Below are positions 1-64,000 of a stretch of DNA of 64,000 nt, in pieces. Every line of letters starts with the position of its first letter. Positions within the stretch are counted from its first letter, which is position 1. The DNA comes from Dehalococcoidia bacterium (lineage in GTDB: Bacteria; Chloroflexota; Dehalococcoidia; Bin125): positions 88,556 through 152,555 of the forward strand of contig JAJDYG010000040.1 in the NCBI GenBank assembly GCA_022822855.1, in the 5' to 3' direction. The notes under the pieces are model-generated. The model was not told the origin of the DNA, searched no databases, and worked only from the letters and a program-made list of their open reading frames with translations. The position numbers were made by a program, and so were the translations under genes.

Positions 1-1123
1 GGATCCGCCAGGGCACACGCTCCTGGTACTCCGCCCACTTCTCCTCGCCGTATTTCTCCGCGCACGCCCGGTCGTCCTCGACCTGACGCCAGGTGAACAG
101 GCTGACGATCACGATCATGTACGTCCAGGCCCAGAAGTTGCCGAAGTGCCCGAACGACAGCGCTACCGCCAGCGCGAAGAAGCCCTCGCCCAGGTAGTTG
201 AAGTGCCGCGCCACGCCCCACAGCCCGCTCGTCAGGATCTTCCGCTCGCCCGCCTCGATGTACACCGGCTCAATCAGCCCCAGGAACTTCCGCTCCGGGA
301 ACCGTTTGAACACGTACTTCTGCAGGTTCGCCCCCCGCGAGATCCCCCAGCCGATCAGGAACAGCGCCGGCACGCCGATCAGCCAGAGGTACTTCCAGCC
401 GTCCGAGAATCCCGGGTCCGGCTCGGCCGCCAGCGCCCACAGCGGCAGGATGTACAGCCAGCCATAGATCACCAGCCCGCCCCAGAACAGCTTGAACCCC
501 GTGTTCTCGTGAATCAGGTCGTACGTGTAGAGCTGGACCCGCTCGAAGATGAAGTAGTCCAGCACATAGAACGTGAAGAACGCCGCGTACATGTACACGC
601 CGGGGTTCACCTGCCCCGGGAACTGGTCGTGGTGCCAGATCATCCCCGACAGCGAGTTCAGCGACAGCATCGTCCCGCCGACCACGTAGAACCACATCTT
701 CACATCGATCCGTTCGTTGAAGAACGAATACTCCTGCGTCCGCCCCAGGTAGAACGCGATGATCGGATTCTTCACCTCGCGCTTGGACGACGTGAACATC
801 GCCACCAGCGCAAAGATCGTCGCAAACACCGTCCCCCCGAACACCGACCAGACCGACGCCCGGTAGAACCAGTCGCGCGGCATCCCCGTCACCTCGGTCG
901 CCCAGATGATCACCGCGATCACGTAGACCAGCAGCCCGTTCAGCTTGTAGTTCCGAGGCTCCCCCGTCTCGGCATTGGTCACATATCCCGTCACCCGCCG
1001 GCCGGGCAGGATGGTTTGAGCCACAAAGAACGCGGCGAAGATCACCAGCGGCGTGAAGAACGCCAGGATCTTCTCCGTCGCCGTCAGATCGAATAGGTGC
1101 TCAAGACCAATAGATTCAAGCAT
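1..1123 (-). CDS. ERG4/ERG24-family sterol reductase-like integral membrane protein (delta14-sterol reductase / 7-DHC reductase family). Partial: the C-terminus is cut by the window edge.
   Basis: Minus-strand translation from ATG (plus 'cat' at 1121-1123) reads MLESIGLEHLFDLTATEKILAFF..., multi-TM, with ILTSGLWGVARHFNYLGE (ERG4/ERG24 signature 2-like) and a C-terminal ...RACAEKYGEEKWAEYQERVPWRI tail typical of the family. It is absent from the ORF track because it runs off position 1. Confidence 0.6.
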   Translation of the reverse strand, partial: MLESIGLEHLFDLTATEKILAFFTPLVIFAAFFVAQTILPGRRVTGYVTNAETGEPRNYKLNGLLVYVIAVIIWATEVTGMPRDWFYRASVWSVFGGTVFATIFALVAMFTSSKREVKNPIIAFYLGRTQEYSFFNERIDVKMWFYVVGGTMLSLNSLSGMIWHHDQFPGQVNPGVYMYAAFFTFYVLDYFIFERVQLYTYDLIHENTGFKLFWGGLVIYGWLYILPLWALAAEPDPGFSDGWKYLWLIGVPALFLIGWGISRGANLQKYVFKRFPERKFLGLIEPVYIEAGERKILTSGLWGVARHFNYLGEGFFALAVALSFGHFGNFWAWTYMIVIVSLFTWRQVEDDRACAEKYGEEKWAEYQERVPWRI

Positions 1124-1219
1124 GACCGAGCGCTCCTTCCGCCGGTTGTGCAGTCATTGTCGCGGATCGCAAACGCCTCCGTTTCCTGCCCAGAATCCCT
1201 CAGGCGAAGGAAGCCGAGC

Positions 1220-1651
1220 ATGGCACAGCGCCGCGAGACCTACAGCGGCTTCCTCATCTGGATGCCGATCTGGGTCATCTACCTGCAAGAGTTCCGCGGC
1301 ATAATCCGTCCGATCGCGACCGGCTACATCAACCGCCGCATTCCCTCCGACCAGCGCGCGACCGTCCTCTCCATCTTTCAACTCTCCGCCGGCCTGGTCC
1401 TGGCGATCATGGTGCCCCAGGCCGGCGCGCTGGCCGACGCCGTCGGCTTCCGGGAATCCTTTGGCCTGCTGCTGATCGTCATGATCGGTGCCGGCGGACT
1501 CTTCGCGTTCCTCTGGCGGAGGCTGCACATCCGCGACCAGATGCGCCTTGCGGTCAGGCTGAACTCCATGGCCAAACCTCAAGCGGGTACCGCGCACAAC
1601 CCCACTTCGATGAGATCGGACCCTCAGCCGCAAACGGGTTCGAACGAGTAG
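1220..1651 (+). pseudogene. C-terminal remnant (about 140 aa) of an MFS transporter; probable truncated gene.
   Basis: ORF 1097..1651 has a non-membrane N-terminus that overlaps the start of the sterol reductase gene. From MAQRRETYSGFLIWMPIWVIY... onward it resembles the last two TM helices of an MFS permease (RATVLSIFQLSAGLVLAIM..., LLLIVMIGAGGLFAFLWRRL). No upstream remainder of the transporter is present. Confidence 0.3.
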
Positions 1652-3666
1652 TTCCGCGTCTGCAGATGGGCCAGAGCCAGCTCCAGCCCCTCGACCGTTT
1701 GACTGCGGTCCCCGCCGCCGTCGTGCAACACGACCACCGCATTGGGCGCCGCCCCGCCGACGATCCGGTCCGCAATCGTCAGTGCGCCGGGTCGCGCCCA
1801 GTCGCGGGGCCTGACGTTGCCCATGATGACTTTCAAGCCCAGTTGGGCAGCGCGCTCATAGGTCTCGTCGTCGGCGCGGTAGTAGGGAGGCCGGATGCAT
1901 GGAGTCGCATATTCACCCAGAGCCTGTTGCGTGCGCAGCACGGTCTCCTCGAACTCTTCCGCAGACAGCGTGTCGAGCGCGACATGATCCCAGGTGTGGT
2001 TCGCCAGCGTGTGACCCTCACGGACGATGCGCTGAATCAGATCGGGATAGAGCGTAGCGCTCTCCCCCGTCACGAAGAACGTGGCCCGCGCTCCGTACCA
2101 GGAGAGGATGTCGAGAATCCTGGGCGTGTACGTCGGGTGCGGTCCGTCATCGAACGTCAGGTAGACGACCGCTGGCGGGATGCTGAAATCCGTCGGATTG
2201 GCGATCCGGTAGAGGTCGTCAAGGCAACCCATCCCCCCACCACCACACGGGCCGCCCGGATCAAGCTTGAGGTCGATCGCCGCCGCCGATTCGGGAGCGA
2301 GCATCAGCTCCCAGAGGTCGCTTCGCCCTTCGACACGGCGCAGCTCGGTCAACGCTCCGCCGGTCGCCTGGATCGCGCGCTGCTTCAGCGACTGAGCGTT
2401 GGTCAGCAGCGGTTCGCTCAGATGCATGCGAACCGGAACCAGGTGAGAGCCGCTGTGAAAGTCAGTTCCCGCAACGAACCGCGCCTCGATCGGCGGTCCG
2501 AGAATGACCGCCTCCGGCTGATTGGAGAGACGGAGCTTGTGCTGCGTACAGATCGATCCCGGAAGCCCGCAGCCGGGAGCACTCTGCAGCCGAATCCGCA
2601 CGCTGCGCCGGCCGTCGGGCGCGATCCTGATTTCCCAGAGGTCGCGACGGCCGTCGACCGGTCGCATCGATGTCACCGTGCCTGCGCTGATCTTCAGGGC
2701 GTTCTTGCGTAGCAATCCGCCATCGATGGCGGTCGGTTCGCTGAACCGGAGGAACACCGAGAACTGCTCGCCGGAGTGGCGCGGCGGCACCTCTTCGAAG
2801 ACGGCAGTCAGAGGCTGCACCGATCGCAACAGATCCTCACCGACTGACGGCGAAGAGTTCCTGCTCAGACTGATACTCAGCGCCGAGTGACTGCCCGCCA
2901 CCCAATCCACATCGGCATCGATCCAGACGAACTTCTCGCCTTGCTCGGTCTTCAAGCGGACGCTGTCACAGGCCGAGAGGCTGGTGACGTTGCCGCTTTC
3001 GGAGTTGTGAACTGCCAGAGTGAACTCCTCCGGGATGCTGCCGGGATGTTGCAGCGCAAGAGAGAAGCCATCGCTCGCTTGCAACGCTTGAACGATCCTG
3101 AACTGTTGCTGCTCGAGTTTGAACTCGTTGGGAGACAGCAGACCGACATTGGCGGCCAGGGAGTAACCATGCTCCCCCGCGCGATGTCGGGTCGTGCCTA
3201 CCGTTAGCATTCCCGACCAGACAACGACGGGCTCCTGCGCCGCGATCCGGTGATTGATGTTCCTGCCGAGGTTCAACGAACCGTCGGCGCTGTGAGCGCT
3301 CACCTTGCGTCCGTAGCCTGACCAGTCTGATGAACTTCCACAGCCGAGAGCCCTGACTCGGAACGTACCAATCAAGGCGCCAGCGGTTTGTTTCCTGACA
3401 ATTGCCTGTGAACCGAAGTACTCAACCTCGACGTCCAAGTCGCTATCTGGCAGGTCTCGCCAGCCCGTGGGATGCCAGAGCTGTAACTCGTAACGATCGG
3501 CGCCGGGAATGTCGTTCCAGTCGACCTGGACCTGTCGGTCGTGCCATTGTTGGACCACGGGTGCGTGCGGCACTTGAAGCGTGCCGAGCGGCGAGGCGAG
3601 TTGTAGGTTCAGATTGACGAGGAGCAAGACTCCCGCCAGCGCCAGCGCTCCACCGGATATGAACAT
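1624..3666 (-). CDS. Membrane-anchored secreted protein: N-terminal TM/signal, Fn3-like domain, two internal ~35-aa repeats, and a C-terminal polysaccharide deacetylase (NodB/CE4) domain.
   Basis: Start placed at the internal ATG (3666) giving MFISGGALALAGVLLLVNL (hydrophobic anchor). DWNDIPGADRYELQLW is Fn3-like. The C-terminus VVYLTFDDGPHPTYTPRILDIL...HTWDH...VVLHDGGG carries the NodB-homology motifs. The upstream 3667..3960 extension is low-complexity and unlikely to be coding. Confidence 0.7.
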   Translation of the reverse strand: MFISGGALALAGVLLLVNLNLQLASPLGTLQVPHAPVVQQWHDRQVQVDWNDIPGADRYELQLWHPTGWRDLPDSDLDVEVEYFGSQAIVRKQTAGALIGTFRVRALGCGSSSDWSGYGRKVSAHSADGSLNLGRNINHRIAAQEPVVVWSGMLTVGTTRHRAGEHGYSLAANVGLLSPNEFKLEQQQFRIVQALQASDGFSLALQHPGSIPEEFTLAVHNSESGNVTSLSACDSVRLKTEQGEKFVWIDADVDWVAGSHSALSISLSRNSSPSVGEDLLRSVQPLTAVFEEVPPRHSGEQFSVFLRFSEPTAIDGGLLRKNALKISAGTVTSMRPVDGRRDLWEIRIAPDGRRSVRIRLQSAPGCGLPGSICTQHKLRLSNQPEAVILGPPIEARFVAGTDFHSGSHLVPVRMHLSEPLLTNAQSLKQRAIQATGGALTELRRVEGRSDLWELMLAPESAAAIDLKLDPGGPCGGGGMGCLDDLYRIANPTDFSIPPAVVYLTFDDGPHPTYTPRILDILSWYGARATFFVTGESATLYPDLIQRIVREGHTLANHTWDHVALDTLSAEEFEETVLRTQQALGEYATPCIRPPYYRADDETYERAAQLGLKVIMGNVRPRDWARPGALTIADRIVGGAAPNAVVVLHDGGGDRSQTVEGLELALAHLQTRNYSFEPVCG

Positions 3667-3833
3667 GTGGTCATGCCTGCACGGCTGGACAGTTACTTCC
3701 CGCGATCGCGCTGCGCTTGGGAGGCGCAACTGTCTCTTGTCATAATGTGATAATGGTAAAGCAACGGGGACGGCAAGGCCAACCCGAGGCGGGCGGCCTT
3801 GCGCCACTGTTGGCGACCGGCGGAGACCGGGTA

Positions 3834-4349
3834 CTACTCGCGGAGGCGAGCGTAGATCAGGCGGTCGATGATCTCCCCATCCTTGCTGACCGACTGACGC
3901 AGGCGGGCCTCCCGCCGATAACCGGCCTTCTCCAGGACGCGGCATGACGCCGGATTCCACTCGAATACCCCGGCGTCGATCCTGACCAGGTCGAAACGCT
4001 CAAAGGCGTAATCGGTCAGGGCCGACAGTGCCGCCGTGGCGATGCCGCGGCCCCAGTATGGCTCGCCCAGCCAGTAGCCGATCTCGGCGGAGCGGCGGAA
4101 GACGTCATCGCGCAGTTTGAGACCGATCCCACCAATCACTTCGGTCCCCGAGGCGATGGCGAAGTTCCGTTCGGGCGACTCCTGCCGGGTCATGGCGATC
4201 CAGCCATTGGCGTCGGCCATTGTGTAGGGATTAGGGAACCCCTCGTTCATGTTGCGCCAGATCTTGCGATTGTCGGCTGCGGCAGCCAGAGACTCTGCGT
4301 CGTCCGGGCGGTAGCTGCGGATTTGCCAATCGCCAATGTCGATGCGCAT
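3834..4349 (-). CDS. GNAT family N-acetyltransferase (RimJ/RimL-like)
   Basis: 171 aa; IGYWLGEPYWGRGIATAALSALTDYAFERFDLVRIDAGVFEWNPASCRVLEKAGYRREARLR is a typical GNAT acetyl-CoA binding core. Confidence 0.8.
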   Translation of the reverse strand: MRIDIGDWQIRSYRPDDAESLAAAADNRKIWRNMNEGFPNPYTMADANGWIAMTRQESPERNFAIASGTEVIGGIGLKLRDDVFRRSAEIGYWLGEPYWGRGIATAALSALTDYAFERFDLVRIDAGVFEWNPASCRVLEKAGYRREARLRQSVSKDGEIIDRLIYARLRE

Positions 4350-4736
4350 TACGAGTTCCTCTCAAACCGATGGGGCGTTGAACAGCTTGGAACTGGGGGA
4401 GATTTGTCCTGATCCGTCGGATTTGCATCCGTGGCTTGAGAACTGGCCAGCCAGGTGTTCAGGTTTGCCCAGATTTGTCCGGATCGGTCCGGACTTCGCC
4501 AGTTTCGGTGTGTGTTTCTCGGCGTGCCGCGAGGAAATGCGAGGGTCGTTCCAGGCGCTTGCGGTGTGCATGCCAGGTTCCGGCCCGTTGGAGGTTGGCG
4601 TTGACGCCATAGAGCATATGCGGGCAAAGGTGCTGGCGGCGGCGGGCGATTGATTGCGGGTGTCGGAGGAGACCATCGGCCTTGCGGAGCGCGTATCGGG
4701 GTAGAATCGCCGACTGGGGTGGCGCATGGCAGATCG

Positions 4737-6413
4737 ATGACCCTGACGAGACGGACCATCTGCGCGGCCCTGCTGCTGGCAACCGCGATCATCCTCGCCC
4801 AGAGCGTCCACGCCGGCATGGATACCAAATCTCCCTCGCCGGAGCCGGCGGCCGCCGCCGGATTGTCGGTCCCGGTCGCCGAGCATGAGCTCTGCGACTG
4901 GGAGGCGGCAGCGGCGAGCGGATGGTTCTCGGATCGGCCGTTCCCCTGCTCGCGGATGGTCGTGGTCGCGCGGTGGGCGGCGATCACGGATCAACGCCGA
5001 GACGTGCTCGATCTGACCTACGGTGAGGTGCGACGAATTCTGCGCGGACAGATCGTCGATTGGTCGGAACTCGGCGGCAGTGCGCAGGCGATCACGGTCA
5101 TCCTGCCGGCCTCGCAGGTCTCGCTGATCGGCGCGGCCCTGAGGATTCCCTTATCTGACCTAGCGGCAGAGCTGGCGCCTGCCGAGGAACTGATTGATAG
5201 AGTCGCGTCGACGCCCGGCGCCTTCGCGCTGATTGAGCCTGAACTGCTTGCGCTGGGCGTGCTGGCGCTAACCGTGGATCGGCACGATCCTTACCAGGAT
5301 CCGGCCCGCCAGTCCCCGCTGCGCCTCCTGCGCTGGGTCCGGGCGCGTACCACCTCGGAGGCGATTGGAACGCTCGCTCATGGCGGGGTTCGCATCGCTC
5401 AGGGATTCGACCCTGTCGGGATGGCGATGACCGGCGAGTTGATCCCGGTGCGCTGCGCCAACCATGTGATGGCGATTCTGGACGACTACGAGGGGATGTT
5501 CGACGGCGTGCGCGACGTGCTAGTCGAAGCCGACATTGCGGTCGCGCCGCTGGAGCATCCGTTGACCGCCAATGAAGAGTTGACGCCGTGCGTGGAGACG
5601 GTTGTCTTTACCGGCAGTCATCGGGCGGTTCCCGCCATGGCGAACGCCGGACTCGATGTGGTGCTGACGGTCGGCAATCACATGATGGACTGCTGGGGCG
5701 GCTGCTCGGGCGTGGCGGCGCTGTATGAGACGCTCGACCGGCTGCACGAGGCGGGGATTGTCACGGCCGGGGCCGGTGAGAACCTCAAGGCCGCTCGCAG
5801 GCCTGCGCTGGTCGAGGTCGGCACCGAGCAGGGCGGGGTGACGTTCGCTTTCCTCGGCTACGACATCATCGCCCCCTGGTATCACGCCGAGACCGACCAA
5901 CCGGGCACGGCTCCGCTGGAGGCGGAGTTTGTGCGACGGGACGTGAGCGCAGCGAGCAGGTCGGCGGATCACGTGCTGGTCGGCGTGAACTGGGGCATCG
6001 AGTACGTCGCCCATCCCGTCGCCTATCAGCGCGACCTGGGCGGCGTCGCGATGGAGGCGGGCGCGACGTTCCTGTTCGGCAATCATCCGCACTGGGTCCA
6101 GGCGATCGAGCACTTTGGTGATCAGATGGTCGCGTATTCCTTCGGCAACTTCATCTTCGACCAGAACTGGTCGATTGAAACGACGCAGGGGATGCTGATG
6201 GAGCTCGGCTTCAGCAAGGATCGACTGCTCGGCTATCGCGTTCGCCCGGTGGTGGTCCGCGCTCATTCGAGGGAGCTGCCCTGGCTTTACCGTCCGGAAT
6301 TCGTCGACCCCGCCGGCGAGGGACGGCCGATCATGGATCGGATCTGGAACGCCACGGATCGGTTGCCGACCCGGCCCGCTGCTGCGGCTACCATCCCTGA
6401 GAACGAGGACTAG
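4737..6413 (+). CDS. CapA/PGA_cap-family metallophosphatase-fold protein (poly-gamma-glutamate capsule biosynthesis CapA-like) with an N-terminal signal peptide and an extra N-terminal domain.
   Basis: Start placed at ATG 4737 (MTLTRRTICAALLLATAIILAQSVHA, signal-like). CapA hallmarks: VVLTVGNHMMDC, FLGYDIIAPWYHA, FGNHPHWVQAIEHFGDQMVAYSFGNFIFDQNW. Confidence 0.7.
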   Translation: MTLTRRTICAALLLATAIILAQSVHAGMDTKSPSPEPAAAAGLSVPVAEHELCDWEAAAASGWFSDRPFPCSRMVVVARWAAITDQRRDVLDLTYGEVRRILRGQIVDWSELGGSAQAITVILPASQVSLIGAALRIPLSDLAAELAPAEELIDRVASTPGAFALIEPELLALGVLALTVDRHDPYQDPARQSPLRLLRWVRARTTSEAIGTLAHGGVRIAQGFDPVGMAMTGELIPVRCANHVMAILDDYEGMFDGVRDVLVEADIAVAPLEHPLTANEELTPCVETVVFTGSHRAVPAMANAGLDVVLTVGNHMMDCWGGCSGVAALYETLDRLHEAGIVTAGAGENLKAARRPALVEVGTEQGGVTFAFLGYDIIAPWYHAETDQPGTAPLEAEFVRRDVSAASRSADHVLVGVNWGIEYVAHPVAYQRDLGGVAMEAGATFLFGNHPHWVQAIEHFGDQMVAYSFGNFIFDQNWSIETTQGMLMELGFSKDRLLGYRVRPVVVRAHSRELPWLYRPEFVDPAGEGRPIMDRIWNATDRLPTRPAAAATIPENED

Positions 6414-6421
6414 ATCAGGAC

Positions 6422-7339
6422 TTGACCATGCGAATCGAAGACGACAGCGGGATCTCCGACCTGCTGATTGGCGAGGAGACCCGGCTCTGCGGCGGGTTCG
6501 GCTTCATCGAGGGGCCGATCTGGATTGCTGCCGACAATGCTCTCGTGTTTAGCGACATTCCCGGCAATCGGCAGCACATCTGGCGGCCGGGAGAGTCGGA
6601 GGCGTCGGTCTACCGCGAGCCGTCGGGCTGGTCGAACGGCTTAACGCTCGACGCCGACGGCAACCTGCTGGCCTGCGAGCACGGCGGCCGGCGCGTGTCG
6701 AGCGCGCCCTACGGCTCGCCGGGCAGCGAGACATCGCTGGCCGACACCTGGGACGGCAAGCAGCTCAACAGCCCCAACGACCTCGTCGTCCACTCGTCCG
6801 GCGCGATCTTCTTCACTGATCCCGCCTACGGCGTGGATACCGGACGAACACCCCGATTCGGCCAGCAGGGGCAATCGCAGGAGCTCGACTTCCAGGGCGT
6901 CTACCGGATCGATCCCAACGGATCGCTCAGCCTGGTTGTGCCGACCGGATTCTCAAGTCCAAACGGTCTGGCTTTCAATCCGGACGAGTCGCAGCTCTAC
7001 ATCGGCGACTCCCAGGAAGGGCTGATCTGGCGCTATGAGGTCAACGCCGACCTGACGCTGGGCGACCGGATCCTGTTCGTCGACCAGTCGAACGACGACC
7101 GCCTCGGCGCGCCGGACGGGATGAAGGTCGACACGGACGGCCGGCTCTGGACGACCGGAGCGGGCGGCGTCTCGGCGCACGCCGCCGACGGAACCTATCT
7201 CGGCGTGTTCGAGATGGATGAGCACGCGGCCAACCTGACGTTCGGCGGGGACGACTTCTCGACGCTGTACATGACCGCCGGCACCAGCCTGTTCAGCATC
7301 GAGACCACCGTACGCGGCATCGTCCCGGGCTCGCGTTAG
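6422..7339 (+). CDS. SMP-30/gluconolactonase/LRE-like (SGL) beta-propeller hydrolase
   Basis: FIEGPIWIAADNALVFSDIPGNRQHIW, NSPNDLVVHSSGAIFFTDPAYG and PNGLAFNPDESQLYIGDSQ match the SGL family. Confidence 0.75.
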   Translation: MTMRIEDDSGISDLLIGEETRLCGGFGFIEGPIWIAADNALVFSDIPGNRQHIWRPGESEASVYREPSGWSNGLTLDADGNLLACEHGGRRVSSAPYGSPGSETSLADTWDGKQLNSPNDLVVHSSGAIFFTDPAYGVDTGRTPRFGQQGQSQELDFQGVYRIDPNGSLSLVVPTGFSSPNGLAFNPDESQLYIGDSQEGLIWRYEVNADLTLGDRILFVDQSNDDRLGAPDGMKVDTDGRLWTTGAGGVSAHAADGTYLGVFEMDEHAANLTFGGDDFSTLYMTAGTSLFSIETTVRGIVPGSR

Positions 7340-7833
7340 CCACCTGAGCCCGCTTCCCGCAGCACCGACTCGAACACCTCAAGCGTTCGCTTGGTGAAGA
7401 GCCACATGTTCTCTTCTCGATCCTCGATGCCCGTCTCCAGCGTCTCGACGTACTCGGATGGGCCGGCGATGGCGATGCAGGTGTGGCCGGAGGCGTCTCC
7501 GTAGACGTTGCCTCCAGGGCCGGCGGCTCCGGTTTCTCCGATGCCCCAGGTTGCTCCGAGGCGCTGGCGGATCGTCTCGGCGATGATCTTCGCGTACGGC
7601 TCGCTGCTGGAGCGGACTCCGGGGTAGTCGTCGAGGCTAATCCCGGTAAAGACCGAGCGGGCGACTCCGGTGTAGGTGACGGCGGCGCCGGCGTAGTAGC
7701 GCGAGGCACCGGGGATTGAGAGCAACGCGGCCGAGACCAGGCCGCCGGCGGTCGTCTCGCAGATTGCGACGGTTTCTTCTCGTGCTCGGAGGATTTCGGC
7801 GATCGACGCCGCCATCGGTTGCAGTGCTTCCAT
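7336..7833 (-). CDS. CinA C-terminal domain protein (nicotinamide-nucleotide amidohydrolase PncC-like)
   Basis: 165 aa; AICETTAGGLVSAALLSIPGASRYYAGAAVTY matches the CinA C-terminal ESCTGG-type motif. Confidence 0.75.
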   Translation of the reverse strand: MEALQPMAASIAEILRAREETVAICETTAGGLVSAALLSIPGASRYYAGAAVTYTGVARSVFTGISLDDYPGVRSSSEPYAKIIAETIRQRLGATWGIGETGAAGPGGNVYGDASGHTCIAIAGPSEYVETLETGIEDREENMWLFTKRTLEVFESVLREAGSGG

Positions 7834-7927
7834 GCTGTTCGCTCCTCCTCGTGCGCTTGCGCCGTTCCTGTGGCCAATCGTGGTTGCGGCGCAGGCTAGT
7901 GTTCGCTGGCGCTAGCATCGCAGCAAG

Positions 7928-8770
7928 TTGAGTCGTTTGAGGGAGCGTCTGATGAGTACACCAATCCGCGTTCACGTCGTCGCCGGGGGATTTCCGCCGG
8001 GCAAGCATGCCGGACACGACATCGACTACGCGCGCATGCGCATTTTGATGGCCTTGCAATCGAACGAGAACGTCCACACGACCGTGAGCAGCGACTTCAC
8101 CGACTGCCACAAGTGGATCCGCGATGCGCACCTCTTGGTCTGCTACGTCGCCGGCCCGTTCGCGGACGAGTACCAGACCGGTGTGATCCGCGATTGGGTC
8201 GGCGACGGCGGACGCTGGCTGGCACTGCACGGCTCGTCGGGCGGGAAGGCGGAACGGATGGGTCGGGAGGACGGTCGCCGCCGACTGGTCAAGATGGACT
8301 ATCACGAGGCGCTGGGCGGGTTCTTCATGACCCATCCGCCGATCCGCGAGATGGACGTGAAGGTCGCCGACCACAATCATCCGCTGACCTACAACCTGCC
8401 CGCCAGCTTCCCGGTCCAGGATGAGCCCTACATGGTCGAGGTGATCCATTCCGACACGCAGGTGCTGCTGACGACCGAGGACATCGACTCGCCGCCTTAC
8501 GTGGATGAGATTTACGGCGGCGACCTGTCACTGCTGCCCGATGGCAAGTCGCACGCGCTCGGGTTCGCGCGCAAGGTCGGCGAGGGTGAAGTCGCGTACA
8601 TCTCGCCGGGACACTGTCATACGCCGTTGACCAATGGCCAGCAATCCGTTCACGAGAGCATCTCGCCTGACGGCACCGTGCCGCTGCATTTCCGCGGGCC
8701 CTGGGAGACCGAGCCGTACGAGCGGTTGCTCAAGAACGCGATCGATTGGGGCACCGGTGTCAACGGTTAG
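7928..8770 (+). CDS. ThuA-like (trehalose-utilisation) class-I glutamine-amidotransferase-fold protein
   Basis: 280 aa; IRVHVVAGGFPPGKHAGHDID, WLALHGSSGG, FFMTHPPI are ThuA-family features. The true start may be the second ATG (about 7952). Confidence 0.65.
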   Translation: MSRLRERLMSTPIRVHVVAGGFPPGKHAGHDIDYARMRILMALQSNENVHTTVSSDFTDCHKWIRDAHLLVCYVAGPFADEYQTGVIRDWVGDGGRWLALHGSSGGKAERMGREDGRRRLVKMDYHEALGGFFMTHPPIREMDVKVADHNHPLTYNLPASFPVQDEPYMVEVIHSDTQVLLTTEDIDSPPYVDEIYGGDLSLLPDGKSHALGFARKVGEGEVAYISPGHCHTPLTNGQQSVHESISPDGTVPLHFRGPWETEPYERLLKNAIDWGTGVNG

Positions 8771-10286
8771 CCCCAAGGAGACCGTTTCCCAAGCGGATCT
8801 GGAGAATCTGGCCGAACTGCGGCGTCGACGGGACCAGTTTTTCGCCCCCAATCCGGAAGGCGACGAGCGCGCCCACAGCCGTGGCTTGCTGACTGCGAAC
8901 GAGCGGATCGAACTGCTGCTCGATCCGGGCAGCCAGTGGGCGTTCAGCTATGGGCTCGGACCGACTCCGCTCCAACTTGGCTTTGGCGAGATCCACGGTC
9001 GGCCGGTGCTGTACAAAGCGCACGATTCGTCCGCTGGAGCGGGCGCCTACAACCTGCGCTCGCGGGTCAACATGCGCGCCGTCGGACACATCGTCGACAA
9101 GGCCGCGCTGCCCATGTTCTACCTCTTCCAGGGAGCGGGCGGGCAGATCGAGGACCACGTCATGTCTTCGGGCTTCTCCGCCGTCGGCGGCCAGAACGTG
9201 GGCGCGCGCTCGAGCGTGCCCCGACGAGGCGGCGTGTTCACGGCGATCCTGGGCAACTCGTTCGCGCCTTGGGCAGCGTCGGTAGCCGATTTTTCGGTGA
9301 TGACGCCTCGGGCGACCGCGACGTTTGTCAGCCCGTTCATCATCGAGTTCGCTACCGGAAAACGCCCCGACCTCTACGAGATGGGCGGCGTCGACGTCCA
9401 CACCAAGCTGACCGGCCAGATCTGTCGTCGCGCAGAGGACGAAGCCGAAGCAATGGAAACACTGCGCACCTGCTTCTCCTACCTGCCCGGCCATGCCTTT
9501 GAGTCCGCGCCGCGGATCATGAGCGGCGACCCGAAGGACCGCTGCGACGAAGAGCTGCGCACGTTGGTGCCGAAGTATCCGAACCGGCCCTACGAAGTTC
9601 GCAAGATCATCGAGCGGGTCGTCGACAGGGGCAGCTTCTTCGAGTGGCAGCCTGAGTTCGGGATGAACCTGGTGACGGGATTCGCCCGGCTCGATGGTCA
9701 CACCATCGCGATCATGGCGAATCAGCCGAAGGTGCGCGGTGGGGCGATCGACATGAATGCTCTGTTCAAAGCGCGGAGGATCGTCAAGACGGCGCGGACC
9801 TTCTCGCTGCCGCTACTGACCTTCTGCGACACGCCGGGGATCATGACGACGCAAGAAGAGGAGCACAAGGGTCTGCTGACCGAGACCACGGTCTACATCT
9901 CGGAGAAGATGGAGTCGGAAGTGCCGACCGTCTGTGTGACGCTGGGTAAGGGCATCGGGATGGGCTACTTCATCATGGGTTGCAGCGATCCCGAGGCGAT
10001 CACGCTCTCCTGGCCAACGACGCAGATTGCCTACCTGGGCCCCGAGGGCGGCGCGGCGGTCGTGCATCGCAAGAGGCTGGCGGAAGTTGAAGAGCCGGAC
10101 GATCATCGTCTGATGCTGGATGAGCTGGCCGAACCCTTCCGCCGCAACATGAACCCCTGGCGCGGCGCTCAGATGGCGACGATCGACAACATCATCGACC
10201 CCGCCGAGACGAGGCCGCGCGCGATCCAGGCGTTCGATGCGCTGCGGCGCAAATCCGGCTCGCGAGGACGAGGAGGACGCAGGTGA
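8757..10286 (+). CDS. Acyl-CoA carboxylase carboxyltransferase (beta) subunit, PccB/AccD-like
   Basis: ORF 8634..10286 overlaps ThuA by 137 nt at its ATG. The in-frame GTG at 8757 gives VSTVSPKETVSQADLENLAELRRRRDQFF...RGLLTANERIELLLDPGSQW, the canonical CT N-terminus, followed by a full CT domain. Confidence 0.75.
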   Translation: MSTVSPKETVSQADLENLAELRRRRDQFFAPNPEGDERAHSRGLLTANERIELLLDPGSQWAFSYGLGPTPLQLGFGEIHGRPVLYKAHDSSAGAGAYNLRSRVNMRAVGHIVDKAALPMFYLFQGAGGQIEDHVMSSGFSAVGGQNVGARSSVPRRGGVFTAILGNSFAPWAASVADFSVMTPRATATFVSPFIIEFATGKRPDLYEMGGVDVHTKLTGQICRRAEDEAEAMETLRTCFSYLPGHAFESAPRIMSGDPKDRCDEELRTLVPKYPNRPYEVRKIIERVVDRGSFFEWQPEFGMNLVTGFARLDGHTIAIMANQPKVRGGAIDMNALFKARRIVKTARTFSLPLLTFCDTPGIMTTQEEEHKGLLTETTVYISEKMESEVPTVCVTLGKGIGMGYFIMGCSDPEAITLSWPTTQIAYLGPEGGAAVVHRKRLAEVEEPDDHRLMLDELAEPFRRNMNPWRGAQMATIDNIIDPAETRPRAIQAFDALRRKSGSRGRGGRR

Positions 10287-10330
10287 CGACCAGATCCAAG
10301 CGACACGTCAGTCCCGAGAAAAACCTGACC

Positions 10331-11716
10331 ATGGCCGAACGCCTGGAGCGTGTCGATCAGGAGCGGGCCCATATCGACGCGTTCGACCGCGACCGCGAGC
10401 TGCAGCCCGGTCAGCTGACTCCGCGCGCTCGGATTGCGGCGCTGGTCGATGAGGACTCGTTCCTGGAAATCGGGGCGTTCGCCAAGAGTCAGCATCGCGA
10501 CGTGGCTGCGGAGACTCCAGCTGACGGGGTGATCACGGGCTACGCGGAGATCGATGAGCGGCGCGTCGTCGTGCTGGCCGAGGATCCGGTCGCGCTGGCT
10601 GCAACCGATGCGCAGGTCGGCAAGAACAAGCGCAACCGGATGATCTCGAACGCGATCTATCGTCGCTTGCCGATCGTCTACCTCGCCGACGGCACACCAG
10701 AGGAGTCGCCAGAGTTCGACATGCACCGGGGTTTCCTGCTCAGCCGGGTGGCTGATCAGCTTCCGGCTCGCGACATCGCCGAGCGCGAGGCGCCCTTGGT
10801 CACGGTCGCCTGCGGGATGTGCGCGGGGCAGAACAGTTCGCTGGCGGTGAGGTCGGACCTGCTCGTCGCGACCACGCATGCGCGCTTCGGAGCGTCCGAC
10901 GGATCTCCTGACGCCGTGGCCGACGTGGTGCTCGGGAGCGACGCCGAGGCCATCGCTGCGGCTCAGCGCTTTCTGAGCACGCTGCCGGAGGAGTTGGATA
11001 CGCCGCTCGAGCCGCTGACTTACAACCCCGCCGGACCGACGAACATTCTGCTCGACGAGTACATGGATGCGACGCCGGAGGAACAATTCGAGTCGATCTT
11101 CGACGGCGAAGGGGCGGTGTTGTTGACTGAGATCGAATCGAATTGTGTCGTCGGTCTGGGACGGATCGAGGGTTTCCCGGTCGCATTCGCGTTGACCGGC
11201 GGTTCCCCCCGCGCCTCGCTGACCACGACGGACATGAAGCGGATTGCGAAAGCCGCCTCGTGGAGCGCGGATTATCAGATCCCGTTCATCTCCACGCAGG
11301 ACACGCTCGGCTACGACCCCTCCGATGCAGCAACGGCGGAGTTCATGTTCGCCGCCGCCCGCGCCGTCGAGTCGTTGCGGGCCTCGCACGCTGCCAAGAT
11401 CACGATCATCACCGGCTGGGGTCACGCGCTCGGCGACTTCGCGCTCGGCGGCCTGGGCACCGGCTTCGATTTCATCTGGTCCTGGCCCTCGGCCCGACTG
11501 GCCGCGACCGATAGTCCCGGCTATCTGGCTCGCGACCCGGAGTCACCGCCCTCGGAAGGGCCCTGGGAGGCAGCGGAGTTGGGGTTGGTCTCGGAGATGA
11601 TCACGCCAGGGGATTTGCGAGAGTGGCTCGCTCGGGCGCTGCGATTGCTCGGACCCGGAAGGGCGCTGCCGGCCGCCCACTACGACCGCGGCCAGCAGAT
11701 CCACGACATGACATAG
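10331..11716 (+). CDS. Divergent carboxyltransferase-domain paralog (possible second CT subunit, or a non-catalytic partner)
   Basis: MAERLERVDQERAHIDAFDRDRELQPGQLTPRARIAALVDEDSFLEIG repeats the CT N-terminal pattern. The alternative GTG start at 10283 overlaps the upstream stop (GTGA). About 460-477 aa, with markedly diverged internal motifs. Confidence 0.6.
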   Translation: MAERLERVDQERAHIDAFDRDRELQPGQLTPRARIAALVDEDSFLEIGAFAKSQHRDVAAETPADGVITGYAEIDERRVVVLAEDPVALAATDAQVGKNKRNRMISNAIYRRLPIVYLADGTPEESPEFDMHRGFLLSRVADQLPARDIAEREAPLVTVACGMCAGQNSSLAVRSDLLVATTHARFGASDGSPDAVADVVLGSDAEAIAAAQRFLSTLPEELDTPLEPLTYNPAGPTNILLDEYMDATPEEQFESIFDGEGAVLLTEIESNCVVGLGRIEGFPVAFALTGGSPRASLTTTDMKRIAKAASWSADYQIPFISTQDTLGYDPSDAATAEFMFAAARAVESLRASHAAKITIITGWGHALGDFALGGLGTGFDFIWSWPSARLAATDSPGYLARDPESPPSEGPWEAAELGLVSEMITPGDLREWLARALRLLGPGRALPAAHYDRGQQIHDMT

Positions 11717-11783
11717 TCGCCAGGGGCGCCGCGAGGCGCGATCCCAATCTCCCACCACTCTTGAGAGACAGAGAAACCAAGTT

Positions 11784-12608
11784 ATGACCTACACCGCCGT
11801 CGAGTTTGAGACCAACGGACCAATCGCCACGATCACGATGGATCGACCTGAGAAGCGCAACGCGCTCAACCACGCCCTGCTCGACGACCTGCTCGCCGCG
11901 CTGAACGAGGTCGCCGAGGACGACTCGCTCAAGGTCGCCATCCTGCGCGCCAACGGGCCAACCTTCAGCGCCGGCTATGACATCGACGGCAGCCCGTACA
12001 TCAATCCTCCCGACGGCGGGACGGAATGGAACATTGTCAACGGACACAAGCATCAGCGGATCATGCGCGGCATCTACGAGGCGATCTGGGACAACCCCAA
12101 GGTGATCATCGCCCAGATTCACGGTCACGCGATTGCTGGCGGGATGTACATCTCCATGCTCTGCGACCTCGTGGTCGCGGCAGAGGACGCCAAGATCGGC
12201 GAACCGTACATGCGTATGGGCGGCGCCAGTTCGATTCCGTTCTGGAGTTACCTAGTCGGACCGCGTCGAGCCAACGACATGCTTTTCACCGGCCGCGTGC
12301 TCTCGGGCAAGGAAGCCGAAGAGTGGGGTCTGGTCACGCGCAGCGTGCCCGCAGCGGAGCTGGACGAGACGGTGCAGGCGATGGCCCAGAGCGTCGCCGA
12401 AGCACCGCTGGCCAGTCTGCTGACCAAGAAGGAGATGTGGCACACGCAGGCGGACATGCTCGGCTGGGGCGCGCAGTTCCGCTACACGACCAGCCTCAAC
12501 TCGTGGCTTCGGATGGCTCCGCCGCCGCCCGACAGCCGAGGCGGCATGCGCGATTTCATGAACGAACGCAAAGCCCAGCAGGCACGCGGCGAGTCGACCG
12601 ATTACTAG
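11784..12608 (+). CDS. Enoyl-CoA hydratase/isomerase (crotonase) family protein
   Basis: IATITMDRPEKRNALN, KVAILRANGPTFSAGYDI and IAQIHGHAIAGGMYISMLCDLVVAAEDAKIG form the crotonase fold. Confidence 0.8.
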   Translation: MTYTAVEFETNGPIATITMDRPEKRNALNHALLDDLLAALNEVAEDDSLKVAILRANGPTFSAGYDIDGSPYINPPDGGTEWNIVNGHKHQRIMRGIYEAIWDNPKVIIAQIHGHAIAGGMYISMLCDLVVAAEDAKIGEPYMRMGGASSIPFWSYLVGPRRANDMLFTGRVLSGKEAEEWGLVTRSVPAAELDETVQAMAQSVAEAPLASLLTKKEMWHTQADMLGWGAQFRYTTSLNSWLRMAPPPPDSRGGMRDFMNERKAQQARGESTDY

Positions 12609-14017
12609 ACCTCCGGATTACGCATGAAGTCCGTCGCCTGCTCGTAGGCGTAGCCGACACGGCAGAGGGCCTGCTCGCTGCCCAGCGGACCGACGAGCTG
12701 CAGCGCGATCGGCAGACCCTGTTCGCTCCAGCCGATCGGCAGGGTCAGCGACGGCGCCCGGTTCATGTCCCAGGGCGCGGTGTATTGCAGCCGCGACCAC
12801 TGGAACTCGCCCGGCGTGTCGTCGTACATCATGTCCTCGGTCACCTGGTGCGGCAGCGTGCCCTGAGCCGGACAGGCCAGCATGTCGATGCCGGCGAATG
12901 CCCGAGCGATCTTGCCGCGTAGCTCTTCACGACGGATGCAGGCCGCGGCGTACTCGGTGGCGCTGACCGATGACCCCAGTTCCAACCACGCGCCGAACCA
13001 GTTGCCGTAGTCGTCGGCGCGGCTCGGATAGTTGTCGAGATGGGCATACAACGCCTCGACCGAGCAGAGCGTCGGCCAGTCGGGCATGTAGGGACTGAAG
13101 TCGGGCAGTTCGACCTCGACGATCTCTGCGCCCAGCGAGGCCAGGGTCTCGACAGATCCCGCCACCGCCTCGGCGATCGGCGGGATCACGTCCTCGGTCG
13201 CATAGCGGCGGTCATAGCCGATCCGCATACCCGCGACGCCGGCGTCGATGCCCTCGAGCATGGCCGGCGCCGGTTCCGGCAGCGTGGTTGGATCGTTCGG
13301 GTCGTCGCCGGCGATCACTTCGAGCGTCGCGGCACAATCCCAGGTCGAGCGGCACATCGGCCCGACGTGGTCGAGCGACTGCGCCAGGTCGAGCACGCCG
13401 TAGCGGCTGACCCGACCCCAGGTCGGCTTCAGGCCGACGATGCCGCAGGATGCCGATGGAGCGCGAATCGAGCCGCCGGTGTCGCTGCCCAGCGATGCGT
13501 AGCAGAGTCCGGCCGCTGTGGCCACGCCCGAGCCGCTCGACGACACCCCCGTCCAACGGTCGGAGGCCCAGGGATTGACCGGCACCTGCCGCGCCCGGTT
13601 GTAGCCGGCCATCGCGCCCTCGGTCAGGTTGAGTTTGCCCAGCAAGACCGCGCCGGCCTGCTTGAACCGCGCCACGACGGTCGAGTCGAAGTCGGGGACG
13701 AAATCCTCCAGTACCTTGGTCCCGCCCATCGTGCGCACGCCGGTCGTGTAGCAGAGGTCCTTGACAGCGATCGGAATGCCGTGCAACGGGCCTCGGTAGT
13801 TGCCGGACGCGATTTCATCCTGCGCCTGCTGAGCTTCGGCCAGCGCCGATTCGGCCATGACGGTGGCATAACTCTTCAGTCGCCCATCAGCGGCTGCAAT
13901 GCGGTCCAACTGAGCCTGAGTCAACTCAACCGGAGACAGCTCTCCTGAGGCAACTCGTGGTGCAAGTTCTTCAATCGTGGCGTAGGCGAGATCGTCGGTC
14001 ATCATCTGCTCCTTCAT
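12605..14017 (-). CDS. Amidase (amidase-signature family, GatA-like)
   Basis: 470 aa; [56 protein letters not shown] is the AS-family Ser-cisSer-Lys signature. Confidence 0.85.
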   Translation of the reverse strand: [470 protein letters not shown]

Positions 14018-14126
14018 CTGTCACGTGGACGGGCAACCACAAGGGTTGCCCCTACAGCTTGCGTCGGGATGTAGGGGCGGCCCTCGTGGCCGTCCGCCCG
14101 GCAGCCTTGTCGGCAACCAGTCACGG

Positions 14127-14873
14127 CTACGGAATCCCGATCAACTCCGTGTCGGCGCCGAACCAGATCGTTCCGTCGCGGTCCACGAGCGGGCCGAATG
14201 CGTCGGGCGTGATGGTCTCGCCGTATCGGGCCCAGCCGGATGGGTCGCGGAAGTAGAGTTCGGCCATGCCCGCGTACGGCTCGTCATCCGGATCGATGCT
14301 GTGGCTGACGACGTAGCGCAGGCCGCCGATCTCGTTCATCACGTTCCGCACGTTCGGCGCATGCGCCTCCAGCCAGACGCCGAAGAACTCGCTCCAGTCG
14401 ACGCCGGCCTTCGCCTTGACCAGGAAGGTGACCTTGTAGAGGTTGCTGCGCGTCGTGGGGAACGGCTCGTTCAGGGTCAACGGGACGACCGGCAGATCCT
14501 CCGCCCCGTCGATCACGACGTGCTCGGTCGTCGCCCAGGGGACGAACGGCTCAACCTTCTGGTCGAAGGTGTCCCGCGGCTCGGTGAACATCAGGCCGTC
14601 GGGCTTGCGCAGCGGCTTGTCGAACCAGAGCTGGGCCATGCCGTCGAACATCGGTCGCGGCTTGTGCTCGCCTTGCTGGCCGTTGAACAGCGTGACCAGG
14701 TACTTGCGCGCCGGTTTGCGCCCGGCCGCCTTGGCGGCCTCTTGCGCCTCGAGCACTCCGGGCATGTGGTTCTTGTACCAATGCGCGAACATCTCGTCGC
14801 GCGTGGCGTCCTCGCGCCGGCGGATCATGAACATCATCTTGGCGCCGGGGGTTGTGCTGATCGCTTCAGTCAT
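14127..14873 (-). CDS. Tandem EthD-domain (dimeric alpha/beta-barrel) protein, function unknown
   Basis: Two EthD-like halves: MMFMIRRREDATRDEMFAHWYKNHMPG...GMAQLWFD and YKVTFLVKAKAGVDWSEFFGVWLEAHAPNV...YAGMAELYFRD. The long antisense + ORF 14025..15323 is rejected. Confidence 0.5.
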   Translation of the reverse strand: MTEAISTTPGAKMMFMIRRREDATRDEMFAHWYKNHMPGVLEAQEAAKAAGRKPARKYLVTLFNGQQGEHKPRPMFDGMAQLWFDKPLRKPDGLMFTEPRDTFDQKVEPFVPWATTEHVVIDGAEDLPVVPLTLNEPFPTTRSNLYKVTFLVKAKAGVDWSEFFGVWLEAHAPNVRNVMNEIGGLRYVVSHSIDPDDEPYAGMAELYFRDPSGWARYGETITPDAFGPLVDRDGTIWFGADTELIGIP

Positions 14874-15062
14874 GGTCGACTCCTCCCCGTCAGGCTCGGA
14901 CCAGTGGAGTTGTGGCCGAGTCTAGGGCTATTCAGATTGGCTCCTTTGCCCTGCGCGGGCTGTCAACGAGCGGGATTCGGGCCGGCGCAGGGAAACTCAT
15001 CGAGAATGTTGGCCGAATCGCGCGAATCTGGCGCTGTGGGCTGGGAATTCGCGCTTCGGGAT

Positions 15063-15165
15063 GTCAGATTTGGTCAGAACCCGTCAGATTTTGTCGGGAC
15101 GAGGTCAGATGCGGGCGGGTTTCGTCGGCGCCCGGGCAGGTATCGCTGGGTGATGTCAGGTGGGT
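15063..15165. repeat. Cluster of four GTCAGRT(T)TTGTC-like direct repeats in the 500-nt leader of the phospho-lyase/kinase operon (putative operator array)
   Basis: ggatGTCAGATttgGTCAGaacccGTCAGATtttgtcgggacgagGTCAGATgcggg ... tgatGTCAGgtggg, read directly from the sequence. Confidence 0.3.
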
Positions 15166-15379
15166 TGGCGGGGTTCATAGTGCGCTCCTGGGTTGTTGGC
15201 CGTGGTTGGATATCGTTGATTGTATTCGCACGAACGTTCTTCTACGCGGTCGTGGTGTGTCGGGGACGACGGTCGCCAGACGGAGGGCAAGGCGGAGCGA
15301 TCGCCTCGGCGCGCCTGACGTGAACAGGCCCCGGGCGGCGGAGCTTGCATCCGTCGGGCGGAGCGCTCACAATCCCTGC

Positions 15380-16663
15380 ATGACTACTCCATCCACCCAA
15401 GACCTGCTCGCCCGCCGGGAACGGCTGCTCGGAGCGGGCGTCGCCACCTTCTACGAGAATCCCGTGCACATCGTGCGCGGCGAGGGCGTCTGGCTCTACG
15501 ACGCCGACGGCCGCCGTTATCTCGACCTCTACAACAACGTGCCCTGCGTCGGCCACGCGCATCCTCGCGTCGTCGAGGCGATGCAGCGCCAGACCGAGAC
15601 GCTCAATGTCCACTCGCGCTACCTGCACGAAGGCATCCTCGACTACGCCGAACACCTGACCTCGCTGCACGCCGATCACATCACGACGGCCGTGTTCACC
15701 TGCAGCGGCACGGAGGCGAACGAGGTCGCGATCCTGATGGCCCGGGCCGCGACCGGAGGCCGAGGTCTGATCTACACGCAGGCCGCCTATCACGGCAACT
15801 CGACCGAGGTGCGCAAGCTCTCGCGGTTGCGCGGCGACAACGAGCCCGAGTTCCGCTCGATTCCCGTGCCGCAGCGCTACCGGCCGATCGAGGATGGCCT
15901 TGACGACAGCGCGCTGACCGATGCGTATCTGTCTCGGTTGCAGGCCGAGATCGATGGTTTCGCCGCCGATGGGATTCCCTTTGCGGGGATGATGGCCTGC
16001 TCGATCCTCGCCAACGAAGGATTGCCCGACATCCCGCCTGGTTTCATGGGGCGCGCGGCCGATCTGGTGCGCGAAGCGGGCGGCGTGTTCATCGCCGACG
16101 AGGTGCAGGCCGGCTTCGCCCGCTCGGGCAACTGGTGGGGCTACGAGACGACGGGGGTGACGCCGGACATCGTCAGCATGGGCAAGCCGATGGGCAACGG
16201 CCTCCCGCTCGCCGGCGTGGTTGCGTCGAGGGAGATGGTCGACACCTTCCGCCAGAGAACCCGCTACTTCAACACTTTCGCCTCGAGCCCGCTGCAAGCC
16301 GCCGTCGGACAGGCCGTGCTCGACGTGATCGAGGACGAGGGGCTGGTCGAGAGTGTGGCCGATGTCGGCGGATATCTGATCGACAACCTGCGCTCGTTGC
16401 AGGAAAGCTGCGAGCCGATGTCGGATGTGCGCGGGCATGGGTTGTTCATCGGCATGGAGTGGGTCAAGGATCGCGAGAGCAAGGAGCCGGATCCCGAGGG
16501 CGCGGAAGTGATCGTCAATCGCCTTCGCGATACGGGATTCCTCATGGGCCGCGCCGGTGAACACGGCAATGTGCTCAAGGTGCGTCCACCGCTGGTCCTT
16601 AAGCGCGAGCAGGCCGATATGTTCCTCGAAGCGTTCGAGACAGCGATCGCCGAACCGACCTGA
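15380..16663 (+). CDS. Class-III (ornithine/GABA-type) PLP-dependent aminotransferase-fold enzyme; possibly a phospho-lyase (AGXT2L-like) given the adjacent kinase.
   Basis: Start at ATG 15380 (MTTPSTQDLLARRERLL...). Class-III AT features: LYDADGRRYLDLYNNVPCVGHAHPRVVEAM, CSGTEANEVAILMARAATGG, IADEVQAGFARSGNWWGYE, SMGKPMGNGLPLAGV. The 468 nt upstream of the ORF-track start are rejected as leader. Confidence 0.8.
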   Translation: MTTPSTQDLLARRERLLGAGVATFYENPVHIVRGEGVWLYDADGRRYLDLYNNVPCVGHAHPRVVEAMQRQTETLNVHSRYLHEGILDYAEHLTSLHADHITTAVFTCSGTEANEVAILMARAATGGRGLIYTQAAYHGNSTEVRKLSRLRGDNEPEFRSIPVPQRYRPIEDGLDDSALTDAYLSRLQAEIDGFAADGIPFAGMMACSILANEGLPDIPPGFMGRAADLVREAGGVFIADEVQAGFARSGNWWGYETTGVTPDIVSMGKPMGNGLPLAGVVASREMVDTFRQRTRYFNTFASSPLQAAVGQAVLDVIEDEGLVESVADVGGYLIDNLRSLQESCEPMSDVRGHGLFIGMEWVKDRESKEPDPEGAEVIVNRLRDTGFLMGRAGEHGNVLKVRPPLVLKREQADMFLEAFETAIAEPT

Positions 16664-16667
16664 TTCG

Positions 16668-17669
16668 ATGCCCGAGCCGACGAATCTCAGCGACGCCGAT
16701 CTGTATGCGATCGCGCGTCAATCCCTGCCGCGCTGGGGACTGAGACCGGACGCGATCGAGTTGGTCTCACGCAGCGAGAACACGGTCTTTCGGCTCGACA
16801 TGCCCGATGGACAGCGCTACGCGCTGCGGATTCACCGCCCGGGCTATCACACGCTGCCCGAGCTAGAGTCGGAGCTGCTCTGGACCCAGGCGCTCAACGA
16901 AGCTGGCATTCGCGTGCCGGTCGGCGTGCAAACCCTGGACGGTCCCGGATACGCCACGATCGCGACGCCGGACGGCGAGTCGAGCCGCGCCGTCGGACTG
17001 GTCAACTGGCTCGATGGCGAGCTGCTGAGTTCGGTGATCGAAGCGGAAACGGATGAGCCAACGATCGTCGAGCACTTTCGTCAGATCGGACCGGTGCTCG
17101 CCGCCATGAACAACCAGGCCAGCGATTGGACCCCTCCGGCCGGGTTCACGCGTCATGCCTTCGATGTCCCCGGCTATGTCGGCGAGTCGCCATTCTGGGG
17201 CCGGTTCTGGGATGTACCGCCGCTCACGGCGGCACAGCGTGAACTGCTCGCCGGAGCGCGCGAGCAGATTCGTCAAACGCTGAACGAGTACGGCAAGGAT
17301 CGCGGCACGTACTCGATGATTCATGCCGACTTGCACGCACACAACATTCTGATCGACCCGTCTGGCGCGTTGCAGGCGTTCGACTTCGACGACGCCGGAT
17401 TCGGCTGGCATCAGTACGACCTGGCGGTTGTGTTGTTCGGACTCGAGGAACTGCCGTACTTCGACGCGATCGCCGATGCAATCGTGGCCGGTTATCGCTC
17501 GATTCGGCCCTTCAGCGACGAAGCGCTGTCGCTGCTGCCGCTGTTCCTGTTGATTCGCCGGCTGGTGCTGATCTCCTGGCAGTGGGATCGGCCGGAGTTG
17601 GGCCGGCGAAACGGACTGGACGCCTACATCGCGGACGCCTGCGAGCGGGTCGAGGACTTTGCCTTCTAG
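16668..17669 (+). CDS. Aminoglycoside-phosphotransferase (APH)-fold small-molecule kinase (hydroxylysine-kinase / homoserine-kinase-II-like)
   Basis: ATG at 16668 lies 4 nt after the aminotransferase stop (translational coupling). IHADLHAHNILIDPSGALQAFDFDDAGFGWHQYDLA is the APH catalytic/Brenner motif. Confidence 0.75.
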   Translation: MPEPTNLSDADLYAIARQSLPRWGLRPDAIELVSRSENTVFRLDMPDGQRYALRIHRPGYHTLPELESELLWTQALNEAGIRVPVGVQTLDGPGYATIATPDGESSRAVGLVNWLDGELLSSVIEAETDEPTIVEHFRQIGPVLAAMNNQASDWTPPAGFTRHAFDVPGYVGESPFWGRFWDVPPLTAAQRELLAGAREQIRQTLNEYGKDRGTYSMIHADLHAHNILIDPSGALQAFDFDDAGFGWHQYDLAVVLFGLEELPYFDAIADAIVAGYRSIRPFSDEALSLLPLFLLIRRLVLISWQWDRPELGRRNGLDAYIADACERVEDFAF

Positions 17670-17691
17670 GACGCCGATCTTCGCGCCCCGC

Positions 17692-17739
17692 TTGACATCT
17701 ACCGACGGCCTGTGTAGTTTACCGGCAGGTTAGATAACC
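17692..17739 (+). promoter_or_regulatory. Sigma-70-like promoter (TTGACA-17nt-TAGTTT) with a downstream inverted repeat GGTTAGATAACC, a candidate ArsR operator upstream of arsR
   Basis: TTGACA at 17692-17697 and TAGTTT at 17715-17720 with a 17-nt spacer. The palindrome ggttagataacc lies at 17728-17739, just upstream of the GTG start at 17755. Confidence 0.35.
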
Positions 17740-17754
17740 GATTGGTGAAATATA

Positions 17755-18120
17755 GTGCCGACCGCCGCTCCAACCCGCGATCCGCTCAGCGCCACCTTCG
17801 CGGCGCTGGCCGATCCTACCCGGCGTGCGATCCTCACGACCCTCGCCGGTGGCGAGGCGTCGGTGACCGAGCTGGCTGAGCCGTTCGACATGACCCTGCC
17901 GGCCGTTTCCAAGCACCTCAAGGTCCTCGAGCGCGCCGGACTAATTGAACGCAGCAGCCGGGCTCAATGGCGGCCCTGCCGTCTCTCGCCGGAACCGCTC
18001 AAGGAAGTCTCCGACTGGGTCGAGCCCTACCGGAAGATCTGGGAAGAACGCCTCGATCGTCTCGACGACTACCTGAGCGACCTGAAGAGCGGGATCAACA
18101 CCGGTCCACCGGCCGAGTAA
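17755..18120 (+). CDS. ArsR/SmtB-family metalloregulatory transcriptional repressor
   Basis: LADPTRRAILTTLAGGEASVTELAEPFDMTLPAVSKHLKVLERAGLIE is the winged-HTH ArsR signature. Confidence 0.8.
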   Translation: MPTAAPTRDPLSATFAALADPTRRAILTTLAGGEASVTELAEPFDMTLPAVSKHLKVLERAGLIERSSRAQWRPCRLSPEPLKEVSDWVEPYRKIWEERLDRLDDYLSDLKSGINTGPPAE

Positions 18121-18156
18121 TCGATACAGCAGCAGACCAGAGGACAGGAGCCTGAG

Positions 18157-18609
18157 ATGACCGCAGCCGAGAGCATCATCACCAACGACGACCGAGGCGT
18201 ACAGCTCGAGCGCATCTTCGATGCGCCGCCGGCGCTCGTCTGGCAAGCCTGGACCGAGGCCGAGCACTTCGCCCGCTGGTACGGTCCCGAGGGCTTCAGC
18301 GTTCCGACTTGCGAGTTCGATTTCCGCGTCGGCGGCGAGTACTCGCTGGTGATGCGCTCCCCGGACGGCTGGGAGATGCGCAACTTCGGCGTGTTCAAAG
18401 AGATCGTCCCGTCGGAGCGCCTGGTCGCCACGATGTCTGCCGACATGCACGGCGAGACAACCGTGACCGTCGAACTGGAAGACCTCTGCGACGGGCGGAC
18501 CAGGTTGACCATGCGCCAGGATGGCTGGCCCGATCCGCAGATGGCCGAGGGCGCCGGCGGCGGCTGGTCGCAGGCCCTCGAGAAGCTGGCGACTGCACTC
18601 GCTGAGTAG
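18157..18609 (+). CDS. SRPBCC-superfamily protein (Aha1/AHSA1-like), commonly co-encoded with ArsR regulators
   Basis: 150 aa; LERIFDAPPALVWQAWTEAEHFARWYGPEGF...FRVGGEY is the AHSA1-domain pattern. Confidence 0.8.
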   Translation: MTAAESIITNDDRGVQLERIFDAPPALVWQAWTEAEHFARWYGPEGFSVPTCEFDFRVGGEYSLVMRSPDGWEMRNFGVFKEIVPSERLVATMSADMHGETTVTVELEDLCDGRTRLTMRQDGWPDPQMAEGAGGGWSQALEKLATALAE

Positions 18610-18680
18610 ACGAGTCCTGTCGTCAATGGGCCGCGGGATTCTGGCTAGGCTATGGATATCTGCAGAGAGGACCCCCCGAG

Positions 18681-18896
18681 ATGTGCTGGCGAGATCGGAT
18701 CGAGCAGAATCCCGAAGTCCTGGTTGGCAAGCCGGTGATCAAGGGCACCCGCTTGTCCGTGGAGTTCATCATCGAGCTTCTCGCTGACGAATGGACGATC
18801 GAAGAGATCCTCGACTCCTGGACACACATCACACGTCAAGACATTCTTGCCTGTTTGCATTACGCAGGTGAGCGTGTCAAGCAACCGCTCAGCTAG
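18681..18896 (+). CDS. DUF433-domain protein (putative antitoxin-like partner)
   Basis: 71 aa; PVIKGTRLSVEFIIELLADEWTIEEILDSWTHITRQDILACLHYA matches the DUF433 core. Confidence 0.6.
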   Translation: MCWRDRIEQNPEVLVGKPVIKGTRLSVEFIIELLADEWTIEEILDSWTHITRQDILACLHYAGERVKQPLS

Positions 18897-18914
18897 TGGT
18901 CGTGCGACGATTAA

Positions 18915-19274
18915 GTGGCGCGATTCCTCGCTGATGAAAATCTGTGGCCACGGGCGGTTGATGCGCTCAGAGCATTGGGGCACGATGTTGTCTGGGTACG
19001 GGATGATTCTCCCGGAATCTCAGACGAGGAGGTGCTTGAGCGGGCGCAAACGGAGGCACGTGCCGTCATCACATCCGACAAGGGCTTTGGCGATCTTGTC
19101 TTCGTCAGGCAGCTGCCCGCGGAGCATGGAGTGATTCTGCTGCGGGCGCGTCGCTCGCAAGCCGACCGTACGCAGGCGTTGATCAATGCGATAGGCAGTC
19201 GCCAACCCTGGCGTCACGTGTTCGCTGCAGTGGACGGCGAGCGCGTCAGGATCTCATCGATACCTCGACGATGA
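18915..19274 (+). CDS. DUF5615-family (PIN-like fold) protein, putative toxin partner of the DUF433 protein
   Basis: GTG start 18 nt after the DUF433 stop. RFLADENLWPRAVDALRALGHDVVWV...AVITSDKGFGDL is typical of the DUF5615 partner of DUF433. Confidence 0.55.
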   Translation: MARFLADENLWPRAVDALRALGHDVVWVRDDSPGISDEEVLERAQTEARAVITSDKGFGDLVFVRQLPAEHGVILLRARRSQADRTQALINAIGSRQPWRHVFAAVDGERVRISSIPRR

Positions 19275-19358
19275 CCGGAGCCAACAACGCTCTTGGGACG
19301 GTGATGCTGGCCGTGAGGCTCTATTGCGCTTCTATTCTGTGTCCGAAAGAGGACTCCA

Positions 19359-22300
19359 ATGCCCCCTAGCAAGCTGTTGATCGCCAATCGCGGCGAGATT
19401 GCCATCCGAGTGATTCGCGCCGCGCGCGAACTTGGCATCGGCTCGGTCGCGATCCACTCGCAGGACGATGCGAACTCGCTCCACGTCCGCTTGGCCGACG
19501 AGGCTGTCGCGCTGGACGGCGTTGGCGCTCGGGCGTACCTCGATGTCGAGGCAGTCATCGGCGCGGCCCTCGACTCCGGCGCCCACGCGCTGCACCCCGG
19601 CTATGGATTCCTGGCCGAGAGTGCGGACCTGTCGCGTCGATGCGACGAATCCGGAATCACCTTCGTCGGTCCGACGCCGGAGTCGCTAGAACTGTTCGGC
19701 GACAAAGCCCGGGCTCGGGCGCTCGCGGTTGAGCTGGATGTCCCCGTCCTCCCCGGCACCGAGGCTGCGGTAGACCTCGCAGAGGCGACTGAGTTCTACC
19801 GCTCCCTGGGCGACGGCGGCGCGATGATACTCAAGGCGATTGCCGGAGGCGGCGGACGCGGAATGCGCGTGGTCACGGCTGAAGAGCAGATCGCCGAGGC
19901 CTTCGAGCGCTGTCAATCGGAGGCTGCGACGGCGTTCGGCAACGGAGATCTGCTGGTCGAGCGGCTGATGTCACGCGCCAGGCACGTTGAGGTGCAGATC
20001 ATCGGGGACGGCACGGGAGCGGTCTCGCACATCGGCGAGCGCGAGTGCAGCCTCCAACGCCGACATCAGAAGGTGGTCGAGTGGGCGCCCAGCCCGTCGA
20101 TCTCCGACGAGACCCGCGAGCGCCTGACCGCCGCGGCCGTGCGTCTGGCGTCGTCGGACAACTACCGCAGCCTGGGCACGTTCGAGTTCCTGGTCAACGC
20201 CGACGACGAATCCGATCTCGCCTTCATCGAAGCCAATCCGCGCCTGCAGGTCGAGCACACGGTGACCGAAGAAGTGACCGGCGTCGACCTGGTCCGGGCG
20301 CAGCTTCGCATCGCTGGTGGAGAGTCGCTGCAGGCGGTTGGGTTGGCTCAGTCCGAAGTTCCGCCAGCCCGCGGTTTCGCAATCCAGGCGCGAGTCAACA
20401 TGGAGCGGATGGAGCCGAACGGCGACGTGCGTCCCTCGGGCGGGATGTTGACGACGTTCGAGCCTCCATCGGGTCCTGGAGTCCGCGTGGACACATACGG
20501 CTATCCCGGTTACACCACGAATCCCAACTTCGATTCCCTGTTGGGAAAGGTGATCGCCTACTCGGCTTCCGCGGACTTCCGCGATGTGATTGGCAGGACC
20601 CGACGAGCGCTGGCCGAGTTCCGGATTGAAGGCGTCGACGCCAATCTCTCCTTCCTCGAGCAGTCCCTGTCCCACGACGACTTCAGCTCCGGCGAGATTT
20701 ACACCCGCTGGGTCGACGACCACGTCGCGGAACTCACCGCAGAGCCGAAGATCGAAGCTCCGGTTCAGAACGGCACTTCCGACTCGCAGGCTGGACTGGC
20801 TGGAGCGCAACTCGACACGCTCGATCCGCTTGCCGGACTGAACTACTTCCGCGAGGGCTCCGGTACACGAGCCCAGCAGGGCGTCGCCACCGTGACGCCG
20901 GGGACGCAGCCCGCTCCAAACATCGTTGGCCCTCCGGGTACGGAACCGATCCCCTCGCCGCTGCAGGGCACGATCATCCAGATCCTGGTCGAGGAAGGCG
21001 ACGCGGTCCGCGAAGGCCAGCAGATGTTCGTGATGGACTCCATGAAGATGGAGCACGTCATCAACTCCGACATCGGCGGCTTCTTGCGCCAGCTCACCGT
21101 CGCAGTCGGCGACGTCGTCTACGAGGGACACCCGCTCGCCTTCATTGAGGAAGCTGACGTTGGCGACGCGATCACGGAAGAGCAAGAAGAGATCGACCTC
21201 GACTACATCCGTCCCGACCTGCAGAAACTGTTCGACAATCTCGACGCCGGCAAGGACGAGAATCGTCAGCCCTGGGTCGAGCGTCGGCACGCCAAGGGCA
21301 AAATGACCCAGCGGGAAAGCCTGGCCGAGCTGGTCGACGACGGTAGCTGGGTCGAAATGGGCGAACTCGTGCTTCCGGCCCGGCATCGGATCATGTCCTT
21401 CGAGGAGATGCGAGTTCGCGCCCCCGCCGACGGGATGATCACCGGGATCGGCACGGTCAACGGAAACCTGTTCGAGGAGCAGCGCGCCACGACGCTCGTG
21501 GCGATGTACGACGAGACCGTTTGGGCCGGCACCCAGGGCATGATGGGCCACCAGAAGACCGACCGCGTGATCAAGTTCGCCGACGAGCAGGCCACGCCGT
21601 TGATCGTCTGGGCCGAAGGCGCCGGCGGGCGCTCCGGCGACACCGATTTCTCCGATATCTCGTCGGCCGGACAGTGGGTGCCGACCTACGACATGATGGC
21701 CCGAATCAGCGGCACAGTGCCGATGATCGGGATCACGGCCGGCCGCACTTTCGCCGGTAATGCCTCGATCCTGGGTATCACCGACTGCATCATCGCCACT
21801 CGCGACGCCAACATCGGCATGGGCGGCCCGGCGACGATCGAAGGCGGCGGGCTCGGACTGTTCACGCCCGAGGAGATCGGGCCGATGTCCGATCTCGGAC
21901 CGGCCGGCAGCGTCGACATCCTCGTCGAAGACGAACACGAAGCGATCGCGGCGGCGAAGCAGTACCTCTCGTATTTCCAGGGCTCGATTCCAAGCTGGGA
22001 CTGCGTTGACCAGCGGCACCTGCGCCACGCGATTCCCGAGAACCGCAAGCGGCCGTTCAGCGTGCGTAAGGTGATCGAGCAGATGGCCGACATCGACTCG
22101 GTGCTGGAACTGCGCGGCGAGTTCGGCGTCGGGATCATCACTTCGTTGATCCGGATCGAAGGTCACCCGATCGGCGTGATCGCGAACAACAACCAGCACC
22201 TGGGCGGAGCGGTCGACAGCGACGGGGCAGACAAGCTCTGCCGCTTTGCCCAGCTCTGCGACTGCTTCAACATTCCCATCCTTGTGCTGGTCGACACGAC

Positions 22301-22769
22301 CGGCATGATGGTCGGTCCCGACATCGAGCGCACGGGCCTCGCCCGCAAGTGCAACAACGTCTTCGTCACCCTGGCCAACGCGCAGTCGCCGCGATTCACG
22401 ATCATCCTGCGCAAGTCGTACGGCCTGGCCGCGCAGGCGATGATGACCGGCAGCTCGCGAGCACCGCTCTTCGCCCTCGCCTGGCCGACGGCCGAGCTGG
22501 GCGGCATGAATCTCGAAGCGGCCGTCCGCCTCGGCAACCGGGCCGAGCTGGAGGCGATCGAGGACATTGAGGAGCGTGCCGCCCGCTATGAGGCGCTGGT
22601 CGCCAACGCCTACTGGAGAGGTAACGCGATCAACTCGGCCTCGGTCCACGAGAACGACGGCGTGATTGATCCGGCCGACACCCGCCGCTGGATCGTGCGC
22701 GGCCTGATGGCCTGCGAGAACCCCGAGCCGATCCGCAGAGGCCGTCGTCCCAACATCGACACCTGGTAA
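19359..22769 (+). CDS. Single-chain multidomain biotin-dependent acyl-CoA carboxylase (BC - BCCP - CT fusion; long-chain acyl-CoA carboxylase LCC-like)
   Basis: 1136 aa. The N-terminus KLLIANRGEIAIRVIRAAR... through the BC C-terminal region (EFRIEGVDANLSFL) is an ATP-grasp biotin carboxylase. The biotinyl domain with MDSMKMEHV carries the AMKM-type biotinyl-lysine motif. The C-terminal ~520 aa (RRHAKGKMTQRESLAELVDDGSW...) is a carboxyltransferase domain. The RBS aagaggac precedes the ATG. Confidence 0.85.
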   Translation: MPPSKLLIANRGEIAIRVIRAARELGIGSVAIHSQDDANSLHVRLADEAVALDGVGARAYLDVEAVIGAALDSGAHALHPGYGFLAESADLSRRCDESGITFVGPTPESLELFGDKARARALAVELDVPVLPGTEAAVDLAEATEFYRSLGDGGAMILKAIAGGGGRGMRVVTAEEQIAEAFERCQSEAATAFGNGDLLVERLMSRARHVEVQIIGDGTGAVSHIGERECSLQRRHQKVVEWAPSPSISDETRERLTAAAVRLASSDNYRSLGTFEFLVNADDESDLAFIEANPRLQVEHTVTEEVTGVDLVRAQLRIAGGESLQAVGLAQSEVPPARGFAIQARVNMERMEPNGDVRPSGGMLTTFEPPSGPGVRVDTYGYPGYTTNPNFDSLLGKVIAYSASADFRDVIGRTRRALAEFRIEGVDANLSFLEQSLSHDDFSSGEIYTRWVDDHVAELTAEPKIEAPVQNGTSDSQAGLAGAQLDTLDPLAGLNYFREGSGTRAQQGVATVTPGTQPAPNIVGPPGTEPIPSPLQGTIIQILVEEGDAVREGQQMFVMDSMKMEHVINSDIGGFLRQLTVAVGDVVYEGHPLAFIEEADVGDAITEEQEEIDLDYIRPDLQKLFDNLDAGKDENRQPWVERRHAKGKMTQRESLAELVDDGSWVEMGELVLPARHRIMSFEEMRVRAPADGMITGIGTVNGNLFEEQRATTLVAMYDETVWAGTQGMMGHQKTDRVIKFADEQATPLIVWAEGAGGRSGDTDFSDISSAGQWVPTYDMMARISGTVPMIGITAGRTFAGNASILGITDCIIATRDANIGMGGPATIEGGGLGLFTPEEIGPMSDLGPAGSVDILVEDEHEAIAAAKQYLSYFQGSIPSWDCVDQRHLRHAIPENRKRPFSVRKVIEQMADIDSVLELRGEFGVGIITSLIRIEGHPIGVIANNNQHLGGAVDSDGADKLCRFAQLCDCFNIPILVLVDTTGMMVGPDIERTGLARKCNNVFVTLANAQSPRFTIILRKSYGLAAQAMMTGSSRAPLFALAWPTAELGGMNLEAAVRLGNRAELEAIEDIEERAARYEALVANAYWRGNAINSASVHENDGVIDPADTRRWIVRGLMACENPEPIRRGRRPNIDTW

Positions 22770-22840
22770 GTCCGATGATTCCCGACTGACCGTAAACTCA
22801 GCAGCAAGACTGGGACTGCTTGAACGTGAGGAACAGACCA

Positions 22841-24010
22841 ATGGCCGAGCAAGAGTTGGGCGATGCCGTCATCCGTCGGCAGATCGGTGGCATGCCGGTC
22901 CCCGAGTTTTCCGAGACGGCCTGGACGGCACCGCCGCCGTTGTCCGAAGCGAGGGTTGCGGTCGTCACCTCGGCGGCGCTGCACCCTCGAGACGGCGAGG
23001 GATTCACCGTCAATGACGCCAGCTATCGCGCGCTTGACCATGACCAACGCCAGTTGGTGCTGGGACACTGGAGCCCGAACTTCGACCGTTCCGCCTTCGG
23101 CATCGACTACAACGTCGTCTATCCGCTGGCCCGTCTGGACGAGTTGGTGGAGCAGGGCGTCATCGGTTCCGTCGCGTCAAAGCACTACTCGTTTGCCGGC
23201 AATCAGCCCGACGATGTAGCCACGATCCGGCACGACTCCGCTCCCGCCTGCGCGGCCGAACTTAAGGCCGACGGAGTGGATGTGGTCTTCCTGACACCGG
23301 TTTGACCGCTTTGCACGCGTACCGTGTGTACGCTCGCCCACGTCTTCGAGGCCGCCGGTCTGGCCACCGTGACCATCTCAGCGATTCGCCAGGTCGCCGA
23401 ACGAATGCGGCCGCCGCGCGTCCTGCACGGCGAGTTCCCGCTCGGCAGGCCGCTGGGCAAACCCAACGACCCGGAGTTCCAGCACGACGTGCTCCGCCGC
23501 GCACTCTCATTGCTTGAGTGCGATTCCGGCCCGGTACTTGAGGATTATCCGGTGGAGGTCGTCGGCGAAGAGGAGCCATTAGGCTGCACGGTGCCGCCGC
23601 GCTTCGATCCCGAGTTGGCGCCCGCCGTCGACGAGGCGCGCGGACTGCGCAAGGCATACGATCGCGCAGTGGCTCGCCGTGGGATCAGCGATGTCGGCAA
23701 GGCGATCGACGCCGACGGCGTGCCAGCTGCGCTGGACGTGCTGCAGAACATCGTGAACGGCACACCCTGGAAGGAAGCCGGCATCCCCGGCGGCCACACG
23801 ACCGCGCTGGCCAACGACATTCGCGCCTACTACGAAGAGGCAGCTCTTGAACTGGCCGGTGCGCCGAACGCCGGCGGCCGCCAGGCCGAAGCCTGGTTCT
23901 TCGAGCGCACCGAGGCCGGCAAGCTCATCCTCGATGTCCGCAAGGCGCTCGCCTCCCAGGGTGCGCCCCAGCCGGTCTGGTTCTACATGGCGCCCATGCA
24001 CCGCAACTGA
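22841..24010 (+). CDS. Glycine/sarcosine/betaine/proline reductase selenoprotein B (GrdB/PrdB)-family protein with a putative selenocysteine encoded by the in-frame TGA at 23303-23305
   Basis: ORF-track entries 22820..23305 and 23324..24010 are in the same frame, separated only by a TGA. Read-through gives ...ADGVDVVFLTPV-U-PLCTRTVCTLAHVFEAAGLATVTISAIRQVAERMRPPRVLHGEFPLGRP. This aligns, from memory, with the GrdB Sec region ...DAVILTSTUGTCTRCGATMVKEIERAGIPVVH..., a UxxCTRxxC redox motif. A GAGGAAC RBS precedes the ATG at 22841. Confidence 0.65.
23306..23340 (+). promoter_or_regulatory. SECIS-like mRNA hairpin immediately 3' of the in-frame UGA
   Basis: GCGTAC(23317-23322)-CGTGT-GTACGC(23328-23333): a 6-bp perfect stem with a 5-nt G-containing loop, starting 12 nt after the UGA. 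This spacing is characteristic of bacterial SECIS elements. Confidence 0.4.
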
Positions 24011-24039
24011 GCAAAGGCCGAGCCGACTTGCTGCTAGTG

Positions 24040-25215
24040 CTACCAGAACGGGGCCCGAGCCTCGTCGCCCAGCAGCACACGTGCCGCAGCCGCATAGTTG
24101 GACGCTCCCAGCACGACGTGCTGATTCATCGCGTGGATGTCGCGCAGCCTTCGATCGAGCGTGGAGCGCTCCGCGTAGAGCGCGGTTGAGCCGGCGACGG
24201 CGTACAGCCGCTCGACCACGTTCTGGCTCTCCTGGTGAACGTGCGTGATCGCGAGGCGCAGGTTGACCCGTTTCGCGTCCGACATCTCGCCGGTCTCGCA
24301 GACTTCCTGCCAGGCAGCGTCGGAGGCCGACAGTGCATACGCACGGCAGGCGGCGATCTGCGCAGCCGTCTCACCCAGCGTGGCCTGCGTGAGCGGGTCG
24401 TTGCGCAGTGAGCCGCGAAAAGCGGTGCGATCACGGGCGATCTCCATCACCTCGTCATGGGCCGCCTGGACCAGTCCCAGCGCCACGCCGAGGTGCTTGG
24501 GCAACAGCCACGCCGGATGACGCAGCGGGTCGCCCAGGACCGAGCGATTCGAGGGTCTGGGCGGCACGCTTCTCTCTTCGGGAATAAAGAGATCGCTCAC
24601 TTCGACATCATGGCTTCCGGTGCCGCGCATGCCGCCGGTCTTCCAGGTGTCGAGGATGGTGACTTCGTCGCGGTGAGCGACCAGCCTGATGAACGGCGGC
24701 CCGTCCGCTGGCGCGTCCTCGCCCGACAGCCGGCAGTTCATCTGCACCCAGTCGGCGTGGGTGATGCCGCTCATGTAGGGCCAGCGACCTGTTGCGACGT
24801 AACCGCCTTCAACCCGACGAGCCGTGCCCGGAGGAAAGCCCGAGCCGCAGGTGGCGGCGTCAATATCGGAGTACATCGCCCGGGCCACGTTCGGGTCGAG
24901 TTCACGCGACAGCAAGCCTCCGTCGCAGCCGATCATCACGCACCAGGCCGTCGAGGCATCGGCTCTGGCCAGCTCGGCGATGAACAGGATCTGGGTCACC
25001 GGGTCAGCGTCGTGTCCGCCCAGCCAGCGAGGCTGGAGCAACCGGAACGCGCCGATGCTCCTCAGGAGGTCAACGATCTGCCTCGGAAGCTGTCGGCCCG
25101 CCTCAATCTCCTCGGCCGCCTCGCGAATCTGAGGCGCGATCGAGCGTGCCGACTCAAGCAGAGCCGCTCGTTCGTCGGGAGAGGCGCCGAACGACGTGCT
25201 CATGAATGGACGCAA
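24040..25215 (-). CDS. Acyl-CoA dehydrogenase-fold flavoprotein (ACAD type-2 / flavin monooxygenase-like)
   Basis: 391 aa; the architecture, including TGGMRGTGSHDVEVSDLFIPEE and the C-terminal helical domain, matches the ACAD fold. Confidence 0.7.
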   Translation of the reverse strand: MRPFMSTSFGASPDERAALLESARSIAPQIREAAEEIEAGRQLPRQIVDLLRSIGAFRLLQPRWLGGHDADPVTQILFIAELARADASTAWCVMIGCDGGLLSRELDPNVARAMYSDIDAATCGSGFPPGTARRVEGGYVATGRWPYMSGITHADWVQMNCRLSGEDAPADGPPFIRLVAHRDEVTILDTWKTGGMRGTGSHDVEVSDLFIPEERSVPPRPSNRSVLGDPLRHPAWLLPKHLGVALGLVQAAHDEVMEIARDRTAFRGSLRNDPLTQATLGETAAQIAACRAYALSASDAAWQEVCETGEMSDAKRVNLRLAITHVHQESQNVVERLYAVAGSTALYAERSTLDRRLRDIHAMNQHVVLGASNYAAAARVLLGDEARAPFW

Positions 25216-25256
25216 GGGTCGGCAACGCGCAGCCGAAGTGGTTCGACGCTAGCCGC

Positions 25257-25697
25257 CTACAGCTCCATCGGCTCGCCCTGGGCGACCTGCTGAGGATCGG
25301 TCTTCCAGATGTCCGAGCCGTCGACGTAGAGTTCGACCCCGTTGCCGTCCGGATCGTTCAGGTACAGCGACTTCGAGACCACGTGGTCAATCGTGGCGAA
25401 CACCTTGACGCCGGCCGCTTCGAGTTCGTCCCGTGCCTCGCGCAGCTCGTCCAGCGTGTCGCCGATGCAGAACGCCAGGTGATACAGGCCCGGCGCCTTG
25501 GGGTCGGCGGTTTCAGGGCCTTCCTCGCCAACCTCGAGCAGCGCGAGGTCGTGGTGGTTGCCGAGCGTGTAGAAGGTCATCGGCATCTGCTCGTGCCGAG
25601 CGGCGAGTTCCATGCCGAGGATGTCGCCGTAGAACTGCTCCGAGCGTTCGCGGTTGCGGACCTTGATGACTGCGTGACCGAGTTCCTTGACCTTCAT
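25257..25697 (-). CDS. VOC-family (glyoxalase/bleomycin-resistance/extradiol-dioxygenase fold) protein
   Basis: 146 aa; LGHAVIKVRNRERSEQFYGDILGMEL...HLAF...GNGVELY matches the VOC fold. Confidence 0.75.
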   Translation of the reverse strand: MKVKELGHAVIKVRNRERSEQFYGDILGMELAARHEQMPMTFYTLGNHHDLALLEVGEEGPETADPKAPGLYHLAFCIGDTLDELREARDELEAAGVKVFATIDHVVSKSLYLNDPDGNGVELYVDGSDIWKTDPQQVAQGEPMEL

Positions 25698-25838
25698 CGG
25701 TCTCCCCTTCGTGGCGATAGCCGCTGGGATGCGGCCTCTGTCTGCGCCTCATTCTATGCCTGCCCGAACGCGCCCTGTGATTTCTTATCTTGGCAATCAG
25801 CTTCGGCAAGCGAACGGACACATCGGGAGGCGAACGAA

Positions 25839-26591
25839 ATGGACGAGATTGGCTATTCGGTCGACGGGCACATCGCATCGATCCAACTGCTCCGGCCGGA
25901 GAAGCTGAACGCGATGACCGACGAGATGTATCAGGCGATCGGCGACGCATTCAAACAGGCGGACTCCGATCCCCAGGTGCGTTGCGTGGTGATCAGCGGC
26001 TCGGGCCGAGCCTTCACATCGGGGCATGACCTGCTCGAGTTCGGAGAGCGCCAGGCCTGGAAGCCGTGGTCGGCGGAACGCTTCGACAACGGTCTCGAGA
26101 CCGCTAAGCCCGTGATCGCCGCGATCAACGGCTACTGCCTCGCTGGCGGACTTGAGCTCGCTCTCTACTGCGACATCCGCATTTGCGACACCACCGCCCA
26201 GTTCGGCTGCCCCGAGCCGCGTTGGGGCATCCTCCACGGCTATGGAGCGCTGCGCACGCCGGGCCTGGTCGGCACGTCCGACGCCATGCGCCTGCTGCTG
26301 ACGGGCGAGTTCATCGACGCCGAAGAAGCCCTGCGCATCGGTCTCGTCAGCCAGGTCGTCGAGCCGCAGGACCTGCTCTCGACCGCCAACGACATGGCCG
26401 CAAAGATCGCCGTCAACAGCCCCCTCGCAATCCGCCTGACCAAGGAACTCGCCCGCCGAGGCCGCGACATGTCCCTCGCCGACGGTCTGCGTCTCTACCA
26501 GGAGTACTCACGGCTCGCCTTCAGCTCCGACGACGCCCGAGAAGGCACCCGAGCCTTCGCCGAGCGCCGCGACCCCGAGTACCAGGGCTGA
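25839..26591 (+). CDS. Enoyl-CoA hydratase/isomerase family protein (second crotonase paralog)
   Basis: Start at ATG 25839 after a GGGAGG RBS. IASIQLLRPEKLNAM, VISGSGRAFTSGHDL, AAINGYCLAGGLELALYCDIRIC. The upstream 25206..25838 part of the ORF-track entry is rejected. Confidence 0.8.
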   Translation: MDEIGYSVDGHIASIQLLRPEKLNAMTDEMYQAIGDAFKQADSDPQVRCVVISGSGRAFTSGHDLLEFGERQAWKPWSAERFDNGLETAKPVIAAINGYCLAGGLELALYCDIRICDTTAQFGCPEPRWGILHGYGALRTPGLVGTSDAMRLLLTGEFIDAEEALRIGLVSQVVEPQDLLSTANDMAAKIAVNSPLAIRLTKELARRGRDMSLADGLRLYQEYSRLAFSSDDAREGTRAFAERRDPEYQG

Positions 26592-26624
26592 TCCGCATAG
26601 GATTGGAGAGGAGAGCGAGTAACG

Positions 26625-26858
26625 ATGCTCAAGCCAACCACGACCGACCCACGCGCAGCACTCATCAACTGGGAAATCCTGAGTTCAGAGTTTCCGCCCA
26701 TCGACGAGTGGGACGAAGACGACTGGGACGATGCAGCGCTCGCGACGCTTGTTCACTACTACCTGGAAGAAGACCGGAAGAGCGGCAAGGTCCAACCAAC
26801 CATTTCACTCGAAGAAGTCCTTGCAAAACGCGGACTCACGCTCGACGACCTCAAGTAG
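26625..26858 (+). CDS. Small acidic protein, putative antitoxin of the downstream RelE/ParE toxin
   Basis: 77 aa; acidic (DEWDEDDWDD) with a C-terminal helical segment ISLEEVLAKRGLTLDDLK. It sits immediately upstream of the RelE/ParE gene with a 5-nt gap. Confidence 0.4.
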   Translation: MLKPTTTDPRAALINWEILSSEFPPIDEWDEDDWDDAALATLVHYYLEEDRKSGKVQPTISLEEVLAKRGLTLDDLK

Positions 26859-26863
26859 AGCCT

Positions 26864-27148
26864 GTGCCTCCACGGGTCACGTTCGCCGACCGCGCCAATC
26901 AGGCGCTTGATCGGCTCCCGATCGACACCCAGTTCAGGGTGCTGGATCGAATCACTCGGTTGCAGGCAGCTCCGCGAGGACCAGGTTCGACGAGATTGGA
27001 AGACTTCGACGATGTCTGGAGGGTCAGGGTTGGCGACTATCGCATCGCCTACACCCTCCACGACGATGACAACCTGATTCGAATCGAACAGGTCGGACAT
27101 CGCCGTGACTTCTATCGACGGCTTGGTCGCCTCTCCCACTTGCGCTAA
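26864..27148 (+). CDS. RelE/ParE-family type II toxin
   Basis: GTG start at 26864. VGDYRIAYTLHDDDNLIRIEQVGHRRDFY is the RelE/ParE signature. It lies in the frame of the long spurious ORF 26183..27148. Confidence 0.7.
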   Translation: MPPRVTFADRANQALDRLPIDTQFRVLDRITRLQAAPRGPGSTRLEDFDDVWRVRVGDYRIAYTLHDDDNLIRIEQVGHRRDFYRRLGRLSHLR

Positions 27149-27208
27149 GCCTCGTTCACTTCCCTAGCCTTGGTCGAACCCTGATCAGGGATGAGGAAGG
27201 AGCCCACC

Positions 27209-27694
27209 ATGCCCCTCACCGCCGACGACCGCTCGGAAATCATTGTGCTCGCCGGACGCTACAGCCAATCCCTGGACCTCCGCGACCCCGAGGCCTGGCG
27301 CGCCGTCTGGACCGACGACGCCGTCATGGAAATGGAGTTGCAGGAACTCTGGATCACAGGCGATGCCCTCTGGAACCTGGCAGCCGGAGACAACGATAGC
27401 CCCGACGATCGCGTCTCCCGCCACCAGCCCTCGAACTTCGTCATCGACGGCGAGGGCGACGAAGCGACCATGTCGTCCTACTGCACCGTCGTCAGCGCGG
27501 GCAGCCGCGACGATCCCTTCGGCGAGCCCGCACGGATCACGTTCCAGGGACGCTACGTCGACCGGCTGCGTCGGGTCGACGGTGCCTGGAAACTCGCCCA
27601 CCGCAAGATCATCACCGACTGGATCGACTCGGACATCAACGCCCAGGTCACCGGCGAGAACGCGGCCAGCGCACAAAGCGAAGCCGCGTCCTAG
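27209..27694 (+). CDS. SnoaL-like / NTF2-like fold protein (SnoaL_4-type)
   Basis: AGGAAGGAG RBS before ATG 27209. ADDRSEIIVLAGRYSQSLDLRDPEAWRAVWTDDAV...QGRYVDRLRRVDGAWKLAHRKI is typical of NTF2-like proteins. Confidence 0.6.
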   Translation: MPLTADDRSEIIVLAGRYSQSLDLRDPEAWRAVWTDDAVMEMELQELWITGDALWNLAAGDNDSPDDRVSRHQPSNFVIDGEGDEATMSSYCTVVSAGSRDDPFGEPARITFQGRYVDRLRRVDGAWKLAHRKIITDWIDSDINAQVTGENAASAQSEAAS

Positions 27695-28503
27695 ATCTTC
27701 GCCGCCACGCCGCCGTCGATGTTGATCATCTCGCCGGTGATGAAGCGGGAATCGTCGCAGGACAGGAACAGCACCAGGTTGGCCACGTCAATCGAGTAGC
27801 CCGGACCCTGCACGATCTGCGCGAAGTCGAACATCTTCTCAAAGACGTGGTGTCCGCCGTCGGGGTCGTTGTAGGTACCGCGAGTGGCGCCGGGCGTGAT
27901 GATCTGGCCCGGGCGGACGCAATTGACGCGGATGTTGTCCCGGCCTCCCGCACCCGCCATGTAGCGCGTTAGCGCGTCGACGCCGGCCTTCGCCGCGTAG
28001 TACGAGGCCGAGGCCGTGCCGAACTCGTCCTGCATCCGCGAGGAGAATCCGCGCTGAGCTGCGAGCGAGGACATGTTGACGATCGCCCCGCCGCCCTGAG
28101 CCTTGATGTGAGGCCACACGGCCTGGCTGACGTAGAACGTGCCCGTCAGATTGACGTTGACCACCCGCAGCCAGTCTTCATTGGGCTCATTGGGGAACTG
28201 GCCAGGTCCGCCCCCTCCGGCGTTGTTGAACAGCAGATCGATCTGACCGTAAGCCTGGGCCGCCTGCTCGACCGCCGCGACGACAGAGTCGTTGTCGCCC
28301 ACGTCGCAAGGGATGAACGTCGCCTCGCCGCCCGATTCGTTGATCTCGGCGACGATCGCCTCGCCCTCGGGCACCCGGCGCGCCATCAGGATGACCTTCG
28401 CGCCTTCAGCGGCGAACAACCGCCCGGTCTCGGCCCCAATCCCGCTGTTTCCGCCGGTGATGATTGCGACCTTGCCATCGAGCTTGCCCACGCGATCCTC
28501 CAA
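27691..28503 (-). CDS. Short-chain dehydrogenase/reductase (SDR) family oxidoreductase
   Basis: KVAIITGGNSGIGAE, NNAG, and a catalytic S...YxxxK (SASYYAAKAG). Confidence 0.85.
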   Translation of the reverse strand: MEDRVGKLDGKVAIITGGNSGIGAETGRLFAAEGAKVILMARRVPEGEAIVAEINESGGEATFIPCDVGDNDSVVAAVEQAAQAYGQIDLLFNNAGGGGPGQFPNEPNEDWLRVVNVNLTGTFYVSQAVWPHIKAQGGGAIVNMSSLAAQRGFSSRMQDEFGTASASYYAAKAGVDALTRYMAGAGGRDNIRVNCVRPGQIITPGATRGTYNDPDGGHHVFEKMFDFAQIVQGPGYSIDVANLVLFLSCDDSRFITGEMINIDGGVAAKI

Positions 28504-28565
28504 CCTTCAAGGCGCCCGACGATACCCCGGTCGGCGCGATGAGTTGATGCTAACGAGGGACCCGC

Positions 28566-28991
28566 TCAGTCCGTTTGTGGGGGCTGCCAGAGAATCTGCC
28601 AGGCGATGCCGAACTGGTCGATGCACGAACCAAAGTAGTCGCCCCAGAACATGTCAGCCATCGGCATGTCCACCTGGCCGCCGGACGAGAGCGACGCGAA
28701 CTTCTCGTCGGCGTCTGTGCGGCTGGCGGCGGCGAAGCTGATTGAGAAGTTGGTCCCGACCACGGGTCCTGAGCCGAACGCAGGGTTGGAATCGCTGCCC
28801 ATCAGGACGCTCTCGCCGACCGGCAGCGAGACGTGCATGATGAAGTTCTTGGCCTCCTCCGGCACTCCCATGTCGGGCGGACCGTCGCCAAACGTCTGCA
28901 GCTCCGAAAACTCCCCACCAAAGACCGACCGGTAGAACTCAAACGCCTCGCGGCAGTTGTTCTCAAAGGTCAGGTAAGTATTCAGCGTCAT
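28566..28991 (-). CDS. VOC-family protein (PhnB-like glyoxalase fold)
   Basis: The true start is the internal ATG (MTLNTYLTFENNCREAFEFYRSVFGG...), 141 aa. The upstream 172-aa G/R-rich extension in the ORF track translates the GC-rich repeat region and is rejected. Confidence 0.7.
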   Translation of the reverse strand: MTLNTYLTFENNCREAFEFYRSVFGGEFSELQTFGDGPPDMGVPEEAKNFIMHVSLPVGESVLMGSDSNPAFGSGPVVGTNFSISFAAASRTDADEKFASLSSGGQVDMPMADMFWGDYFGSCIDQFGIAWQILWQPPQTD

Positions 28992-29156
28992 CGCAGTCTC
29001 CTCATTCCGTTCCGGCGAACCACTCCAATCTAACGCCGCTTCGCCCCAAAATCGCCGTCTCCGCCAGAAGAAACCGGTGCAAAACACCACCCAGGGCGAT
29101 CCGGACGAGACCCCACTCTCCTCTGTCACCCCGCGCCAAACCCCAGTCCCCACTCC

Positions 29157-29204
29157 CAGTCCCCGATTTGTTCGGGGACCCGCTCCTTCCCCTACCGATG
29201 CCCC
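29157..29204. repeat. Hairpin repeat element A, copy 1 (GTCCCCGA-TTTG-TTCGGGGAC stem-loop plus a conserved 3' tail)
   Basis: cagtccccgatttgttcggggacccgctccttcccctaccgatgcccc; about 92% identical to copy 2. Confidence 0.6.
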
Positions 29205-29309
29205 GTGCTTGCCTGTCCCCGGCCTGACCGGGGGACGCGGGGCCCAGACCACCCACCTCCGCCACGGCAACACCCTTCCTCTCCGCAACAACCTCCCTCT
29301 CCCCTGTCC

Positions 29310-29357
29310 CAGTCCCCGATTGATTCGGGGACCCGCTCCTTCCCCCTCCGATGCGCC
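29310..29357. repeat. Hairpin repeat element A, copy 2
   Basis: cagtccccgattgattcggggacccgctccttccccctccgatgcgcc, lying 153 bp downstream of copy 1 in the same orientation. Confidence 0.6.
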
Positions 29358-29394
29358 TCGCCCCTCTATGTAGGCGGAGATGCCACCCTTCCCA

Positions 29395-29460
29395 TTTTCT
29401 CCCCCCTCTGGGGGGAGATGCCGAAGCCTGCCCCGGGCTCGACCCGGGGGCAGAGGGGGG
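29395..29460. repeat. Palindromic repeat element B, copy 1 (two GC hairpins: TCTCCCCCC-N-GGGGGGAGA, then ATGCCGAAG, then CTGCCCCGGG-N5-CCCGGGGGCAG)
   Basis: ttttctcccccctctggggggagatgccgaagcctgccccgggctcgacccgggggcagagggggg. Confidence 0.6.
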
Positions 29461-29578
29461 CAACGCAAGCCACACAACATTGCTGATCCCTCAACTCCAC
29501 CCCGCAATCCACCCTCTCACTCCCCAAAACCTCGATACCATCAGAACATACGTCCATTCCAAGACAAGGAGCCCCCCC

Positions 29579-29923
29579 ATGCCCAACCCCTACCACTACC
29601 GAGCCAAGATCGACCGCCTCTGGCGACGCTCCGGCGACGACAACCCCGGCTACATCCGACTCAAGGCTCTCAACGCCATCGTCCGGGAACTGTTCGCCCC
29701 CAACGAGCGAGCCCGCCTGAACCACGACATGTACCTCGCCACCGATCCCTACGACGTCGCCCGACACCAGCTCCGAGACCTCTACGACCGCGCCTCTCTA
29801 CTCCCCTCTCTCCCCGCGGAGCGGGGGGAGATGCCGAAGCCTGCCCCGGGCTCCGACCCGGGGGCAGAGGGGGATTCGCCAGAAGGTGAGGAGTCACCTG
29901 AGGAAGATGACGACCCCTTGTAA
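29579..29923 (+). CDS. Small hypothetical protein (114 aa) whose C-terminal 35 aa are encoded by repeat element B copy 2
   Basis: Strong RBS AAGGAG 10 nt before ATG 29579. MPNPYHYRAKIDRLWRRSGDDNPGYIRLKALNAIVRELF..., then ...LPAERGEMPKPAPGSDPGAEGDSPEGEE translated from the repeat. Confidence 0.3.
   Translation: MPNPYHYRAKIDRLWRRSGDDNPGYIRLKALNAIVRELFAPNERARLNHDMYLATDPYDVARHQLRDLYDRASLLPSLPAERGEMPKPAPGSDPGAEGDSPEGEESPEEDDDPL
29806..29873. repeat. Palindromic repeat element B, copy 2 (inside the 3' end of the small ORF)
   Basis: ctctccccgcggagcggggggagatgccgaagcctgccccgggctccgacccgggggcagaggggg; near-identical to copy 1 from GGGGGGAGATGCC onward. Confidence 0.6.
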
Positions 29924-30046
29924 TCCGCCCCTGGCAACCCGCCGTGCTCTCTTTTTTCTCGCGTTTTCTTTTTTTTCCTGGGGGCCAACCGACCCCAGGC
30001 TTCCGTGCGCCCGCGCCTGTCCTAAACTTGACAGACTGGCGACGAC

Positions 30047-31177
30047 TTGGAAATTCCCATGCCCGACTCCCGCATCCGCTTCGGTTGGTACATCCCCACT
30101 CACGGCGATCTGACCAACTTCGCCGACCCCGATCAGTTCATCCCCGCTTCGATGGAGATGTTCGAGCGCGTCGCCCTGGCCGCCGAATCGGCCGGCTTCG
30201 AGTACGCCCTGGTCCCCGTCACCCCCACCTGCTGGGAGGCCTGGATCTCCACCGCGATGATGTCGGCCAGGACGACCAAGCTCAAGATGCTGGTCGCCGC
30301 CCGCCCGGGCTACATCTTGCCCACCCAGATGGCCCGCATGATCGGCGCCTTCGATCAGCTCTCCCAGGGCCGCGTCTACATCAACCTGATCGCCGGAGGC
30401 AATCCTCGAGAGCTGGCCGGCGACGGCATCACCTACAGCCATGACGAGCGCTACGAGGTGATGGACGAGTCGGTCGAGATCATGAAAGCGCTCTGGTCCT
30501 CCCATGATCGAATCGACTGGGAGGGCAAGCACTACCAGCTCAGCGGAGCGCACGCTTACCCCAAGCCTTATCAGGAACCCTGGCCCCGCTTCTACATCGG
30601 CGGAGAGTCCGACGCCGCCCGCGATGTCGGCGCCAAACACGCCGATTGCTACTTCTTCTGGGGCGACACGCCCGAGGCGACCGCCGCCAAGGTCGTTGAC
30701 GTCAAGCGTCGCGCGGAAGGCTTCGGCAGGCCCAACATCACCTTCGGCATGCGGCTGCAGGTCTGCGTCCGCGAGACAGAGGACGAAGCCTGGGACGCCG
30801 CCCACAGCCTGATCGAAGGCACCACCGACCGCCAGCGCGAGCTGCGCAAGAACTGGCGCGGCGAGTCGGAGGCCGACAGCCGCATGTGGCAACTCGCGGA
30901 CCAGTCCAGGGACAGCGACTACCGGATCGCGCCGCACCTCTGGAGCGGTCTGAGCACGGTGCGCGGCGGCGCAGGTCTCGCCGTCGTCGGCAATCCGCAG
31001 CAGGTCGCCGACACGCTGCAGGAGTTCGTCGAGATCGGCTGCACCGAGTTCTGCCTGTCCGGGTACCCGCACGACGATGAAGCGATACGCTTCGGCGACT
31101 GGGTTATGCCGATCGTCCACGAACGCAATAGGGTGAATCTGACGAGCGACGAGCCGTCCCTGGCCGTCGTCGATTGA
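30047..31177 (+). CDS. LLM-class (luciferase-like) flavin-dependent monooxygenase/oxidoreductase
   Basis: RFGWYIPTHGD, YEVMDESVEIMKALW and the TIM-barrel LLM pattern. The antisense ORF 29894..31120 is rejected. Confidence 0.8.
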   Translation: MEIPMPDSRIRFGWYIPTHGDLTNFADPDQFIPASMEMFERVALAAESAGFEYALVPVTPTCWEAWISTAMMSARTTKLKMLVAARPGYILPTQMARMIGAFDQLSQGRVYINLIAGGNPRELAGDGITYSHDERYEVMDESVEIMKALWSSHDRIDWEGKHYQLSGAHAYPKPYQEPWPRFYIGGESDAARDVGAKHADCYFFWGDTPEATAAKVVDVKRRAEGFGRPNITFGMRLQVCVRETEDEAWDAAHSLIEGTTDRQRELRKNWRGESEADSRMWQLADQSRDSDYRIAPHLWSGLSTVRGGAGLAVVGNPQQVADTLQEFVEIGCTEFCLSGYPHDDEAIRFGDWVMPIVHERNRVNLTSDEPSLAVVD

Positions 31178-31207
31178 GGCAGTTGAGGAGACTGAAGGAG
31201 ACTGAAC

Positions 31208-31684
31208 ATGTCACGAGTGCAACTCGCATTGAACGTGGCCGAGCTTGACTCGGCGATCGACTTCTACACCCAGATGTTCAAGACCGAGCCGCACAAGGTG
31301 CGCCCCGGCTACGCGAACTTCGAGGTCGAGGATCCGCCGCTCAAGCTGGTCCTGATCGAGAATGCGTCGGCGGCCGCGCCGCTGAACCATCTCGGCGTCG
31401 AGGTCGAGACCTCGACCGAGGTTCACACCGAGACCCAGCGCTTCGGCGACCTCGGGCTCGACATGGAGATCGAGGACGGTGTCGTCTGCTGCCACGCCGA
31501 GCAGGACAAGGTCTGGGTCTCCGACCCCTCCGGCACGCGCTGGGAGGTCTACACGATCACCGACGATCTGCCCGAAGCATCCTACGCATCCCGCGCCGCC
31601 AACCTGATCCCACTCACCGAGGTCACCGCCGGCGCGTCGTCGATTGAAGACTGCTGCGCCGACGGCGGTCTATGCGTCGGTTAG
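31208..31684 (+). CDS. ArsI/CadI-family VOC protein (vicinal Cys-Cys; cadmium-induced / C-As lyase-like)
   Basis: 158 aa; the VOC fold with the CC pair in DGVVCCHAEQDKVWVSDPSGTRWEVY and a C-terminal Cys-rich tail (CCADGGLC). Confidence 0.6.
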   Translation: MSRVQLALNVAELDSAIDFYTQMFKTEPHKVRPGYANFEVEDPPLKLVLIENASAAAPLNHLGVEVETSTEVHTETQRFGDLGLDMEIEDGVVCCHAEQDKVWVSDPSGTRWEVYTITDDLPEASYASRAANLIPLTEVTAGASSIEDCCADGGLCVG

Positions 31685-33933
31685 CCGCGCGTGGTCTGAT
31701 CGCTGGAGCGCTGCTCTCGGCGCTGGTCGCACTGGCCGCCTGCGGCGAAGGCGAACCGTCACAGGAATCTCAGGCGGATTCAGTTCAATCAACTCAGGCT
31801 GCCGACCAGTCGGCAACGGGCGGATCACAACCCTCCCGACAGTCATCGAGCGCCGCAGGCACGATCGGGGTCGTCCGCTCGGGCGCGCAGACTCAGGCCC
31901 AGGAGACCGCTCAGCCGGCCGTCTCCGCTGCGCAGGCTGAACCGCCCTCGGCGGAGCGCGGCTTCGTCCTGCAACTCCTGCATGCCTCCGACATGGACGG
32001 CGCAGTCGGCGCGCTCGACAACGTCGAGACGTTCTCCGCCTTGCTGGACGGGTTCCGTTCGCAACTGCCCCAGCGGACCCTCGTGCTCAGCTCCGGCGAC
32101 AACTTCATCCCTGGCCCTCGCTTCTACGCCGCCGCCGATGTCGCCGCTCTCGCTGCGCTCGGCCTGCCGGGCATCGGGCGAGGCGATGTCGCTCTGCTCA
32201 ACGCAATGGGGTTCCAGGCCTCGGCCCTGGGCAATCACGAATTCGACCTCGGACCGCGAGCGCTCGCTTCGATCATCGCACCCGAGCAGACCGAGGATGG
32301 CGCGTATCCCGGAGCCGCGTTCCCCTATCTGTCGGCCAATCTCGGTCTGGCCGACGACCCGGAGCTGGCGCCCCTGGTGACCGCCGATACGCTGCGCGCG
32401 CCGCTGGCCGCGGGCAGCCTGGCGCGCAGTGTGATCCTCAACGTCGATGGCGAGCCGATTGGGATCGTCGGCGCGACCACGCCGCACCTGGGCTGGATCT
32501 CCAGCCCCGGCGATATCGCGATCGAGCCGGCCGACGGCTTCGACCTCGACGCCCTGGCGGCGATCATCCAGGCCGCCGTCGATGATCTGGCGGCCCAGGG
32601 GGTCGACAAGATCATCCTGCTCGCGCACATGCAACAGATCGAAATCGAGCTGCAACTCGCCGGCCGTCTGCGGCACGTCGACATCATCGTGGCGGGCGGA
32701 TCGAACACGATCCTCGCCGACGAAACGGATCGCTTGCGGCCCGCCGATCGCGCGATCGGCCGCTACCCGCTCCACATCTCATCTGTCTCCGGCGATCCCA
32801 TGTTGCTGGTCAATACCGACGCCGACTACCGCTACCTCGGCCGATTGGTGGTGCGATTCGACGCTCGCGGACTGATCGAGACGGAGAGCATCGATCCCGC
32901 CGTGAGCGGGGTCTACGCGACAGATGAAGAGGGCCGCGCGGCGGCGACGGCCGCTCCGATTGAAGAGGTCAGCCGGATCGTAGCGGCGCTTCAGTCTGTG
33001 ATTCGCGATCGAGATGGCCAGATTGTGGCCCGTTCCGGCGTCTACCTCGCCGGCCGCCGGGGCGACGTCCGCACCCAGGAGACCAATCTCGGCAATCTGG
33101 TCGCCGACGCCTTCCTCTGGACCGCGCGGCAAGTCGACCCCCGGGTCGCCGTGGCGCTCAAGAACTCCGGCGGCATCCGCGATCACATTGGCTACGTGAC
33201 GCAGCCGCCGGGCACCACCCGCCCCGATCAGGCGGTCTACGCGCCGCCTGCCGCTAATCCCGCCAGCGGTAAGCGCGACGGCGAGATCACCCGCTTCGAC
33301 ATCGAAAGCGTGTTGCGCTTCAACAATGGATTGGTGATCGTTCCGGTCACCGCCCGGCAACTCGCCAACCTCATGGAGCACGCAATCGGCTTCGACGGCG
33401 TCGGCGTTACCCCGGATGGTCGATTCCCGCAGGTCGCGGGAATGCGCTTCAGCTTCGATCCCGCCAGACCGCCGGGCGAACGGATTCAGTCGCTCGCCGT
33501 CGTCGGCGACAGTGGCGAGGTCCGCGACCCCATCGTGGAGCACGGCGAGCTGATCGGCGATCCGAATCGGATGATTCGCATGGCGGTGCTCAACTTCACA
33601 GCCAACGGCGGCGACGGCTATCCCTTCCCCCAGCCAGCGTTCGGACGCATCGACCTGACCGGTGAGGCTGGACAGTACAACCCGCCGTCAGCAGAATTCC
33701 CGGACACCAACGGCAATGGCCTCATCGACGATCCCGTCGCGCTAGATCGTGGACTGTTCGACTTCGCGGCGCCGGGAACGGAGCAGGACGCGCTCGCCGA
33801 GTATCTGGCTCACTTCTTCAGCGAGACGCCGATTGGGCTGGCGGAAACGCCGCCGCCCGAGGATCGTCGGATTCAGAATCTGGCCGTCGAAGGAGCACGC
33901 GATTCGGTCTACGAGTCCGCCGCAGCACGCTGA
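31672..33933 (+). CDS. Lipoprotein 5'-nucleotidase / 2',3'-cyclic-nucleotide phosphodiesterase family (UshA-like calcineurin-fold metallophosphatase plus C-terminal 5'-NT domain)
   Basis: Lipobox LVALAAC; LHASDMDG, GDNF, GNHEFD metallophosphatase motifs; C-terminal substrate-binding domain. Overlaps the upstream gene by 13 nt. Confidence 0.8.
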   Translation: MRRLAARGLIAGALLSALVALAACGEGEPSQESQADSVQSTQAADQSATGGSQPSRQSSSAAGTIGVVRSGAQTQAQETAQPAVSAAQAEPPSAERGFVLQLLHASDMDGAVGALDNVETFSALLDGFRSQLPQRTLVLSSGDNFIPGPRFYAAADVAALAALGLPGIGRGDVALLNAMGFQASALGNHEFDLGPRALASIIAPEQTEDGAYPGAAFPYLSANLGLADDPELAPLVTADTLRAPLAAGSLARSVILNVDGEPIGIVGATTPHLGWISSPGDIAIEPADGFDLDALAAIIQAAVDDLAAQGVDKIILLAHMQQIEIELQLAGRLRHVDIIVAGGSNTILADETDRLRPADRAIGRYPLHISSVSGDPMLLVNTDADYRYLGRLVVRFDARGLIETESIDPAVSGVYATDEEGRAAATAAPIEEVSRIVAALQSVIRDRDGQIVARSGVYLAGRRGDVRTQETNLGNLVADAFLWTARQVDPRVAVALKNSGGIRDHIGYVTQPPGTTRPDQAVYAPPAANPASGKRDGEITRFDIESVLRFNNGLVIVPVTARQLANLMEHAIGFDGVGVTPDGRFPQVAGMRFSFDPARPPGERIQSLAVVGDSGEVRDPIVEHGELIGDPNRMIRMAVLNFTANGGDGYPFPQPAFGRIDLTGEAGQYNPPSAEFPDTNGNGLIDDPVALDRGLFDFAAPGTEQDALAEYLAHFFSETPIGLAETPPPEDRRIQNLAVEGARDSVYESAAAR

Positions 33934-33940
33934 CCTGGAT

Positions 33941-34630
33941 CTAGCCCGCCAGCTCGGCGGCCCGTCGGAAGATCCTGGCCAGCATCTCCTCAGTCAGTAA
34001 CCCCGTGAACGTGTTGCGTTGACTGGGGTGGTAAGAGCAAACCAGAGTCAGCCCGTCGACCGTATGCTCAAGGCCATGGGCGAACTTCGGCCGCGGTCGA
34101 ACCCCAAGTTCCCGAGCGCAGTTCTCCCAGGCGAATGAGCCCAGGCAGACGATCACTCGCAGCTTCGTCAGCAGCTCAAGTTCGCGGCGAAAGTACGGCA
34201 GGCAGCGGTTCCGCTCGTCAACAGTCGGTTTGTTGGCCGGCGGAGCGCAGCGAACAACCGACGTGATCCTCGCTCCCCGGAGTTCGAGCGAATCGTCGGC
34301 CGACCTGGATTCCGCCTGGTTGGCGAGTCCAGCCTGCCAGATCGCCCGGTACAGCCAGTCGCCGGAGCGATCGCCGGTAAACATCCGGCCAGTCCGGTTC
34401 GCCCCGTGCGCCGCCGGCGCCAGGCCGACGACCAGGATCCTCGCGTCGGCTGGACCGAACGAAGGAACCGGCTTGCCCCAGTAGTCCTCGTCGCGGAAGG
34501 CGGCCCGTTTCTCCGAAGCGGTCTGCTCCCGCCAATCGACGAGCCGAGGGCAGAGCCGGCACGCAGTGACGGCCTCGTTAAGCTCCGCGACGCCGAATTT
34601 ACTGACTTCCGGATCGTGCTCATCGATCAT
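33941..34630 (-). CDS. Uracil-DNA glycosylase superfamily protein (family 4/5, UdgB-like)
   Basis: Start placed at the internal ATG (34630), MIDEHDPEVS..., 229 aa. ILVVGLAPAAHGANRTGRMFTGDRSGDWL is the UDG motif A/B region. The upstream 220-codon extension is rejected. Confidence 0.7.
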   Translation of the reverse strand: MIDEHDPEVSKFGVAELNEAVTACRLCPRLVDWREQTASEKRAAFRDEDYWGKPVPSFGPADARILVVGLAPAAHGANRTGRMFTGDRSGDWLYRAIWQAGLANQAESRSADDSLELRGARITSVVRCAPPANKPTVDERNRCLPYFRRELELLTKLRVIVCLGSFAWENCARELGVRPRPKFAHGLEHTVDGLTLVCSYHPSQRNTFTGLLTEEMLARIFRRAAELAG

Positions 34631-34709
34631 TCGCCCATAGTGGGGCCAAGGCGGCGCGAAGTCCAGGCAAGTCCCGGTAAGTTCCGGCAAGACCAAGCAA
34701 GGCACGACG

Positions 34710-35390
34710 ATGCAGATCCGATCCCAACCGGCAGGAGCGTGGTCCCGAACCCTGGGCCGGGGAACGCGGATGCCCTCGGCCCGCGCACTGGCGGCCATCG
34801 AAGCGCCGTTCGACTGGCGGCGCGCCCTCTCGCTGCACCGCCGGCTGCTGGCCGGGGAACTGGGTGTGATCGGCGAAGTCGCCGGGAACGAGTCGGATAC
34901 CCGGCCGGCCCTGGCCGTGCTGCTCCTCGGCGTGCTCGCCGCAAGCCTGGGCGCCTGGCTCTGGATCGTGATCGACACCCAGGGCGCCGGCCTCGGCGCT
35001 CCGGCACTCAAGGTGCTGCTCCTCGGTTCGCTCGCCTCGCTTGGCGCCTGGGCCCTCTGGGTCGGGTTGACCTGGCACGCGCTGAGATCGATCTTCCAGG
35101 TCAATGTCGAACTGCAAGACCTCACGCGCGCGATGGCCCTCGTCGGAGGATTCGCCGTCTGGCAGTTCTTCATGCTCGCCGGACCGGCCAGCTTCGCGAT
35201 CGGACTGATCACCACCATCGCCGCGGTCCTGCTCACCGTCCTCGCCGTCCGCGCGGCCGCGCCCGAGGCGGACGACCGCGCCGCGATCATCAGCGCCGGA
35301 GCGGGCTTTGGCCTCTACGCGCTGGTGCTCTCAATCGTCGCCGACCTGACCGGCGTCAGCTCCGGCCTCTTCGTCCACGCCATCGGCTAG
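34710..35390 (+). CDS. Hypothetical polytopic membrane protein
   Basis: 226 aa, GC3-rich, with 5-6 hydrophobic segments (LAVLLLGVLAASLGAWLWIVI, LLLGSLASLGAWALWVGL, LITTIAAVLLTVLAV...). Confidence 0.45.
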   Translation: MQIRSQPAGAWSRTLGRGTRMPSARALAAIEAPFDWRRALSLHRRLLAGELGVIGEVAGNESDTRPALAVLLLGVLAASLGAWLWIVIDTQGAGLGAPALKVLLLGSLASLGAWALWVGLTWHALRSIFQVNVELQDLTRAMALVGGFAVWQFFMLAGPASFAIGLITTIAAVLLTVLAVRAAAPEADDRAAIISAGAGFGLYALVLSIVADLTGVSSGLFVHAIG

Positions 35391-35962
35391 GTGATCATCA
35401 ACTCGACGCCGGCCTTGCACAGTTCGCACTCGTCCGGGTCGAAGCTCGCCACATCGATCGCCAGGCAGGCGAACGTCTCGAGCTCGCCAAAGCCGGTCGC
35501 GCCGTTGGTTCGGTCCACGACCAGTCCGACGCCCACCGGCTTTCCTCCGGCGGCGACCACCGCATCCAGCGTGTCACGGACGGAGCCGCCGGTGGTCAGC
35601 ACGTCGTCCACGATCAACACCGTCTGACCGGACTCGATCTTGAACCCGCGTCCCAGGTAGCGGCCGCCGCTCTCGCTACGCTCGGCGAAGTACGCATTGA
35701 CCGACCGCCCCAGGTGCTTGGCCGTCTCATGCGCCAACAGGATTCCGCCGGTCGTCGGGCCGACAACCAAGTCAGGATTCAGGTCCACGAAATGTTCGGC
35801 AAGTTGTCGGCACAGGGCCTCGGTCACGTGTGGCTTCTCGAGCAGGCGGAACTTCTCGATGTACGTGTCTCCGTGCCGTCCCGATGCGTACTGGAAATGT
35901 CCCGTGAGCACGGCTCCGGCATCTTCAAGCAGGGTCATGGCATCAGCGGCGGTGTCGCTCAT
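35387..35962 (-). CDS. pyrE: Orotate phosphoribosyltransferase
   Basis: 191 aa; VLIVDDVLTTGGS is the PRPP-binding motif, and the N-terminal HFQYASGRHGDTYI is OPRTase-like. Confidence 0.85.
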   Translation of the reverse strand: MSDTAADAMTLLEDAGAVLTGHFQYASGRHGDTYIEKFRLLEKPHVTEALCRQLAEHFVDLNPDLVVGPTTGGILLAHETAKHLGRSVNAYFAERSESGGRYLGRGFKIESGQTVLIVDDVLTTGGSVRDTLDAVVAAGGKPVGVGLVVDRTNGATGFGELETFACLAIDVASFDPDECELCKAGVELMIT

Positions 35963-36633
35963 GGAACGATGTTCCCTTCGTAGTCGGTCGCGTGCGTCGA
36001 GATGTCGCTGGAGATCTTATCGAAGGGGAACCAGCGGAACATCACCTCCCCGACGATCTGGTCTTCGTGAATCGGCCCGAAGGCGTGCGAGTCCTGGCTG
36101 CTGTTGCGATTGTCCCCCAGCACGAAGTAGTGCTCCGGCGGGATCACCGCCGGTCCCCACTGATAGCCCGGTGGCTCGAAGATGTAGTCGGTCTCGTTCA
36201 ACTCGACCCCGTTCACGAAGACCCGCCCGCGGACAACCTCGACCGTGTCGCCGGGCAGGCCGATCACTCGCTTCACGAAGTCGTGTGCGCTCTGATAGGG
36301 CGGACGGAAGATGATCACCGAGCCGCGATGCGGTCCGGAGAGCAGGAAGTCGCCGTTGCTGCGCCCGGGCACGAGAGCGTCGAACGGACCGAGGTCGACT
36401 TCCCAGTAGCCGATCTTGTTGACCAGCACGAGCTCGGAACTGGCCAGCGTCGGTTGCATCGAGCGGCCCTCGACCTGAAAGTTCTGCACCGCCTCGCGAG
36501 CCAGCAGGAAGACGATCAGCCCGAGGATCGCAGTCTCGATGATCTCTCGCAGCGCCCCGTACTGCAGCCTCATACGGTCGAGCTTATCCGCCCCTACCAT
36601 GAGTGAGAGCAAAGATATCTCCGTCATTCCCAC
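35959..36633 (-). CDS. lepB: Signal peptidase I
   Basis: GRSMQPTL (Ser box), KRVIGLPGD and GDNRNSSQDS (Lys/Asp boxes). Confidence 0.85.
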   Translation of the reverse strand: MGMTEISLLSLMVGADKLDRMRLQYGALREIIETAILGLIVFLLAREAVQNFQVEGRSMQPTLASSELVLVNKIGYWEVDLGPFDALVPGRSNGDFLLSGPHRGSVIIFRPPYQSAHDFVKRVIGLPGDTVEVVRGRVFVNGVELNETDYIFEPPGYQWGPAVIPPEHYFVLGDNRNSSQDSHAFGPIHEDQIVGEVMFRWFPFDKISSDISTHATDYEGNIVP

Positions 36634-36670
36634 GCGCGCGGGAATCTCAATCGGTGAGGGAGCGGTTCAG

Positions 36671-37606
36671 ATGAGAGCAGTGCGGTTGTCGACGGAGGGT
36701 CCGATCATTTGGCCCGACATGGACGCGCGCATGGGAGACAACATCAACGGCCCTTCATTGATCCGCGCGCCCGAGTGGCTGCCCAATCGGCTGGCTGAGT
36801 ACTACCTCTACTTCGCGGACCACAAGGGCTCCTACATCCGGCTCGCCGTCGCCGACGATCTGTTGGGCCCGTGGCGCACGCACGAGCCCGGAGCCCTGCA
36901 ACTCGCGCAGACCGTCTTCCCCAAGTCGGCCGACGAGTTCGACCCAGGGCTCGGACCTGCCCAGAAGAAGGGTCACGTCTACCCGCACATCGCCTCGCCC
37001 GACGCCATCGTCGACGACCAGGCGCAGCAGATCCGGCTCTACTTCCATGGTCAGCTCTACGACGGGCGTCAGGTCTCACGGGTGGCGACATCAAGCGACG
37101 GGATCGACTTCGAAGCGGGAGAGGAAATCCTCTCGACCAGCTACCTGCGGATGATTCATCTCGATAACGTCGACGAGCCTGGCTGGTACGGGATGTCCAT
37201 GCCGGGCATTCTCTACCGCTCCGAGGACGGACTGTGCGGATTCGAACAAGGTCCGCAGCTCTTCGCCGACACGATGCGTCACTGCGCGTTGATGCGCCGC
37301 GGCAGCACGCTCTGGGTGTTCTGGTCCAATGCCGGAGACGCTCCGGAGCGGATCTACACCTCGCCGATAGAGCTGACGGGAGACTGGCGCTCATGGACGG
37401 CAGGCGACCACCGCGAGGTGCTGCGTCCCATCTATGACTGGGAGGGCGCCGCATTGCCGATCGCCCCGAGCCTGCGCGGCTTCGCGCCGGAGCCGGTCCA
37501 CGAGCTGCGAGACCCGGCGATCTTCGAGGACAGCGGCGCCGCCTATCTGCTCTACACGGTTCAGGGCGAGCGCGGGATCGGCATCGCGCAGCTCGATGCC
37601 GGGTAG
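36671..37606 (+). CDS. Hypothetical beta-propeller protein, possibly of the GH43/GH130 furanosidase-like superfamily
   Basis: Start at the internal ATG (MRAVRLSTEGPIIWPDM...). NGPSLIRAPEW and HVYPHIASPD resemble blade motifs of 5-bladed propeller glycosidases. This is a weak assignment. Confidence 0.4.
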   Translation: MRAVRLSTEGPIIWPDMDARMGDNINGPSLIRAPEWLPNRLAEYYLYFADHKGSYIRLAVADDLLGPWRTHEPGALQLAQTVFPKSADEFDPGLGPAQKKGHVYPHIASPDAIVDDQAQQIRLYFHGQLYDGRQVSRVATSSDGIDFEAGEEILSTSYLRMIHLDNVDEPGWYGMSMPGILYRSEDGLCGFEQGPQLFADTMRHCALMRRGSTLWVFWSNAGDAPERIYTSPIELTGDWRSWTAGDHREVLRPIYDWEGAALPIAPSLRGFAPEPVHELRDPAIFEDSGAAYLLYTVQGERGIGIAQLDAG

Positions 37607-37628
37607 CCTGGCTAGTTGAGGCTCCAGA

Positions 37629-38291
37629 GTGGACGTGGCGCGTGCGTACTATCCCGTCTTCTTCGACCTCAGCGGCCGCTCGGTGTTGGTTACCGGTGGA
37701 GGCCGGCTGGCGCTCGAGAAGGTCAGGGGCCTACTTGCCGCCGAGGCAAGGGTCACGGTCGTCGCATCCGCTCTCAACGAAGAACTGACCGCACTCCGCG
37801 ATGCCGGACAGATCAAGCACCTGGCTCGCGACTATCGGAATGGCGACATGCAGGGCCGAGCCCTGGTCATGGCTGCCGGCGACGACCCGTCCGACAACGC
37901 GGCGCTACATGCCGATGCCCGAGCCATCGGAGTCCCACTCAACGCCGCCGACGATCCCGCCAACTGCGACTTCATCCTGCCTGCGATCGTGCGCAAACCA
38001 CCGCTAACTCTGGCAATCTCGACCGGCGGCGGCAGTCCGGCCGTGGCTCGCCGAGTCCGGGAGGAACTGTCCGATTACCTGGACGCCGAAACTTCGAGCC
38101 TGGCCGAACTCGTCGCCGAGGTGAGAGCCGAGCTCCGGGAGCAAGGTTCATTCGGTTCGATTCCGTCTGAAGCTTGGCAGTCGGCCATGAACAGCCAGGT
38201 CAGAATTCTCCTCGCCCAACGCCGGCGCGATGAGGCCAAGGCGCTGCTGCTAGTCACACTCAATGAGGCGATCCCGGCCGCGGACGAATGA
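37629..38291 (+). CDS. Precorrin-2 dehydrogenase / sirohydrochlorin ferrochelatase (SirC/Met8, CysG N-domain-like)
   Basis: YPVFFDLSGRSVLVTGGGRLALEKVRGLLAAEARVTVVA is the Rossmann start of siroheme synthase N-domains. Confidence 0.75.
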   Translation: MDVARAYYPVFFDLSGRSVLVTGGGRLALEKVRGLLAAEARVTVVASALNEELTALRDAGQIKHLARDYRNGDMQGRALVMAAGDDPSDNAALHADARAIGVPLNAADDPANCDFILPAIVRKPPLTLAISTGGGSPAVARRVREELSDYLDAETSSLAELVAEVRAELREQGSFGSIPSEAWQSAMNSQVRILLAQRRRDEAKALLLVTLNEAIPAADE

Positions 38292-39193
38292 CGATGACCA
38301 GGACCCTCCTGCTCGGCGGCCGGGCGAGCAAACTCTCGCGGGTACAGGCCACACTGGCCTCAGAGGCCTTGGCGGCGATTGGGATCGCGACCGAATTTGT
38401 CCCGATCACGACCCAGGGTGACCGCGACCGCACGTCGAGTTTGCGCATGATCGGCGGACAGGGCGTATTCGTCCGGGCGGTCGAATCAGCATTGCTTGAC
38501 CATGAGATCGACGTGGCCGTGCACTCGGCCAAGGATGTCCCTCCAACCATCGCGGACGGCACATCGCTGGCTGCCTATCTGCCACGCGCCGATGTCCGCG
38601 ACGCCCTGGTCAGCCAGACCGGTGGCGGCCTAGTTGACCTGGCTGAGGGCGCGAACGTAGGTACGGGATCGCGGCGTCGAGCTGCCCAGTTGCTCCGCCT
38701 GCGTCCGGACCTGAGTGTCAGCGATATCCGGGGAAACGTCGACACCCGGATTGGCAAGGTCGAATCAGGTGAGTATGACGCCGTCGTCGTTGCAGCAGCG
38801 GGACTCCAGAGGCTGGACAGCCCTCCGTCTGAGCTGATTCCGATCGACCTGATGATGCCGTCCCCCGGACAGGGCGCACTGGTGATCCAATGCCGATCCG
38901 AAGATGCCAAACAGTTCTCGGCTGCGAACCACAAACCCACCGCCCAGGCCGTGTCGGCAGAACGAGCCATGCTGCGCTCCCTGGGAGCGGGCTGCTCGCT
39001 TCCCCTCGCCGCCCTCGGCGGCGCGCGAGGCGGTGAGGTCTTGCTCGCCGGACGCCTGCTGAGCGCGGATGGATCCGAGCGGATCGAGATACAACGCTCC
39101 GGCGAGGATCCGGAGGCGGTCGGGGCAGAGGTAGCGGAGACGCTGCTCGAACGCGGCGGCCGGCGTTTGATCGAAGAGGACGCGACCCCGTGA
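38288..39193 (+). CDS. hemC: Hydroxymethylbilane synthase (porphobilinogen deaminase)
   Basis: LLLGGRASKLSRVQA, AVHSAKDVP, IRGNVDTRIGK, GAGCSLPLAA (cofactor Cys). Confidence 0.9.
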   Translation: MTMTRTLLLGGRASKLSRVQATLASEALAAIGIATEFVPITTQGDRDRTSSLRMIGGQGVFVRAVESALLDHEIDVAVHSAKDVPPTIADGTSLAAYLPRADVRDALVSQTGGGLVDLAEGANVGTGSRRRAAQLLRLRPDLSVSDIRGNVDTRIGKVESGEYDAVVVAAAGLQRLDSPPSELIPIDLMMPSPGQGALVIQCRSEDAKQFSAANHKPTAQAVSAERAMLRSLGAGCSLPLAALGGARGGEVLLAGRLLSADGSERIEIQRSGEDPEAVGAEVAETLLERGGRRLIEEDATP

Positions 39194-40728
39194 GCTCCTA
39201 CCAGGCTGAGATCCATCCCGTGATTCTGGTCGGCGCGGGCCCCGGCGATCCACGGTTGATCACACTCGCCGGAGCCGAGGCGTTGCAACAGGCCGAGGTC
39301 GTCCTGCACGATCGCCTGGTCTCGCCGATGCTGCTCCAACTCGCCAAAGATGCGGAACTAGTCAACATCGGCAAGACGCCGGGCGGGTCAGCCACTCCCC
39401 AGGGCCAGATCAACCGCATGCTGATCGACTTCGCCCGTCGGGGCCGCCGGGTCGTGCGATTGAAGGGCGGCGATCCACTCGTTTTCGGACGCGGCGGTGA
39501 GGAAGCATCCGCTCTCACAACGTCGGGAATCCCGATCCAACTGGTGCCCGGCGTCTCCAGCGCGACCGCTGCCGCGGCGGCCTTTGGGATCGCGGTGACC
39601 GATCGGCGAGTTGCCTCCGCAGTAACCGTGGTGACCGGATCGGAAGGGGACGGAGACGCACCGCCCGTCGACTGGGAAGCCGTCGCCCGCGTCGGAGGCA
39701 CGATCGTTGTGATGATGGGCTGGCGCAACTTTGACGAGATCGCCCACCGGCTGATCGACGCGGGCTTGCCAGCGGATACACCGTCCGCCGCGATCGAGCA
39801 GGCCTGGACCACGTCCCAGCGCGCCACCTTCGCCCCGCTGAGCGAACTCAAGGGTTGCGCGGCCGAAATGCAGCCTCCGGTCACGGTCGTCATTGGAGCT
39901 GTGACCTCGTTGGCGACGCCGGAAGCATCCTGGAGCACCATGGGGCGGCGCGTACTCGTGACCCGGGCGGCTACCCAGGCGGACTCGCTAGTTGAGCGGC
40001 TGGGCGCGCTCAATGCAGAGGTCGTGCGATTGCCGACGATTGAGATCAAACCAGCGGGGCGCGAACCGATCGACAACACCATCCAGCGATTGGCGGACGG
40101 CCACTACGACATCGTGTGCTTGACCAGCGTCAACGGAGTGATCCAGCTCTGGGACGCGCTGCGCCGCAACGGACTCGACGCGAGGGCGCTGGCCCGGACG
40201 CGGGTCGCCGCGATTGGCAGCGAAACGGCGCGAGCGCTGGCTGAGCGCGGCCTCTCCCCCGATATCGTGGCAAGCCCCTTCACGTCGGCGGCATTGGCGG
40301 ATGCCATGACTCGCGAGGACCTGACCGGCAAACAGGTGCTGCTCGCTCGAGCTGCCCAGTCGAACCCACTGCTGACTGAGAGGCTCAAGGATGCCGGGGC
40401 CGAGGTGGATGATGTGGCGCTCTACGACATCGTCACGCCTCCGGCCGATCCGGAGGCGCTGGCCGAGCTGAAACGAGGCGTTGATGTGGTGACCTTGACA
40501 TCGCCCTCGACCGCCCGCGGACTGCTGGAGCTGGCCGGCGGCCTCGTCGATTTAGACTCTCTGCATACCGTCTGCATCGGCCCGGTCACCGCTGAGGCGG
40601 CCCGCCAGCTCGGTTTTCGCGTCGTGGCGAGTGCCGAGACGCACACCATCGAAGGCTTGGCCCAGGAGGTCGGGCGATACATCGCCAGCCTGGGACCACC
40701 CGGCGATCCGGAACTGGAATCAGCATGA
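39190..40728 (+). CDS. Bifunctional uroporphyrinogen-III C-methyltransferase / uroporphyrinogen-III synthase (CobA-HemD fusion)
   Basis: N-terminus VILVGAGPGDPRLITLAG...GGDPLVFGRGGEE (SUMT). The C-terminal half (VLVTRAATQADSLVERL...) is HemD-like. 512 aa. Confidence 0.85.
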   Translation: MSSYQAEIHPVILVGAGPGDPRLITLAGAEALQQAEVVLHDRLVSPMLLQLAKDAELVNIGKTPGGSATPQGQINRMLIDFARRGRRVVRLKGGDPLVFGRGGEEASALTTSGIPIQLVPGVSSATAAAAAFGIAVTDRRVASAVTVVTGSEGDGDAPPVDWEAVARVGGTIVVMMGWRNFDEIAHRLIDAGLPADTPSAAIEQAWTTSQRATFAPLSELKGCAAEMQPPVTVVIGAVTSLATPEASWSTMGRRVLVTRAATQADSLVERLGALNAEVVRLPTIEIKPAGREPIDNTIQRLADGHYDIVCLTSVNGVIQLWDALRRNGLDARALARTRVAAIGSETARALAERGLSPDIVASPFTSAALADAMTREDLTGKQVLLARAAQSNPLLTERLKDAGAEVDDVALYDIVTPPADPEALAELKRGVDVVTLTSPSTARGLLELAGGLVDLDSLHTVCIGPVTAEAARQLGFRVVASAETHTIEGLAQEVGRYIASLGPPGDPELESA

Positions 40729-41753
40729 CCAGCGCGCAGCACTCACTGAGCGGGATCGACGCCGGCAGCATCCCGAGCGCACACCGGATGCGCCGCCTGC
40801 GTCGCTCGGACGGCCTGCGGCGCATGGTGCGCGAGACCCGTCTGTCGCCCACGAACTTCATCTATCCCGTTTTTGCCACCACAGGACGCGGCGTGCGCGA
40901 GCCGATTCCCTCGATGCCAGGACAATCGCGTCTTTCGGTCGATCAGCTCGCCCAGGAAGCGGCAGAGCTTCGCTCACTGGATATCCCGGCGATCCTGCTG
41001 TTCGGCCTGCCGGACTCCAAGGATCCGGAAGGCAGCGGCGCCTGGATTTCCGACGGCGTCATCCAGCAAGCGACCAGGGCGCTCAAAGACGCGCAACCTG
41101 ACCTCGTCGTCGTGACCGACGTCTGCCTCTGCGAGTACACCGACCACGGCCACTGCGGCGTCCTCGATGCTGAGGGTTCGGTGATCAACGATGCCTCGGT
41201 CGAGCTTCTGGCGCGGACGGCGCTCAGTCAGGCCGATGCCGGCGCAGACGTGATCGCGCCCTCGGACATGATGGATGGGCGGATCGGCGTCATCCGCCGA
41301 GCCCTCGACCAGCAGGGCTTCGAAGAGCGGACGCTGCTCGCCTATTCGGCCAAGTTCGCCTCCGCCTTCTACGGTCCGTTCCGCGACGCCGCCGACTCGG
41401 CGCCCCAGTTTGGTGACCGGCGCGCCTATCAGATGGACCCGCCCAACGGCCGCGAAGCGATGCGCGCCATCGAGCGCGACCTCGCCGAAGGGGCGGATAT
41501 GGTCATGGTCAAACCGGCGCTGGCCTATCTCGACCTGGTGCGCGAGGCGCGGCAGCGATTCGACGCGCCGCTCGCCGCCTACAACGTCAGCGGCGAGTAC
41601 GCCATGCTCAAGGCAGCCGCCGCGAACGGCTGGATTGACGAGGAGCGGGTCGTACTCGAGACCCTGACCGGGATCCGTCGCGCCGGCGCCGACATGATCC
41701 TCACCTACCACGCCAAGGAGGCCGCCCGTTGGTTGGCCCGCCAGGGCGGCTGA
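40725..41753 (+). CDS. hemB: Porphobilinogen synthase (delta-aminolevulinate dehydratase)
   Basis: IYPVFA, DVCLCEYTDHGHCG, VMVKPALAYLD, YNVSGEYAM. Confidence 0.9.
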   Translation: MTSAQHSLSGIDAGSIPSAHRMRRLRRSDGLRRMVRETRLSPTNFIYPVFATTGRGVREPIPSMPGQSRLSVDQLAQEAAELRSLDIPAILLFGLPDSKDPEGSGAWISDGVIQQATRALKDAQPDLVVVTDVCLCEYTDHGHCGVLDAEGSVINDASVELLARTALSQADAGADVIAPSDMMDGRIGVIRRALDQQGFEERTLLAYSAKFASAFYGPFRDAADSAPQFGDRRAYQMDPPNGREAMRAIERDLAEGADMVMVKPALAYLDLVREARQRFDAPLAAYNVSGEYAMLKAAAANGWIDEERVVLETLTGIRRAGADMILTYHAKEAARWLARQGG

Positions 41754-41825
41754 ACTGTCGAACCGGACTCGGGATAGCCTGAACCACCGCCAAATTCAAA
41801 TGCCATCCCTTACCTGAGGAGCCGC

Positions 41826-42638
41826 ATGAGCGACACCAGCACCGAAACGCCCGCCGAGCCCGCTCCGCCCACCGTCGGACCTGACGAAGCCGTCAACACC
41901 GTTCGCGCGGTCGCATTCGACTGCTATGGCACGCTGTTGCAACTCGAAGAGCGGCAGTTCGCGTCGCTGATCCAGGAGATGCTGCATCAGCACGGCGTCG
42001 ACCACGCGACCGGTGAAGACGTCTGGGACGCTTGGCTAGAGGCCTCGCGCGAAATGTCCAGGCGCGAAGGCCGAAACCCCGAGCGCCCGCTCGAAGGCCC
42101 GGAGCCGACCTTCCGCCCGTTTTCGGAGACCTGGCCCTACTTCTTCAGCGAGGCGTTCAAGCACCATTCAGTTGAGACGATTCCGCCCGCCACCGCATTC
42201 CAACACCTCTGGGACGTGCTCTCGGTCGCGCCGGCGTATCCGGAGGTGGCTCCGGTCTTCTCTGAGTTGCAGGAACGCGGGTACAGAATCGCAATCGGCA
42301 GCAATGCAGATGACGATCATCTCGAACACGCACTGGAGGAGGCGGGGATCGCGGTCGAGATGGTGCTCTCCTCGGAGGAGGCGAAGTCATACAAGCCGCG
42401 CAGGCCGTTCTTCGAGCAACTCTGTGAGCGGCTCGCGTTGGAGCCCTGTGAGGTGCTCTACGTCGGCGACAGCCCCTGGGCCGACGTCACCGGAGCCAAT
42501 CATGCCGGCCTGCCGGTCTACTGGGTCTCGCGCTATCCCGACCCCGACCGCGAGAAAATGATGCGCTCGCAGCCGACCTGGAGCGGCTCCGATCTGACCG
42601 GCATTCTGGAGGCGCTGCCCACTCAAGCCCCGGCCTGA
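41826..42638 (+). CDS. HAD-superfamily hydrolase (haloacid dehalogenase-like, subfamily IA)
   Basis: AVAFDCYGTLL (motif I DxYGT), SYKPRRPFF, and VGDSPWADVTGANHAG (motif IV). Confidence 0.75.
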   Translation: MSDTSTETPAEPAPPTVGPDEAVNTVRAVAFDCYGTLLQLEERQFASLIQEMLHQHGVDHATGEDVWDAWLEASREMSRREGRNPERPLEGPEPTFRPFSETWPYFFSEAFKHHSVETIPPATAFQHLWDVLSVAPAYPEVAPVFSELQERGYRIAIGSNADDDHLEHALEEAGIAVEMVLSSEEAKSYKPRRPFFEQLCERLALEPCEVLYVGDSPWADVTGANHAGLPVYWVSRYPDPDREKMMRSQPTWSGSDLTGILEALPTQAPA

Positions 42639-42649
42639 CCACCGCGAAC

Positions 42650-42780
42650 GCGTATTGTCCACACACTATCCACCGGGCATCGGACCGCTGCCTGAAGTTG
42701 TCCGCGTATCAGATACAATAGCTACATATCGATAACCTAAGTGATCAATACTTGGGAATCGGAACGCGATCCGAATCGGG
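42650..42780. promoter_or_regulatory. DnaA-box-like motifs plus an AT-rich tract upstream of dnaN (dnaN promoter/operator region, or a candidate oriC fragment)
   Basis: TTGTCCACA (42655-42663), CTATCCACC (42666-42674) and TTGTCCGCG (42698-42706), compared with the consensus TTATCCACA. These are followed by a locally AT-rich stretch, about 42700-42770. Confidence 0.35.
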
Positions 42781-42789
42781 AGCGGCGCG

Positions 42790-43938
42790 ATGCGCATTCA
42801 GACATCTCAGGCGGCGCTGCAGCACGGGCTCAGCGTCGTGTCCCGGGCGGTGGCCGCCCGGCATTCACTCGATCAACTGCGGCACGTTCATCTGGAGGCA
42901 GACGACGACGGCGTTCGCCTGACAGCGACCGACACCGAGATCGCGATGATCTGCGGCATCGACGCCGTGGTCTCCGAGCCAGGCGCCATCACTGTTCCCC
43001 ATCGCTTCATCAACGATCTCGTTTCGGCTCTCTCCTCGGCCGAGATCACGGTCGATGTAGCCGACGGATCGCTCGTCGCACAGATTCGCGCGACCGATGC
43101 GAACGAATCGTCGATACACGGGATGTCGTCGACGACGTATCCGAACATCCCGGGCATCGGCGAGGGCGACTGGATCAAGATTGTTGCCCGAGACCTGCGC
43201 GAGGCTCTGCGCCACGTCGTATTCGCCGCCGCAACCGACGACGGCCGGCCCGTGCTCACCGGCGTCCATTTCCGCTTCGAGGGCGACAAGATGACCCTCG
43301 CCGCAGCCGACGGATTCCGCCTCGCGGTCTATGACATGAACGTGGCCTCGGAGTTGGCTGAGCGCTTGGAGATCACCGTCCCGGCGCGCGCCCTCAACGA
43401 GCTGGAACGCTTGCTCACAGACGACGACTCGGCAGTCGAGATGTACATCCACGCCGACCGCACCTATGTCCGCTTCCACGTCCGCTCGGTCCAGATGACG
43501 GCGCAACTGATCCAGGGCAACTACCCCAGCTACGACCAGTTGATTCCCTCCGAGTATCAGACCCGGGCAATCCTGCCGGGATCCGTCTTGCAGGGTGGCG
43601 TGCGTTCGGCGGCGGTGTTCGCGCGCGAGTCCAGCGGCATCATCCGGCTAATCTTCAGCGGCGAGGCCTCCGACCAGAGCATCACCTTGACTGCGCGAGC
43701 GGAAGAACTGGGCAACCACCGCGGCCGGGTCGATGCGGTCATCGAGGGCGAGACCTCACGGATCGCCTACAACGTGCGCTACCTGCAGGATGTTCTCCAG
43801 ATCGCGAGCGGACCCTCATCGGCTGAAATCGCCATGGAGACGAGCGGTCCCAGCAATCCCGGTGTCTTCCGGGTCGTCGGACGCGACAACTATGTCCACG
43901 TGCTGATGCCGATGTTCGTGCAATGGGAGGACGCTTAG
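42790..43938 (+). CDS. dnaN: DNA polymerase III beta subunit (sliding clamp)
   Basis: 382 aa; three-domain clamp pattern (RFHVRSVQMTAQLIQGNYPSYDQLIP, LMPMF C-terminus). Confidence 0.9.
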   Translation: MRIQTSQAALQHGLSVVSRAVAARHSLDQLRHVHLEADDDGVRLTATDTEIAMICGIDAVVSEPGAITVPHRFINDLVSALSSAEITVDVADGSLVAQIRATDANESSIHGMSSTTYPNIPGIGEGDWIKIVARDLREALRHVVFAAATDDGRPVLTGVHFRFEGDKMTLAAADGFRLAVYDMNVASELAERLEITVPARALNELERLLTDDDSAVEMYIHADRTYVRFHVRSVQMTAQLIQGNYPSYDQLIPSEYQTRAILPGSVLQGGVRSAAVFARESSGIIRLIFSGEASDQSITLTARAEELGNHRGRVDAVIEGETSRIAYNVRYLQDVLQIASGPSSAEIAMETSGPSNPGVFRVVGRDNYVHVLMPMFVQWEDA

Positions 43939-43975
43939 CTCGGCCCAGCGACGTCGTGCTGCATCGAGGTGCATC

Positions 43976-44236
43976 GTGGCCGAATGGGAGATCAAGGCGG
44001 TTGGCCGCGACCGTGCCGGCAACTCGCTCTCGTTCTGCGGGGACGAACCCTTCAACTGGCAGGTCTGGATCCACGACCTGATCGATGACATCGAGGGCGG
44101 CCGCCACTCCTATGTTGTGAACGGCCCCTTCGGCGACCGCGTCGACGTGGTCATCTCAGTGGAATCGCAGGGCAAGATCGTGCGTACCCACCCTGACGCC
44201 GGCGATGATCTGCTGCCCCAACTGCCCCGCTGCTGA
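43976..44236 (+). CDS. Small hypothetical protein (86 aa), possibly DUF3892-like
   Basis: Good codon bias and a compact acidic sequence; located between dnaN and addB. Confidence 0.4.
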   Translation: MAEWEIKAVGRDRAGNSLSFCGDEPFNWQVWIHDLIDDIEGGRHSYVVNGPFGDRVDVVISVESQGKIVRTHPDAGDDLLPQLPRC

Positions 44237-44253
44237 CGGAGACCGCGACCGAC

Positions 44254-47200
44254 ATGGCCCTGACGCTGTCCGCCCATCGGTATGGCCAGCATGCGCAAAC
44301 AGCGCTGACTGAAGCGATCGATCGGCTCAAGACAGTCGGCGGCAGGCAGGATCCCCTCGCCCCCGTGACCATCGTCGTACCGTCGTCGCTGGCTGGCTAT
44401 CACATCAGGCGATCACTGGGCCGGCGGCCGGGAGGCATCGTCAACGTCCAGGTCAAACCGCTCAAGGCGTTGCTCGAGCTGATCGGATCGACATCGCTGA
44501 CCAATGCCGGCCGCCGACCGCTCCCGGAGGCATATCGGGCCGAGACCATCCGTTCCGTGGCCGAGCGGGGAGCACCCGTCTTCGGCGATGTCCCCATCGA
44601 CGGGCCCGTCTTGCGGCACCTGCTGCAGCGATTCTCTGAGTTCGACGACTGCGATCAGGCTCAACTGGACGCCATCGCTGCTCAGCCGGGAGTTCCCGCG
44701 TATCTCGTTGGTCTCTACAGGCAGTACCTCAAGGAAACCGCTGAGTTCTACACGGACCGCGACCTGCTCGAGTCGGCGACGGCAGCGCTCGACGGTCGGC
44801 CGGTTGTGCTGCGCGATATCGGCTCAGTTGTTGTCTATCTGCCGCTCGATTGGAGCTCGGCGCAGAAGCGGTTCCTGCGCGAGCTCTCGAAGCTGACTGA
44901 GGTCGACGTGTTGCTGGGTCTCACCGGCGATCTCGACAACGTGGATCAGCACGTCCTTGACGGATGGAACATCGACGACCACCGCGATCCGGGACCGGTT
45001 CCTGTGGCTCAGGAGATCGTTCAATCGCCTGATGCTGAGGAGGAAGTGCGTTCGGCAATCCGCACAATCGCTGAATCTCTGCTCGCTGATCAACCAACGC
45101 CGCTGCATCAGACTGCCATCCTCTATCGACAGGCCGAGCCGTACCAGCGCGTCTGCGCCGAACAGCTCGATGCGGCGGGCTTGACCTGGAACGGCCGCAA
45201 CTCCGAGACCCTCGGCCAGTCGATTGCGGGCCGAACGCTCGATGGTCTGTTGGGCTTGATCTCGGAAGCGACGATCAGTTGGTCGAACGATGTCGCGCCC
45301 TGGCTGGCTGCGGGGCCGATCCGCTCGGCCACTGGAGAGTTGGCGGCGACCGCCCGCTGGAACCAACTGGCCCGTCGAGCCAATCTGCATCGCGATCCTG
45401 ACGAATGGCAGACCCGGCTCGCGCGTTACCGGGCGACCTGCGTGGCCGATCTCGAACGACTGAGACGCGTCGGCGATGAGTCTCGACCGGGTCGGCGGCC
45501 ATGGATCGAAACCGAAATCCGCGAAGTCGACGAACTCAGCGAGTTCGCCGGTCAACTGGCGCTGTTTCGGCACCAGACGCCATCGGACGCGAGTTGGTCC
45601 GAATATGCAGCTTTGGCGCGGAGTCGGCTCGAGCTCCTGCTTGGCGATCGAAGCGCCTTCACCGGCCAACTGACCGGTGATGACGACTTGCAACTCGCCC
45701 GCTGGGATGACGTTCAGAACCTGTTGAGCGAACTCTCCTGGCTCGACGGTCTGGAACGCGCCACGCCCCAGCGGTTCGTCTCCGCCGCGCGCCGCGGCCT
45801 CGAGCGCCGAATCGGCCATCACCAACGCTACGGAGACGGCCTCTACGTGGGCCCGCTGCACTCTGCCGCAGGGTTGCAATGGGATGTCGTCTACATCGTG
45901 GGGGCCGCGGAAAAGTCCCTGCCGCAAACGCGGACAGACGATCCCCTGCTCGGCGACGAACTGCGGGCTCGCGCCTCGCTGCCGGTCGCTTCGGATCATT
46001 TGCGCGCAGAGCGAGCGGGCTACTTGATCGCTCTGCACTCCGCCGACCGCCGCGTGATCAGTTATCCACGCGCGGACATGCGGGCCGAACGGGCCAAGCT
46101 GCCGGGTAGATGGTTGTTGGAATCGGCGACCGAGCTGAATCAGGGCGAACGAATCTACGCCTCAAAGATCGACCGCGTGTCGGGCGAGATCGTCCGGGCG
46201 ACGCCTTCGTTCGAGCGCGCGGTGCTCTCCGCAGGAGAATCCGCAGATATTCAGGAGTTCGACCTCAGGAGCATCCGTCGAGTTGAGCGGCCGCCTGATC
46301 ATCATCTCGCGGGACCAGGCACCCCACTGCACCGTGGTTTCGTGCAACGATTCGAGCGTCGGCAACCCAGGCTGACGCGCTGGGACGGGCTGGTGTCTGG
46401 AGGCGCGCCGGATGCATTGACGGCGCCCCACTCGGCTGGCGCCCTGCAGGACTGGGCGACCTGCCCGTATCGCTACTTCCTCGGGCGTGTTCTCGGCATC
46501 GAGGAGCGCGACGAACCTCGAGACGAACTGCAGATCACGGCCCTCGACAAGGGATCACTGGTCCATGACACTCTCGACCAGTTCTTTGAGGAGGCCTCGA
46601 CACAACCGGACCCCACCAGGCGCTGGACGGAGGACGAGCGCAAGCGTCTCGAGGCGATCGCCAACGCAAAGCTCGATGAAGCGGATCAGAACGGGCTCAC
46701 AGGTCGAGCCCTGCTCCGGAGACGCGACCGTCAGCGCATGCTCGACGACCTGCTGACCTGGCTGGGCAAGGATGACGAACACCGCTCGAGTGCTCACGCC
46801 CGCCAGATCGCCAGCGAGCTCGTCTTTGGCCGCCTCCCGGACAGCCAGGGGGAGGTTCAATTCATCCTCGACGATGGAAGCCTGCTGCTGTTGCGGGGCG
46901 TGATCGATCGGGTCGACCGCTCGGATCACGACGACCGGTTGATCGTGATCGATTACAAGACCGGCGCGGAGCGGCCAAAGATGTCCGAGCTGCGCAAGGA
47001 CCCGCTAGTCGGTGGGCGCTACCTGCAACTGCCGATCTACGCTCACGCGGCGCGGCAAGTGTACGGTCTCGAACCCGCGGCAACAGTCGACACGGCCTAC
47101 TGGTACATCACCGAGCGCGGCCAGTTCAGGTACAACGCGGTCGAGTGGGACGAGGACAATTCCGCGCGATTCCGTGACGCGATCAACCTGATTGCCGAGA

Positions 47201-47400
47201 ACGTGCGCGCCGGTAGATTCCCGGCCAATCCCGGAGACGGGGACCGACGAAGCAACGAGGCGAACTGCACGTACTGCAGCTTCGACGCCATCTGCCCGAT
47301 CGACCGCTCGGCCAACTGGAAACAAACGAGGCTCGACCCTGCCCTTGCCGGGTACATCGAGCTCTCCGATGGACCCCGCGAGGAAGCTGCACCAGCATGA
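44254..47400 (+). CDS. addB: AddB/RexB-type helicase-nuclease subunit with a degenerate (Walker-A-less) motor domain and a C-terminal RecB-fold nuclease with an Fe-S cluster Cys motif
   Basis: 1048 aa; no GxxxxGK[ST]. The C-terminus CPYRYFL ... LIVIDYKTG ... QLPIYAHAA ... NCTYCSFDAICP carries the AddB iron-staple Cys quartet and PD-(D/E)XK residues. Confidence 0.75.
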   Translation: MALTLSAHRYGQHAQTALTEAIDRLKTVGGRQDPLAPVTIVVPSSLAGYHIRRSLGRRPGGIVNVQVKPLKALLELIGSTSLTNAGRRPLPEAYRAETIRSVAERGAPVFGDVPIDGPVLRHLLQRFSEFDDCDQAQLDAIAAQPGVPAYLVGLYRQYLKETAEFYTDRDLLESATAALDGRPVVLRDIGSVVVYLPLDWSSAQKRFLRELSKLTEVDVLLGLTGDLDNVDQHVLDGWNIDDHRDPGPVPVAQEIVQSPDAEEEVRSAIRTIAESLLADQPTPLHQTAILYRQAEPYQRVCAEQLDAAGLTWNGRNSETLGQSIAGRTLDGLLGLISEATISWSNDVAPWLAAGPIRSATGELAATARWNQLARRANLHRDPDEWQTRLARYRATCVADLERLRRVGDESRPGRRPWIETEIREVDELSEFAGQLALFRHQTPSDASWSEYAALARSRLELLLGDRSAFTGQLTGDDDLQLARWDDVQNLLSELSWLDGLERATPQRFVSAARRGLERRIGHHQRYGDGLYVGPLHSAAGLQWDVVYIVGAAEKSLPQTRTDDPLLGDELRARASLPVASDHLRAERAGYLIALHSADRRVISYPRADMRAERAKLPGRWLLESATELNQGERIYASKIDRVSGEIVRATPSFERAVLSAGESADIQEFDLRSIRRVERPPDHHLAGPGTPLHRGFVQRFERRQPRLTRWDGLVSGGAPDALTAPHSAGALQDWATCPYRYFLGRVLGIEERDEPRDELQITALDKGSLVHDTLDQFFEEASTQPDPTRRWTEDERKRLEAIANAKLDEADQNGLTGRALLRRRDRQRMLDDLLTWLGKDDEHRSSAHARQIASELVFGRLPDSQGEVQFILDDGSLLLLRGVIDRVDRSDHDDRLIVIDYKTGAERPKMSELRKDPLVGGRYLQLPIYAHAARQVYGLEPAATVDTAYWYITERGQFRYNAVEWDEDNSARFRDAINLIAENVRAGRFPANPGDGDRRSNEANCTYCSFDAICPIDRSANWKQTRLDPALAGYIELSDGPREEAAPA

Positions 47401-50400
47401 CCCTCGCCGATCAACAAGCCAGAGACGAGATTGAGCAAGACCTGGACAGAACCCTGTTCGTCGAAGCGGGCGCGGGAACCGGTAAGACTCATCAACTGGT
47501 TCAGCGGATCGTCAACCTGATCAAGAGCGGTGCGGTCCAGGCCAATGAGATTGCCGCGATCACCTTCACCGAGAAGGCGGCCGCAGAACTTTATGACCGG
47601 GTGTTAGAGGAACTGGACCAACAGCGCGAGAAGACGGCCAATCCGGCCCAACGTGAACTGCTCGCGGCTGCAGCCGAGCAGTTGGACCACGCCGCGATCG
47701 AGACCCTGCACGCCTTCGCCGGGCGCATCCTCAGACTGCACCCGATTGAGGCCGGGTTGCCGCCCGGATTCGCGCTCATCGATGAATCGGAGGCGACCTT
47801 GAAATTCGCCCGGCGCTGGGAAGAAGCGCTGGACGAGATTCTCGAAGACGAGGAACTGGCTGAGCCATTGCTCGCCGCATTCGATCAGGGGTTGGAACTC
47901 AAGCATCTCCGCGAACTGGCTGCCAGCTTGCATGCAGACTGGGACCGGGCCGAGTCGGACGCCGCGCAACTGGAACCGCCCAATCTGTCTGAGGCGGTCG
48001 CGGAGATCGCGGCGCCGCTCCGCGAGATCACCTCATTGCGCCACCAATGCGACGACCCGGACGACAAGCTCGCCCAGAATCTGGAGCGGATGGAGCGAAC
48101 GCTCGGTGAGATTCAAGTGCGGGCGGACCGAGATCCAGGCGGCGGTGAGCTGCGCCGTTTCCTGACAGAGGAAAAGTTTCGAGTCGGGCCAGGCCACGGC
48201 GGCAAGGGGACGCTGTGGGGAGGCGCTGATCGAGTCCGTGAGATCAAAAGCGAAATCAAGGAACACGCGGCCGTTCCGGCGATGCTGATGGCTGCGGCGT
48301 TCGAACCCGTGATGGCGCCCATCCACAATGCCCTGCGGCGCGTGGTCGTGGCCTATGCGGATGAACGTCGGCGCAGCGGTGAGTTGGAGTTCCAGGACCT
48401 GTTGGTCAGGGCGAGCAGGTTGCTGGAATCAGATGAATCCGTCGCCACGGCCATCCGAGCCCGCTACAAGCGCCTGCTGATCGATGAGTTCCAGGACAAC
48501 GATCCGCTGCAGACGCGGATCATTGACGCCATCACCCGGGGCGAACCGGGCCGGGTCTTCTTCGTCGGCGACCCGAAGCAGTCGATCTACCGGTTCCGCC
48601 GCGCCGATATCCAGCAGTTCAACCAGGTCAAACACGTGCAGCGAGACGGTCTCACCCGTCTGACCCAGAACTTCCGCTCCACGCCCGGCGTGACCTCATT
48701 TGTCAACGCCGTCTTCAAACGCATGATGGACACAGACAGCCCCGATCAGGCCGATTGGGAAGATCTGAACCCCGATCGCGATCCGCCGGAAGGCGCTGAG
48801 CACGCGGTCACCGTCGTTGGAGACGAGTGCGAGGGAGCGATCGACGACATCCGCCGGCTCGAGGCCGAAGCTCTCGCGCGGATCATCGACGACATCACGG
48901 TCTCGCGGTGGCAGGTCTACGACAAATCTCAGGGGAGCTGCCGGGACGCTCGATTCGCGGACACCGCGGTGCTGGTACCTACGCGAACGGGCCTGACCCA
49001 TCTCCTTCCAGCCCTAGAAGAGCGCGACATCCCCTACCGGCTGGAGAGCCGGTCGCTCGTCTACGGCACGCGAGAGATTCGCGATCTACTCAGTCTGCTG
49101 CGTGCGATTGACGATCCAACCGACCAGTTCGCCCTGGTCGCGGCGCTGCGCTCCCCAGCGTTTGCCTGCGCCGACGACGATCTCTACCGCTGGCGGCAGG
49201 CGCGAGGGCGCTGGGATTATCGCCAGGAGCGGCCGCAGAGCGTCCTCGAGGACGACCCGGTCGCCGATTCCATGCGCTGGCTCAGGGAAGTGGGAGCGCG
49301 TCGCTGGGAGATGTCCGTTAGCGAGCTCGTCGGCCGCACGATCCGCGAGCGTCGATTGATGGAACTGGCGGTGGTCGAGCGTCAACCTCGCGAACACTGG
49401 GCTCGTTACCGGTTCCTGCTCGATCAGGCGCGCGCGTTCTGCGACGACGGCGGATCAACGCTGAGCGAGTTCCTCGCCTGGGCAAAATTCCAGGCGGAAG
49501 CGGATACGCAGGTAATCGAGTCAGTGGTGCCGGAAGAGGACCACGACGCCGTCCGAATCATGACGATCCACGCGGCCAAGGGCCTCGAGTTTCCAATCGT
49601 GGTGTTCGCCGGACTGAACACGCAACCGCGGCGGAATCCGCCGACACTTCTGTGGGGCCAAGGAGGCCGCCCGGAGATACGTCTGCGCGACGGACTGCAG
49701 ACTCCGGGATTCCAGGACCTCTGGGAGCGTGAGAAACGCCTACAGGACGAAGAGCATGTGCGCCGCAGCTACGTCGGCGCCACGCGAGCGCGAGACCACC
49801 TGATCGTCAGCCTCTACCGCAAGACGAAGCAGCACTGCGACGCGGAGCAGATTGCCCAGGCCCTGCATAACTCGGATGCGCCGTGTCGCTTGCTGTCCCA
49901 GGAAGAAATTCCCGATCCGCCTACGATTGTTCGTTCCACTCGCGCTCCCGCTGAACCGGACACTGCGGCCCAGCGTGACCAGTGGATCGCACAACGCACT
50001 GACGCCAATCGCCGGTTTGCCTCGCTGCCTCGCGAGTCCGCGACCGGGGTCGCCAAACTGGCCATCGGCGGCTCCACGTCGCCCGACGGATCGCCAAATC
50101 ACGAGCCGGACGAAGACTTGCCGCCCTGGCGTCGGGGCCGGGCCGGAACCGCGATCGGCCGCGCGACCCATGGTGTCCTACAAGTGATCGATCTGCAACA
50201 GCCGGACGAGGCTGAGATCAGGGAGGCAGCTCGGGCGCAGGCCACGGCGGAATCGTTGACCGGTCGCGCCGCCGACGCAGTCGAACGGCTGGCTCTCCGA
50301 GCAACCCGAAGCAAAGTGGTCCGCGAGGCGGTGACCGCCGATCGGTTCTGGCGGGAACTCTACGCAGCTGTGGAAGTTGACGGCGTCCTGCTCGACGGCT

Positions 50401-50672
50401 TCATCGATCTGCTCTACGAGCTGCCCAACGGCAATCTGGTCGTCGTCGACTACAAGACCGACGCGCTGCAATCGGGCGAATCAGTGGCCGCCGCGGTCGA
50501 TCGCTACCGGCTGCAGGCCGCCTCATACGCGCTGATCCTGGAGCAATCACTCCACCGCACCGTCGACCGCTGCGTGCTGCTGCTTCTCGAGCCGGACGAG
50601 GAATGGGAGATTCCCAACCTGAGACTGGCGGTGACGGACGTTCGCGCGGCCCTTGCCGCCGTCGGACCCTGA
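47397..50672 (+). CDS. addA: AddA/RexA-type UvrD-family helicase with a C-terminal RecB nuclease domain
   Basis: FVEAGAGTGKT (Walker A), IDEFQDNDPLQ (DEFQD), VMTIHAAKGLEFP, and C-terminal LVVVDYKTD...YRLQAASYAL. 4-nt overlap with addB. Confidence 0.85.
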   Translation: MTLADQQARDEIEQDLDRTLFVEAGAGTGKTHQLVQRIVNLIKSGAVQANEIAAITFTEKAAAELYDRVLEELDQQREKTANPAQRELLAAAAEQLDHAAIETLHAFAGRILRLHPIEAGLPPGFALIDESEATLKFARRWEEALDEILEDEELAEPLLAAFDQGLELKHLRELAASLHADWDRAESDAAQLEPPNLSEAVAEIAAPLREITSLRHQCDDPDDKLAQNLERMERTLGEIQVRADRDPGGGELRRFLTEEKFRVGPGHGGKGTLWGGADRVREIKSEIKEHAAVPAMLMAAAFEPVMAPIHNALRRVVVAYADERRRSGELEFQDLLVRASRLLESDESVATAIRARYKRLLIDEFQDNDPLQTRIIDAITRGEPGRVFFVGDPKQSIYRFRRADIQQFNQVKHVQRDGLTRLTQNFRSTPGVTSFVNAVFKRMMDTDSPDQADWEDLNPDRDPPEGAEHAVTVVGDECEGAIDDIRRLEAEALARIIDDITVSRWQVYDKSQGSCRDARFADTAVLVPTRTGLTHLLPALEERDIPYRLESRSLVYGTREIRDLLSLLRAIDDPTDQFALVAALRSPAFACADDDLYRWRQARGRWDYRQERPQSVLEDDPVADSMRWLREVGARRWEMSVSELVGRTIRERRLMELAVVERQPREHWARYRFLLDQARAFCDDGGSTLSEFLAWAKFQAEADTQVIESVVPEEDHDAVRIMTIHAAKGLEFPIVVFAGLNTQPRRNPPTLLWGQGGRPEIRLRDGLQTPGFQDLWEREKRLQDEEHVRRSYVGATRARDHLIVSLYRKTKQHCDAEQIAQALHNSDAPCRLLSQEEIPDPPTIVRSTRAPAEPDTAAQRDQWIAQRTDANRRFASLPRESATGVAKLAIGGSTSPDGSPNHEPDEDLPPWRRGRAGTAIGRATHGVLQVIDLQQPDEAEIREAARAQATAESLTGRAADAVERLALRATRSKVVREAVTADRFWRELYAAVEVDGVLLDGFIDLLYELPNGNLVVVDYKTDALQSGESVAAAVDRYRLQAASYALILEQSLHRTVDRCVLLLLEPDEEWEIPNLRLAVTDVRAALAAVGP

Positions 50673-50717
50673 ACAGTTCGCCGCTCTCGCAATCCCTGCC
50701 TCGGTAGTCTCAGACCC

Positions 50718-51728
50718 ATGGCGGTCTATCTGTTCCACGGCGAGGATCGGTTTGCGCGGCTGGAAGCCGTGGCGGCGTTGCGGCGCGAACATGACGCCGA
50801 CGGCTCGTTGGCCAACAACTCTGTCAGTTTCGACGGCGCGCGCGTCTCGCTGGGTGAACTGGGAGCGGCGGTCTCTGCAGCGCCGTTCCTGGGTGGCGTG
50901 CGCTGGGTCCGCGTCGATGGACTCTGCGCTCGTTTCGGAGCGCCACGGCGAGGGCGCCGTCAACTGGGCGAGTGGGATGGCCTGACTGACATGTTGGAGC
51001 AGGTGCCCCCGACGACCGTCCTGGTCTTCGTCGAGGACGAACTGCGGCGCGGCAATCCCATGTTGCAACTGATCGAGCCCCTGGCCGATGCTCGGGAGTT
51101 CGCTCGGCTGAAGCCCGAGGAGGCGCTCGAGTGGCTGCGCGGCGAGGTGCGCAGCCGCGGATTGCATTTGACCCGGAACGCCGCCCAGGCACTCATTGAC
51201 CGGGCTGGCGGCGATCGGGGCGCGCTGACCCACGCAGTAGACAAGCTCTCGCTCTACGCCGGCGACGCCAACGTCGACGAGACGATTGTCGAGGCCATGG
51301 TCCCGGCGACGCGCTCCGTCTCAATCTTCAACCTCGTCGATGCGGTCGCCGAACGACGTTTGCCCGACGCTATGCGGGCGCTAGACGGCGTCCGCGCCGA
51401 CGGTGAGTCGGAGACGCGAATCATCCAGATGCTGGCCCGAACATATCGCCAGATCGTGGCGGCCAGAGAGGTCATCGACCAAGGTGGTTCGAACGACGAG
51501 ATTCAGCAGGCGGCCAAGGCGAACTTCGCGTGGCTCGCGCGCCGGCTCCGTCGACAGGCACAGGCCTACTCGCAGCCGGCAGCCGATGCCGCGCTGGCAC
51601 GAATCCTCGAGGCCGAGGAAGCGATCCTGCAGCAACGTGAGGAAGGCAGCGGCCTTTCCTCGAGCGTGGCCGAACAACTCGTAGTGGAACTGCTGGTCTC
51701 GGAGTTAGCCGGTGCCGGGCGCGACTAG
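50718..51728 (+). CDS. holA: DNA polymerase III delta subunit
   Basis: YLFHGED..., LSLYAGD, and the three-domain clamp-loader delta pattern. 336 aa. Confidence 0.65.
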   Translation: MAVYLFHGEDRFARLEAVAALRREHDADGSLANNSVSFDGARVSLGELGAAVSAAPFLGGVRWVRVDGLCARFGAPRRGRRQLGEWDGLTDMLEQVPPTTVLVFVEDELRRGNPMLQLIEPLADAREFARLKPEEALEWLRGEVRSRGLHLTRNAAQALIDRAGGDRGALTHAVDKLSLYAGDANVDETIVEAMVPATRSVSIFNLVDAVAERRLPDAMRALDGVRADGESETRIIQMLARTYRQIVAAREVIDQGGSNDEIQQAAKANFAWLARRLRRQAQAYSQPAADAALARILEAEEAILQQREEGSGLSSSVAEQLVVELLVSELAGAGRD

Positions 51729-51734
51729 GACCTG

Positions 51735-52727
51735 CTAAACCTCGAGCACCGGGTTGTAACAGGCCACGCGTTGACCAATCCGGCCGCCAATCACATCGGC
51801 GAGTTCGGGCTCGCCATCTGTGCGGCACCGGGTGAGCGCCTTGGGACAACGTTCCAGATATGCGCAGTGCTCGCCGATCTCTTCGTCGGTCAGGTCGGGC
51901 AGACCACCGGGTATCTGGCGCAGCCGGGAGCGTCGCCGTCGATCAAGCCGGGGCAGCGTGTCGAGCAACGCCCAGGTGTAGGGATGTCGCGGTTGCCGAT
52001 AGAGCGGTACGACATCGTCGACCTCCATCATCCGCCCGGCATAAATGATCGCCACGCGCTCTGCGATCTGCGCGACGACGCCCATGTCGTGAGTGATTAG
52101 CAGGATCGCTGTTCCCCGTTCGTCGCGGAGACGCTCCAGTTCGTAGAGGATCTGGGCCTGGACAGTGACATCCAGCGATGCCGTCGGTTCGTCGGCGATC
52201 AGTACCTGTGGGTCGAGCGCGGTCGCGATCGCGATCATGATCCGCTGACACATGCCTCCCGAGAGCTCGCCCGGGAACGACTTGGCGATCCTGATCGGGT
52301 CGGGCAGCTGCATCGCATTGAGCGCCTCCAGCGCCCGCTCCCGCGCTTCGCCCTTACTGACCGTGCGGTGAGAGGTGATCACCTCTTCGACTTGCTGGCC
52401 AACAGTGATGATCGGATTCAGCCCTGCGATCGGGTCCTGGAAGATCATCGAGATCTGGTCGCCGCGGATGCGTTGCAGCTCGCTGCGATCCATGTCGCCG
52501 ATGTTGCGGTGTTCATAGCGAATCGATCCGCTGGTCAGGTCGGCGTTGCGCGGCAGGATGCGCAGGATGGCCAGACCCAGCGTGGTTTTGCCCGAACCGC
52601 TCTCGCCGACCAGGGCGACGATCTCTCCGCGCTCCATCGTCAGCGAGGCCCCGCGCACAGCGCGCACCGGACCTTCGCGAGTTTTGTACTCGATGCTGAC
52701 ATCGTCGATGGTCAGGATTGGTGGCAC
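51735..52727 (-). CDS. ABC transporter ATP-binding protein (OppD/DppD oligopeptide family), orphan (no permease or SBP adjacent)
   Basis: GESGSGKTT (Walker A), [15 protein letters not shown] (signature), [12 protein letters not shown] (Walker B), and the Opp-type C-terminal extension (HPYTWALL). Confidence 0.85.
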
Positions 52728-53003
52728 TGGTTCAGTCTACGCATATCCCGGACTCTCGCCGGAGCGCCAGAGAGGAGGTCGGTTGCTCGGTGCGACTGCC
52801 CATGTCCGGGTTCGGCGAAGCCACCCCCGTGCGTCAGTCACGACTTCGAGGCCCGAATCCGATCCCTGCCGACCGCGGAGCCTCGCTGACGATCTGCGCG
52901 CTGAGCGTGACCGGCTGGGGTCGAAACTCGCGCAGAGGGAACGGTCATCCTCAAGCAGCGCTGAGCAGAACCGTCGCTGCGATGCGCCGTCGAACCGTCT
53001 CAC

Positions 53004-53729
53004 TCACTGGGGCCGACGGATGACCGAGACGACGCGACCCTGGATCAGCATGTTCGCCTCGTCCGTCAGGATCGGATCCATCGTCGGGTTCTCGGGTTGC
53101 AGGCGGACGTGGCCCTCTTCGTAGTACAGGCGCTTGAGCGTGCAGATGTTCTCCTCGCGCAACCAGACCGCGGCCATCTGACCGTTGGAGATGTTCTGCA
53201 CCTCTTCCAGGATCACCGTGTCCTGGTCCGCGATCAGCGCGTCGATCATCGAGTTCCCGCGCACCGTGAGCGCGAACACTCGCTCCGGGTCGCGTCCCGC
53301 AAGCATGTCGGAGGTCACGGCAATCTTGCTCTCCGCGTGCTCGACATCGACCCCCTCAGGAACGAGCGAGCGAGTCCCGGCCGCGATCGATCCGAGCAGT
53401 GGAACGGCGAGCGCGGAGGCGCCGGACTCTACCTGCGTCGGTCGAACCGCCTCAACGGGTTGCGTCAGTGAAATCGTCCGCGCCCGCTCGCGGTCGCGTC
53501 GGATGTGACCCTCGCGTTCGAGGATCTTCAGGTTGTAGTCGGCCACCGAGGTAGACGAGAGGTTGCAACCCTCGACGATGTCGCGCACCGAAGGCGGGTA
53601 GTGATACCGGGTGAAGTAGTCCCTCAGGAACGCCAGGATTCGTTCGGGCTTGTCCGATCGCGGCCCCCGCTTTCCTCGGCGCGGTGCCAATGTCGTGTCC
53701 GGATCGTTCGATCTCTGCTGCTCTGCCAT
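53004..53729 (-). CDS. lexA: LexA repressor (SOS regulon), with a 28-aa basic N-terminal extension
   Basis: ERILAFLRDYFTRYHYPPSVRDIVEG (winged HTH), then GSIAAG (cleavage-site Ala-Gly) and VRGNSMIDALI...CTLKRL (Ser-Lys dyad). Confidence 0.9.
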   Translation of the reverse strand: MAEQQRSNDPDTTLAPRRGKRGPRSDKPERILAFLRDYFTRYHYPPSVRDIVEGCNLSSTSVADYNLKILEREGHIRRDRERARTISLTQPVEAVRPTQVESGASALAVPLLGSIAAGTRSLVPEGVDVEHAESKIAVTSDMLAGRDPERVFALTVRGNSMIDALIADQDTVILEEVQNISNGQMAAVWLREENICTLKRLYYEEGHVRLQPENPTMDPILTDEANMLIQGRVVSVIRRPQ

Positions 53730-53852
53730 GGTGAGTATCCCCCAATCGTTGCCTTGCGCGGTTTTGCGCGTTGTTGTTCGGTCGCGCTGTTATCGTGACC
53801 CGAATGCCGGTAGTGACATAAGGGAAGTATAGCAGCCCTCCGAGCAGGTGTG

Positions 53853-53868
53853 CGGAACTTGCGTTCTG
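53853..53868. promoter_or_regulatory. LexA/SOS box (Cheo-type GAAC-N4-GTTC) in the lexA / PIG-L-deacetylase divergent intergenic region
   Basis: cgGAACttgcGTTCtg, with GAAC at 53855-53858 and GTTC at 53863-53866. It lies about 125 bp upstream of the lexA start and about 80 bp upstream of the divergent gene. Confidence 0.55.
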
Positions 53869-53947
53869 CGCTGTTCCGTTCATTGTGCGCGTATAGGCTG
53901 GTGATGTCAACCCCCCAGACGAAACTTCTGCTCCGAAAGACCAGACA

Positions 53948-54700
53948 ATGATGATGCCTCCCGAAACCGACAACAAAGTCGGCCTGGTGGTCGCCGCCCA
54001 CCCAGACGATCCCGACTTTGGCGCAGGCGGCACTGCAGCCCTCTGGACCACGCTCGGTTGGGAGATGCACTATCTGGTCGTGACCAACGGCGCCAAGGGT
54101 ACGGCGGACCCGGAGATGACTTCCGAGCGGCTGGTCCCGATGCGCGAGGTGGAACAACGAAACGCGGCTGAGGAGTTGGGTGTAATCAGCTGTACATTCC
54201 TCGGCGGCGAGGACGGTGAACTGGAATACACACGCGAATATCTGGGCGGAATCGTCAAGGCGATTCGCAAAATCCAGCCGCACGTGGTGTTTACACACTC
54301 GACCGACATCATCCACCGCCGCGCGCTCGAGGCTGATCCCTCCGACCCACTCTCCGAGTGGCGCGGGTTTATCAACCACCGCGACCACCGCTGCACCGGC
54401 GAGATGACGGTCGACGCGGTCTATCCCACTGCGCGCGACCGCCTCAACTTCCCCGAGCATCTTGCAGAAGGGCTCGAGTGCCACAAGGTCGCCGAGCTGT
54501 TCATCTGGGGCAGCATGCTGGCCAACTACGACATCGATATCACCGACGTGATTCAGACCAAGATTCGCGCCCTAACCCGGCACGTATCGCAGTTCGGCGA
54601 CCGTGGCGAAGACTTCATCGCCAACGTCGAAAAGCGCTGGAGTTCGGCCGACGGCCGTTACTACGAGCACTTCGAACGGGTCTCGCTGCCGGTCTTCTAG
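53948..54700 (+). CDS. PIG-L/LmbE-family N-acetylglucosaminyl deacetylase (mycothiol/bacillithiol-type deacetylase-like)
   Basis: VVAAHPDDPDFGAGGT is the LmbE zinc-binding motif. 250 aa. Confidence 0.8.
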   Translation: MMMPPETDNKVGLVVAAHPDDPDFGAGGTAALWTTLGWEMHYLVVTNGAKGTADPEMTSERLVPMREVEQRNAAEELGVISCTFLGGEDGELEYTREYLGGIVKAIRKIQPHVVFTHSTDIIHRRALEADPSDPLSEWRGFINHRDHRCTGEMTVDAVYPTARDRLNFPEHLAEGLECHKVAELFIWGSMLANYDIDITDVIQTKIRALTRHVSQFGDRGEDFIANVEKRWSSADGRYYEHFERVSLPVF

Positions 54701-54725
54701 CGTCCGAGCCAGCCGGCGCGATTCG

Positions 54726-55208
54726 ATGCCGCCTCCACCCAGATTCTGCCCGCAGTGCGCCCATCCGCTGCCCTCTGCTCAGGGATGCGACTCCTGCGGT
54801 TGGATCAACTACGTAGACCCCAAAGTCGCCGCGGTCGTTCTGGTCAGCGACGACCAGGGTCGGCTGCTCTACGTCCGCCGCAACCACGAGCCGGCGATGT
54901 ACCGCTGGAGCTGGCCCTCCGGATTCGTTGACGCCGGCGAGCGGGTTGAAGATGCGGCCGCGCGCGAGGTACGGGAAGAGACCGGAATTGAGGTCAGGGT
55001 CGGCGAGCTACTTGGCGTCTGGTCGGCGACTGGAGAGCAGGTCGTGGTAATCGCCTATCGCGCGAGCGCAGTCGGCGGTTCGCTCAGGCCCGGGCCGGAG
55101 GCCCTGGCAGCCGCCTGGATTCCGTTGGAACCGGAACATCGTCGGCCGACGCCCGTGTTTCCACATGATGCCGAGATTCTGAAGTCATTCATCGGCCCAG
55201 AGCGGTAG
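54726..55208 (+). CDS. NUDIX hydrolase with an N-terminal zinc ribbon
   Basis: Start at the internal ATG 54726 (MPPPPRFCPQCAHPL...CDSCGW, a C4 ribbon). Nudix box GFVDAGERVEDAAAREVREETGIE. Confidence 0.8.
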   Translation: MPPPPRFCPQCAHPLPSAQGCDSCGWINYVDPKVAAVVLVSDDQGRLLYVRRNHEPAMYRWSWPSGFVDAGERVEDAAAREVREETGIEVRVGELLGVWSATGEQVVVIAYRASAVGGSLRPGPEALAAAWIPLEPEHRRPTPVFPHDAEILKSFIGPER

Positions 55209-55664
55209 ACGCGCCCGGCAGTGATCGCAGATCGCAACGGCTTCGGTTTGCAACTCGCCGCCCCGGGTCGTGGTCATGATGACCTGTCTGAGATGATCCT
55301 CGCAGAATCGGCAGTTGCAGCGGTCGCAGCGCAAGCTGTGAGACTGCGCACAGTCGGGCTCGCCGCAACGTAAGTCCTGGTTCCGCTCTCTGGCCGCCGC
55401 CTTGAACACCAGGTGAAGTTCCACATCGACGCGCAGGCGCTCGCAACGTACCTCGACGCAGATTTCCTGGCCGTCCTGCTGGATCTGCCCATGGCGGGCG
55501 CAAAAGCCCTTGGCGCAATACTGACACTGGCCGATCATCGGATCGCGGCAGCGGCGCAGGCGGCCGCGGTGATCGCAACGGGTGGCTATTCGATATTCGC
55601 GGATTTCCACCGGTCTGGCTCTCGTTGGCTGACCCAGACGCACAATAGCGAGAGGGAAGCGCAC
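55185..55664 (-). CDS. Cysteine-rich (15 Cys, 159 aa) putative multi-zinc-finger protein of unknown function
   Basis: Motifs CQYCAKGFCARHG, CGEPDCAQSHSLRCDRCNCRFCEDH and CDHCRARL (AN1/B-box-like spacing). Overlaps the nudix 3' end by 24 nt. The antisense Ala-rich + ORF 55413..55988 is judged an artifact. Confidence 0.4.
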   Translation of the reverse strand: MRFPLAIVRLGQPTRARPVEIREYRIATRCDHRGRLRRCRDPMIGQCQYCAKGFCARHGQIQQDGQEICVEVRCERLRVDVELHLVFKAAARERNQDLRCGEPDCAQSHSLRCDRCNCRFCEDHLRQVIMTTTRGGELQTEAVAICDHCRARLPLWADE

Positions 55665-55748
55665 CAGAGTCAGGCTAGCGCCGGGCCCGCCACCGCTGAC
55701 GACGGCGCGGGGTGCCGGAAGGACCGGTTGGGAAGGGAAGTGACCTCG

Positions 55749-55958
55749 TTAGAGGCGGAGCTTGCCGTGGGACGGCTGGCGGCGGCGCTGGCGGCCTTCC
55801 TCGACAGCCTGCTCACGCTCGAGCTCAAAGACCGAGATAATGTTGCTCTCGTACACGTACCCGCACGACAGGCAGCTCGAATAGACGCTGTGCGCGTCGG
55901 ACTCGACGAGCATCATGCCGGAACAGCGCGGGCACTTCGACGGAGGAGTAACGGGCAT
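55749..55958 (-). CDS. Small zinc-ribbon protein (CPRC...CLSCG), likely co-transcribed with the Cys-rich gene
   Basis: Start at the internal ATG: MPVTPPSKCPRCSGMMLVESDAHSVYSSCLSCGYVY (C4 ribbon). The 84-nt gap to the downstream Cys-rich gene is on the same strand. Confidence 0.35.
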   Translation of the reverse strand: MPVTPPSKCPRCSGMMLVESDAHSVYSSCLSCGYVYESNIISVFELEREQAVEEGRQRRRQPSHGKLRL

Positions 55959-56210
55959 CGGTCCTACTCGCTTTCTGACTCGACCTGAACAGCGGAATCT
56001 GCTTGTGAATCTCCGCACGTTCGGGAGTTTGTGAAACGATGCACATTATGAGTCGCCCCAACCCCGCTTGTCAACTTTTTCACGAACTCTCGGAACATTT
56101 CTTCCCCAGCAAGTCTGACGCTCTCCGATTTGCCGCCGCTCGCGGTTCCGGCGTGTGAAGCACGACACAGTCGAAGGCGCCGCAGCAGCGGCGGATATGC
56201 TCAAAGTCCA

Positions 56211-57137
56211 ATGCGACGCACCGCAGACCGTCTCACCGTGTTTGGGCTGGCCCTGGTCATCCAGGCGGTCGCCAACTACTTGCTCGGACCACCGCCCGAT
56301 GGTCGGCCGACGTGGCTCGCCTGGGCGCTGGCCCAGAGCCGTCAGCTCACGTCCCTGCCGCCCCGCCTGCGAGTCTTCGCGCCGTTTGCCGCCTCGTTGG
56401 CGATCATCCGCGGAGCCGCGCTGATCGAGCGCAGCCGCCCCGGACGAGGCGGACGCCTGGTCGCAATCCTGATTCAGGCGCTCCTGTTGGCGATGACCTT
56501 CGATGCCTGGCGGGGAGTCCGAGCTTCCGACGCAGTCCAACGTCAACTGGCCGACGCTCCTGTCGGTGACGACGGCCGGCCCTTGGCCGCCCTCGACAGT
56601 GACCGGATCGAGGCCGAGATTGGCCGGCTGGCGAACTCGCCCAGCGAAACCGTGGTCGGTCCCTGGGCCGCGTATGCCGCGTTCGACCTGTCCGGAGCTG
56701 TCGCCTACGCCGCGGTCGAATCCTTGGGCGGACCGATGGCCGGACCAGGCTCGGAAGGACCGCTCACCGCGATGCTCGATCCGGGCCGTCGCCTCGTCTC
56801 GGTCCGGCGCGGCCGCGACGCCATCGCCGCTGCCGCAACCCTGGCCGCCCGCGGACGCTCCGACCTCCAGCCTCCCGAGCTGGAGGAACTCGCGCTCGGC
56901 TCCGAGACGCCGATCCCGGTAACCGCCATGTCGGTCGCCCTGGACCGGCGGACCTCATGGAATGGCCGCTCGGTCGGCTGGCAGCGCCCGGCGCCCGACA
57001 TCGACGACCTCGGCCGCGCTCGCCGTCTGCATCTCAAGGCTCTCGGTCTCATGGCGCTCACTGCGGCCGGAGTAGTCGCCATCGGAGACCTCTTCCGACC
57101 GCCGCGCTCCTCGGACGATGAAGCCTGGAACGAGTGA
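56211..57137 (+). CDS. Hypothetical Ala-rich membrane protein
   Basis: Start MRRTADRLTVFGLALVIQAVANYLL. There are two or three hydrophobic segments near the N-terminus and a long Ala/Gly-rich soluble tail. Low certainty that the whole ORF is coding. Confidence 0.35.
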   Translation: MRRTADRLTVFGLALVIQAVANYLLGPPPDGRPTWLAWALAQSRQLTSLPPRLRVFAPFAASLAIIRGAALIERSRPGRGGRLVAILIQALLLAMTFDAWRGVRASDAVQRQLADAPVGDDGRPLAALDSDRIEAEIGRLANSPSETVVGPWAAYAAFDLSGAVAYAAVESLGGPMAGPGSEGPLTAMLDPGRRLVSVRRGRDAIAAAATLAARGRSDLQPPELEELALGSETPIPVTAMSVALDRRTSWNGRSVGWQRPAPDIDDLGRARRLHLKALGLMALTAAGVVAIGDLFRPPRSSDDEAWNE

Positions 57138-57234
57138 TTGCCAAGGCCACAGCACGCTTTGAAGCAGTCGGTTGCTAAGATCAGCGACGTAACAGAAAAG
57201 CAAGCCGACAAGAGTAAGCCGACCGGAGACCACC

Positions 57235-57660
57235 ATGCCGCAGTTCCCATCCGTCGAATGGTTCGAACAGCTTCGCGACACCGTGCAGGACGACCCACAC
57301 TGGCGAGACTTCGGAATGATGGACTGCGCCATGGGCGTCAACGTCGGCGAGACCACGATCAAGCTCGTCTTCGACGGATTCGAGATACCCGAAATCGCCG
57401 ACATCTCCAGGTCGGCCGATGATGAGGATCTCGACTTCACTCTGGTCATGCCTGAAGATCGATGGCGCGAGATGATCGAGAACATCCAGACCAACGGCCA
57501 CGCCGACCTCCACCACACGCTCAACACCATCGACCTCGAGAGCCCGGAGGAGCTGGCCAAAGGCGAGGACTACAACCGCCGAGACCTCTTCTACCGCTTC
57601 AACCAGACCCTGCAGGACTTCTTCGACGCGTCATCCTCGGTCGAGACGACGTTCGCCTGA
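57235..57660 (+). CDS. Hypothetical acidic cytoplasmic protein (141 aa), weakly SCP2-like
   Basis: Good GC3 bias. LDFTLVMPEDRWREMIENIQTNGHADLHHTLNTIDL loosely resembles the SCP2 sterol-carrier-fold C-terminus. Confidence 0.45.
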   Translation: MPQFPSVEWFEQLRDTVQDDPHWRDFGMMDCAMGVNVGETTIKLVFDGFEIPEIADISRSADDEDLDFTLVMPEDRWREMIENIQTNGHADLHHTLNTIDLESPEELAKGEDYNRRDLFYRFNQTLQDFFDASSSVETTFA

Positions 57661-57705
57661 ACGCCCGCCCGGACACTCGCCTGAGCCCGACTCGTAACTC
57701 GACCG

Positions 57706-58020
57706 ATGACCATTGCTGAACCACGTGTCCGTGAAATTCTGCGCGCCGCCGGTTGGCCTCGGGATGAACTCGAGAACGCTCTCACGATCTCCTACCACGA
57801 GAGCCGCTGGAACCCTCGCGCCTACAACAAGGACGACCCATCCGGCGGCAGCTTCGGTCTCTTCCAGATCAATGCCTGGTGGTGCTATTTCGGCGAAGCC
57901 GAGATCGGAGAACACCTCGATCAGGATCTCGCCATGCGACCCCTCTACAACGCCCGCTACGCCCTGCGTATCTGGCGAAAGTGCGGATGGGATCCCTGGA
58001 GCACGGCTCGCTACATCTGA
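57706..58020 (+). CDS. Small lysozyme-like / lytic-transglycosylase-like domain protein without a signal peptide
   Basis: ISYHESRWNPRAYNKDDPSGGSFGLFQINAWWC parallels the C-type lysozyme / SLT catalytic region (FESNFNT...DGSTDYGILQINSRWWC), including the candidate catalytic Glu in YHESRWN. Confidence 0.5.
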   Translation: MTIAEPRVREILRAAGWPRDELENALTISYHESRWNPRAYNKDDPSGGSFGLFQINAWWCYFGEAEIGEHLDQDLAMRPLYNARYALRIWRKCGWDPWSTARYI

Positions 58021-58108
58021 GCCCACTCATGTCAGACTTCAATCACCCTCCGCTATATTCAGTTGACATATCCTCTAACCCTCCGGCGAACCGAGTGAAC
58101 GAGTAGAC

Positions 58109-58942
58109 GTGGCAATCTCCGTAAAGCTGATCGACCACACCAAGGACCCGATCCGCGCCCTCTACATGGCGTATCGCGTCTGCTACTCCGCGCTGACACC
58201 CCAACAGGTGCTCGATCGGATCGACGACGAGCGCATCTCACAGGAGAAAATGCTCGACTTCGTCGAGGCCCGCCTGCTCACCGGCCACATGTCGCCGCTC
58301 GAGCAGGTCCACTTCGAGTTCGGCATCTCAGGCGTCTCACGAGCCTTCTCACACCAGTTCGTGCGCCACCGCATCGGGATCAGCTTCGAGCAGCAGAGCC
58401 AGCGCTACGTCACCTACAAGGGTGGAGCTTTTCCCTACACCGTGCCCAGGACCGTCGAGCGGGCCGGGCTCGGCGATGACATGGCCGCGTTTTTCGCCCA
58501 GGCGGGTGCGCTGTACGAGAAAATGGTCGAGGCCGGCATCCCGGCCGAGGACGCCCGCTTCCTGTTGCCCAATGCGACCAACACCAACTTCAAGATCACC
58601 GTCAACTTCGCGTCCCTGCTGCACATCTCCGACCTTCGACTCTGCACCCGGGCCCAGTGGGAGTTCCGCAAGGTCGTCTCCCTGATGCGGGCAGAGGTGG
58701 TCAGGGTCGCGCCCGAGCTCGGCCGCCAGCTCCAGCCCAAATGTGGCGAGCGTCGGCTCGGTTACTGCGACGAGGACTACGAAGCCTGGGAAGAATGCCC
58801 AATCGGCCGCAAGCGGCCGCACAAGACCGAACTCTTCAACCTCTACGACGCCTATCGCCAGGGCGAGCTCGACGACCTTGACGCCGACGACATGGCCCTG
58901 ATCGCCGCCGACACCGACGACGCCCCCACCTACATCCGCTGA
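58109..58942 (+). CDS. thyX: FAD-dependent thymidylate synthase
   Basis: ThyX motif RHRIGISFEQQSQRY (RHRX7-8S) and the FAD/dUMP binding context. 277 aa. Confidence 0.9.
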   Translation: MAISVKLIDHTKDPIRALYMAYRVCYSALTPQQVLDRIDDERISQEKMLDFVEARLLTGHMSPLEQVHFEFGISGVSRAFSHQFVRHRIGISFEQQSQRYVTYKGGAFPYTVPRTVERAGLGDDMAAFFAQAGALYEKMVEAGIPAEDARFLLPNATNTNFKITVNFASLLHISDLRLCTRAQWEFRKVVSLMRAEVVRVAPELGRQLQPKCGERRLGYCDEDYEAWEECPIGRKRPHKTELFNLYDAYRQGELDDLDADDMALIAADTDDAPTYIR

Positions 58943-59018
58943 TCCCCAATCCCCGCTTCACGTGGGGACTAGCTCTTCTGACCCTCTCCCGCAGCGGAGG
59001 AGACGCCGTCGCTTTTGC

Positions 59019-59072
59019 TTTTCTCCCCCCGCGCAGCGGGGGGAGATGCCGAAGGCAGAGGGGGGCTCCCCT
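59019..59072. repeat. Palindromic repeat element B, copy 3 (short form, lacking the second hairpin), in the thyX / SRPBCC convergent intergenic region
   Basis: ttttctccccccgcgcagcggggggagatgccgaaggcagaggggggctcccc. It is preceded by another hairpin, tctcccgcagcggaggaga (about 58985-59005). Confidence 0.55.
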
Positions 59073-59103
59073 GGCCGCCTCGGCCCTTGACGACGCGCTG
59101 TGC

Positions 59104-59535
59104 CTACCCTTCTCCCATTTCGATCACCCGCTTCAGAGCCGCGATCTGCCCGCCGTCCGTCCGACGAATCGCAAAGCCGATCAACGGCCCCAGCAACCGG
59201 TACCGCAGCCCGCTGAAGTGGCACTCCGCCTCCAGACTGACCCGACTCCTGCCCTCCCCCGCTGGCTCAACCGAGTACCTGTAGTCGGCCGTCACGCCGC
59301 CCTGCTGCGAGCGCAGCGTGACCGACCGCCCCCGATCGCAATGAGTAATCAGGGAGGTGCGGTCCTGCCCGCGAGTGAAGAAGCGCACCTGGGCACCCTC
59401 CACGGTTTCGCCGTCGATCGACATCGACTCGATCCCATTCATCCAGCGAACCGCGCCAGGCCAATCCGTGAGCACCTCCCACACCCGATCCGAAGACGCG
59501 TTGATCGTCTCACTGACCGAGATTGTCTTTGCCAT
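59104..59535 (-). CDS. SRPBCC-superfamily protein (polyketide cyclase/dehydrase-like, START fold)
   Basis: 143 aa; INASSDRVWEVLTDWPGAVRWMNGIES... is typical of the SRPBCC N-terminus. Confidence 0.75.
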   Translation of the reverse strand: MAKTISVSETINASSDRVWEVLTDWPGAVRWMNGIESMSIDGETVEGAQVRFFTRGQDRTSLITHCDRGRSVTLRSQQGGVTADYRYSVEPAGEGRSRVSLEAECHFSGLRYRLLGPLIGFAIRRTDGGQIAALKRVIEMGEG

Positions 59536-59565
59536 CGAGATCCTCCCGAGTCCGAGTAGTGGTGA

Positions 59566-59931
59566 CTAATCGCCAACCAGCTCCAACAACTGCACGAAGT
59601 TCCCGTCAGGATCCAGCAGCGTCGCCACCTCGCCGCCCCATGACTCACGCTCCGGCGCGCGATGCACGCCGATCGTCGGATCCGCTGAGATCACCCGACG
59701 GAACTCGCCTGAAACGTCGTCGACAAACAGATTGATCTGCATCCGCGCGGGCTCCAGTGTCGCCCCCGAGATATCCGAGTGGTCGAGCAACCGAATGAAT
59801 CCGCCCGCAGCCTCAAAGACCGGATCACGGAACTTCGCCACCCGCTCGAGTCCAAGCGTCGCCCCGTAGAAGCGGGTCATCGCCTCGAGCTGGTCTGTCC
59901 CGACCATGATCGTCAACTCGCGGACCTGCAT
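59566..59931 (-). CDS. VOC-family (glyoxalase-like) protein
   Basis: The true start is the internal ATG (MQVRELTIMVGTDQLEAMTRFYGATLGLE...), 121 aa. The G/R-rich upstream extension is rejected. Confidence 0.7.
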   Translation of the reverse strand: MQVRELTIMVGTDQLEAMTRFYGATLGLERVAKFRDPVFEAAGGFIRLLDHSDISGATLEPARMQINLFVDDVSGEFRRVISADPTIGVHRAPERESWGGEVATLLDPDGNFVQLLELVGD

Positions 59932-59939
59932 CGTCAACC

Positions 59940-60764
59940 TCAGACGTCCAGTGACAGCCCGTCCGAGGCAACCACAATCGTGCCGTCGAACGCCCGCCGC
60001 GCCTCCTCGACCAGCTCCCAGTCTTGCTCCAGCGACATGATGTGGGTCAGGACCAGCGTGTTCACGCCGGCGTCGCGGGCGATCCGGCCTGCCGACTCCG
60101 CCGTCGAGTGTGTCCCCCCCACCCCGCGATACAGCCCCGCGCGCGCCGATTCCGATAGTCCCGCCGCCATCCGCGCCAGGCACGACTCTGTGTACGCCTC
60201 GTGCACCAGCACGTCGGCGCCGTCGGCCAGCGGGACCAGGCTCTCGGGCGCGTAGGTCGTGTCCCCCGTGTAGACCAGCGACCGTCCGCCCGCCTCAAAG
60301 CGCCGCGCCAGGCACTCGAGATTGGGAGCATGAGGCACCTCGACCGAACGCACGGCAATCCCGCCGATCTCCCGCTCATCCCCCGGACGGGTCAGCTCGA
60401 CCGAGACCCCGTCCAGCCAGCGCAGGATGAAGTCGTTCGTTGAGTTGACTCGAGCAAAACCCAGCGCTGCCTCGATGTACGTGTCCGTGTCGCGAGGCCC
60501 AAAGACCGTCACCGGCGCTCCCCTGCGAACGATCAGCCGGGTGAACAGCTCAACTACGCCCATCGCGTGGTCGAAGTGCAGATGTGAGAAGACCACGTCC
60601 GACACCGCATCCGCGTCCAGCCCCGAGTCCACCATCCGCTCCATGAATCCCGGTCCCGCATCTACCAGAATGCGCGCATCACCATGAGCCAGATGGATCG
60701 AAGCAGCCCCACGCCGCGGGTTCACCGACCCCCCTGCCCCCGACCCACAAAACGTAATGCGCAT
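59940..60764 (-). CDS. MBL-fold metallo-hydrolase
   Basis: SHLHFDHAMG (HxHxDH), with a downstream His and Asp (TGDTTY...VLTH). Confidence 0.8.
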   Translation of the reverse strand: MRITFCGSGAGGSVNPRRGAASIHLAHGDARILVDAGPGFMERMVDSGLDADAVSDVVFSHLHFDHAMGVVELFTRLIVRRGAPVTVFGPRDTDTYIEAALGFARVNSTNDFILRWLDGVSVELTRPGDEREIGGIAVRSVEVPHAPNLECLARRFEAGGRSLVYTGDTTYAPESLVPLADGADVLVHEAYTESCLARMAAGLSESARAGLYRGVGGTHSTAESAGRIARDAGVNTLVLTHIMSLEQDWELVEEARRAFDGTIVVASDGLSLDV

Positions 60765-60856
60765 AGCGCCGGACTCCTAGATAGAGAGGGTAGCGGTCAT
60801 CAACAGAACTGATGTACAATCCGGCCAGAGCGATAACATGCCGCAAAGGGAACATA

Positions 60857-62023
60857 ATGGTGCGATTCGCCGAGTTTTTCTCCGGCATTGGTCTGGTCCG
60901 GGAGGCCATCGAGCCACTGGGGTGGGAGTGCGTCTTCGCCAACGACATCGCGCCGGAAAAGGCCAGGATGTACACCGATCGGTTCGGATCGAACCACTTG
61001 CTGGTCGACGACATCAACCGCCTGACGCTGAGCGACCTCCCTGACGATCTCGATCTCCTGACGGCCTCCTTCCCCTGTATCGACCTTTCCTTGGCTGGCA
61101 ATCGTCGAGGCCTTGCCGGCGAACACTCCGGTACCGTTTGGCCCTTCCTCGATCTCACCGCCGACGTCGTGAGTAATCGAACCGCGCCGAAGGCCCTGCT
61201 CTTGGAAAACGTCACTGGATTTGTCACCTCTCACGGCGGTCGCGATCTCGAAGAGGTTTGCCAGCGGATCGGTGAGCTTGGTTACTTGATCGACCTGGTC
61301 GTTGTGGATGCGAAGTGGTTCACTCCCCAGAGTCGACCACGGCTGTTTGTGGTCGCGCTCCGTCAGGACTTGGTCCCATGTCCGCTCCCCCCCACCGACG
61401 ACGTGACCCGACTGCGAACCGCCGCCATTCGATCCTTTCAAGCCTCGCATCGTGGCATAGCCTTTTTCGAGTCCAGCCTGCCGGAACCGCCGCAAAGGGC
61501 GCCCAAACGCTTGGTTGACGTCTTGGAGCGCGTGCCAGCCAACGATGAATCTTGGTGGCCTGAGGATCGTGTCAATGCCTTGCGCGATGCGATGCACGAG
61601 CGGCATGCATTTCGGATTGGCGAATTGCTACTGGGTAAGCGGGATGGTGTGGCGACCATGTATCGGCGGGTTCGTCGAGGGCGGACCGTCGGAGAACTTC
61701 GGAGTGACACCATTGCCGGGTGTCTCCGAACCGCCAACGGTGGCAGCAGCGTTCAGTTCTTGGTGGACTGCAGAGGCGACCGACCGCGCATCCGACCACT
61801 GACGGGCCTCGAGTACGCTCGTCTTCAGGGTGCCGGCGACTTTCCCATCAATGTCGGCAGGCGCCAAGCCCAAAGCGGCTTCGGTGATGCTGTGTGCGTC
61901 CCAGCTGTCTCCTGGCTGGTCGATAATGCCTTCGGCTTCCTGCTCCAGGAATTGCCGCGGAGCGAGCCGGTGCAGACGCGATTCGCCGACGAACGACTCG
62001 ACCCCGTTGCAGCCGGGAGTTAA
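60857..62023 (+). CDS. DNA (cytosine-5)-methyltransferase
   Basis: FAEFFSGIGL (motif I), TASFPCIDLSLAG (motif IV, catalytic Pro-Cys), LLENV (motif VI), and GFGDAVCVP near the C-terminus. An alternative ATG at 60812 adds 15 aa. Confidence 0.85.
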   Translation: MVRFAEFFSGIGLVREAIEPLGWECVFANDIAPEKARMYTDRFGSNHLLVDDINRLTLSDLPDDLDLLTASFPCIDLSLAGNRRGLAGEHSGTVWPFLDLTADVVSNRTAPKALLLENVTGFVTSHGGRDLEEVCQRIGELGYLIDLVVVDAKWFTPQSRPRLFVVALRQDLVPCPLPPTDDVTRLRTAAIRSFQASHRGIAFFESSLPEPPQRAPKRLVDVLERVPANDESWWPEDRVNALRDAMHERHAFRIGELLLGKRDGVATMYRRVRRGRTVGELRSDTIAGCLRTANGGSSVQFLVDCRGDRPRIRPLTGLEYARLQGAGDFPINVGRRQAQSGFGDAVCVPAVSWLVDNAFGFLLQELPRSEPVQTRFADERLDPVAAGS

Positions 62024-62026
62024 CTC

Positions 62027-62488
62027 GTGGCCGTCCGACGAGATCCGCTCACTCCAGAAGCGCGATCCGAAACCATGCGCCGCATCCGGCGCAAGGACAC
62101 CAAGCCCGAACTCGCTTTGCGCAAGGAACTCTATCGTCGCGGCCTTCGCTACCGCGTCGACTACCCCTGTGCCCCTGGACGCCCCGACATCGCCATGGTC
62201 GGACGCAAGCTCGCCGTCTTCGTTGATGGCGAGTTCTGGCACGGCAAGAAGCACACCGCCGAACGCTACGCCGAGATGACCGAATACTGGCGCAACAAGA
62301 TTGAGCGGAACATGGACAGAGATCGCCGCGTCAATACTGAGCTGCGCGACCTCGGTTGGACCACGATCCGAGTGACAGATCGGGCTGTTCTCGGCGATGT
62401 GAAGGTCATCGCAGACTTCGTAGCAGACGCCGCCCAAGGCCGATTCCAGATCTATCCACCGCCCGGCGTCGAGATCATGAGGTCCTGA
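62027..62488 (+). CDS. vsr: Very-short-patch-repair (Vsr) T:G mismatch endonuclease
   Basis: SETMRRIRRKDTKPELALRKELYRRGLRYRVDYP...GRPDIAMVGRKLAVFVDGEFWHGK is the canonical Vsr core. It starts 4 nt after the methyltransferase stop. Confidence 0.85.
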   Translation: MAVRRDPLTPEARSETMRRIRRKDTKPELALRKELYRRGLRYRVDYPCAPGRPDIAMVGRKLAVFVDGEFWHGKKHTAERYAEMTEYWRNKIERNMDRDRRVNTELRDLGWTTIRVTDRAVLGDVKVIADFVADAAQGRFQIYPPPGVEIMRS

Positions 62489-62490
62489 CC

Positions 62491-63168
62491 ATGGCGAAAC
62501 GCCGCGGACCGCCCGACGAAGTTGCCGCGATCTTGCGCGAATTGATCAAGGCCTTGGATGTCATTGATCCTGCAAACGGAAGGAAGGTAGGGGACGCCAA
62601 GTACGGGGTGTACGCATTCTTCGATTACGACGATGAACCCATCTATGTCGGCCAGACGACAGAGCAACTGCGCGTCAGAATTCGTCGTCACTTGACCAAC
62701 CAACGTACCGATGCCGTCGCAATGAACGTCCTCGATCCGTTCGAGGTAGCCGACATCGAGATGTGGCCGTTTTGGGATTTGGATGACGCTTGGCAGCAGG
62801 CAGACAACAGAGAGGAAAAGGCCGAGGTCCGGGAACGTGCCAAGCAGCGGCTGAACTCCGCGGAGTATTCGCTGTTTCAGAATGTCTTGGCAGCCTCGGA
62901 ATTCCGCGCTGTATTGAATGAAAAGCCGCCCGATGAGGCTCAAACGATGGATCTGCCTTCGTCTTTCCGTTGTCGCATCGTTCCCACGGACATCTACCGC
63001 CGGCGTGTGCATCCGGATATTCGAATCGCCCAACGAGCGGCGACTATCGCGCGATTGGCAGACGTCATCAGCCGCCGTCAAGTGAAGCCCGGGCTCCGCG
63101 CCACCTTGGTGGTGCAAGCCAAACGCCTCTTGCACTTGGCCGAATCCCGTTTGGACGAGCTGGACTAG
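62491..63168 (+). CDS. GIY-YIG nuclease-domain protein (candidate restriction endonuclease of an Eco29kI-like m5C R-M system)
   Basis: Start at the internal ATG 62491, 3 nt after the vsr stop. YGVYAFFDYDDEPIYVGQTTEQLRVRIRRHLT is the GIY-x10-YVG...R...RH catalytic motif, and NV...E follows downstream. 225 aa. Confidence 0.7.
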   Translation: MAKRRGPPDEVAAILRELIKALDVIDPANGRKVGDAKYGVYAFFDYDDEPIYVGQTTEQLRVRIRRHLTNQRTDAVAMNVLDPFEVADIEMWPFWDLDDAWQQADNREEKAEVRERAKQRLNSAEYSLFQNVLAASEFRAVLNEKPPDEAQTMDLPSSFRCRIVPTDIYRRRVHPDIRIAQRAATIARLADVISRRQVKPGLRATLVVQAKRLLHLAESRLDELD

Positions 63169-63600
63169 CCGCACCCTGCCTCGTCGTTTCCGCCATCTCA
63201 GGCCCGCTGGCGCCAACCCTCCGTCAACCACTTGACCATCCTCCTTCCTAACGGAACGCCCGTGCTGATACCCTTGCCCCACATCGCCGCTCAGACCCAC
63301 CGGAGGCCACGACCATGACCGATTCAACTGCCCGAACCACAGCCGTACAGCTCCGTTCAAGCCGGCTCTTGCCCGCACAACACCAATCAAAGTCCGAACA
63401 AATCCGAACAGGAAGTCCCGAAGAAACCTGAAAAAAGCTGAAAGAACCTGAAACTCCCGACGCACGATCCCCTGTAAATCACTGGAGATCAGCACAATTC
63501 GGCCCTCAGAAAAAAAGTTTGTCGAAAACCTGAAATCCGCAGATCGCATTTGTGCCCGAACATCCGCCAGGAGGCCCAACACGCCCTAGACTCCCAAACC

Positions 63601-64000
63601 ATGCCGCCCCTCACCGGACTCCGAGTCCTCGACCATGGCCACGTCTGGGCCGGCCCGCTGCTCGGCATGTTCCTGGCCGATCTCGGCGCGGAGGTGATCA
63701 AGGTCGGCGCGCCCCATCGGCTGTCCGGTGTATCGATCGGCGGCCAGCGCGCCCCCGTCGGCTCGATCGGCGGCGACCGAGGCTCCACGTCCGTCGACGA
63801 CCCGCGCGCCTTTCACGGTCTCGATCGCGGTAAGCGCTCGATCGCCATCAACCTCAGCGACCCGCGCGGGCGGGACCTCTACCTGCGCTTGATCGAACAG
63901 TCGGACGTCGTCCTCGAGAATTTTTCCCCGCGTGTGATGCCGTCGCTGGGACTCTCGTACGACGTCCTCTCCGAGGCCAACCCGAGGATCATCATGGTCG
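63601..64000 (+). CDS. CoA-transferase family III (CaiB/BaiF-like), N-terminal fragment; continues beyond the window
   Basis: MPPLTGLRVLDHGHVWAGPLLGMFLADLGAEVIKV is the family-III CoA-transferase N-terminal motif. No stop before position 64000. Confidence 0.7.
   Translation, partial: MPPLTGLRVLDHGHVWAGPLLGMFLADLGAEVIKVGAPHRLSGVSIGGQRAPVGSIGGDRGSTSVDDPRAFHGLDRGKRSIAINLSDPRGRDLYLRLIEQSDVVLENFSPRVMPSLGLSYDVLSEANPRIIMV

Follow-up and report, generated by a model that had tools for sequence, protein, structure and literature searches.

The open reading frame at 19,359..22,769 on the plus strand of the window (the whole 64,000-nucleotide stretch of DNA analysed here) encodes, with a probability that we put at about 0.88, a biotin-dependent single-chain acyl-CoA carboxylase of the LCC (long-chain acyl-CoA carboxylase) family, of the type of PDB entry 4RCN. 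This type was reportedly described by Tran and co-workers in 2015. The protein is an ordinary member of a described and widespread family. The new details are minor: a longer linker with an invariant motif, and substitutions in carboxyltransferase motifs (T981, A1024 and Q1026) that mark its ortholog group.

An intact and selected gene

The complete gene was delimited from the ORF list, its translation, the 4RCN match and codon-level comparison. It runs from an ATG start to a TAA stop codon and specifies 1136 amino acids (aa) with no internal stop. A Shine-Dalgarno-like sequence, GAAAGAGGA (19,345..19,353, plus strand), can be read 5 nt before the ATG. Consensus scans between 17,600 and 25,400 found no sigma-70-like promoter and two terminator-like sites, fewer than expected from shuffled sequence, although such scans are uninformative for a high-GC, non-model organism. 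An Rfam scan of positions 17,000-26,000 (E<=1) gave no match, and thus no riboswitch or leader in the vicinity; the window contains no tRNA according to ARAGORN. When codons were compared with those of two relatives, dN/dS came to 0.074 and 0.077, which points to an expressed gene under purifying selection.

A sequencing or assembly frameshift could in principle have joined separate alpha and beta subunit genes, or the gene could be decaying, but no observation spoke for such an artefact. The fused architecture was seen in 93 of 93 aligned homologs and in 81 fetched loci from many phyla, which rules out an assembly artefact. Furthermore, independent assemblies at 55-95% identity show the same continuous ORF, dN/dS stays at ~0.07 over the full length, and the linker between the first two domains itself holds invariant residues. 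We therefore regard an artefactual fusion as refuted, its probability being negligible.

Domain organisation

The N-terminal biotin carboxylase (BC, ATP-grasp) domain (aa 1-460; 19,359..20,738, plus strand) was defined by Pfam, the homolog alignment, AF2 and Foldseek. Its Pfam matches together span aa 4-453 and comprise Biotin_carb_N (aa 4-110, 3e-39), CPSase_L_D2 (aa 115-326, 1e-60) and Biotin_carb_C (aa 343-453, 1e-27). The catalytic residues K116, K159, H209, E211, K238, E276, E291, N293, R295, Q297, V298, E299 and R345 are invariant among the 93 homologs; their roles, assigned via the numbering of E. coli BC, are presumably the same here. AF2 modelled this domain with a pLDDT of ~90, and BC-domain structures matched it in Foldseek with TMt 0.93-0.95. 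The biotinyl (BCCP) domain (aa 529-598; 20,943..21,152, plus strand) follows, with a Biotin_lipoyl match at aa 531-595 (9e-14). Within its D-S-M-K-M-E-H motif lies the putative biotin attachment lysine K563 (codon 21,045-21,047). K563, M564, E565 and H566 are invariant in the 93 homologs, and position 562 is M or L. Judging by these residues, K563 should be biotinylatable, and the BC catalytic set is intact, as expected of the LCC family.

The C-terminal part is a carboxyltransferase (CT) with N and C crotonase-fold halves (aa 613-1136; 21,195..22,766, plus strand), recognised by Pfam, PDB search and Foldseek. Carboxyl_trans matched aa 643-1118 over profile positions 2-477 of 493 (3.5e-70). 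The CT motifs A-E-G-A-G-G-R-S-G-D (752-761), D-T-T-G-M-M-V-G-P (979-987) and R-K-S-Y-G-L-A-A-Q (1018-1026) are conserved in the 93 homologs, with ortholog-group substitutions at W751, T981, A1024 and Q1026. Pfam detected neither a BT domain nor an ACC central domain, either in the segment joining BC to BCCP or in the one joining BCCP to CT. In the former segment, AF2 predicts only a disordered linker and one short helix (pTM of the monomer, 0.50), and only ~45 aa separate BCCP from the Pfam match of CT. The first-pass annotation had described BC, a biotinyl domain with the MKM lysine and CT fused in one 1136-aa ORF. This description is borne out: the three profiles that it named for checking (CPSase_L_D2, Biotin_lipoyl and Carboxyl_trans) were all found, and no overlooked stop or frameshift splits BC-BCCP from CT.

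Assignment to the LCC family

The best PDB match was 4RCN, entitled 'long-chain acyl-CoA carboxylase', over the full length (E 3.2e-281). The alignment to chain 4rcn_A is collinear, pairing query residues 4-461 and 511-1114 with chain residues 3-468 and 472-1071, and the top Foldseek match was 4rcn_B (1126 aligned columns, 40% identity). Domain order and size also agree with the family, in which BC, BCCP and CT form one chain of ~1050-1150 aa. In PDB searches with CT alone, 4RCN scored 513.6 bits and 5FIF 504.6 bits. We take 5FIF (CT) and 5H80 (BC) to be the Deinococcus radiodurans carboxylase; both carry the PDB title 'single-chain bacterial carboxylase'. By comparison, MMCD-alpha, 12S and PccB scored ~200-210 bits, and the beta subunits of MCC and GCC 133-145 bits; none of the other CT classes exceeded 210 bits. 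In agreement with the bit scores, a rough neighbour-joining distance tree of CT domains with a single, PccB-like outgroup nested the window sequence within the family to which the Mycobacterium, Pseudomonas and Bradyrhizobium homologs belong, far from the outgroup. The CT domain thus groups with single-chain carboxylases and not with PCC, MCC or GCC, and the proposal that the architecture is that of the LCC class holds for both sequence and fold.

The top NCBIfam scores came from pyruvate carboxylase (PC) and urea carboxylase (UC) models, and names carried by homologs include 'Pyruvate carboxylase/Acetyl-CoA carboxylase' and 'carbamoyl-phosphate synthase large subunit', which would fit a PC, a UC or a eukaryote-type ACC. 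However, these scores fall far below the model cut-offs (590 versus 965 and 522 versus 1114 for PC, 495 versus 1304 for UC), and the matched stretch is confined to BC (aa 4-461), whereas the second half of the protein is a Carboxyl_trans domain of crotonase fold, not the PC carboxyltransferase or the allophanate-forming UC domains. A eukaryote-type ACC would carry a central domain and BT in a chain of at least 1800 aa; the protein here has 1136 aa and no central domain, and human ACC1 shares 17% identity with it in structural alignment. Domain content refutes all three identities, to which we give practically no weight. Since a single ORF encodes all three domains, the gene also differs from multi-subunit systems with BC-BCCP and CT on separate polypeptides.

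Among contigs of species-representative genomes, at least 599 matched stretches from many phyla carry the same fusion. The single-chain architecture is therefore of a known kind, and the earlier statement that it is unusual in bacteria was overstated. The closest homologs come from Chloroflexi/Dehalococcoidia MAGs, and several related genomes encode at least two paralogs on one contig, at ~59% identity (for example P0009/P0045 and P0003/P0089). The "rare" single-chain carboxylase is in fact widespread, and has multiplied in those Chloroflexi/Dehalococcoidia-like genomes that abound in genes for oxidative catabolism. Homologs are publicly labelled pyruvate carboxylase, carbamoyl-phosphate synthase large subunit or ATP-grasp protein; our analysis sharpens the annotation of such homologs to LCC-type acyl-CoA carboxylase.

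A conserved motif in the BC-BCCP linker

BC and BCCP are joined by a linker (aa 461-528; 20,739..20,942, plus strand; 4RCN alignment and AF2) that is ~50 aa longer than that of 4RCN, the alignment passing from query residue 461 to 511 where the chain passes from 468 to 472. Its pLDDT is below 50 at aa 463-485 and 496-523. Homolog alignments and AF2 delimited a conserved linear motif in it, AGLAGAQLDTLDPLAGLNYFREGSGTR (aa 478-504; 20,790..20,870, plus strand), with invariant residues D489, P490, L494, R498 and G500 and a short helix predicted at aa 492-499. The core D-P-[L/A]-A occurs in 41 of 78 full-length homologs; the representatives of Mycobacterium, Pseudomonas and Bradyrhizobium, the genera of characterised LCCs, lack it. 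In the AF2 monomer the motif was docked nowhere with confidence, the surrounding pLDDT being below 50. We also searched representative genomes with linker plus BCCP (aa 474-600) for the motif outside the fusion. The matches, mostly contig-end fragments, gave no evidence of a stand-alone alpha subunit with the motif, and all six that were checked with Pfam fit the same BC-BCCP-CT fusion.

Taken together, the linker and the CT substitutions could mean that a large uncharacterised crown subclade of LCCs has acquired a docking helix in the linker, and that the ortholog group of the window has in addition changed its acyl-CoA specificity through T981, A1024 and Q1026. We consider this combined reading rather unlikely. 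The subclade in question comprises Chloroflexi, many Proteobacteria, Acidobacteria and Myxococcota, and the motif of the supposed helix is A-G-x-x-x-D-x-x-D-P-L-A-x-L, here extended to ...N-Y-F-R-E-G-x-G-T-R. If a docking helix were present, it might hold BC or BCCP to a further domain in trans and so stand in functionally for the absent BT 'hook', or else it might bring in a partner or regulator; the holoenzyme would then be organised or regulated unlike 4RCN. Should both the motif and the substitutions prove functional, they would provide a handle on the assembly of domain-swapped holoenzymes.

CT substitutions, gene neighbourhood and possible substrates

Compared with 70 paralog-group sequences, the window protein has W751 where these have H or I, T981 for P, A1024 for G and Q1026 for L, M or I. 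T981 stands in place of the Pro of D-T-P-G, which is found in the paralogs, in the 4RCN enzyme (MapLCC) and in the D. radiodurans enzyme, and A1024 in place of a Gly present in all three. Residue 1026 is Gln in the D. radiodurans enzyme as well, and Met in MapLCC. Given these clade-specific changes at T981, A1024 and Q1026, a preference for long chains cannot be taken for granted.

The neighbouring genes are mostly catabolic or oxidative (enoyl-CoA hydratase [ECH], SDR, flavin and luciferase-like monooxygenases, VOC/glyoxalase and amidase; also SnoaL), and fit the degradation of some acyl-CoA intermediate better than housekeeping fatty-acid synthesis. The first-pass annotation had suggested that the gene, together with a selenoprotein-B-like gene and an ACAD-fold flavoprotein, may belong to a locus for lipid or acyl-CoA remodelling. 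This proposal fared poorly. We compared 15 neighbouring proteins by tblastn with 81 homologous loci, and co-occurrence was sporadic (ECH, SDR and the GrdB-like protein in 9, 13 and 2 loci, respectively). Gene order was kept at 85-89% identity, whereas the neighbourhood was wholly different at 73% (L084). One syntenic relative (L001) has the selenoprotein-B-like (GrdB/PrdB-like) gene, but a second (L082), otherwise of the same gene order, lacks it; of the 80 loci that came from the genome-collection scan, L051 alone has it close to the carboxylase. The neighbour of ACAD fold is encoded on the other strand, and its highest score is to an HsaA-type flavin monooxygenase subunit rather than to an acyl-CoA dehydrogenase. 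Synteny being shallow and co-occurrence sporadic, we did not accept a conserved operon as a guide to the substrate. Conservation of the neighbourhood does not reach beyond very close relatives and allows no firm assignment to a pathway, in line with the original caution that the substrate is not inferable from sequence.

The same class and fold of enzyme could nevertheless act on an acyl-CoA other than a long-chain fatty acyl-CoA (short, branched, alicyclic or otherwise functionalised) in lineage-specific catabolism. The clade-fixed substitutions W751, T981, A1024 and Q1026 point in this direction, as do the co-occurring ~59% identical paralogs, several per contig suggesting sub-functionalisation, and neighbours such as monooxygenases, VOC, SDR, ECH, SnoaL and amidase rather than fatty-acid genes. 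On the other hand, characterised LCCs are promiscuous from C2 to C16 (PMC6491548), so that changes in CT motifs need not alter specificity, and the synteny is shallow. We regard this as a tentative possibility, less likely than not. If the substitutions are functional, they would help to explain the substrates of the paralogs, and hence be relevant to how uncultured bacteria break down unusual organic acids.

A housekeeping role as acetyl- or propionyl-CoA carboxylase, providing malonyl-CoA for fatty-acid synthesis, is in our view improbable. LCC enzymes do turn over acetyl- and propionyl-CoA (PMC6491548), and the window holds no BC/BCCP alpha subunit gene while two CT-only genes are present; yet the window covers only 64 kb, so that an accABCD set may lie elsewhere. 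In Saccharopolyspora erythraea another enzyme, multidomain and eukaryote-like, serves as the essential ACC, and the CT of the LCC ortholog SACE_3154 belongs to a separate group (PMC6491548); the multiple paralogs and catabolic context speak against a single essential role.

Proposed reaction cycle

For the LCC-type carboxylase, we propose that a biotin protein ligase would attach biotin to K563 of BCCP and that the N-terminal BC domain would carboxylate it using MgATP and bicarbonate. BCCP, hung on flexible linkers, would then swing over to the active site of a CT domain, where the carboxyl group would be moved to the alpha-carbon of an acyl-CoA to give a 2-carboxyacyl-CoA (alkylmalonyl-CoA). 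By analogy with 4RCN, the enzyme most likely works as a homo-oligomer (hexamer), with BC, BCCP and CT from different chains acting together.

Comparison with known carboxylases

MapLCC resembles the window protein in its single chain of ~1100 aa, its BC-BCCP-CT order without a BT or central domain, and its CT motifs (E-G-x-G-G-R-x-G-D, D-T-x-G-x-M-V-G-P and R-K-x-Y-G-L). It lacks the linker motif (D-P-L-A...L..F-R.G) and has P, G and M at the positions of T981, A1024 and Q1026. MapLCC is actinobacterial and characterised, whereas the window protein, only ~40% identical to it, comes from a Chloroflexi/Dehalococcoidia-like genome. The D. radiodurans carboxylase, solved only as isolated domains, is close in both CT (504.6 bits, TMt 0.92) and BC (TMt 0.93), with 46-48% identity; it shares the Gln at 1026 and has P and G at the other two positions. 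A search with its CT sequence, read off the 5FIF alignment, gave a top match of only 66% identity.

The properties of LCC are cited here second-hand (PMC6491548, PMC4673880, PMC4833862). LCC is active on chains of C2 to C16, its Km being 350-fold lower for palmitoyl-CoA than for acetyl-CoA (PMC6491548), and works by whole-BCCP translocation (PMC4673880). SACE_3154 and Pseudomonas LCC orthologs have 'group III' CT domains (PMC6491548). They belong to the same small multidomain carboxylase family as the window protein, and Pseudomonas, Streptomyces and Nocardia homologs share its CT clade; these lineages, however, branch outside the motif-bearing crown group and have no linker motif.

PccB (1XNV), the 12S transcarboxylase subunit (1ON3) and MMCD-alpha (1X0U) share the CT fold and presumably the carboxyl transfer to the alpha-carbon, but as the next-best CT matches reach under half of the LCC score. 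In multi-subunit PCC-type enzymes alpha and beta are separate and alpha carries a BT domain, whereas the window protein is fused and has none. The mycobacterial 'LCC complex' AccA3/AccD4/AccD5/AccE5 (PDB 9YX2, PMC13012033) has the same BC and CT folds but is a hetero-oligomer of separate subunits; AccD4 and AccD5 score 151-186 bits with the window CT, against 514 for 4RCN, and the shared name 'long-chain acyl-CoA carboxylase' is coincidental. Finally, the eukaryote-type multidomain ACC of actinobacteria (SACE_4237) and eukaryotic ACC are also single-chain BC-BCCP-CT enzymes, but they are dimers with a large central domain and BT, both absent here, and are thought to stem from an independent fusion event (PMC6491548).

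The carboxylase is a single-chain member of the LCC family

The carboxylase gene occupies positions 19359–22769 on the plus strand, with the Shine-Dalgarno-like sequence GAAAGAGGA located 5 nt 5' of its ATG. ORF listing and translation gave 1136 codons ending in TAA, with zero internal stops. The first-pass annotation had read this ORF as a fusion of biotin carboxylase (BC), biotinyl (BCCP) and carboxyltransferase (CT) domains, and Pfam matched all of them: Biotin_carb_N (aa 4–110), the ATP-grasp domain CPSase_L_D2 (aa 115–326), Biotin_carb_C (aa 343–453), Biotin_lipoyl (aa 531–595) and a near-complete Carboxyl_trans (aa 643–1118, profile positions 2–477 of 493, E 3.5e-70). We looked in the ORF for an overlooked stop or frameshift that would split BC-BCCP from CT and found none, so the fusion stands. 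The predicted biotin-attachment lysine is K563, within D-S-M-K-M-E-H.

Assignment to the LCC (long-chain acyl-CoA carboxylase) class was supported by both sequence and fold. The top PDB match in a sequence search was 4RCN, the characterised family member MapLCC (E 3.2e-281), and the alignment was collinear, with residues 4–461 and 511–1114 matching chain positions 3–468 and 472–1071, which jointly represent the whole chain. The next ranks were 5FIF (CT) and 5H80 (BC), both of another single-chain bacterial carboxylase. When the CT domain was searched alone, 4RCN and 5FIF scored 513.6 and 504.6 bits, whereas the next classes, a putative methylmalonyl-CoA decarboxylase alpha subunit, transcarboxylase 12S and PccB, reached only 200–210 bits, followed by AccD4, AccD5 and AccD6 (151–186 bits) and the GCC and MCC beta subunits (133–145 bits). 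AlphaFold2, run with an input alignment of 93 sequences, modelled all three domains confidently (mean pLDDT 82.5), and in the model nothing folded separates BC from BCCP. With this predicted structure, Foldseek again placed 4RCN first in the PDB (1126 aligned columns, 40% identity), and the modelled domains superposed on 5FIF (CT, TMt 0.92) and 5H80 (BC, TMt 0.93). We also considered pyruvate carboxylase and urea carboxylase, but the corresponding NCBIfam models cover the BC part only and score far under their cut-offs; since they do match that part, some homologs carry misleading names. The mycobacterial AccA3/AccD4/AccD5/AccE5 complex (PDB 9YX2) has also been named LCC; however, it is multi-subunit, and the carboxylase falls outside it.

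The nearest relatives were metagenomic proteins at 72–95% identity, and homologs from Chloroflexi/Dehalococcoidia metagenome-assembled genomes were found at 58–76%. Scanning a single genome for each GTDB species yielded at least 600 matched stretches, and at least 599 of them were confirmed as relatives. We retained 80 of these loci, spread over Chloroflexota, Alpha-, Beta-, Gamma- and "Delta"-proteobacteria, Actinomycetota, Acidobacteriota and Myxococcota; nearly every match covered the full BC-BCCP-CT fusion, a few being cut by contig ends. In several related genomes, a single contig encodes a pair of paralogs (P0009/P0045, P0003/P0089 and P0062/P0086). Single-chain carboxylases have been called "rare" (PMC6491548). 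Given the fusion in so many stretches across phyla, together with the same-contig paralogs, the architecture is common rather than exceptional, and the earlier view that a multi-subunit norm makes it unusual goes too far. The carboxylase is thus an ordinary member of a described, widely distributed LCC family.

Conserved active sites and the likely reaction

Judged from its sequence, the carboxylase gene is functional. In an alignment of 93 homologs (55–95% identity), the BC residues K116, K159, H209, E211, K238, E276, E291, N293, R295, Q297, V298, E299 and R345 were invariant; by motif, these match the catalytic set of E. coli biotin carboxylase. The alignment likewise showed no variation at K563-M564-E565-H566 or, within the CT motifs, at E753, G754, G756, R758, D979, T980, G982, M984, G986, P987, R1018, Y1021 and L1023. 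Codon comparison with two syntenic relatives gave dN/dS values of 0.074 and 0.077.

By analogy with the family, the biotin on K563 would be carboxylated at the BC active site at the expense of MgATP and bicarbonate, and the whole BCCP domain would then move over to a CT site, a translocation stated for LCC and its relatives (PMC4673880, PMC4833862). There, the CT would hand the carboxyl group to an acyl-CoA, probably at the alpha-carbon, because this CT resembles those of PCC, 12S and MMCD more closely than those of the gamma-carboxylating MCC and GCC. According to PMC6491548, which summarises Tran et al., LCC takes C2–C16 acyl-CoAs at similar kcat.

Genomic neighbourhood

Upstream of the carboxylase lie amidase and EthD genes on the minus strand and, on the plus strand, genes for a class-III aminotransferase-fold protein (14912–16663), an APH-family kinase (16557–17669), an ArsR-type regulator, an AHSA1/SRPBCC protein and a DUF433 plus DUF5615/PIN-like (Mut7-C) pair (18681–18896 and 18915–19274). 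Downstream are a GrdB/PrdB-like ORF with an in-frame TGA (22841–24010, plus), an HsaA-like flavin monooxygenase subunit (24040–25215, minus), a VOC/glyoxalase protein (25257–25697, minus), an enoyl-CoA hydratase (ECH; mechanical ORF 25206–26591, plus), a ParE-like toxin (about 26855–27148, plus; Pfam 2e-10), a SnoaL protein (plus), an SDR (minus) followed by a second VOC protein (minus), and a luciferase-like monooxygenase (plus).

This order was kept in homologous locus L001, whose carboxylase is 89% identical, and in L082 (85%) minus the GrdB/PrdB-like gene. At 73% identity, locus L084 had unrelated neighbours, namely a CoA-transferase, an ECH/3HCDH protein and a peptide ABC transporter. Among the 80 scan loci, a GrdB-like gene was near the carboxylase in one only (Myxococcota locus L051), while ECH and SDR genes occurred in 8 and 12, respectively, L001 excluded. 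With order lost at 73% and such sporadic co-occurrence, the neighbourhood defines no pathway, although it is compatible with a catabolic acyl-CoA role. The first-pass annotation had proposed a lipid or acyl-CoA remodelling locus that included the selenoprotein B-like gene and an ACAD-fold flavoprotein; the former link is not conserved, and the latter gene, which runs antiparallel to the carboxylase, is not an acyl-CoA dehydrogenase; its best score is as the oxygenase subunit of an HsaA-type flavin-dependent monooxygenase (150 bits, under the equivalog cut-off).

The GrdB/PrdB-like ORF forms one reading frame with a single TGA at 23303–23305, in the motif V-U-P-L-C, which looks like a genuine selenocysteine codon. 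The TGA position and the U-x-x-C spacing are shared with a close relative in L001 (11526–12695) and with the 35% identical L051 homolog (4380–5243; A-P-V-TGA-P-D-C). Between the window and L001, the approximately 40 nt 3' of the TGA, which contain a small hairpin (23312–23330), are near-invariant, with wobble changes in the flanks. The best NCBIfam model was PrdB, at 122 bits well under its cut-off of 300, and no tRNA-Sec or other tRNA was found within the 64-kb window.

Other features of the region were also apparent. The DUF433/DUF5615 genes, an apparent toxin-antitoxin pair, sit in the 750-bp gap directly 5' of the carboxylase, and a DUF433 gene is called at the matching place in L001. A small plus-strand ORF (26625–26858) precedes the ParE-family toxin gene, between the ECH and SnoaL genes, and the two form a putative second pair of this kind. 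The aminotransferase-fold and kinase genes are kept as a pair 5' of the carboxylase in L001, L082 and L083; their listed ORFs overlap, and since their counterparts in L001 measure 427 and 333 aa, the true starts are probably later. The HsaA-like gene is paired with the VOC/glyoxalase gene. The N-terminal part of the mechanical ECH ORF (461 aa) overlaps that opposite-strand glyoxalase gene and the ECH match covers only aa 222–460; with counterparts of 250 aa in both L001 and L082, the real gene probably starts near 25836.

Elsewhere in the window, two tandem, overlapping plus-strand genes encode CT domains only, a complete PccB/AccD-like CT (8634–10286, 248 bits to 1VRG) and a divergent paralog matching mainly in its N-terminal half (10283–11716), followed by an ECH gene (11784–12608). 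They resemble a heteromeric CT pair that would depend on another locus for its biotin carboxylase and carrier, and no BC/BCCP alpha-subunit gene was found near them.

Clade-specific CT substitutions and a linker motif

Two features, recognised by sequence comparison, may be of modest interest in the carboxylase: clade-specific CT substitutions and a linker motif. We compared an ortholog group (at least 70% identity to the carboxylase, n = 23) with a paralog group (n = 70), and found fixed differences within or beside the CT catalytic motifs. Orthologs carry W751 (H or I in paralogs), T981 of D-T-T-G-M-M (Pro in paralogs, and also in 4RCN, 5FIF and other CTs aligned), A1024 (G) and Q1026 (L, M or I). 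Position 1026 is Met in MapLCC and Gln in 5FIF; it presumably corresponds to the PccB specificity residue D422, going by the register of the R-K-x-Y-G-G/L motif. These differences suggest that the two groups may have sub-functionalised.

Compared with 4RCN, the carboxylase has about 50 extra residues in its BC-BCCP linker, which contains the motif AGLAGAQLDTLDPLAGLNYFREGSGTR (aa 478–504, window 20790–20870) within a segment predicted to be disordered, with a short helix predicted by AlphaFold2 at aa 492–499. Across 93 sequences, D489, P490, L494, R498 and G500 were invariant, and A481, G482, L491, A492 and F497 were conserved in at least 90%. The core A-G-x-x-x-D-x-x-D-P-L-A was present in 41 of the 78 full-length homologs, and these 41 form a crown group in a rough NJ tree built from the CT domains. 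4RCN lacks the motif, as do the Mycobacterium, Pseudomonas and Bradyrhizobium representatives, which fall outside the crown group on this tree; the three LCCs reportedly studied by Tran et al. come from these genera or from relatives of them.

Follow-up and report, generated by a model that had tools for sequence, protein, structure and literature searches.

PrdB of the Clostridium sticklandii / C. difficile type (NCBIfam TIGR04483) carries a U-x-x-C motif whose selenocysteine (Sec) is encoded by UGA, with a SECIS element immediately downstream within the ORF. Selenoproteins of this kind are also on record from the sea: a UxxC family labelled 'PrdB' was represented by 42 Sec genes in the Sargasso Sea survey of 2005 (PMC1088965) and by 235 Sec and 110 Cys genes in the GOS data in 2008 (PMC2398784). 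Both surveys classify 'PrdB' by homology only, without function, partner analysis or a family-specific SECIS (PMC1088965, PMC2398784), and our own literature search (PrdB-like/GrdB-like; proline reductase in SAR202, sponge Chloroflexi and Acidimicrobiia) found no functional study of the PrdB-like subfamily discussed below. The gene described here has the U-x-x-C motif at the place equivalent to that in PrdB, again with a UGA at the Sec position and a SECIS predicted directly behind it, and, as the surveys of 2005 and 2008 had already listed marine UxxC selenoproteins as 'PrdB', it is a further example of a kind known before.

The complete selenoprotein gene lies on the forward strand of the 64-kb stretch of Dehalococcoidia DNA that we analysed (the window), at 22841..24010, and comprises 389 codons plus a terminal TGA stop (24008-24010). 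In the ORF list it appears as two entries, 22820..23305 and 23324..24010, which share one frame; when 22841-24010 is translated, the frame that opens at ATG 22841 and closes at 24008-24010 is broken solely by the TGA at 23303-23305. This is the arrangement put forward in the sequence-only reading, and the ORF list and our translation agree on it, with an identical peptide across the TGA (...FLTPV*PLCTRTVCTLAHVFEAAG...). A GAGGA Shine-Dalgarno-like sequence (22828..22832, forward strand), read from the sequence 8 nt before ATG 22841, supports that codon as the start, and the N-terminus can be aligned to homologues from residue 1 on. The GC1/GC2/GC3 coding signature carries on through the TGA at 23303-23305, and alignments to Cys homologues of ~395 aa are full-length, at 42-54 % identity. 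The terminator is also TGA, and the genome is therefore on the standard code. Public annotation (gene callers, NCBI) shows just a 228-aa 'hypothetical protein' at the gene. The two neighbouring 'ORFs' are one 389-residue gene in which the in-frame UGA (23303..23305, forward strand) almost certainly encodes Sec at residue 155, as predicted from the conservation of the codon across loci and from Cys in homologues. Very probably, this single gene specifies a Sec-containing protein of the GrdB/PrdB superfamily that belongs to a distinct stand-alone 'PrdB-like' subfamily. The motif around the predicted Sec reads U155-P-L-C158-T-R-T-V-C163; the 'UxxCTRxxC' string initially proposed is thus present, but its third Cys is not conserved in the family: most Acidimicrobiales have Ser at this position and others have Gly.

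Two other candidates in the window were discarded. A minus-strand in-frame TGA at 56957 has coding-like GC-position statistics but lies in Arg/Pro-rich shadow-frame junk, and the two same-frame ORFs around 50670 are distinct genes, one for an AddA-like helicase and the other for the delta subunit of DNA polymerase III.

The N-terminal 226 residues resemble the PrdB/GrdB models yet score below every equivalog cut-off. Profile matches delimit an alpha/beta domain homologous to PrdB/GrdB (residues ~18-226; 22892..23518, forward strand) that contains U155-x-x-C158. The best profile, TIGR04483 (PrdB; residues 26-226, model positions 18-219 of 238, E=1.9e-35), spans the Sec codon and scores 122.4 bits against an equivalog cut-off of 300. 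The GrdB/GrdF/GrdH models match residues 18-222 with 40-49 bits against cut-offs of 602-800 (TIGR01917, GrdB: 40.3 bits, below its cut-off of 602), and TIGR01918 (selenoprotein-B subfamily; residues 18-221) returns 50.1 bits, below its 65.45; TIGR01917 and TIGR01918 are matched over their C-terminal half only, and the full-length ~430-aa architecture is absent. Homology on both sides of the stop, as originally claimed, is thus evident from the TIGR04483 match (26-226) and from the GrdB/GrdF/GrdH models (18-222). The match to the Pfam profile named for checking this, PF07355 (GRDB; residues 19-152, model positions 207-345 of 347), passes the gathering threshold of 22 (26.8 bits; 30.3 for the N-fragment alone) and stops at residue 152, just before the Sec.

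The rest of the chain (residues ~235-389; 23543..24007, forward strand) is a family-specific, all-helical C-terminal domain of ~155 residues, found in the PrdB-like family exclusively and without a match among solved folds. Structures were predicted for the window's own C-domain directly and for the Cys homologue P0064 (50 % identical) in place of the read-through protein; the AF2 model of this proxy has a pLDDT of 94 and a Rossmann-like fold. PDB sequence searches with one sequence and with a profile found no solved homologue structure. The sole trace in the PDB was the glutaredoxin CPYC strand-helix motif, a local and insignificant match (E~0.5). We define the PrdB-like subfamily by single chains of ~390 aa that join a PrdB-like domain to a helical C-domain of ~155 aa and carry the motifs (U/C)PxCxRT, FPLGRPLGKP and DIRxYYEEA, and alignments A1 and A3 place the gene within it. 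These motifs pulled >550 loci per collection, and most of the relatives stem from metagenomes of marine, sponge or freshwater origin; one match, an apparent 1019-aa 'fusion' (P0144), was a junk gene call and was set aside.

A comparison of orthologues for TGA or Cys at this codon, suggested together with the original claim, came out in its favour. The codon is TGA in 80/80 of the closest species representatives (16 Dehalococcoidia and 64 Acidimicrobiales loci, i.e. two phyla) and in 79/80 metagenome loci retrieved, amounting to 159 TGA-form loci across the two phyla, and distant full-length homologues have Cys in its place (CPxCxRT). In alignment A1 of full-length homologues, the column aligned to residue 155 holds Cys in 15/17 sequences, with Ser and Ala in one each (1/17 and 1/17), and a Cys codon (TGT/TGC) was seen in the DNA of six independent distant lineages. 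In one relative, L171, the Sec codon reads TCA, but its contig seems to suffer from frameshifts. Orthologues of 83-87 % identity are carried by the closed Dehalococcoidia chromosomes OZ219765.1, OZ247431.1 and OY820591.1. Both halves of the gene are under strong purifying selection, dN/dS being 0.04-0.13 upstream as well as downstream of the internal TGA. The residues that follow the TGA, PLCTRTV (+1 to +7), are near invariant; the called downstream ORF begins only at +7. Elsewhere in the chain, H76, S78, D82, R83, D89, N91, H115, R193, C249, E265, Y331 and W352 are invariant.

Downstream of the TGA, RNAalifold, pairing and synonymous-site suppression delimit a SECIS-like element (23313..23337, forward strand). 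Its hairpin, GCGTAC/CGTGT/GTACGC (23317-23333, 17 nt), starts at the 12th nt after the UGA, leaving a spacer of 11 nt, and is made up of a 6-bp stem (23317-23322 / 23328-23333) and a 5-nt loop (CGUGU, 23323-27), with a 2-bp lower stem at 23313-14 / 23336-37. The hairpin alone is weak evidence, and its significance comes from comparative data. Its single-sequence folding z-score is -0.19 and its energy is not significant, some perfect 6-bp hairpin is found 8-20 nt downstream of 3.5 % of the TGA triplets in the window (this exact geometry after 0.1 %), and no Rfam SECIS model matched the whole window at gathering thresholds or 23250-23420 at E<=10. In this particular sequence, the 6-bp hairpin also has a competitor, an 8-bp register that closes on a 3-nt loop.

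Across relatives, the hairpin is in register in about 157/159 TGA forms (6/6 paired in 78/79 of the metagenome TGA forms), 99.5 % of the cells in the pairing comparison are paired, and RNAalifold on 81 sequences returns the proposed structure independently. Loop position 2 is G in all of the roughly ten loop variants. Pair 24-34 is compensatory (C-G in 48 sequences, U-A in 32), the one pair that covaries and probably the product of few evolutionary events. Synonymous variation is depressed exactly across the 17-nt hairpin, with a third-position entropy of 0-0.28 bits at codons +4 and +6 to +9 and of 1.3-1.9 elsewhere. In six independent Cys forms that share the same peptide motif, CPLCTRT, only 2-3/6 of the pairs can form, i.e. 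the hairpin is absent. The proposal that the hairpin acts as a SECIS is therefore supported by these comparative tests, from pairing and the compensatory pair to synonymous suppression and the lack of the structure in Cys forms. A 17-nt/11-nt minimal SECIS element was reportedly described by Liu et al. in 1998. E. coli SECIS constructs use an 11-nt spacing, equal to the spacing seen here (PMC8326192).

A lesion in a former Cys codon, be it a nonsense mutation or a base-call error, with everything downstream left untranslated, would account for a gene divided by one in-frame stop and annotated only as a 228-aa 'hypothetical protein', and the TCA of L171 on its frameshift-prone contig shows that errors do happen. 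However, the identical TGA codon in 159 independent loci of two phyla, the dN/dS of about 0.1 downstream of it, the invariant peptide from the TGA to the called GTG start, and a hairpin that is co-conserved with the TGA and missing in Cys forms effectively refute a pseudogene or sequencing error, to which we assign a vanishingly small probability. It is also extremely unlikely that the locus yields two polypeptides, a 154-residue PrdB-like N-fragment and a 228-residue protein starting at GTG 23324, that together form a naturally split enzyme. The ORF track and the public gene calls do show exactly such a split, but GTG 23324 falls inside the loop of the hairpin and lacks a Shine-Dalgarno sequence, and the six codons from TGA to GTG, which specify the invariant PLCTRT including the resolving Cys158, would have to be non-coding. 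The Cys homologues, moreover, are single chains, and the pairing of Sec and Cys at a UxxC motif is a selenoprotein hallmark. As for the identity of the inserted residue, UGA might be recoded to Cys or another non-Sec residue, through a tRNASec-like tRNACys(UCA) and a SelB paralogue or through near-cognate read-through, and selC*/SelB* systems do exist in nature (PMC7609411). The known selC* tRNACys systems are reported in anaerobic Firmicutes, Thermodesulfobacteria, Nitrospirae and Proteobacteria, and not in Chloroflexota or Actinomycetota (PMC7609411). A lineage needing just Cys could use TGT/TGC, as the distant homologues do, and the retention of TGA plus hairpin across deep divergence argues for a Sec-specific benefit; we regard recoding to anything other than Sec as very improbable.

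Around the predicted Sec gene, neither tblastn of the window neighbours nor an all-against-all clustering of the ORFs up to about 7 kb away revealed a conserved neighbour, and the clustering showed neither PrdA nor another prd family. A Pfam census of 216 immediate neighbours returned no PrdA/GrdE/GrdA/PrdC family and no conserved operon partner; a single proline racemase was seen among 111 downstream neighbours. The upstream neighbour is a 1136-aa fused biotin carboxylase, BCCP and carboxyltransferase (19359..22769, forward strand), identified from the Pfam annotation of a 98 %-identical relative (L081). Its adjacency, which the sequence-only reading had pointed out, is present here and retained in 10/16 Dehalococcoidia loci but in 0/64 Acidimicrobiales loci, making it lineage-specific synteny and not a feature of the family. 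Within the window, 30 of roughly 56 called genes were scanned against Pfam, about a dozen mostly short ORFs being left out, and the precomputed Pfam annotation of L081 served for the region between about 12.6 and 29 kb. None of the SelA, SelB, SelD, PrdA or GrdE families was seen among the genes covered by either route, in keeping with the earlier statement that the window holds no grdA/grdC/grdE partners and no selA/selB/selD genes. ARAGORN detected no tRNA in the 64-kb window and no tRNA-Sec in the window or in 60 loci scanned, and tblastn with an approximate E. coli SelD query matched neither the window nor the loci retrieved, the 159 TGA-form loci among them, which is weak evidence given such a query.

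The protein might still be the genuine B subunit of a D-proline (or glycine/betaine/sarcosine) reductase, with the genes for its PrdA/GrdE, GrdA and GrdC partners at other places in the genome. PrdB is its best profile (TIGR04483, E=1.9e-35), JGI labels the Cys homologues 'D-proline reductase (dithiol) PrdB', and the proline racemase, at 1/111 downstream neighbours, can be counted on the same side. Against this stand the scores (122 bits vs 300 for PrdB; 40-49 bits vs 602-800 for GrdB/GrdF/GrdH), the absence of PrdA/GrdE/GrdA/PrdC families from the 216 immediate neighbours and the covered window genes, and the invariably fused extra domain of 155 residues, which is missing from the 238-position PrdB model. 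The hosts, sponge-associated and marine Dehalococcoidia and Acidimicrobiales, are not known to be Stickland fermenters. We consider such a role unlikely. Because no PrdA/GrdE pyruvoyl partner is encoded beside the gene and the chain includes a fused helical domain peculiar to the family, the substrate is probably not D-proline or glycine; a small organic compound, processed in catabolic islands of variable make-up with many acyl-CoA enzymes, is the likelier candidate.

As bacterial Sec decoding is established knowledge, we infer that SelB carrying Sec-tRNASec would bind the hairpin on the translating mRNA, leading to the insertion of Sec at residue 155. The catalytic mechanism of the PrdB-like protein is sketched from analogy alone. 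Sec155 and Cys158, located at a strand-to-helix junction of the Rossmann-like domain, may constitute a U-x-x-C redox pair in which, as in D-proline and glycine reductases, the selenolate would attack an electrophilic substrate atom; Cys158 would then resolve the adduct, giving a selenenylsulfide that a cellular dithiol system could re-reduce. As a tentative proposal, and one that may well prove wrong, the family could consist of self-contained selenoenzymes that dispense with a pyruvoyl partner, the helical domain supplying the substrate pocket and the U-x-x-C pair reducing or reductively cleaving an organic substrate in heterotrophs that live aerobically or microaerobically in the sea, in sponges and in freshwater. 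If so, the GrdB/PrdB fold would gain a new reaction class, and the widespread annotation of these genes as 'D-proline reductase' would be wrong.

For annotation, the consequences are immediate. Gene callers routinely split this group, and database entries for this gene and for hundreds of its orthologues consist of a shortened GRDB fragment and a separate 228-aa 'hypothetical protein'; (U/C)PxCxRT together with a 17-nt hairpin at 11-nt spacing provides a simple rule for repairing the split calls. 'PrdB' is among the most abundant selenoprotein families of ocean metagenomes, and the subfamily delineated here has no PrdA partner among its neighbours, a unique extra domain, and hosts that are not known to ferment amino acids. 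The question of its real reaction is now well framed by a confident model, conserved residues and Sec/Cys/Ala variants.

Set beside the known systems, the predicted SECIS is like the minimal E. coli fdhF-type element in being a short in-ORF stem-loop with a small, G-containing apical loop and an upper hairpin that starts 11 nt past the UGA, and unlike it in having a stem of only 6 bp plus the 2-bp lower stem and no Rfam match. With GrdB/GrdF/GrdH (PF07355, TIGR01917/TIGR01918), the protein shares homology to the C-terminal half (model ~204-412 of 431) and the active-site string U-x-x-C-T-R; unlike in GrdB, the N-terminal ~200 residues are missing and the last Cys of UxxCxxC has moved (UxxCxxxxC) and lacks conservation, and, in contrast to glycine reductase systems, grdA, grdC, grdD and grdE were not found near the gene. 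It departs from PrdB in its additional ~155-residue helical C-terminal domain, in the lack of a PrdA pyruvoyl subunit, PrdC or any other prd gene nearby, and in its hosts, which are Dehalococcoidia and Acidimicrobiales instead of Stickland-fermenting Clostridia. The marine metagenome 'PrdB' family, as described in the two surveys, is likewise a PF07355-related UxxC selenoprotein family with Sec and Cys forms. The finding thus confirms and delimits a known phenomenon and does not reveal a new kind of system.

The ORF-list entries 22820..23305 and 23324..24010, both on the + strand, lie in one common frame and are parted by the TGA at 23303-23305, as the sequence-only reading had noted. Translation of 22841..24010 (+) gives 389 sense codons with this TGA, the predicted Sec codon, as the sole internal stop, and the peptide across it, ...DVVFLTPV*PLCTRTVCTLAHVFEAAGLATV..., is the same as that read through earlier. 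The true terminator is also TGA (24008-24010), indicating that TGA also functions in termination in this organism. ATG 22841 is a better start than TTG 22820, as it follows a Shine-Dalgarno-like GAGGA (22828-22832, +) and coincides with homologue N-termini in the alignment. The per-codon-position GC typical of this genome's genes (about 0.7/0.47/0.8) is kept on both sides of the internal TGA.

Profile searches, performed with Cys in place of the internal stop, support the proposal that GrdB/PrdB homology continues across it: NCBIfam TIGR04483 (PrdB) matches residues 26-226 (E = 1.9e-35), spanning the TGA, and the TIGR01918, GrdH, GrdF and GrdB models match residues 18-222. PF07355, the profile suggested for this check, passed its gathering score; however, its match stops at residue 152, three short of the Sec position. 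The last ~160 residues have no profile match. Scores fell below the equivalog cut-offs for PrdB (122 vs 300 bits) and GrdB (40 vs 602 bits) and the subfamily cut-off for TIGR01918 (50 vs 65 bits). By these profiles, the product is a member of the GrdB/PrdB superfamily, but neither PrdB nor GrdB. Positions 144-170 of the family alignment profile (window residues ~146-172) also gave a weak, non-significant match (E~0.5) to the glutaredoxin beta1-CPYC-alpha1 active site (VVFIKPTCPYCRRA vs VVLLTPVCPLCTRT), which is probably not homology but a strand-CxxC-helix redox motif reached by convergence.

Matches from a search of 5.8 billion proteins fell into two classes. In the first were 228-aa fragments (63-98 % identity) whose sequence starts directly behind the TGA; they come from Chloroflexi/Dehalococcoidia and Acidimicrobiia MAGs, and most bear the label 'hypothetical protein'. 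The second comprised full-length proteins of ~395 aa (43-53 % identity), called 'D-proline reductase PrdB' at JGI or 'glycine/sarcosine/betaine reductase selenoprotein B family protein' at NCBI, most of which carry Cys at the stop position in a CPxCxRT motif, giving the family a U/C-x-x-C motif. We then scanned one genome per GTDB species and grouped the 80 closest loci by record titles into 16 Dehalococcoidia/Chloroflexota (65-90 % identity) and 64 Acidimicrobiales/Actinomycetota (59-65 %). The question of whether orthologues have Cys or TGA at this codon was answered clearly: it is TGA in 80/80 genome loci and in 79 of 80 further loci from a scan of metagenomes that used a Cys form as query, the remaining one being TGT. 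Against the eleven closest relatives (dS 0.6-1.3), dN/dS is 0.04-0.10 upstream of the TGA and 0.08-0.13 downstream, the latter leaving out one locus with a 3-nt indel. Residues +1 to +7 (PLCTRTV) are essentially invariant in the orthologue alignment, and a 'two ORFs' reading would make most of their codons non-coding. The conserved TGA, the low dN/dS on both sides and the invariant PLCTRTV exclude a pseudogene, a sequencing error and a split gene alike; this is one continuous, selected protein.

The active-site codon specifies a residue other than Sec or Cys in two full-length relatives. In L171 (3451-3453, protein P0025), whose contig is apparently frameshifted near its 3′ end, the codon is TCA (Ser), one base from TGA, with the hairpin described below intact (6/6 pairs); this TCA is either a sequencing artefact or arose by mutation very recently. 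In L170 (3448-3450, protein P0081), the codon is GCT (Ala) and the hairpin has decayed (3/6), which looks like a genuine redox-dead or repurposed variant.

The hairpin GCGUAC-CGUGU-GUACGC (23317-23333, +) on its own is weak evidence. Its 43-nt stretch folds no better than dinucleotide shuffles (z = -0.19), a perfect 6-bp hairpin of some kind lies 8-20 nt after 3.5 % of all TGA triplets in the window, and its exact geometry occurs at 2/1726 of them; the selenoprotein case rests on comparative data. RNAalifold on 81 gap-free sequences predicted precisely the hairpin picked out by the sequence-only reading, with an 11-nt spacer from the UGA, plus a 2-bp lower stem. Standard pairs fill 99.5 % of pair cells; the fourth stem pair, C-G in 48 sequences, is U-A in another 32, and no intermediate with a broken pair occurs; the third alternates between G-C and G-U. 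Third-codon-position entropy, computed among sequences agreeing in their amino acid, is 0.11, 0.28, 0.28, 0 and 0 bits at codons +4, +6, +7, +8 and +9, the footprint of the hairpin, against 1.3-1.9 bits at typical four-fold sites; codon +5 (CGU/CGC) is variable and co-varies with codon +9.

All six pairs are in register in 78/79 metagenome TGA forms, which show about ten loop variants with G at loop position 2 in every one. In six independent Cys forms, where other codons specify the same C-P-x-C-(T/S/P)-R-T peptide, no more than 2-3 of the 6 pairs are in register; the hairpin thus tracks the TGA, not the protein sequence. Pairing, compensatory change, synonymous suppression and absence from Cys forms all point to a SECIS function, as had been proposed. 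Folded singly, this sequence takes a different minimum-free-energy form, an 8-bp hairpin in a shifted register (23312-23330) whose loop is the 3-nt UAC, and so do others with a CGUGU loop. That register is out of reach for most orthologues; those with CGUGA and other loops adopt the 6-bp one, so selection has acted on the conserved 6-bp/5-nt structure. No Rfam model matches the region. A minimal SECIS element consists of 17 nt at 11-nt spacing. The geometry of the hairpin agrees with two published descriptions: a small G-containing apical loop is given as a feature of bacterial SECIS elements (PMC1088965), and an 11-nt spacer was used in an engineered E. coli element behind the Sec codon (PMC8326192). 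Just 5′ of the UGA, the Val codon 23300-23302 is GTT in 75/81 sequences (0.38 bits; window and 80 genome loci), while other four-fold sites nearby vary freely, suggesting that the 5′ context is under selection, either favouring Sec decoding or opposing termination.

Pfam was run directly on 30 of roughly 56 called window genes, and 12.6-29 kb was annotated via the precomputed table of the 98 %-identical locus L081, a dozen or so mostly short ORFs lying outside the scan. As anticipated, no SelA, SelB or SelD family appeared among these genes. The 64-kb window contains no tRNA gene, tRNA-Sec was absent within 10 kb in the 60 loci scanned, and an approximate SelD query had no match in the fetched loci. 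SelB-dependent insertion of Cys at UGA is a formal alternative to Sec; its known occurrence is restricted to anaerobic Firmicutes, Thermodesulfobacteria, Nitrospirae and Proteobacteria (PMC7609411).

The sequence-only reading placed the gene immediately downstream of a single-chain carboxylase. This is true here, a 1136-aa fused biotin carboxylase-BCCP-carboxyltransferase (19359-22769, +; ORF list and L081 Pfam annotation) lying 71 nt upstream on the same strand, and in 10/16 Dehalococcoidia loci, but in 0/64 Acidimicrobiales loci. Downstream lies a convergent acyl-CoA dehydrogenase. ORF clustering within about 7 kb found nothing common to the loci except the PrdB-like gene itself. When 105 upstream neighbours and 111 downstream ones were tallied by Pfam family, enrichment was only diffuse: acyl-CoA dehydrogenase occurred 13 times downstream and 3 times upstream, AMP-binding 9 times, sulfatase 7, fused carboxylase 6 and enoyl-CoA hydratase 4. 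Proline racemase appeared once, and PrdA, GrdE, GrdA and PrdC were all missing, bearing out the absence of partner genes. Cys-form contexts vary likewise. The gene is a stand-alone unit in variable catabolic neighbourhoods.

Carboxylase parts are abundant at 8634-12608 and 19359-22769; two tandem carboxyltransferase-domain genes (8634-10286 and 10283-11716) and an enoyl-CoA hydratase (11784-12608) precede the fused carboxylase, suggesting an acyl-CoA carboxylation or degradation island. At ~15380-17669 (placed by correspondence with L081:2057-4346), a class-III aminotransferase-fold gene adjoins an APH-family kinase gene, a pair that we take to resemble the kinase and phospho-lyase pairs of amino-alcohol catabolism. 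Two distant relatives, L166 and L170, likewise have APH-family genes close to the PrdB-like gene, and L081 and L166 share EthD and amidase genes; this association is not a general one, as Acidimicrobiales loci lack it. A sirohaem/haem cluster (37629-41753; precorrin-2 dehydrogenase-like, hemC, fused cobA-hemD and hemB), dnaN (42790-43938), an AddAB-like helicase-nuclease pair (44254-50672) and flavin-dependent thymidylate synthase ThyX (58109-58942) mark the window as ordinary chromosome; a C-5 cytosine DNA methyltransferase lies at 60812-62023.

From established Sec biology, SelB with Sec-tRNASec would bind the hairpin and insert Sec155. By analogy with proline and glycine reductases, the Sec155 selenolate would attack the substrate, and Cys158 would turn the adduct into a selenenylsulfide, which a dithiol system would then recycle. 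D-proline or glycine is a very improbable substrate, given the lack of a pyruvoyl partner and the constant presence of the extra all-helical C-terminal domain (residues ~235-389).

In the Sargasso Sea data, 'Proline reductase PrdB' with UxxC was the third most abundant selenoprotein family (42 Sec vs 1 Cys homologue; PMC1088965), and in GOS, PrdB (pfam07355) ranked among the leading families (235 Sec, 110 Cys; PMC2398784). Recent reviews list PrdB only as a clostridial D-proline reductase subunit, and our literature search found no functional study of the stand-alone form. As the marine UxxC family is already catalogued, the window gene is a member of a known selenoprotein kind, mis-annotated in this lineage. 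What is added here is a subfamily delimited by its extra domain, the absence of partners and a defined minimal SECIS.

What the first reader, a model, noticed from the sequence alone, without database searches (positions are those of the whole stretch)
60857..63168. m5C-methyltransferase, Vsr and GIY-YIG nuclease in a tight operon: candidate Eco29kI-like restriction-modification module with a built-in mismatch repair gene
The three genes are separated by 3-4 nt. The methyltransferase has the full m5C motif set. Vsr is the dedicated repair enzyme for T:G lesions created by 5-methylcytosine deamination. The third gene has a textbook GIY-YIG catalytic motif (GVYAFFDYDDEPIYVGQT...R..RRH) in a 225-aa protein, similar in size to GIY-YIG type II restriction enzymes such as Eco29kI and Cfr42I. 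Downstream lies a 250-nt AT-rich tract with ACCTGAAA repeats, atypical for this genome, which is suggestive of an acquired island boundary.
Basis: partly seen in the sequence, partly recalled or inferred. Interest (0 to 1): 0.6.

Follow-up and report, generated by a model that had tools for sequence, protein, structure and literature searches.

The report
Methylase, Vsr and GIY-YIG nuclease module
Three tightly packed genes (a cytosine-5 DNA methylase, a Vsr mismatch nickase and a 225-residue GIY-YIG nuclease) most likely form a restriction-modification cassette in a variable defence slot, and its nuclease belongs to a widespread, uncharacterised family unrelated in sequence to Eco29kI.

Summary
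Three + strand ORFs (60857-62023, 62027-62488, 62491-63168) are separated by 3 and 2 nt. They encode an m5C methyltransferase, a Vsr homologue and a GIY-YIG protein, and each passes its curated family cut-off.

The GIY-YIG protein belongs to a large, highly conserved family: 6,741 homologues, 50-65% identical across many phyla and also found on plasmids. In 78 of 80 species-level loci an m5C methylase gene sits immediately upstream on the same strand. Vsr is optional and changes position. All partner methylases share a homologous target-recognition domain. In close relatives the same chromosomal slot holds other cargo:
- the same methylase and Vsr with an unrelated ~175-aa ORF carrying a D..ExK motif;
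- a DUF433 gene;
- a GmrSD-type enzyme.

This pattern fits a type II restriction-modification module with an accessory Vsr.

It is not Eco29kI-like by family. Sequence, profile and fold searches find no link to Eco29kI or Hpy188I, and the catalytic core is closest to the UvrC N-terminal domain. The downstream low-GC tract is a conserved non-coding region upstream of the next gene. It lies inside the variable segment but is not a foreign-DNA signature. Target site and cleavage activity remain unknown. Interest is moderate.

The parts
60857..62023 (+). Cytosine-5 DNA methyltransferase (M), 388 aa. The target-recognition domain is roughly residues 173-305.
   Evidence: Pfam DNA_methylase 1.1e-41, TIGR00675 1.3e-42, PADLOC MTase_II PDLC03243 1.1e-93. 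Residues 2-172 align to M.HhaI at 1e-19; the target-recognition domain does not align. All catalytic motifs are visible in the translation.
62027..62488 (+). Vsr-type very-short-patch mismatch endonuclease, 153 aa (GTG start). An alternative ATG start at 62075 would give 137 aa, which is how some relatives are called.
   Evidence: TIGR00632 1.4e-35, above its cut-off; Pfam Vsr 1e-25. It aligns to E. coli Vsr 1cw0 at 6e-18 with the D51 and H69 equivalents kept. The positions aligned to the cysteines in E. coli's HGCFWHHHHC are not Cys.
62491..63168 (+). GIY-YIG nuclease (G), 225 aa, the predicted restriction endonuclease. It has an N-terminal helix, a GIY-YIG core (about residues 37-145) and a C-terminal three-helix region (166-224).
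   Evidence: Pfam GIY-YIG 1.2e-6, above its cut-off. The family has 6,741 homologues. Invariant residues include Y41, Y52, R63, H67, E85, E125 and N143. The AlphaFold2 model has pLDDT 89 and pTM 0.86. A methylase is linked in 78 of 80 loci.
60765..60856 (.). 92-nt spacer between the divergent MBL-fold gene and M. It is presumed to hold the module's promoter. The left edge of the variable segment (60777/60778) lies inside it.
   Evidence: Homology with L094 ends at 60777. No sigma-70 consensus site was found, so the promoter is inferred only.
60778..63586 (.). Variable segment of about 2.8 kb relative to the closely related genome L094. It holds the three genes plus the downstream non-coding tract.
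   Evidence: blastn homology with L094 runs 59120-60777 and 63587-63998 only. L094 carries a DUF433 gene in this slot, and L096 carries a GmrSD_N gene plus a 181-aa ORF.

Best explanation
This is a type II restriction-modification cassette with an accessory repair gene.

Proposed mechanism:
- M methylates C5 of a cytosine in a short, still unknown target site on host DNA.
- G is a GIY-YIG endonuclease. Its catalytic residues are inferred as Y41, Y52, R63, H67, E125 and N143. Its C-terminal helices are inferred to mediate dimerisation or DNA contact. It cuts the same site when the site is unmethylated, for example on incoming phage or plasmid DNA.
- Vsr nicks 5' of the T in the T:G mismatches that arise when 5-methylcytosine deaminates, so the methylated sites are restored rather than mutated.
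- The three genes are probably co-transcribed from the 92-nt spacer upstream of M, with M translated first.

What is shown: gene identities, conserved linkage, the shared type of target-recognition domain, and location in a variable slot.

What is inferred: cleavage, methylation sensitivity, oligomeric state and the target site.
For: 1. Across 80 species-level loci from at least eight phyla, an m5C methylase gene lies immediately upstream of G on the same strand in 78. The two exceptions are a truncated contig and an IS-disrupted copy in a genome that also has a complete copy.
2. Vsr is dispensable and mobile within the module: M-G-V 40 loci, V-M-G 15, M-G-V(reverse) 3, M-V-G 1, and M-G with no Vsr in 11 loci with full flanks.
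3. On plasmids and one phage-like contig the pair is kept, but order and orientation vary: divergent, ParA in between, or an extra ORF in between. This argues for functional linkage and against site-specific insertion.
4. The window methylase's target-recognition domain alone detects all 90 partner methylases (E from 1e-73 to 3e-5) and the seven plasmid or phage-like ones. It detects none of the m5C methylases in the PDB. This is compatible with one shared specificity.
5. In two relatives with the same M (78-81% identity) and Vsr at the same site, the G position is filled by an unrelated ~175-aa ORF. That ORF has a conserved DL..YEVKS (D..ExK-like) motif and overlaps the Vsr stop. Such non-orthologous replacement is typical of restriction genes.
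6. The slot between the MBL-fold gene and the CoA-transferase gene is a variable site that carries DUF433 or a GmrSD_N enzyme in relatives.
7. G is intact and retains every family-invariant residue.
Against: - No similarity to any characterised restriction enzyme was found.
- No PADLOC restriction-enzyme model was hit.
- The catalytic core is closest to the UvrC N-terminal domain (weak UvrC and Cho-type hits).
- G is more conserved than its partners: about 57-64% identity between phyla, against about 35-45% for M and 30-40% for Vsr. This is the reverse of what is usual for restriction-modification pairs.
- G identity is decoupled from M and Vsr identity within the window's own clade: 89%, 61% and 56% at similar M and Vsr divergence.
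- Palindrome-avoidance analysis gave no clear target site.
- One plasmid has an Mrr_cat nuclease gene next to the same M-G pair.
Confidence: 0.68

Rival explanations
1. G is a repair nuclease tied to cytosine methylation, and M plus Vsr is an orphan Dcm-Vsr-like pair. G could make the 3' incision, as the UvrC N-terminal domain does, next to the 5' nick made by Vsr at a T:G mismatch. Alternatively it could be a context-independent T:G or U:G endonuclease.
For: - The closest fold and weak sequence matches are to the UvrC N-terminal domain and to Cho-type DEDD-GIY-YIG proteins.
- G is unusually conserved, and more so than M or Vsr.
- G pairs with several methylase subfamilies.
- In the window it follows Vsr directly, with a 2-nt gap.
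Against: - Eleven loci with full flanks have M-G and no Vsr nearby. The M-to-G link is the invariant one, not the Vsr-G link.
- No Vsr-G fusions were found among the longer family members scanned.
- In close relatives the G slot is filled by an unrelated ORF with a PD..ExK-like motif.
- The module behaves as mobile cargo, on plasmids and in a variable defence slot.
Confidence: 0.14
2. G is a free-standing, homing-type GIY-YIG endonuclease that targets and inserts next to this clade of methylase genes. It would be a selfish passenger with no role in the methylase's function.
For: - Its size and layout resemble I-TevI: an N-terminal GIY-YIG domain, a linker and a C-terminal helical region.
- G alleles are exchanged independently of M and Vsr.
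- Phage GIY-YIG endonucleases are the best BFVD fold matches.
Against: - No NUMOD or other homing-endonuclease DNA-binding module was found.
- The position relative to M is not fixed. Divergent orientation, an intervening ParA, Vsr or unknown ORF all occur, which does not fit a fixed homing site.
- Linkage to M is retained across many phyla and on plasmids.
Confidence: 0.08
3. G is a methyl-directed strand-discrimination nickase. It would be a functional analogue of MutH that uses hemimethylated m5C sites, or a component of some other methylation-linked system that has not been described.
For: - Only indirect evidence: strict linkage to a methylase.
- High conservation that is atypical of restriction enzymes.
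- Association with a mismatch-repair nickase.
Against: - No linkage to mutS or mutL was seen in any surveyed locus.
- The patchy distribution, plasmid carriage and slot replacement point to defence cargo rather than housekeeping repair.
Confidence: 0.04

Closest known systems
Eco29kI / Cfr42I / NgoMIII-type GIY-YIG type II restriction enzymes (CCGCGG) with their m5C methylases
   Same: - A small (about 210-225 aa) single-chain GIY-YIG nuclease encoded next to a cytosine methylase.
- The expected mode of action is cleavage of the unmethylated site.
   Different: - No detectable sequence or profile similarity.
- The fold match is poor: rank 21, probability 0.13, TM about 0.2.
- The extensions differ: an N-terminal helix plus a C-terminal three-helix region, rather than Eco29kI's insertions.
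- The target site is unknown. CCGCGG is only mildly depleted, with O/E 0.71-0.79, near the palindrome baseline of about 0.8.
Hpy188I (TCNGA), a GIY-YIG type II restriction enzyme
   Same: A GIY-YIG catalytic core within a restriction-modification setting.
   Different: - No sequence match was found.
- The fold search ranks it 47th, with probability 0.08.
- From general knowledge, not tested here: Hpy188I pairs with an adenine methylase and has an atypical active site.
Dcm-Vsr of E. coli, and m5C restriction-modification systems that carry a vsr gene (for example EcoRII-Dcm-Vsr; the examples are from general knowledge)
   Same: An m5C methylase is tightly coupled to a Vsr nickase that repairs the T:G mismatches produced by 5-methylcytosine deamination.
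   Different: - Here Vsr sits between M and the nuclease, an order seen in only 1 of 80 species loci. In most relatives it is downstream, upstream or absent.
- The positions aligned to the cysteines in E. coli Vsr's HGCFWHHHHC segment are not Cys here.
UvrC N-terminal GIY-YIG domain / Cho
   Same: - It is the best structural match to the catalytic core: 1yd6, probability 0.9-0.97 over 62-104 columns.
- There are weak NCBIfam hits over residues 37-78.
   Different: - G has none of UvrC's other domains; Pfam finds no other domain in it.
- G carries a family-specific C-terminal helical region.
- G is linked to a methylase, and no uvrA or uvrB gene appears in the surveyed loci.

Membership tests
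GIY-YIG nuclease superfamily | Match to the GIY-YIG domain model above the curated threshold, with the GIY and YIG tyrosines and the Arg of helix 1 | tested here: met
   PF01541 scores 29.1 bits against a cut-off of 22.6, and all 24 aligned family members match. Y41, Y52, R63 and H67 are invariant.
GIY-YIG nuclease superfamily | Metal-binding Glu and conserved Asn in the C-terminal half of the core | tested here: inconclusive
   E85, E125 and N143 are invariant. The Pfam alignment stops at residue 110 and no coordinates could be superposed, so assigning E125 and N143 to these roles is by spacing analogy with I-TevI and UvrC only.
Eco29kI/Cfr42I restriction endonuclease family | Detectable sequence homology to Eco29kI | tested here: not met
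   phmmer and a 24-sequence profile against all PDB chains, which include Eco29kI (3mx4, 3nic), gave no hit at E<=10. Pfam scans at E<=1 hit only the generic GIY-YIG model.
Eco29kI/Cfr42I restriction endonuclease family | Overall fold similarity beyond the shared catalytic core | tested here: not met
   Foldseek places 3mx4 at rank 21, with E 1.3, probability 0.13 and TM 0.21.
Eco29kI/Cfr42I restriction endonuclease family | CCGCGG specificity | not testable with these tools
   The only proxy was site avoidance. CCGCGG O/E is 0.71 in the window and 0.79 pooled, close to the palindrome median of about 0.8.
Hpy188I restriction endonuclease family | Sequence or fold homology to Hpy188I | tested here: not met
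   No PDB sequence hit. Foldseek ranks 3oqg 47th, with probability 0.08.
Type II restriction-modification system | Methyltransferase with a complete catalytic motif set | tested here: met
   Motifs I, IV, VI, VIII, IX and X are visible in the translation. TIGR00675 and PF00145 both score above their cut-offs.
Type II restriction-modification system | Nuclease gene persistently linked to the methylase gene across genomes | tested here: met
   78 of 80 species loci, plus 7 of 7 plasmid or phage-like loci.
Type II restriction-modification system | Nuclease and methylase share one target sequence, and methylation blocks cleavage | not testable with these tools
   Indirect evidence only: all partner methylases have a homologous target-recognition domain. 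Biochemistry is needed.
Type II restriction-modification system | Match of the nuclease to a known restriction-enzyme model | tested here: not met
   PADLOC gave no restriction-enzyme hit. The best hits were PDC-S14 at 0.0067 and UzuA at 0.042.
Vsr (very-short-patch repair endonuclease) | Match above the curated threshold and conservation of the catalytic Asp and His | tested here: met
   TIGR00632 scores 122.2 bits against a cut-off of 97.85. The alignment to 1cw0 keeps the RPD (D51) and FWH (H69) equivalents.
Vsr (very-short-patch repair endonuclease) | Structural zinc site (Cys/His ligands of E. coli Vsr; ligand identities recalled from the literature) | tested here: not met
   E. coli HGCFWHHHHC aligns to DGEFWHGKK-H, so the aligned positions of both cysteines in that segment are not Cys.
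UvrC / Cho excinuclease | GIY-YIG domain combined with UvrB-binding, EndoV-like or HhH domains (UvrC), or with a Cho C-terminal domain or exonuclease fusion | tested here: not met
   G is 225 aa and Pfam finds no other domain in it. NCBIfam UvrC and DEDD-GIY-YIG hits cover only residues 37-78 and score far below their cut-offs.
GIY-YIG homing endonucleases (I-TevI / Seg type) | Modular DNA-binding domains (NUMOD, HTH, Zn finger) and a fixed insertion site | tested here: not met
   No NUMOD or related domain was found. TIGR01453 scores only 14 bits against a cut-off of 56. Position and orientation relative to M vary.

The most novel reading that the evidence does not exclude
G is not a classical restriction enzyme. 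It would instead be a methylation-coupled nuclease of a different kind. One option is a UvrC-like 3'-incision partner for Vsr, giving dual-incision very-short-patch repair. Another is an m5C-directed, MutH-like strand-discrimination nickase. Either would explain why G is more conserved than its methylase partner across phyla and why its core looks like UvrC.
Probability: 0.12. Interest if true: 0.75.

Novelty: new variant of a known kind. Interest (0 to 1): 0.42.

Why it matters
Only two lineages of GIY-YIG restriction enzymes have been characterised, Eco29kI/Cfr42I and Hpy188I (PMC4081073). If G is the restriction enzyme, this would be a third, independent lineage.

The family is large. It has about 6,700 sequences in Chloroflexota, Acidobacteriota, Verrucomicrobiota, Planctomycetota, Actinomycetota and Proteobacteria, including plasmids. 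PADLOC's restriction-enzyme models do not detect it, so its methylases may be scored as orphans in defence surveys that rely on such models.

The family has two unusual properties that make it a useful case for how restriction-modification modules are assembled:
- The nuclease is more conserved than the methylase.
- The nuclease alleles, or an unrelated ~175-aa ORF, are swapped behind a stable methylase-Vsr pair.

Cultured hosts carrying family members exist (Methylocystis rosea, Sphingomonas naphthae, Mesorhizobium mediterraneum, and Arthrobacter and Polaromonas plasmids), so the prediction can be tested directly.

Tried and rejected
- **Sequence link to known GIY-YIG restriction enzymes.** phmmer and a family profile against all PDB sequences gave only spurious eL24 matches.
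- **Inferring the target site from palindrome avoidance.**
  - I tested the window, 892 kb of pooled loci, and subsets by methylase subfamily.
  - No site stands out consistently.
  - CAGCTG (0.33) and AAGCTT (0.24) are low in the window's clade, but they are also low in loci without G.
- **Inferring specificity from the target-recognition domain.** It has no match to any methylase in the PDB.
- **Vsr-G or M-G fusions as Rosetta-stone evidence.** The longer family members have N-terminal extensions with no Pfam domain, some resembling a helix-turn-helix and some a coiled coil. None is Vsr or a methylase.
- **A small controller (C) protein.**
  - The small ORFs next to M on plasmids gave no convincing HTH hit. 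One gave a weak ribbon-helix-helix hit at 0.0049.
  - There is no such ORF in the window.
- **Promoter and terminator scan.** Nothing exceeded the shuffled expectation.
- **Rfam scan of the downstream tract.** Nothing was found.
- **Literature.** No paper describes this family. The pW5NP1 plasmid paper does not mention the methylase or the nuclease.
- **Metagenome scan with the MBL-fold neighbour.** It returned only two loci. The empty-site comparison came instead from protein look-ups.
- **Druantia.** The strong PADLOC DruM2 hit for M reflects methylase similarity only. No other Druantia-associated Pfam family is called near any surveyed copy.
Full report
**1. The observation**

The region holds three + strand ORFs.
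- M runs from 60857 to 62023 (388 aa).
- Vsr runs from a GTG at 62027 to 62488 (153 aa).
- G runs from 62491 to 63168 (225 aa).
- The spacers are 3 nt and 2 nt.

All three pass their curated family thresholds.
- M matches Pfam DNA_methylase (1.1e-41) and TIGR00675 (1.3e-42).
- Vsr matches TIGR00632 (1.4e-35).
- G matches Pfam GIY-YIG (1.2e-6, 29.1 bits against a cut-off of 22.6).

M carries motifs I, IV, VI, VIII, IX and X. G carries GVYAFFDYDDEPIYVGQT followed by RVRIRRH.

**2. What the GIY-YIG protein is**

G belongs to a large and unusually uniform family. There are 6,741 homologues, and the best 120 are all at least 58% identical and 151-246 aa long, nearly all 208-246. A profile search of 1.84 billion cluster representatives found only 608 clusters, so the family is compact.

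An alignment of 24 diverse members has about 70 invariant columns. These include Y41, Y52, R63, H67, E85, E125, N143 and the stretch HLTNQRTDAVAMNVLDPFEV.

AlphaFold2 gives a confident model, with pLDDT 89 and pTM 0.86. It shows:
- an N-terminal helix;
- a GIY-YIG core;
- an extended linker;
- three C-terminal helices (166-224).

The only low-confidence internal segment, residues 72-80, coincides with the most conserved stretch. That would fit a loop that orders on binding a substrate, which is inference.

**3. Relation to known nucleases**

I found no link to a characterised restriction enzyme.
- A single-sequence search and a profile search against every PDB chain, Eco29kI and Hpy188I included, returned no GIY-YIG protein at E<=10.
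- Pfam hits only the generic GIY-YIG model for all 24 aligned members.
- PADLOC has no restriction-enzyme model that matches.
- Foldseek against the PDB puts the UvrC N-terminal domain first (probability 0.9-0.97 over the core). Eco29kI is at rank 21 (probability 0.13) and Hpy188I at rank 47.
- BFVD gives only generic phage GIY-YIG endonucleases.

So 'Eco29kI-like' fails as a family assignment. Dunin-Horkawicz et al. (PMC1564403) argue that GIY-YIG restriction enzymes derive from the UvrC or homing-endonuclease branch. A UvrC-like core therefore does not by itself indicate a repair function.

**4. Genomic context across genomes**

A scan of one genome per species returned 584 relatives, and I examined the best 80. 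They come from Chloroflexota, Acidobacteriota, Verrucomicrobiota, Planctomycetota, Myxococcota, Actinomycetota, Elusimicrobiota, Latescibacterota and Armatimonadota.

tblastn with the window's M, Vsr and G shows an m5C methylase gene immediately upstream of G, on the same strand, in 78 of 80 loci. The two exceptions do not weaken this.
- One contig has only 345 nt of upstream flank.
- One copy has its 5' end replaced by an IS (rve-type integrase), in a MAG that also carries a complete V-M-G copy.

Vsr is variable:

| Arrangement | Loci |
|---|---|
| M-G-V | 40 |
| V-M-G | 15 |
| M-G-V (reverse strand) | 3 |
| M-V-G (the window's order) | 1 |
| M-G, no Vsr, full flanks | 11 |
| M-G, no Vsr, flanks too short to judge | 8 |

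The core is therefore the methylase plus the nuclease, and Vsr is an accessory.

Family members (42-52% identical) also sit on plasmids of cultured bacteria and on one phage-like contig. The methylase is always nearby, but the order and orientation vary.
- Sphingomonas naphthae: M and G are divergent, with a small ORF next to M.
- Polaromonas pW5NP1: M and G are divergent, with a small ORF and ParA between them.
- Methylocystis rosea: a 285-aa ORF lies between M and G, and a PLD-like gene follows.
- Curtobacterium: an Mrr_cat gene precedes M-G.
- Mesorhizobium: a reverse-strand Vsr precedes M-G.
- Arthrobacter pA40H2: M-G in tandem.

This flexibility argues for selection on linkage. It argues against a homing endonuclease with a fixed insertion site.

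**5. The methylases**

Partner methylases fall into at least six subfamilies and are only 35-45% identical to the window's M.

Their target-recognition domains are nevertheless homologous. The window's domain alone (residues 173-305) detects all 90 partner methylases, with E from 1e-73 to 3e-5, and the seven plasmid or phage-like ones. It matches none of the m5C methylases in the PDB, such as M.HhaI or M.HaeIII.

This is compatible with one shared specificity, as expected for a family of isoschizomeric systems. It does not prove it.

**6. The local slot**

In the window the module lies between a divergent MBL-fold gene (59940-60764, minus strand) and a CoA-transferase gene (from 63602).
- Relatives L001-L004 and L097 have M-Vsr-G at the same place.
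- L094, whose MBL-fold protein is 92% identical to the window's, has a DUF433 gene there instead. Nucleotide homology breaks at 60777 and resumes at 63587.
- L096 has a GmrSD_N gene plus a 181-aa ORF.

The site is therefore a variable slot that repeatedly carries defence-type cargo.

Two relatives are the most telling, L093 and L098.
- Both keep M (78-81% identity) and Vsr.
- In both, G is replaced by an unrelated ~175-aa ORF that overlaps the Vsr stop.
- The two copies of that ORF are 50% identical to each other.
- They share a DL..YEVKS motif, which resembles a PD..ExK motif.
- The L093 copy has no Pfam, PADLOC or PDB match.

Non-orthologous replacement at the nuclease position is what one expects of a restriction gene.

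**7. Oddities that keep the verdict short of certain**

- G is more conserved than its partners. For example, L016 shows G 63%, M 43% and Vsr 36% identity to the window.
- Within the window's own clade, G identity is decoupled from M and Vsr identity:

| Compared with window | G | M | Vsr |
|---|---|---|---|
| L001 | 89% | 77% | 84% |
| L010 | 61% | 79% | 84% |
| L097 | 56% | 84% | not computed |

  G alleles therefore move independently behind a stable M-Vsr pair.
- Palindrome-avoidance analysis gave no convincing target. CAGCTG and AAGCTT are low in the window's clade (O/E 0.33 and 0.24), but they are also low in related loci without G, and most palindromes sit near 0.8.

These points leave room for three rivals: a methylation-coupled repair or nicking role (about 0.14), a homing-type selfish nuclease (about 0.08) and a MutH-like role (about 0.04).

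**8. The downstream tract**

The 433-nt spacer (63169-63601) contains three ACCTGAAA copies and several CCGAACA repeats. It has no Rfam match and no repeat elsewhere in the window.

The tract, wholly or in part, is conserved upstream of the CoA-transferase gene in L093, L097 and L098, whichever third gene is present. It is cleanly deleted in L001 and L003, where G abuts the CoA-transferase gene; gene spacing indicates the same in L002 and L004. It is absent from L094.

It is therefore a lineage-conserved non-coding element of unknown role. It lies inside the variable segment, but it is not a signature of foreign DNA.

**9. Verdict**

The best-supported reading (about 0.68) is a type II restriction-modification cassette. 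Its endonuclease belongs to a widespread, uncharacterised GIY-YIG lineage distinct from Eco29kI and Hpy188I. It carries an accessory Vsr and sits in a variable defence slot.

The architecture is a known kind. The nuclease family appears not to be characterised. The target site, cleavage activity and methylation sensitivity remain to be shown experimentally.

Noticed in passing
window 63169-63601: A 433-nt non-coding tract with CCGAACA and AACCTGAAA repeats. GC is 46% over 63380-63560. The tract, wholly or in part, is conserved upstream of the CoA-transferase gene in L093, L097 and L098, deleted in L001 and L003, and absent in L094. It has no Rfam match, and its function is unknown (regulatory region or small RNA?).
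   Followed up: partly
window 63315-63431: A possible 38-codon ORF inside the tract that ends at the first ACCTGA. An ATG at the equivalent place opens 41- and 48-codon ORFs in L093 and L097, but not in L098. The peptides are poorly conserved, so it is probably not a protein gene.
   Followed up: partly
L093:431-967 (-) and L098:5648-6175 (+): An unrelated ~175-aa ORF replaces the GIY-YIG gene behind the same methylase and Vsr. The two copies are 50% identical and share a DL..YEVKS motif (PD..ExK-like). The L093 copy has no Pfam, PADLOC or PDB match; Pfam is also blank for L098. This is a candidate for an uncharacterised restriction enzyme.
   Followed up: partly
L094:4167-4889 and L096:2586-4734: The slot between the MBL-fold gene and the CoA-transferase gene holds a DUF433 protein in one relative. 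In another it holds a GmrSD_N (type IV restriction-like) gene plus a 181-aa ORF. The site is a recurrent cargo site.
   Followed up: partly
window 59940-60764 (-): The conserved MBL-fold neighbour matches the Pfam Anti-Pycsar_Apyc1 family as well as Lactamase_B in the precomputed annotations. It is syntenic and vertically conserved in relatives, so it is probably a housekeeping hydrolase and not an anti-defence gene.
   Followed up: no
window 62027-62488: E. coli Vsr's HGCFWHHHHC segment aligns to DGEFWHGKK-H here, so the aligned positions of both cysteines in that segment are not Cys. The catalytic Asp and His equivalents are kept. This looks like a zinc-less Vsr variant.
   Followed up: partly
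window 62704-62730 (G residues 72-80): The most conserved stretch of the GIY-YIG family (QRTDAVAMN) is the only internal segment that AlphaFold2 models with pLDDT below 50. It may be a substrate-ordered DNA-contact loop.
   Followed up: no
L001, L010, L097 compared with window 60857-63168: The nuclease is decoupled from its partners. G is 89%, 61% and 56% identical to the window's G, while M stays at 77-84% (Vsr 84% in L001 and L010). This suggests repeated allele exchange at the third position of the module.
   Followed up: partly
L081:5168-6642: A second family copy in an Anaerolineae MAG has lost its methylase and its own 5' end to an IS (rve-type integrase). It now reads through from the transposase frame. 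The same MAG keeps an intact V-M-G copy (L080).
   Followed up: partly
P0265, P0271, P0278, P0343, P0346; P0303, P0312: Distant family members of 320-414 aa carry N-terminal extensions with no Pfam match. One group has a helix-turn-helix-like segment followed by a low-complexity linker. Another group has a coiled-coil-like region.
   Followed up: partly
L090:5668-6005 (Polaromonas plasmid pW5NP1): A degraded Vsr gene, split across two reading frames, lies just downstream of the GIY-YIG gene on this 9.6-kb plasmid. The record does not annotate it.
   Followed up: no
L102:1982-2725 (Curtobacterium plasmid): An Mrr_cat-type 'restriction endonuclease' gene sits directly upstream of the methylase-GIY-YIG pair. 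This gives two nuclease candidates around one methylase.
   Followed up: partly
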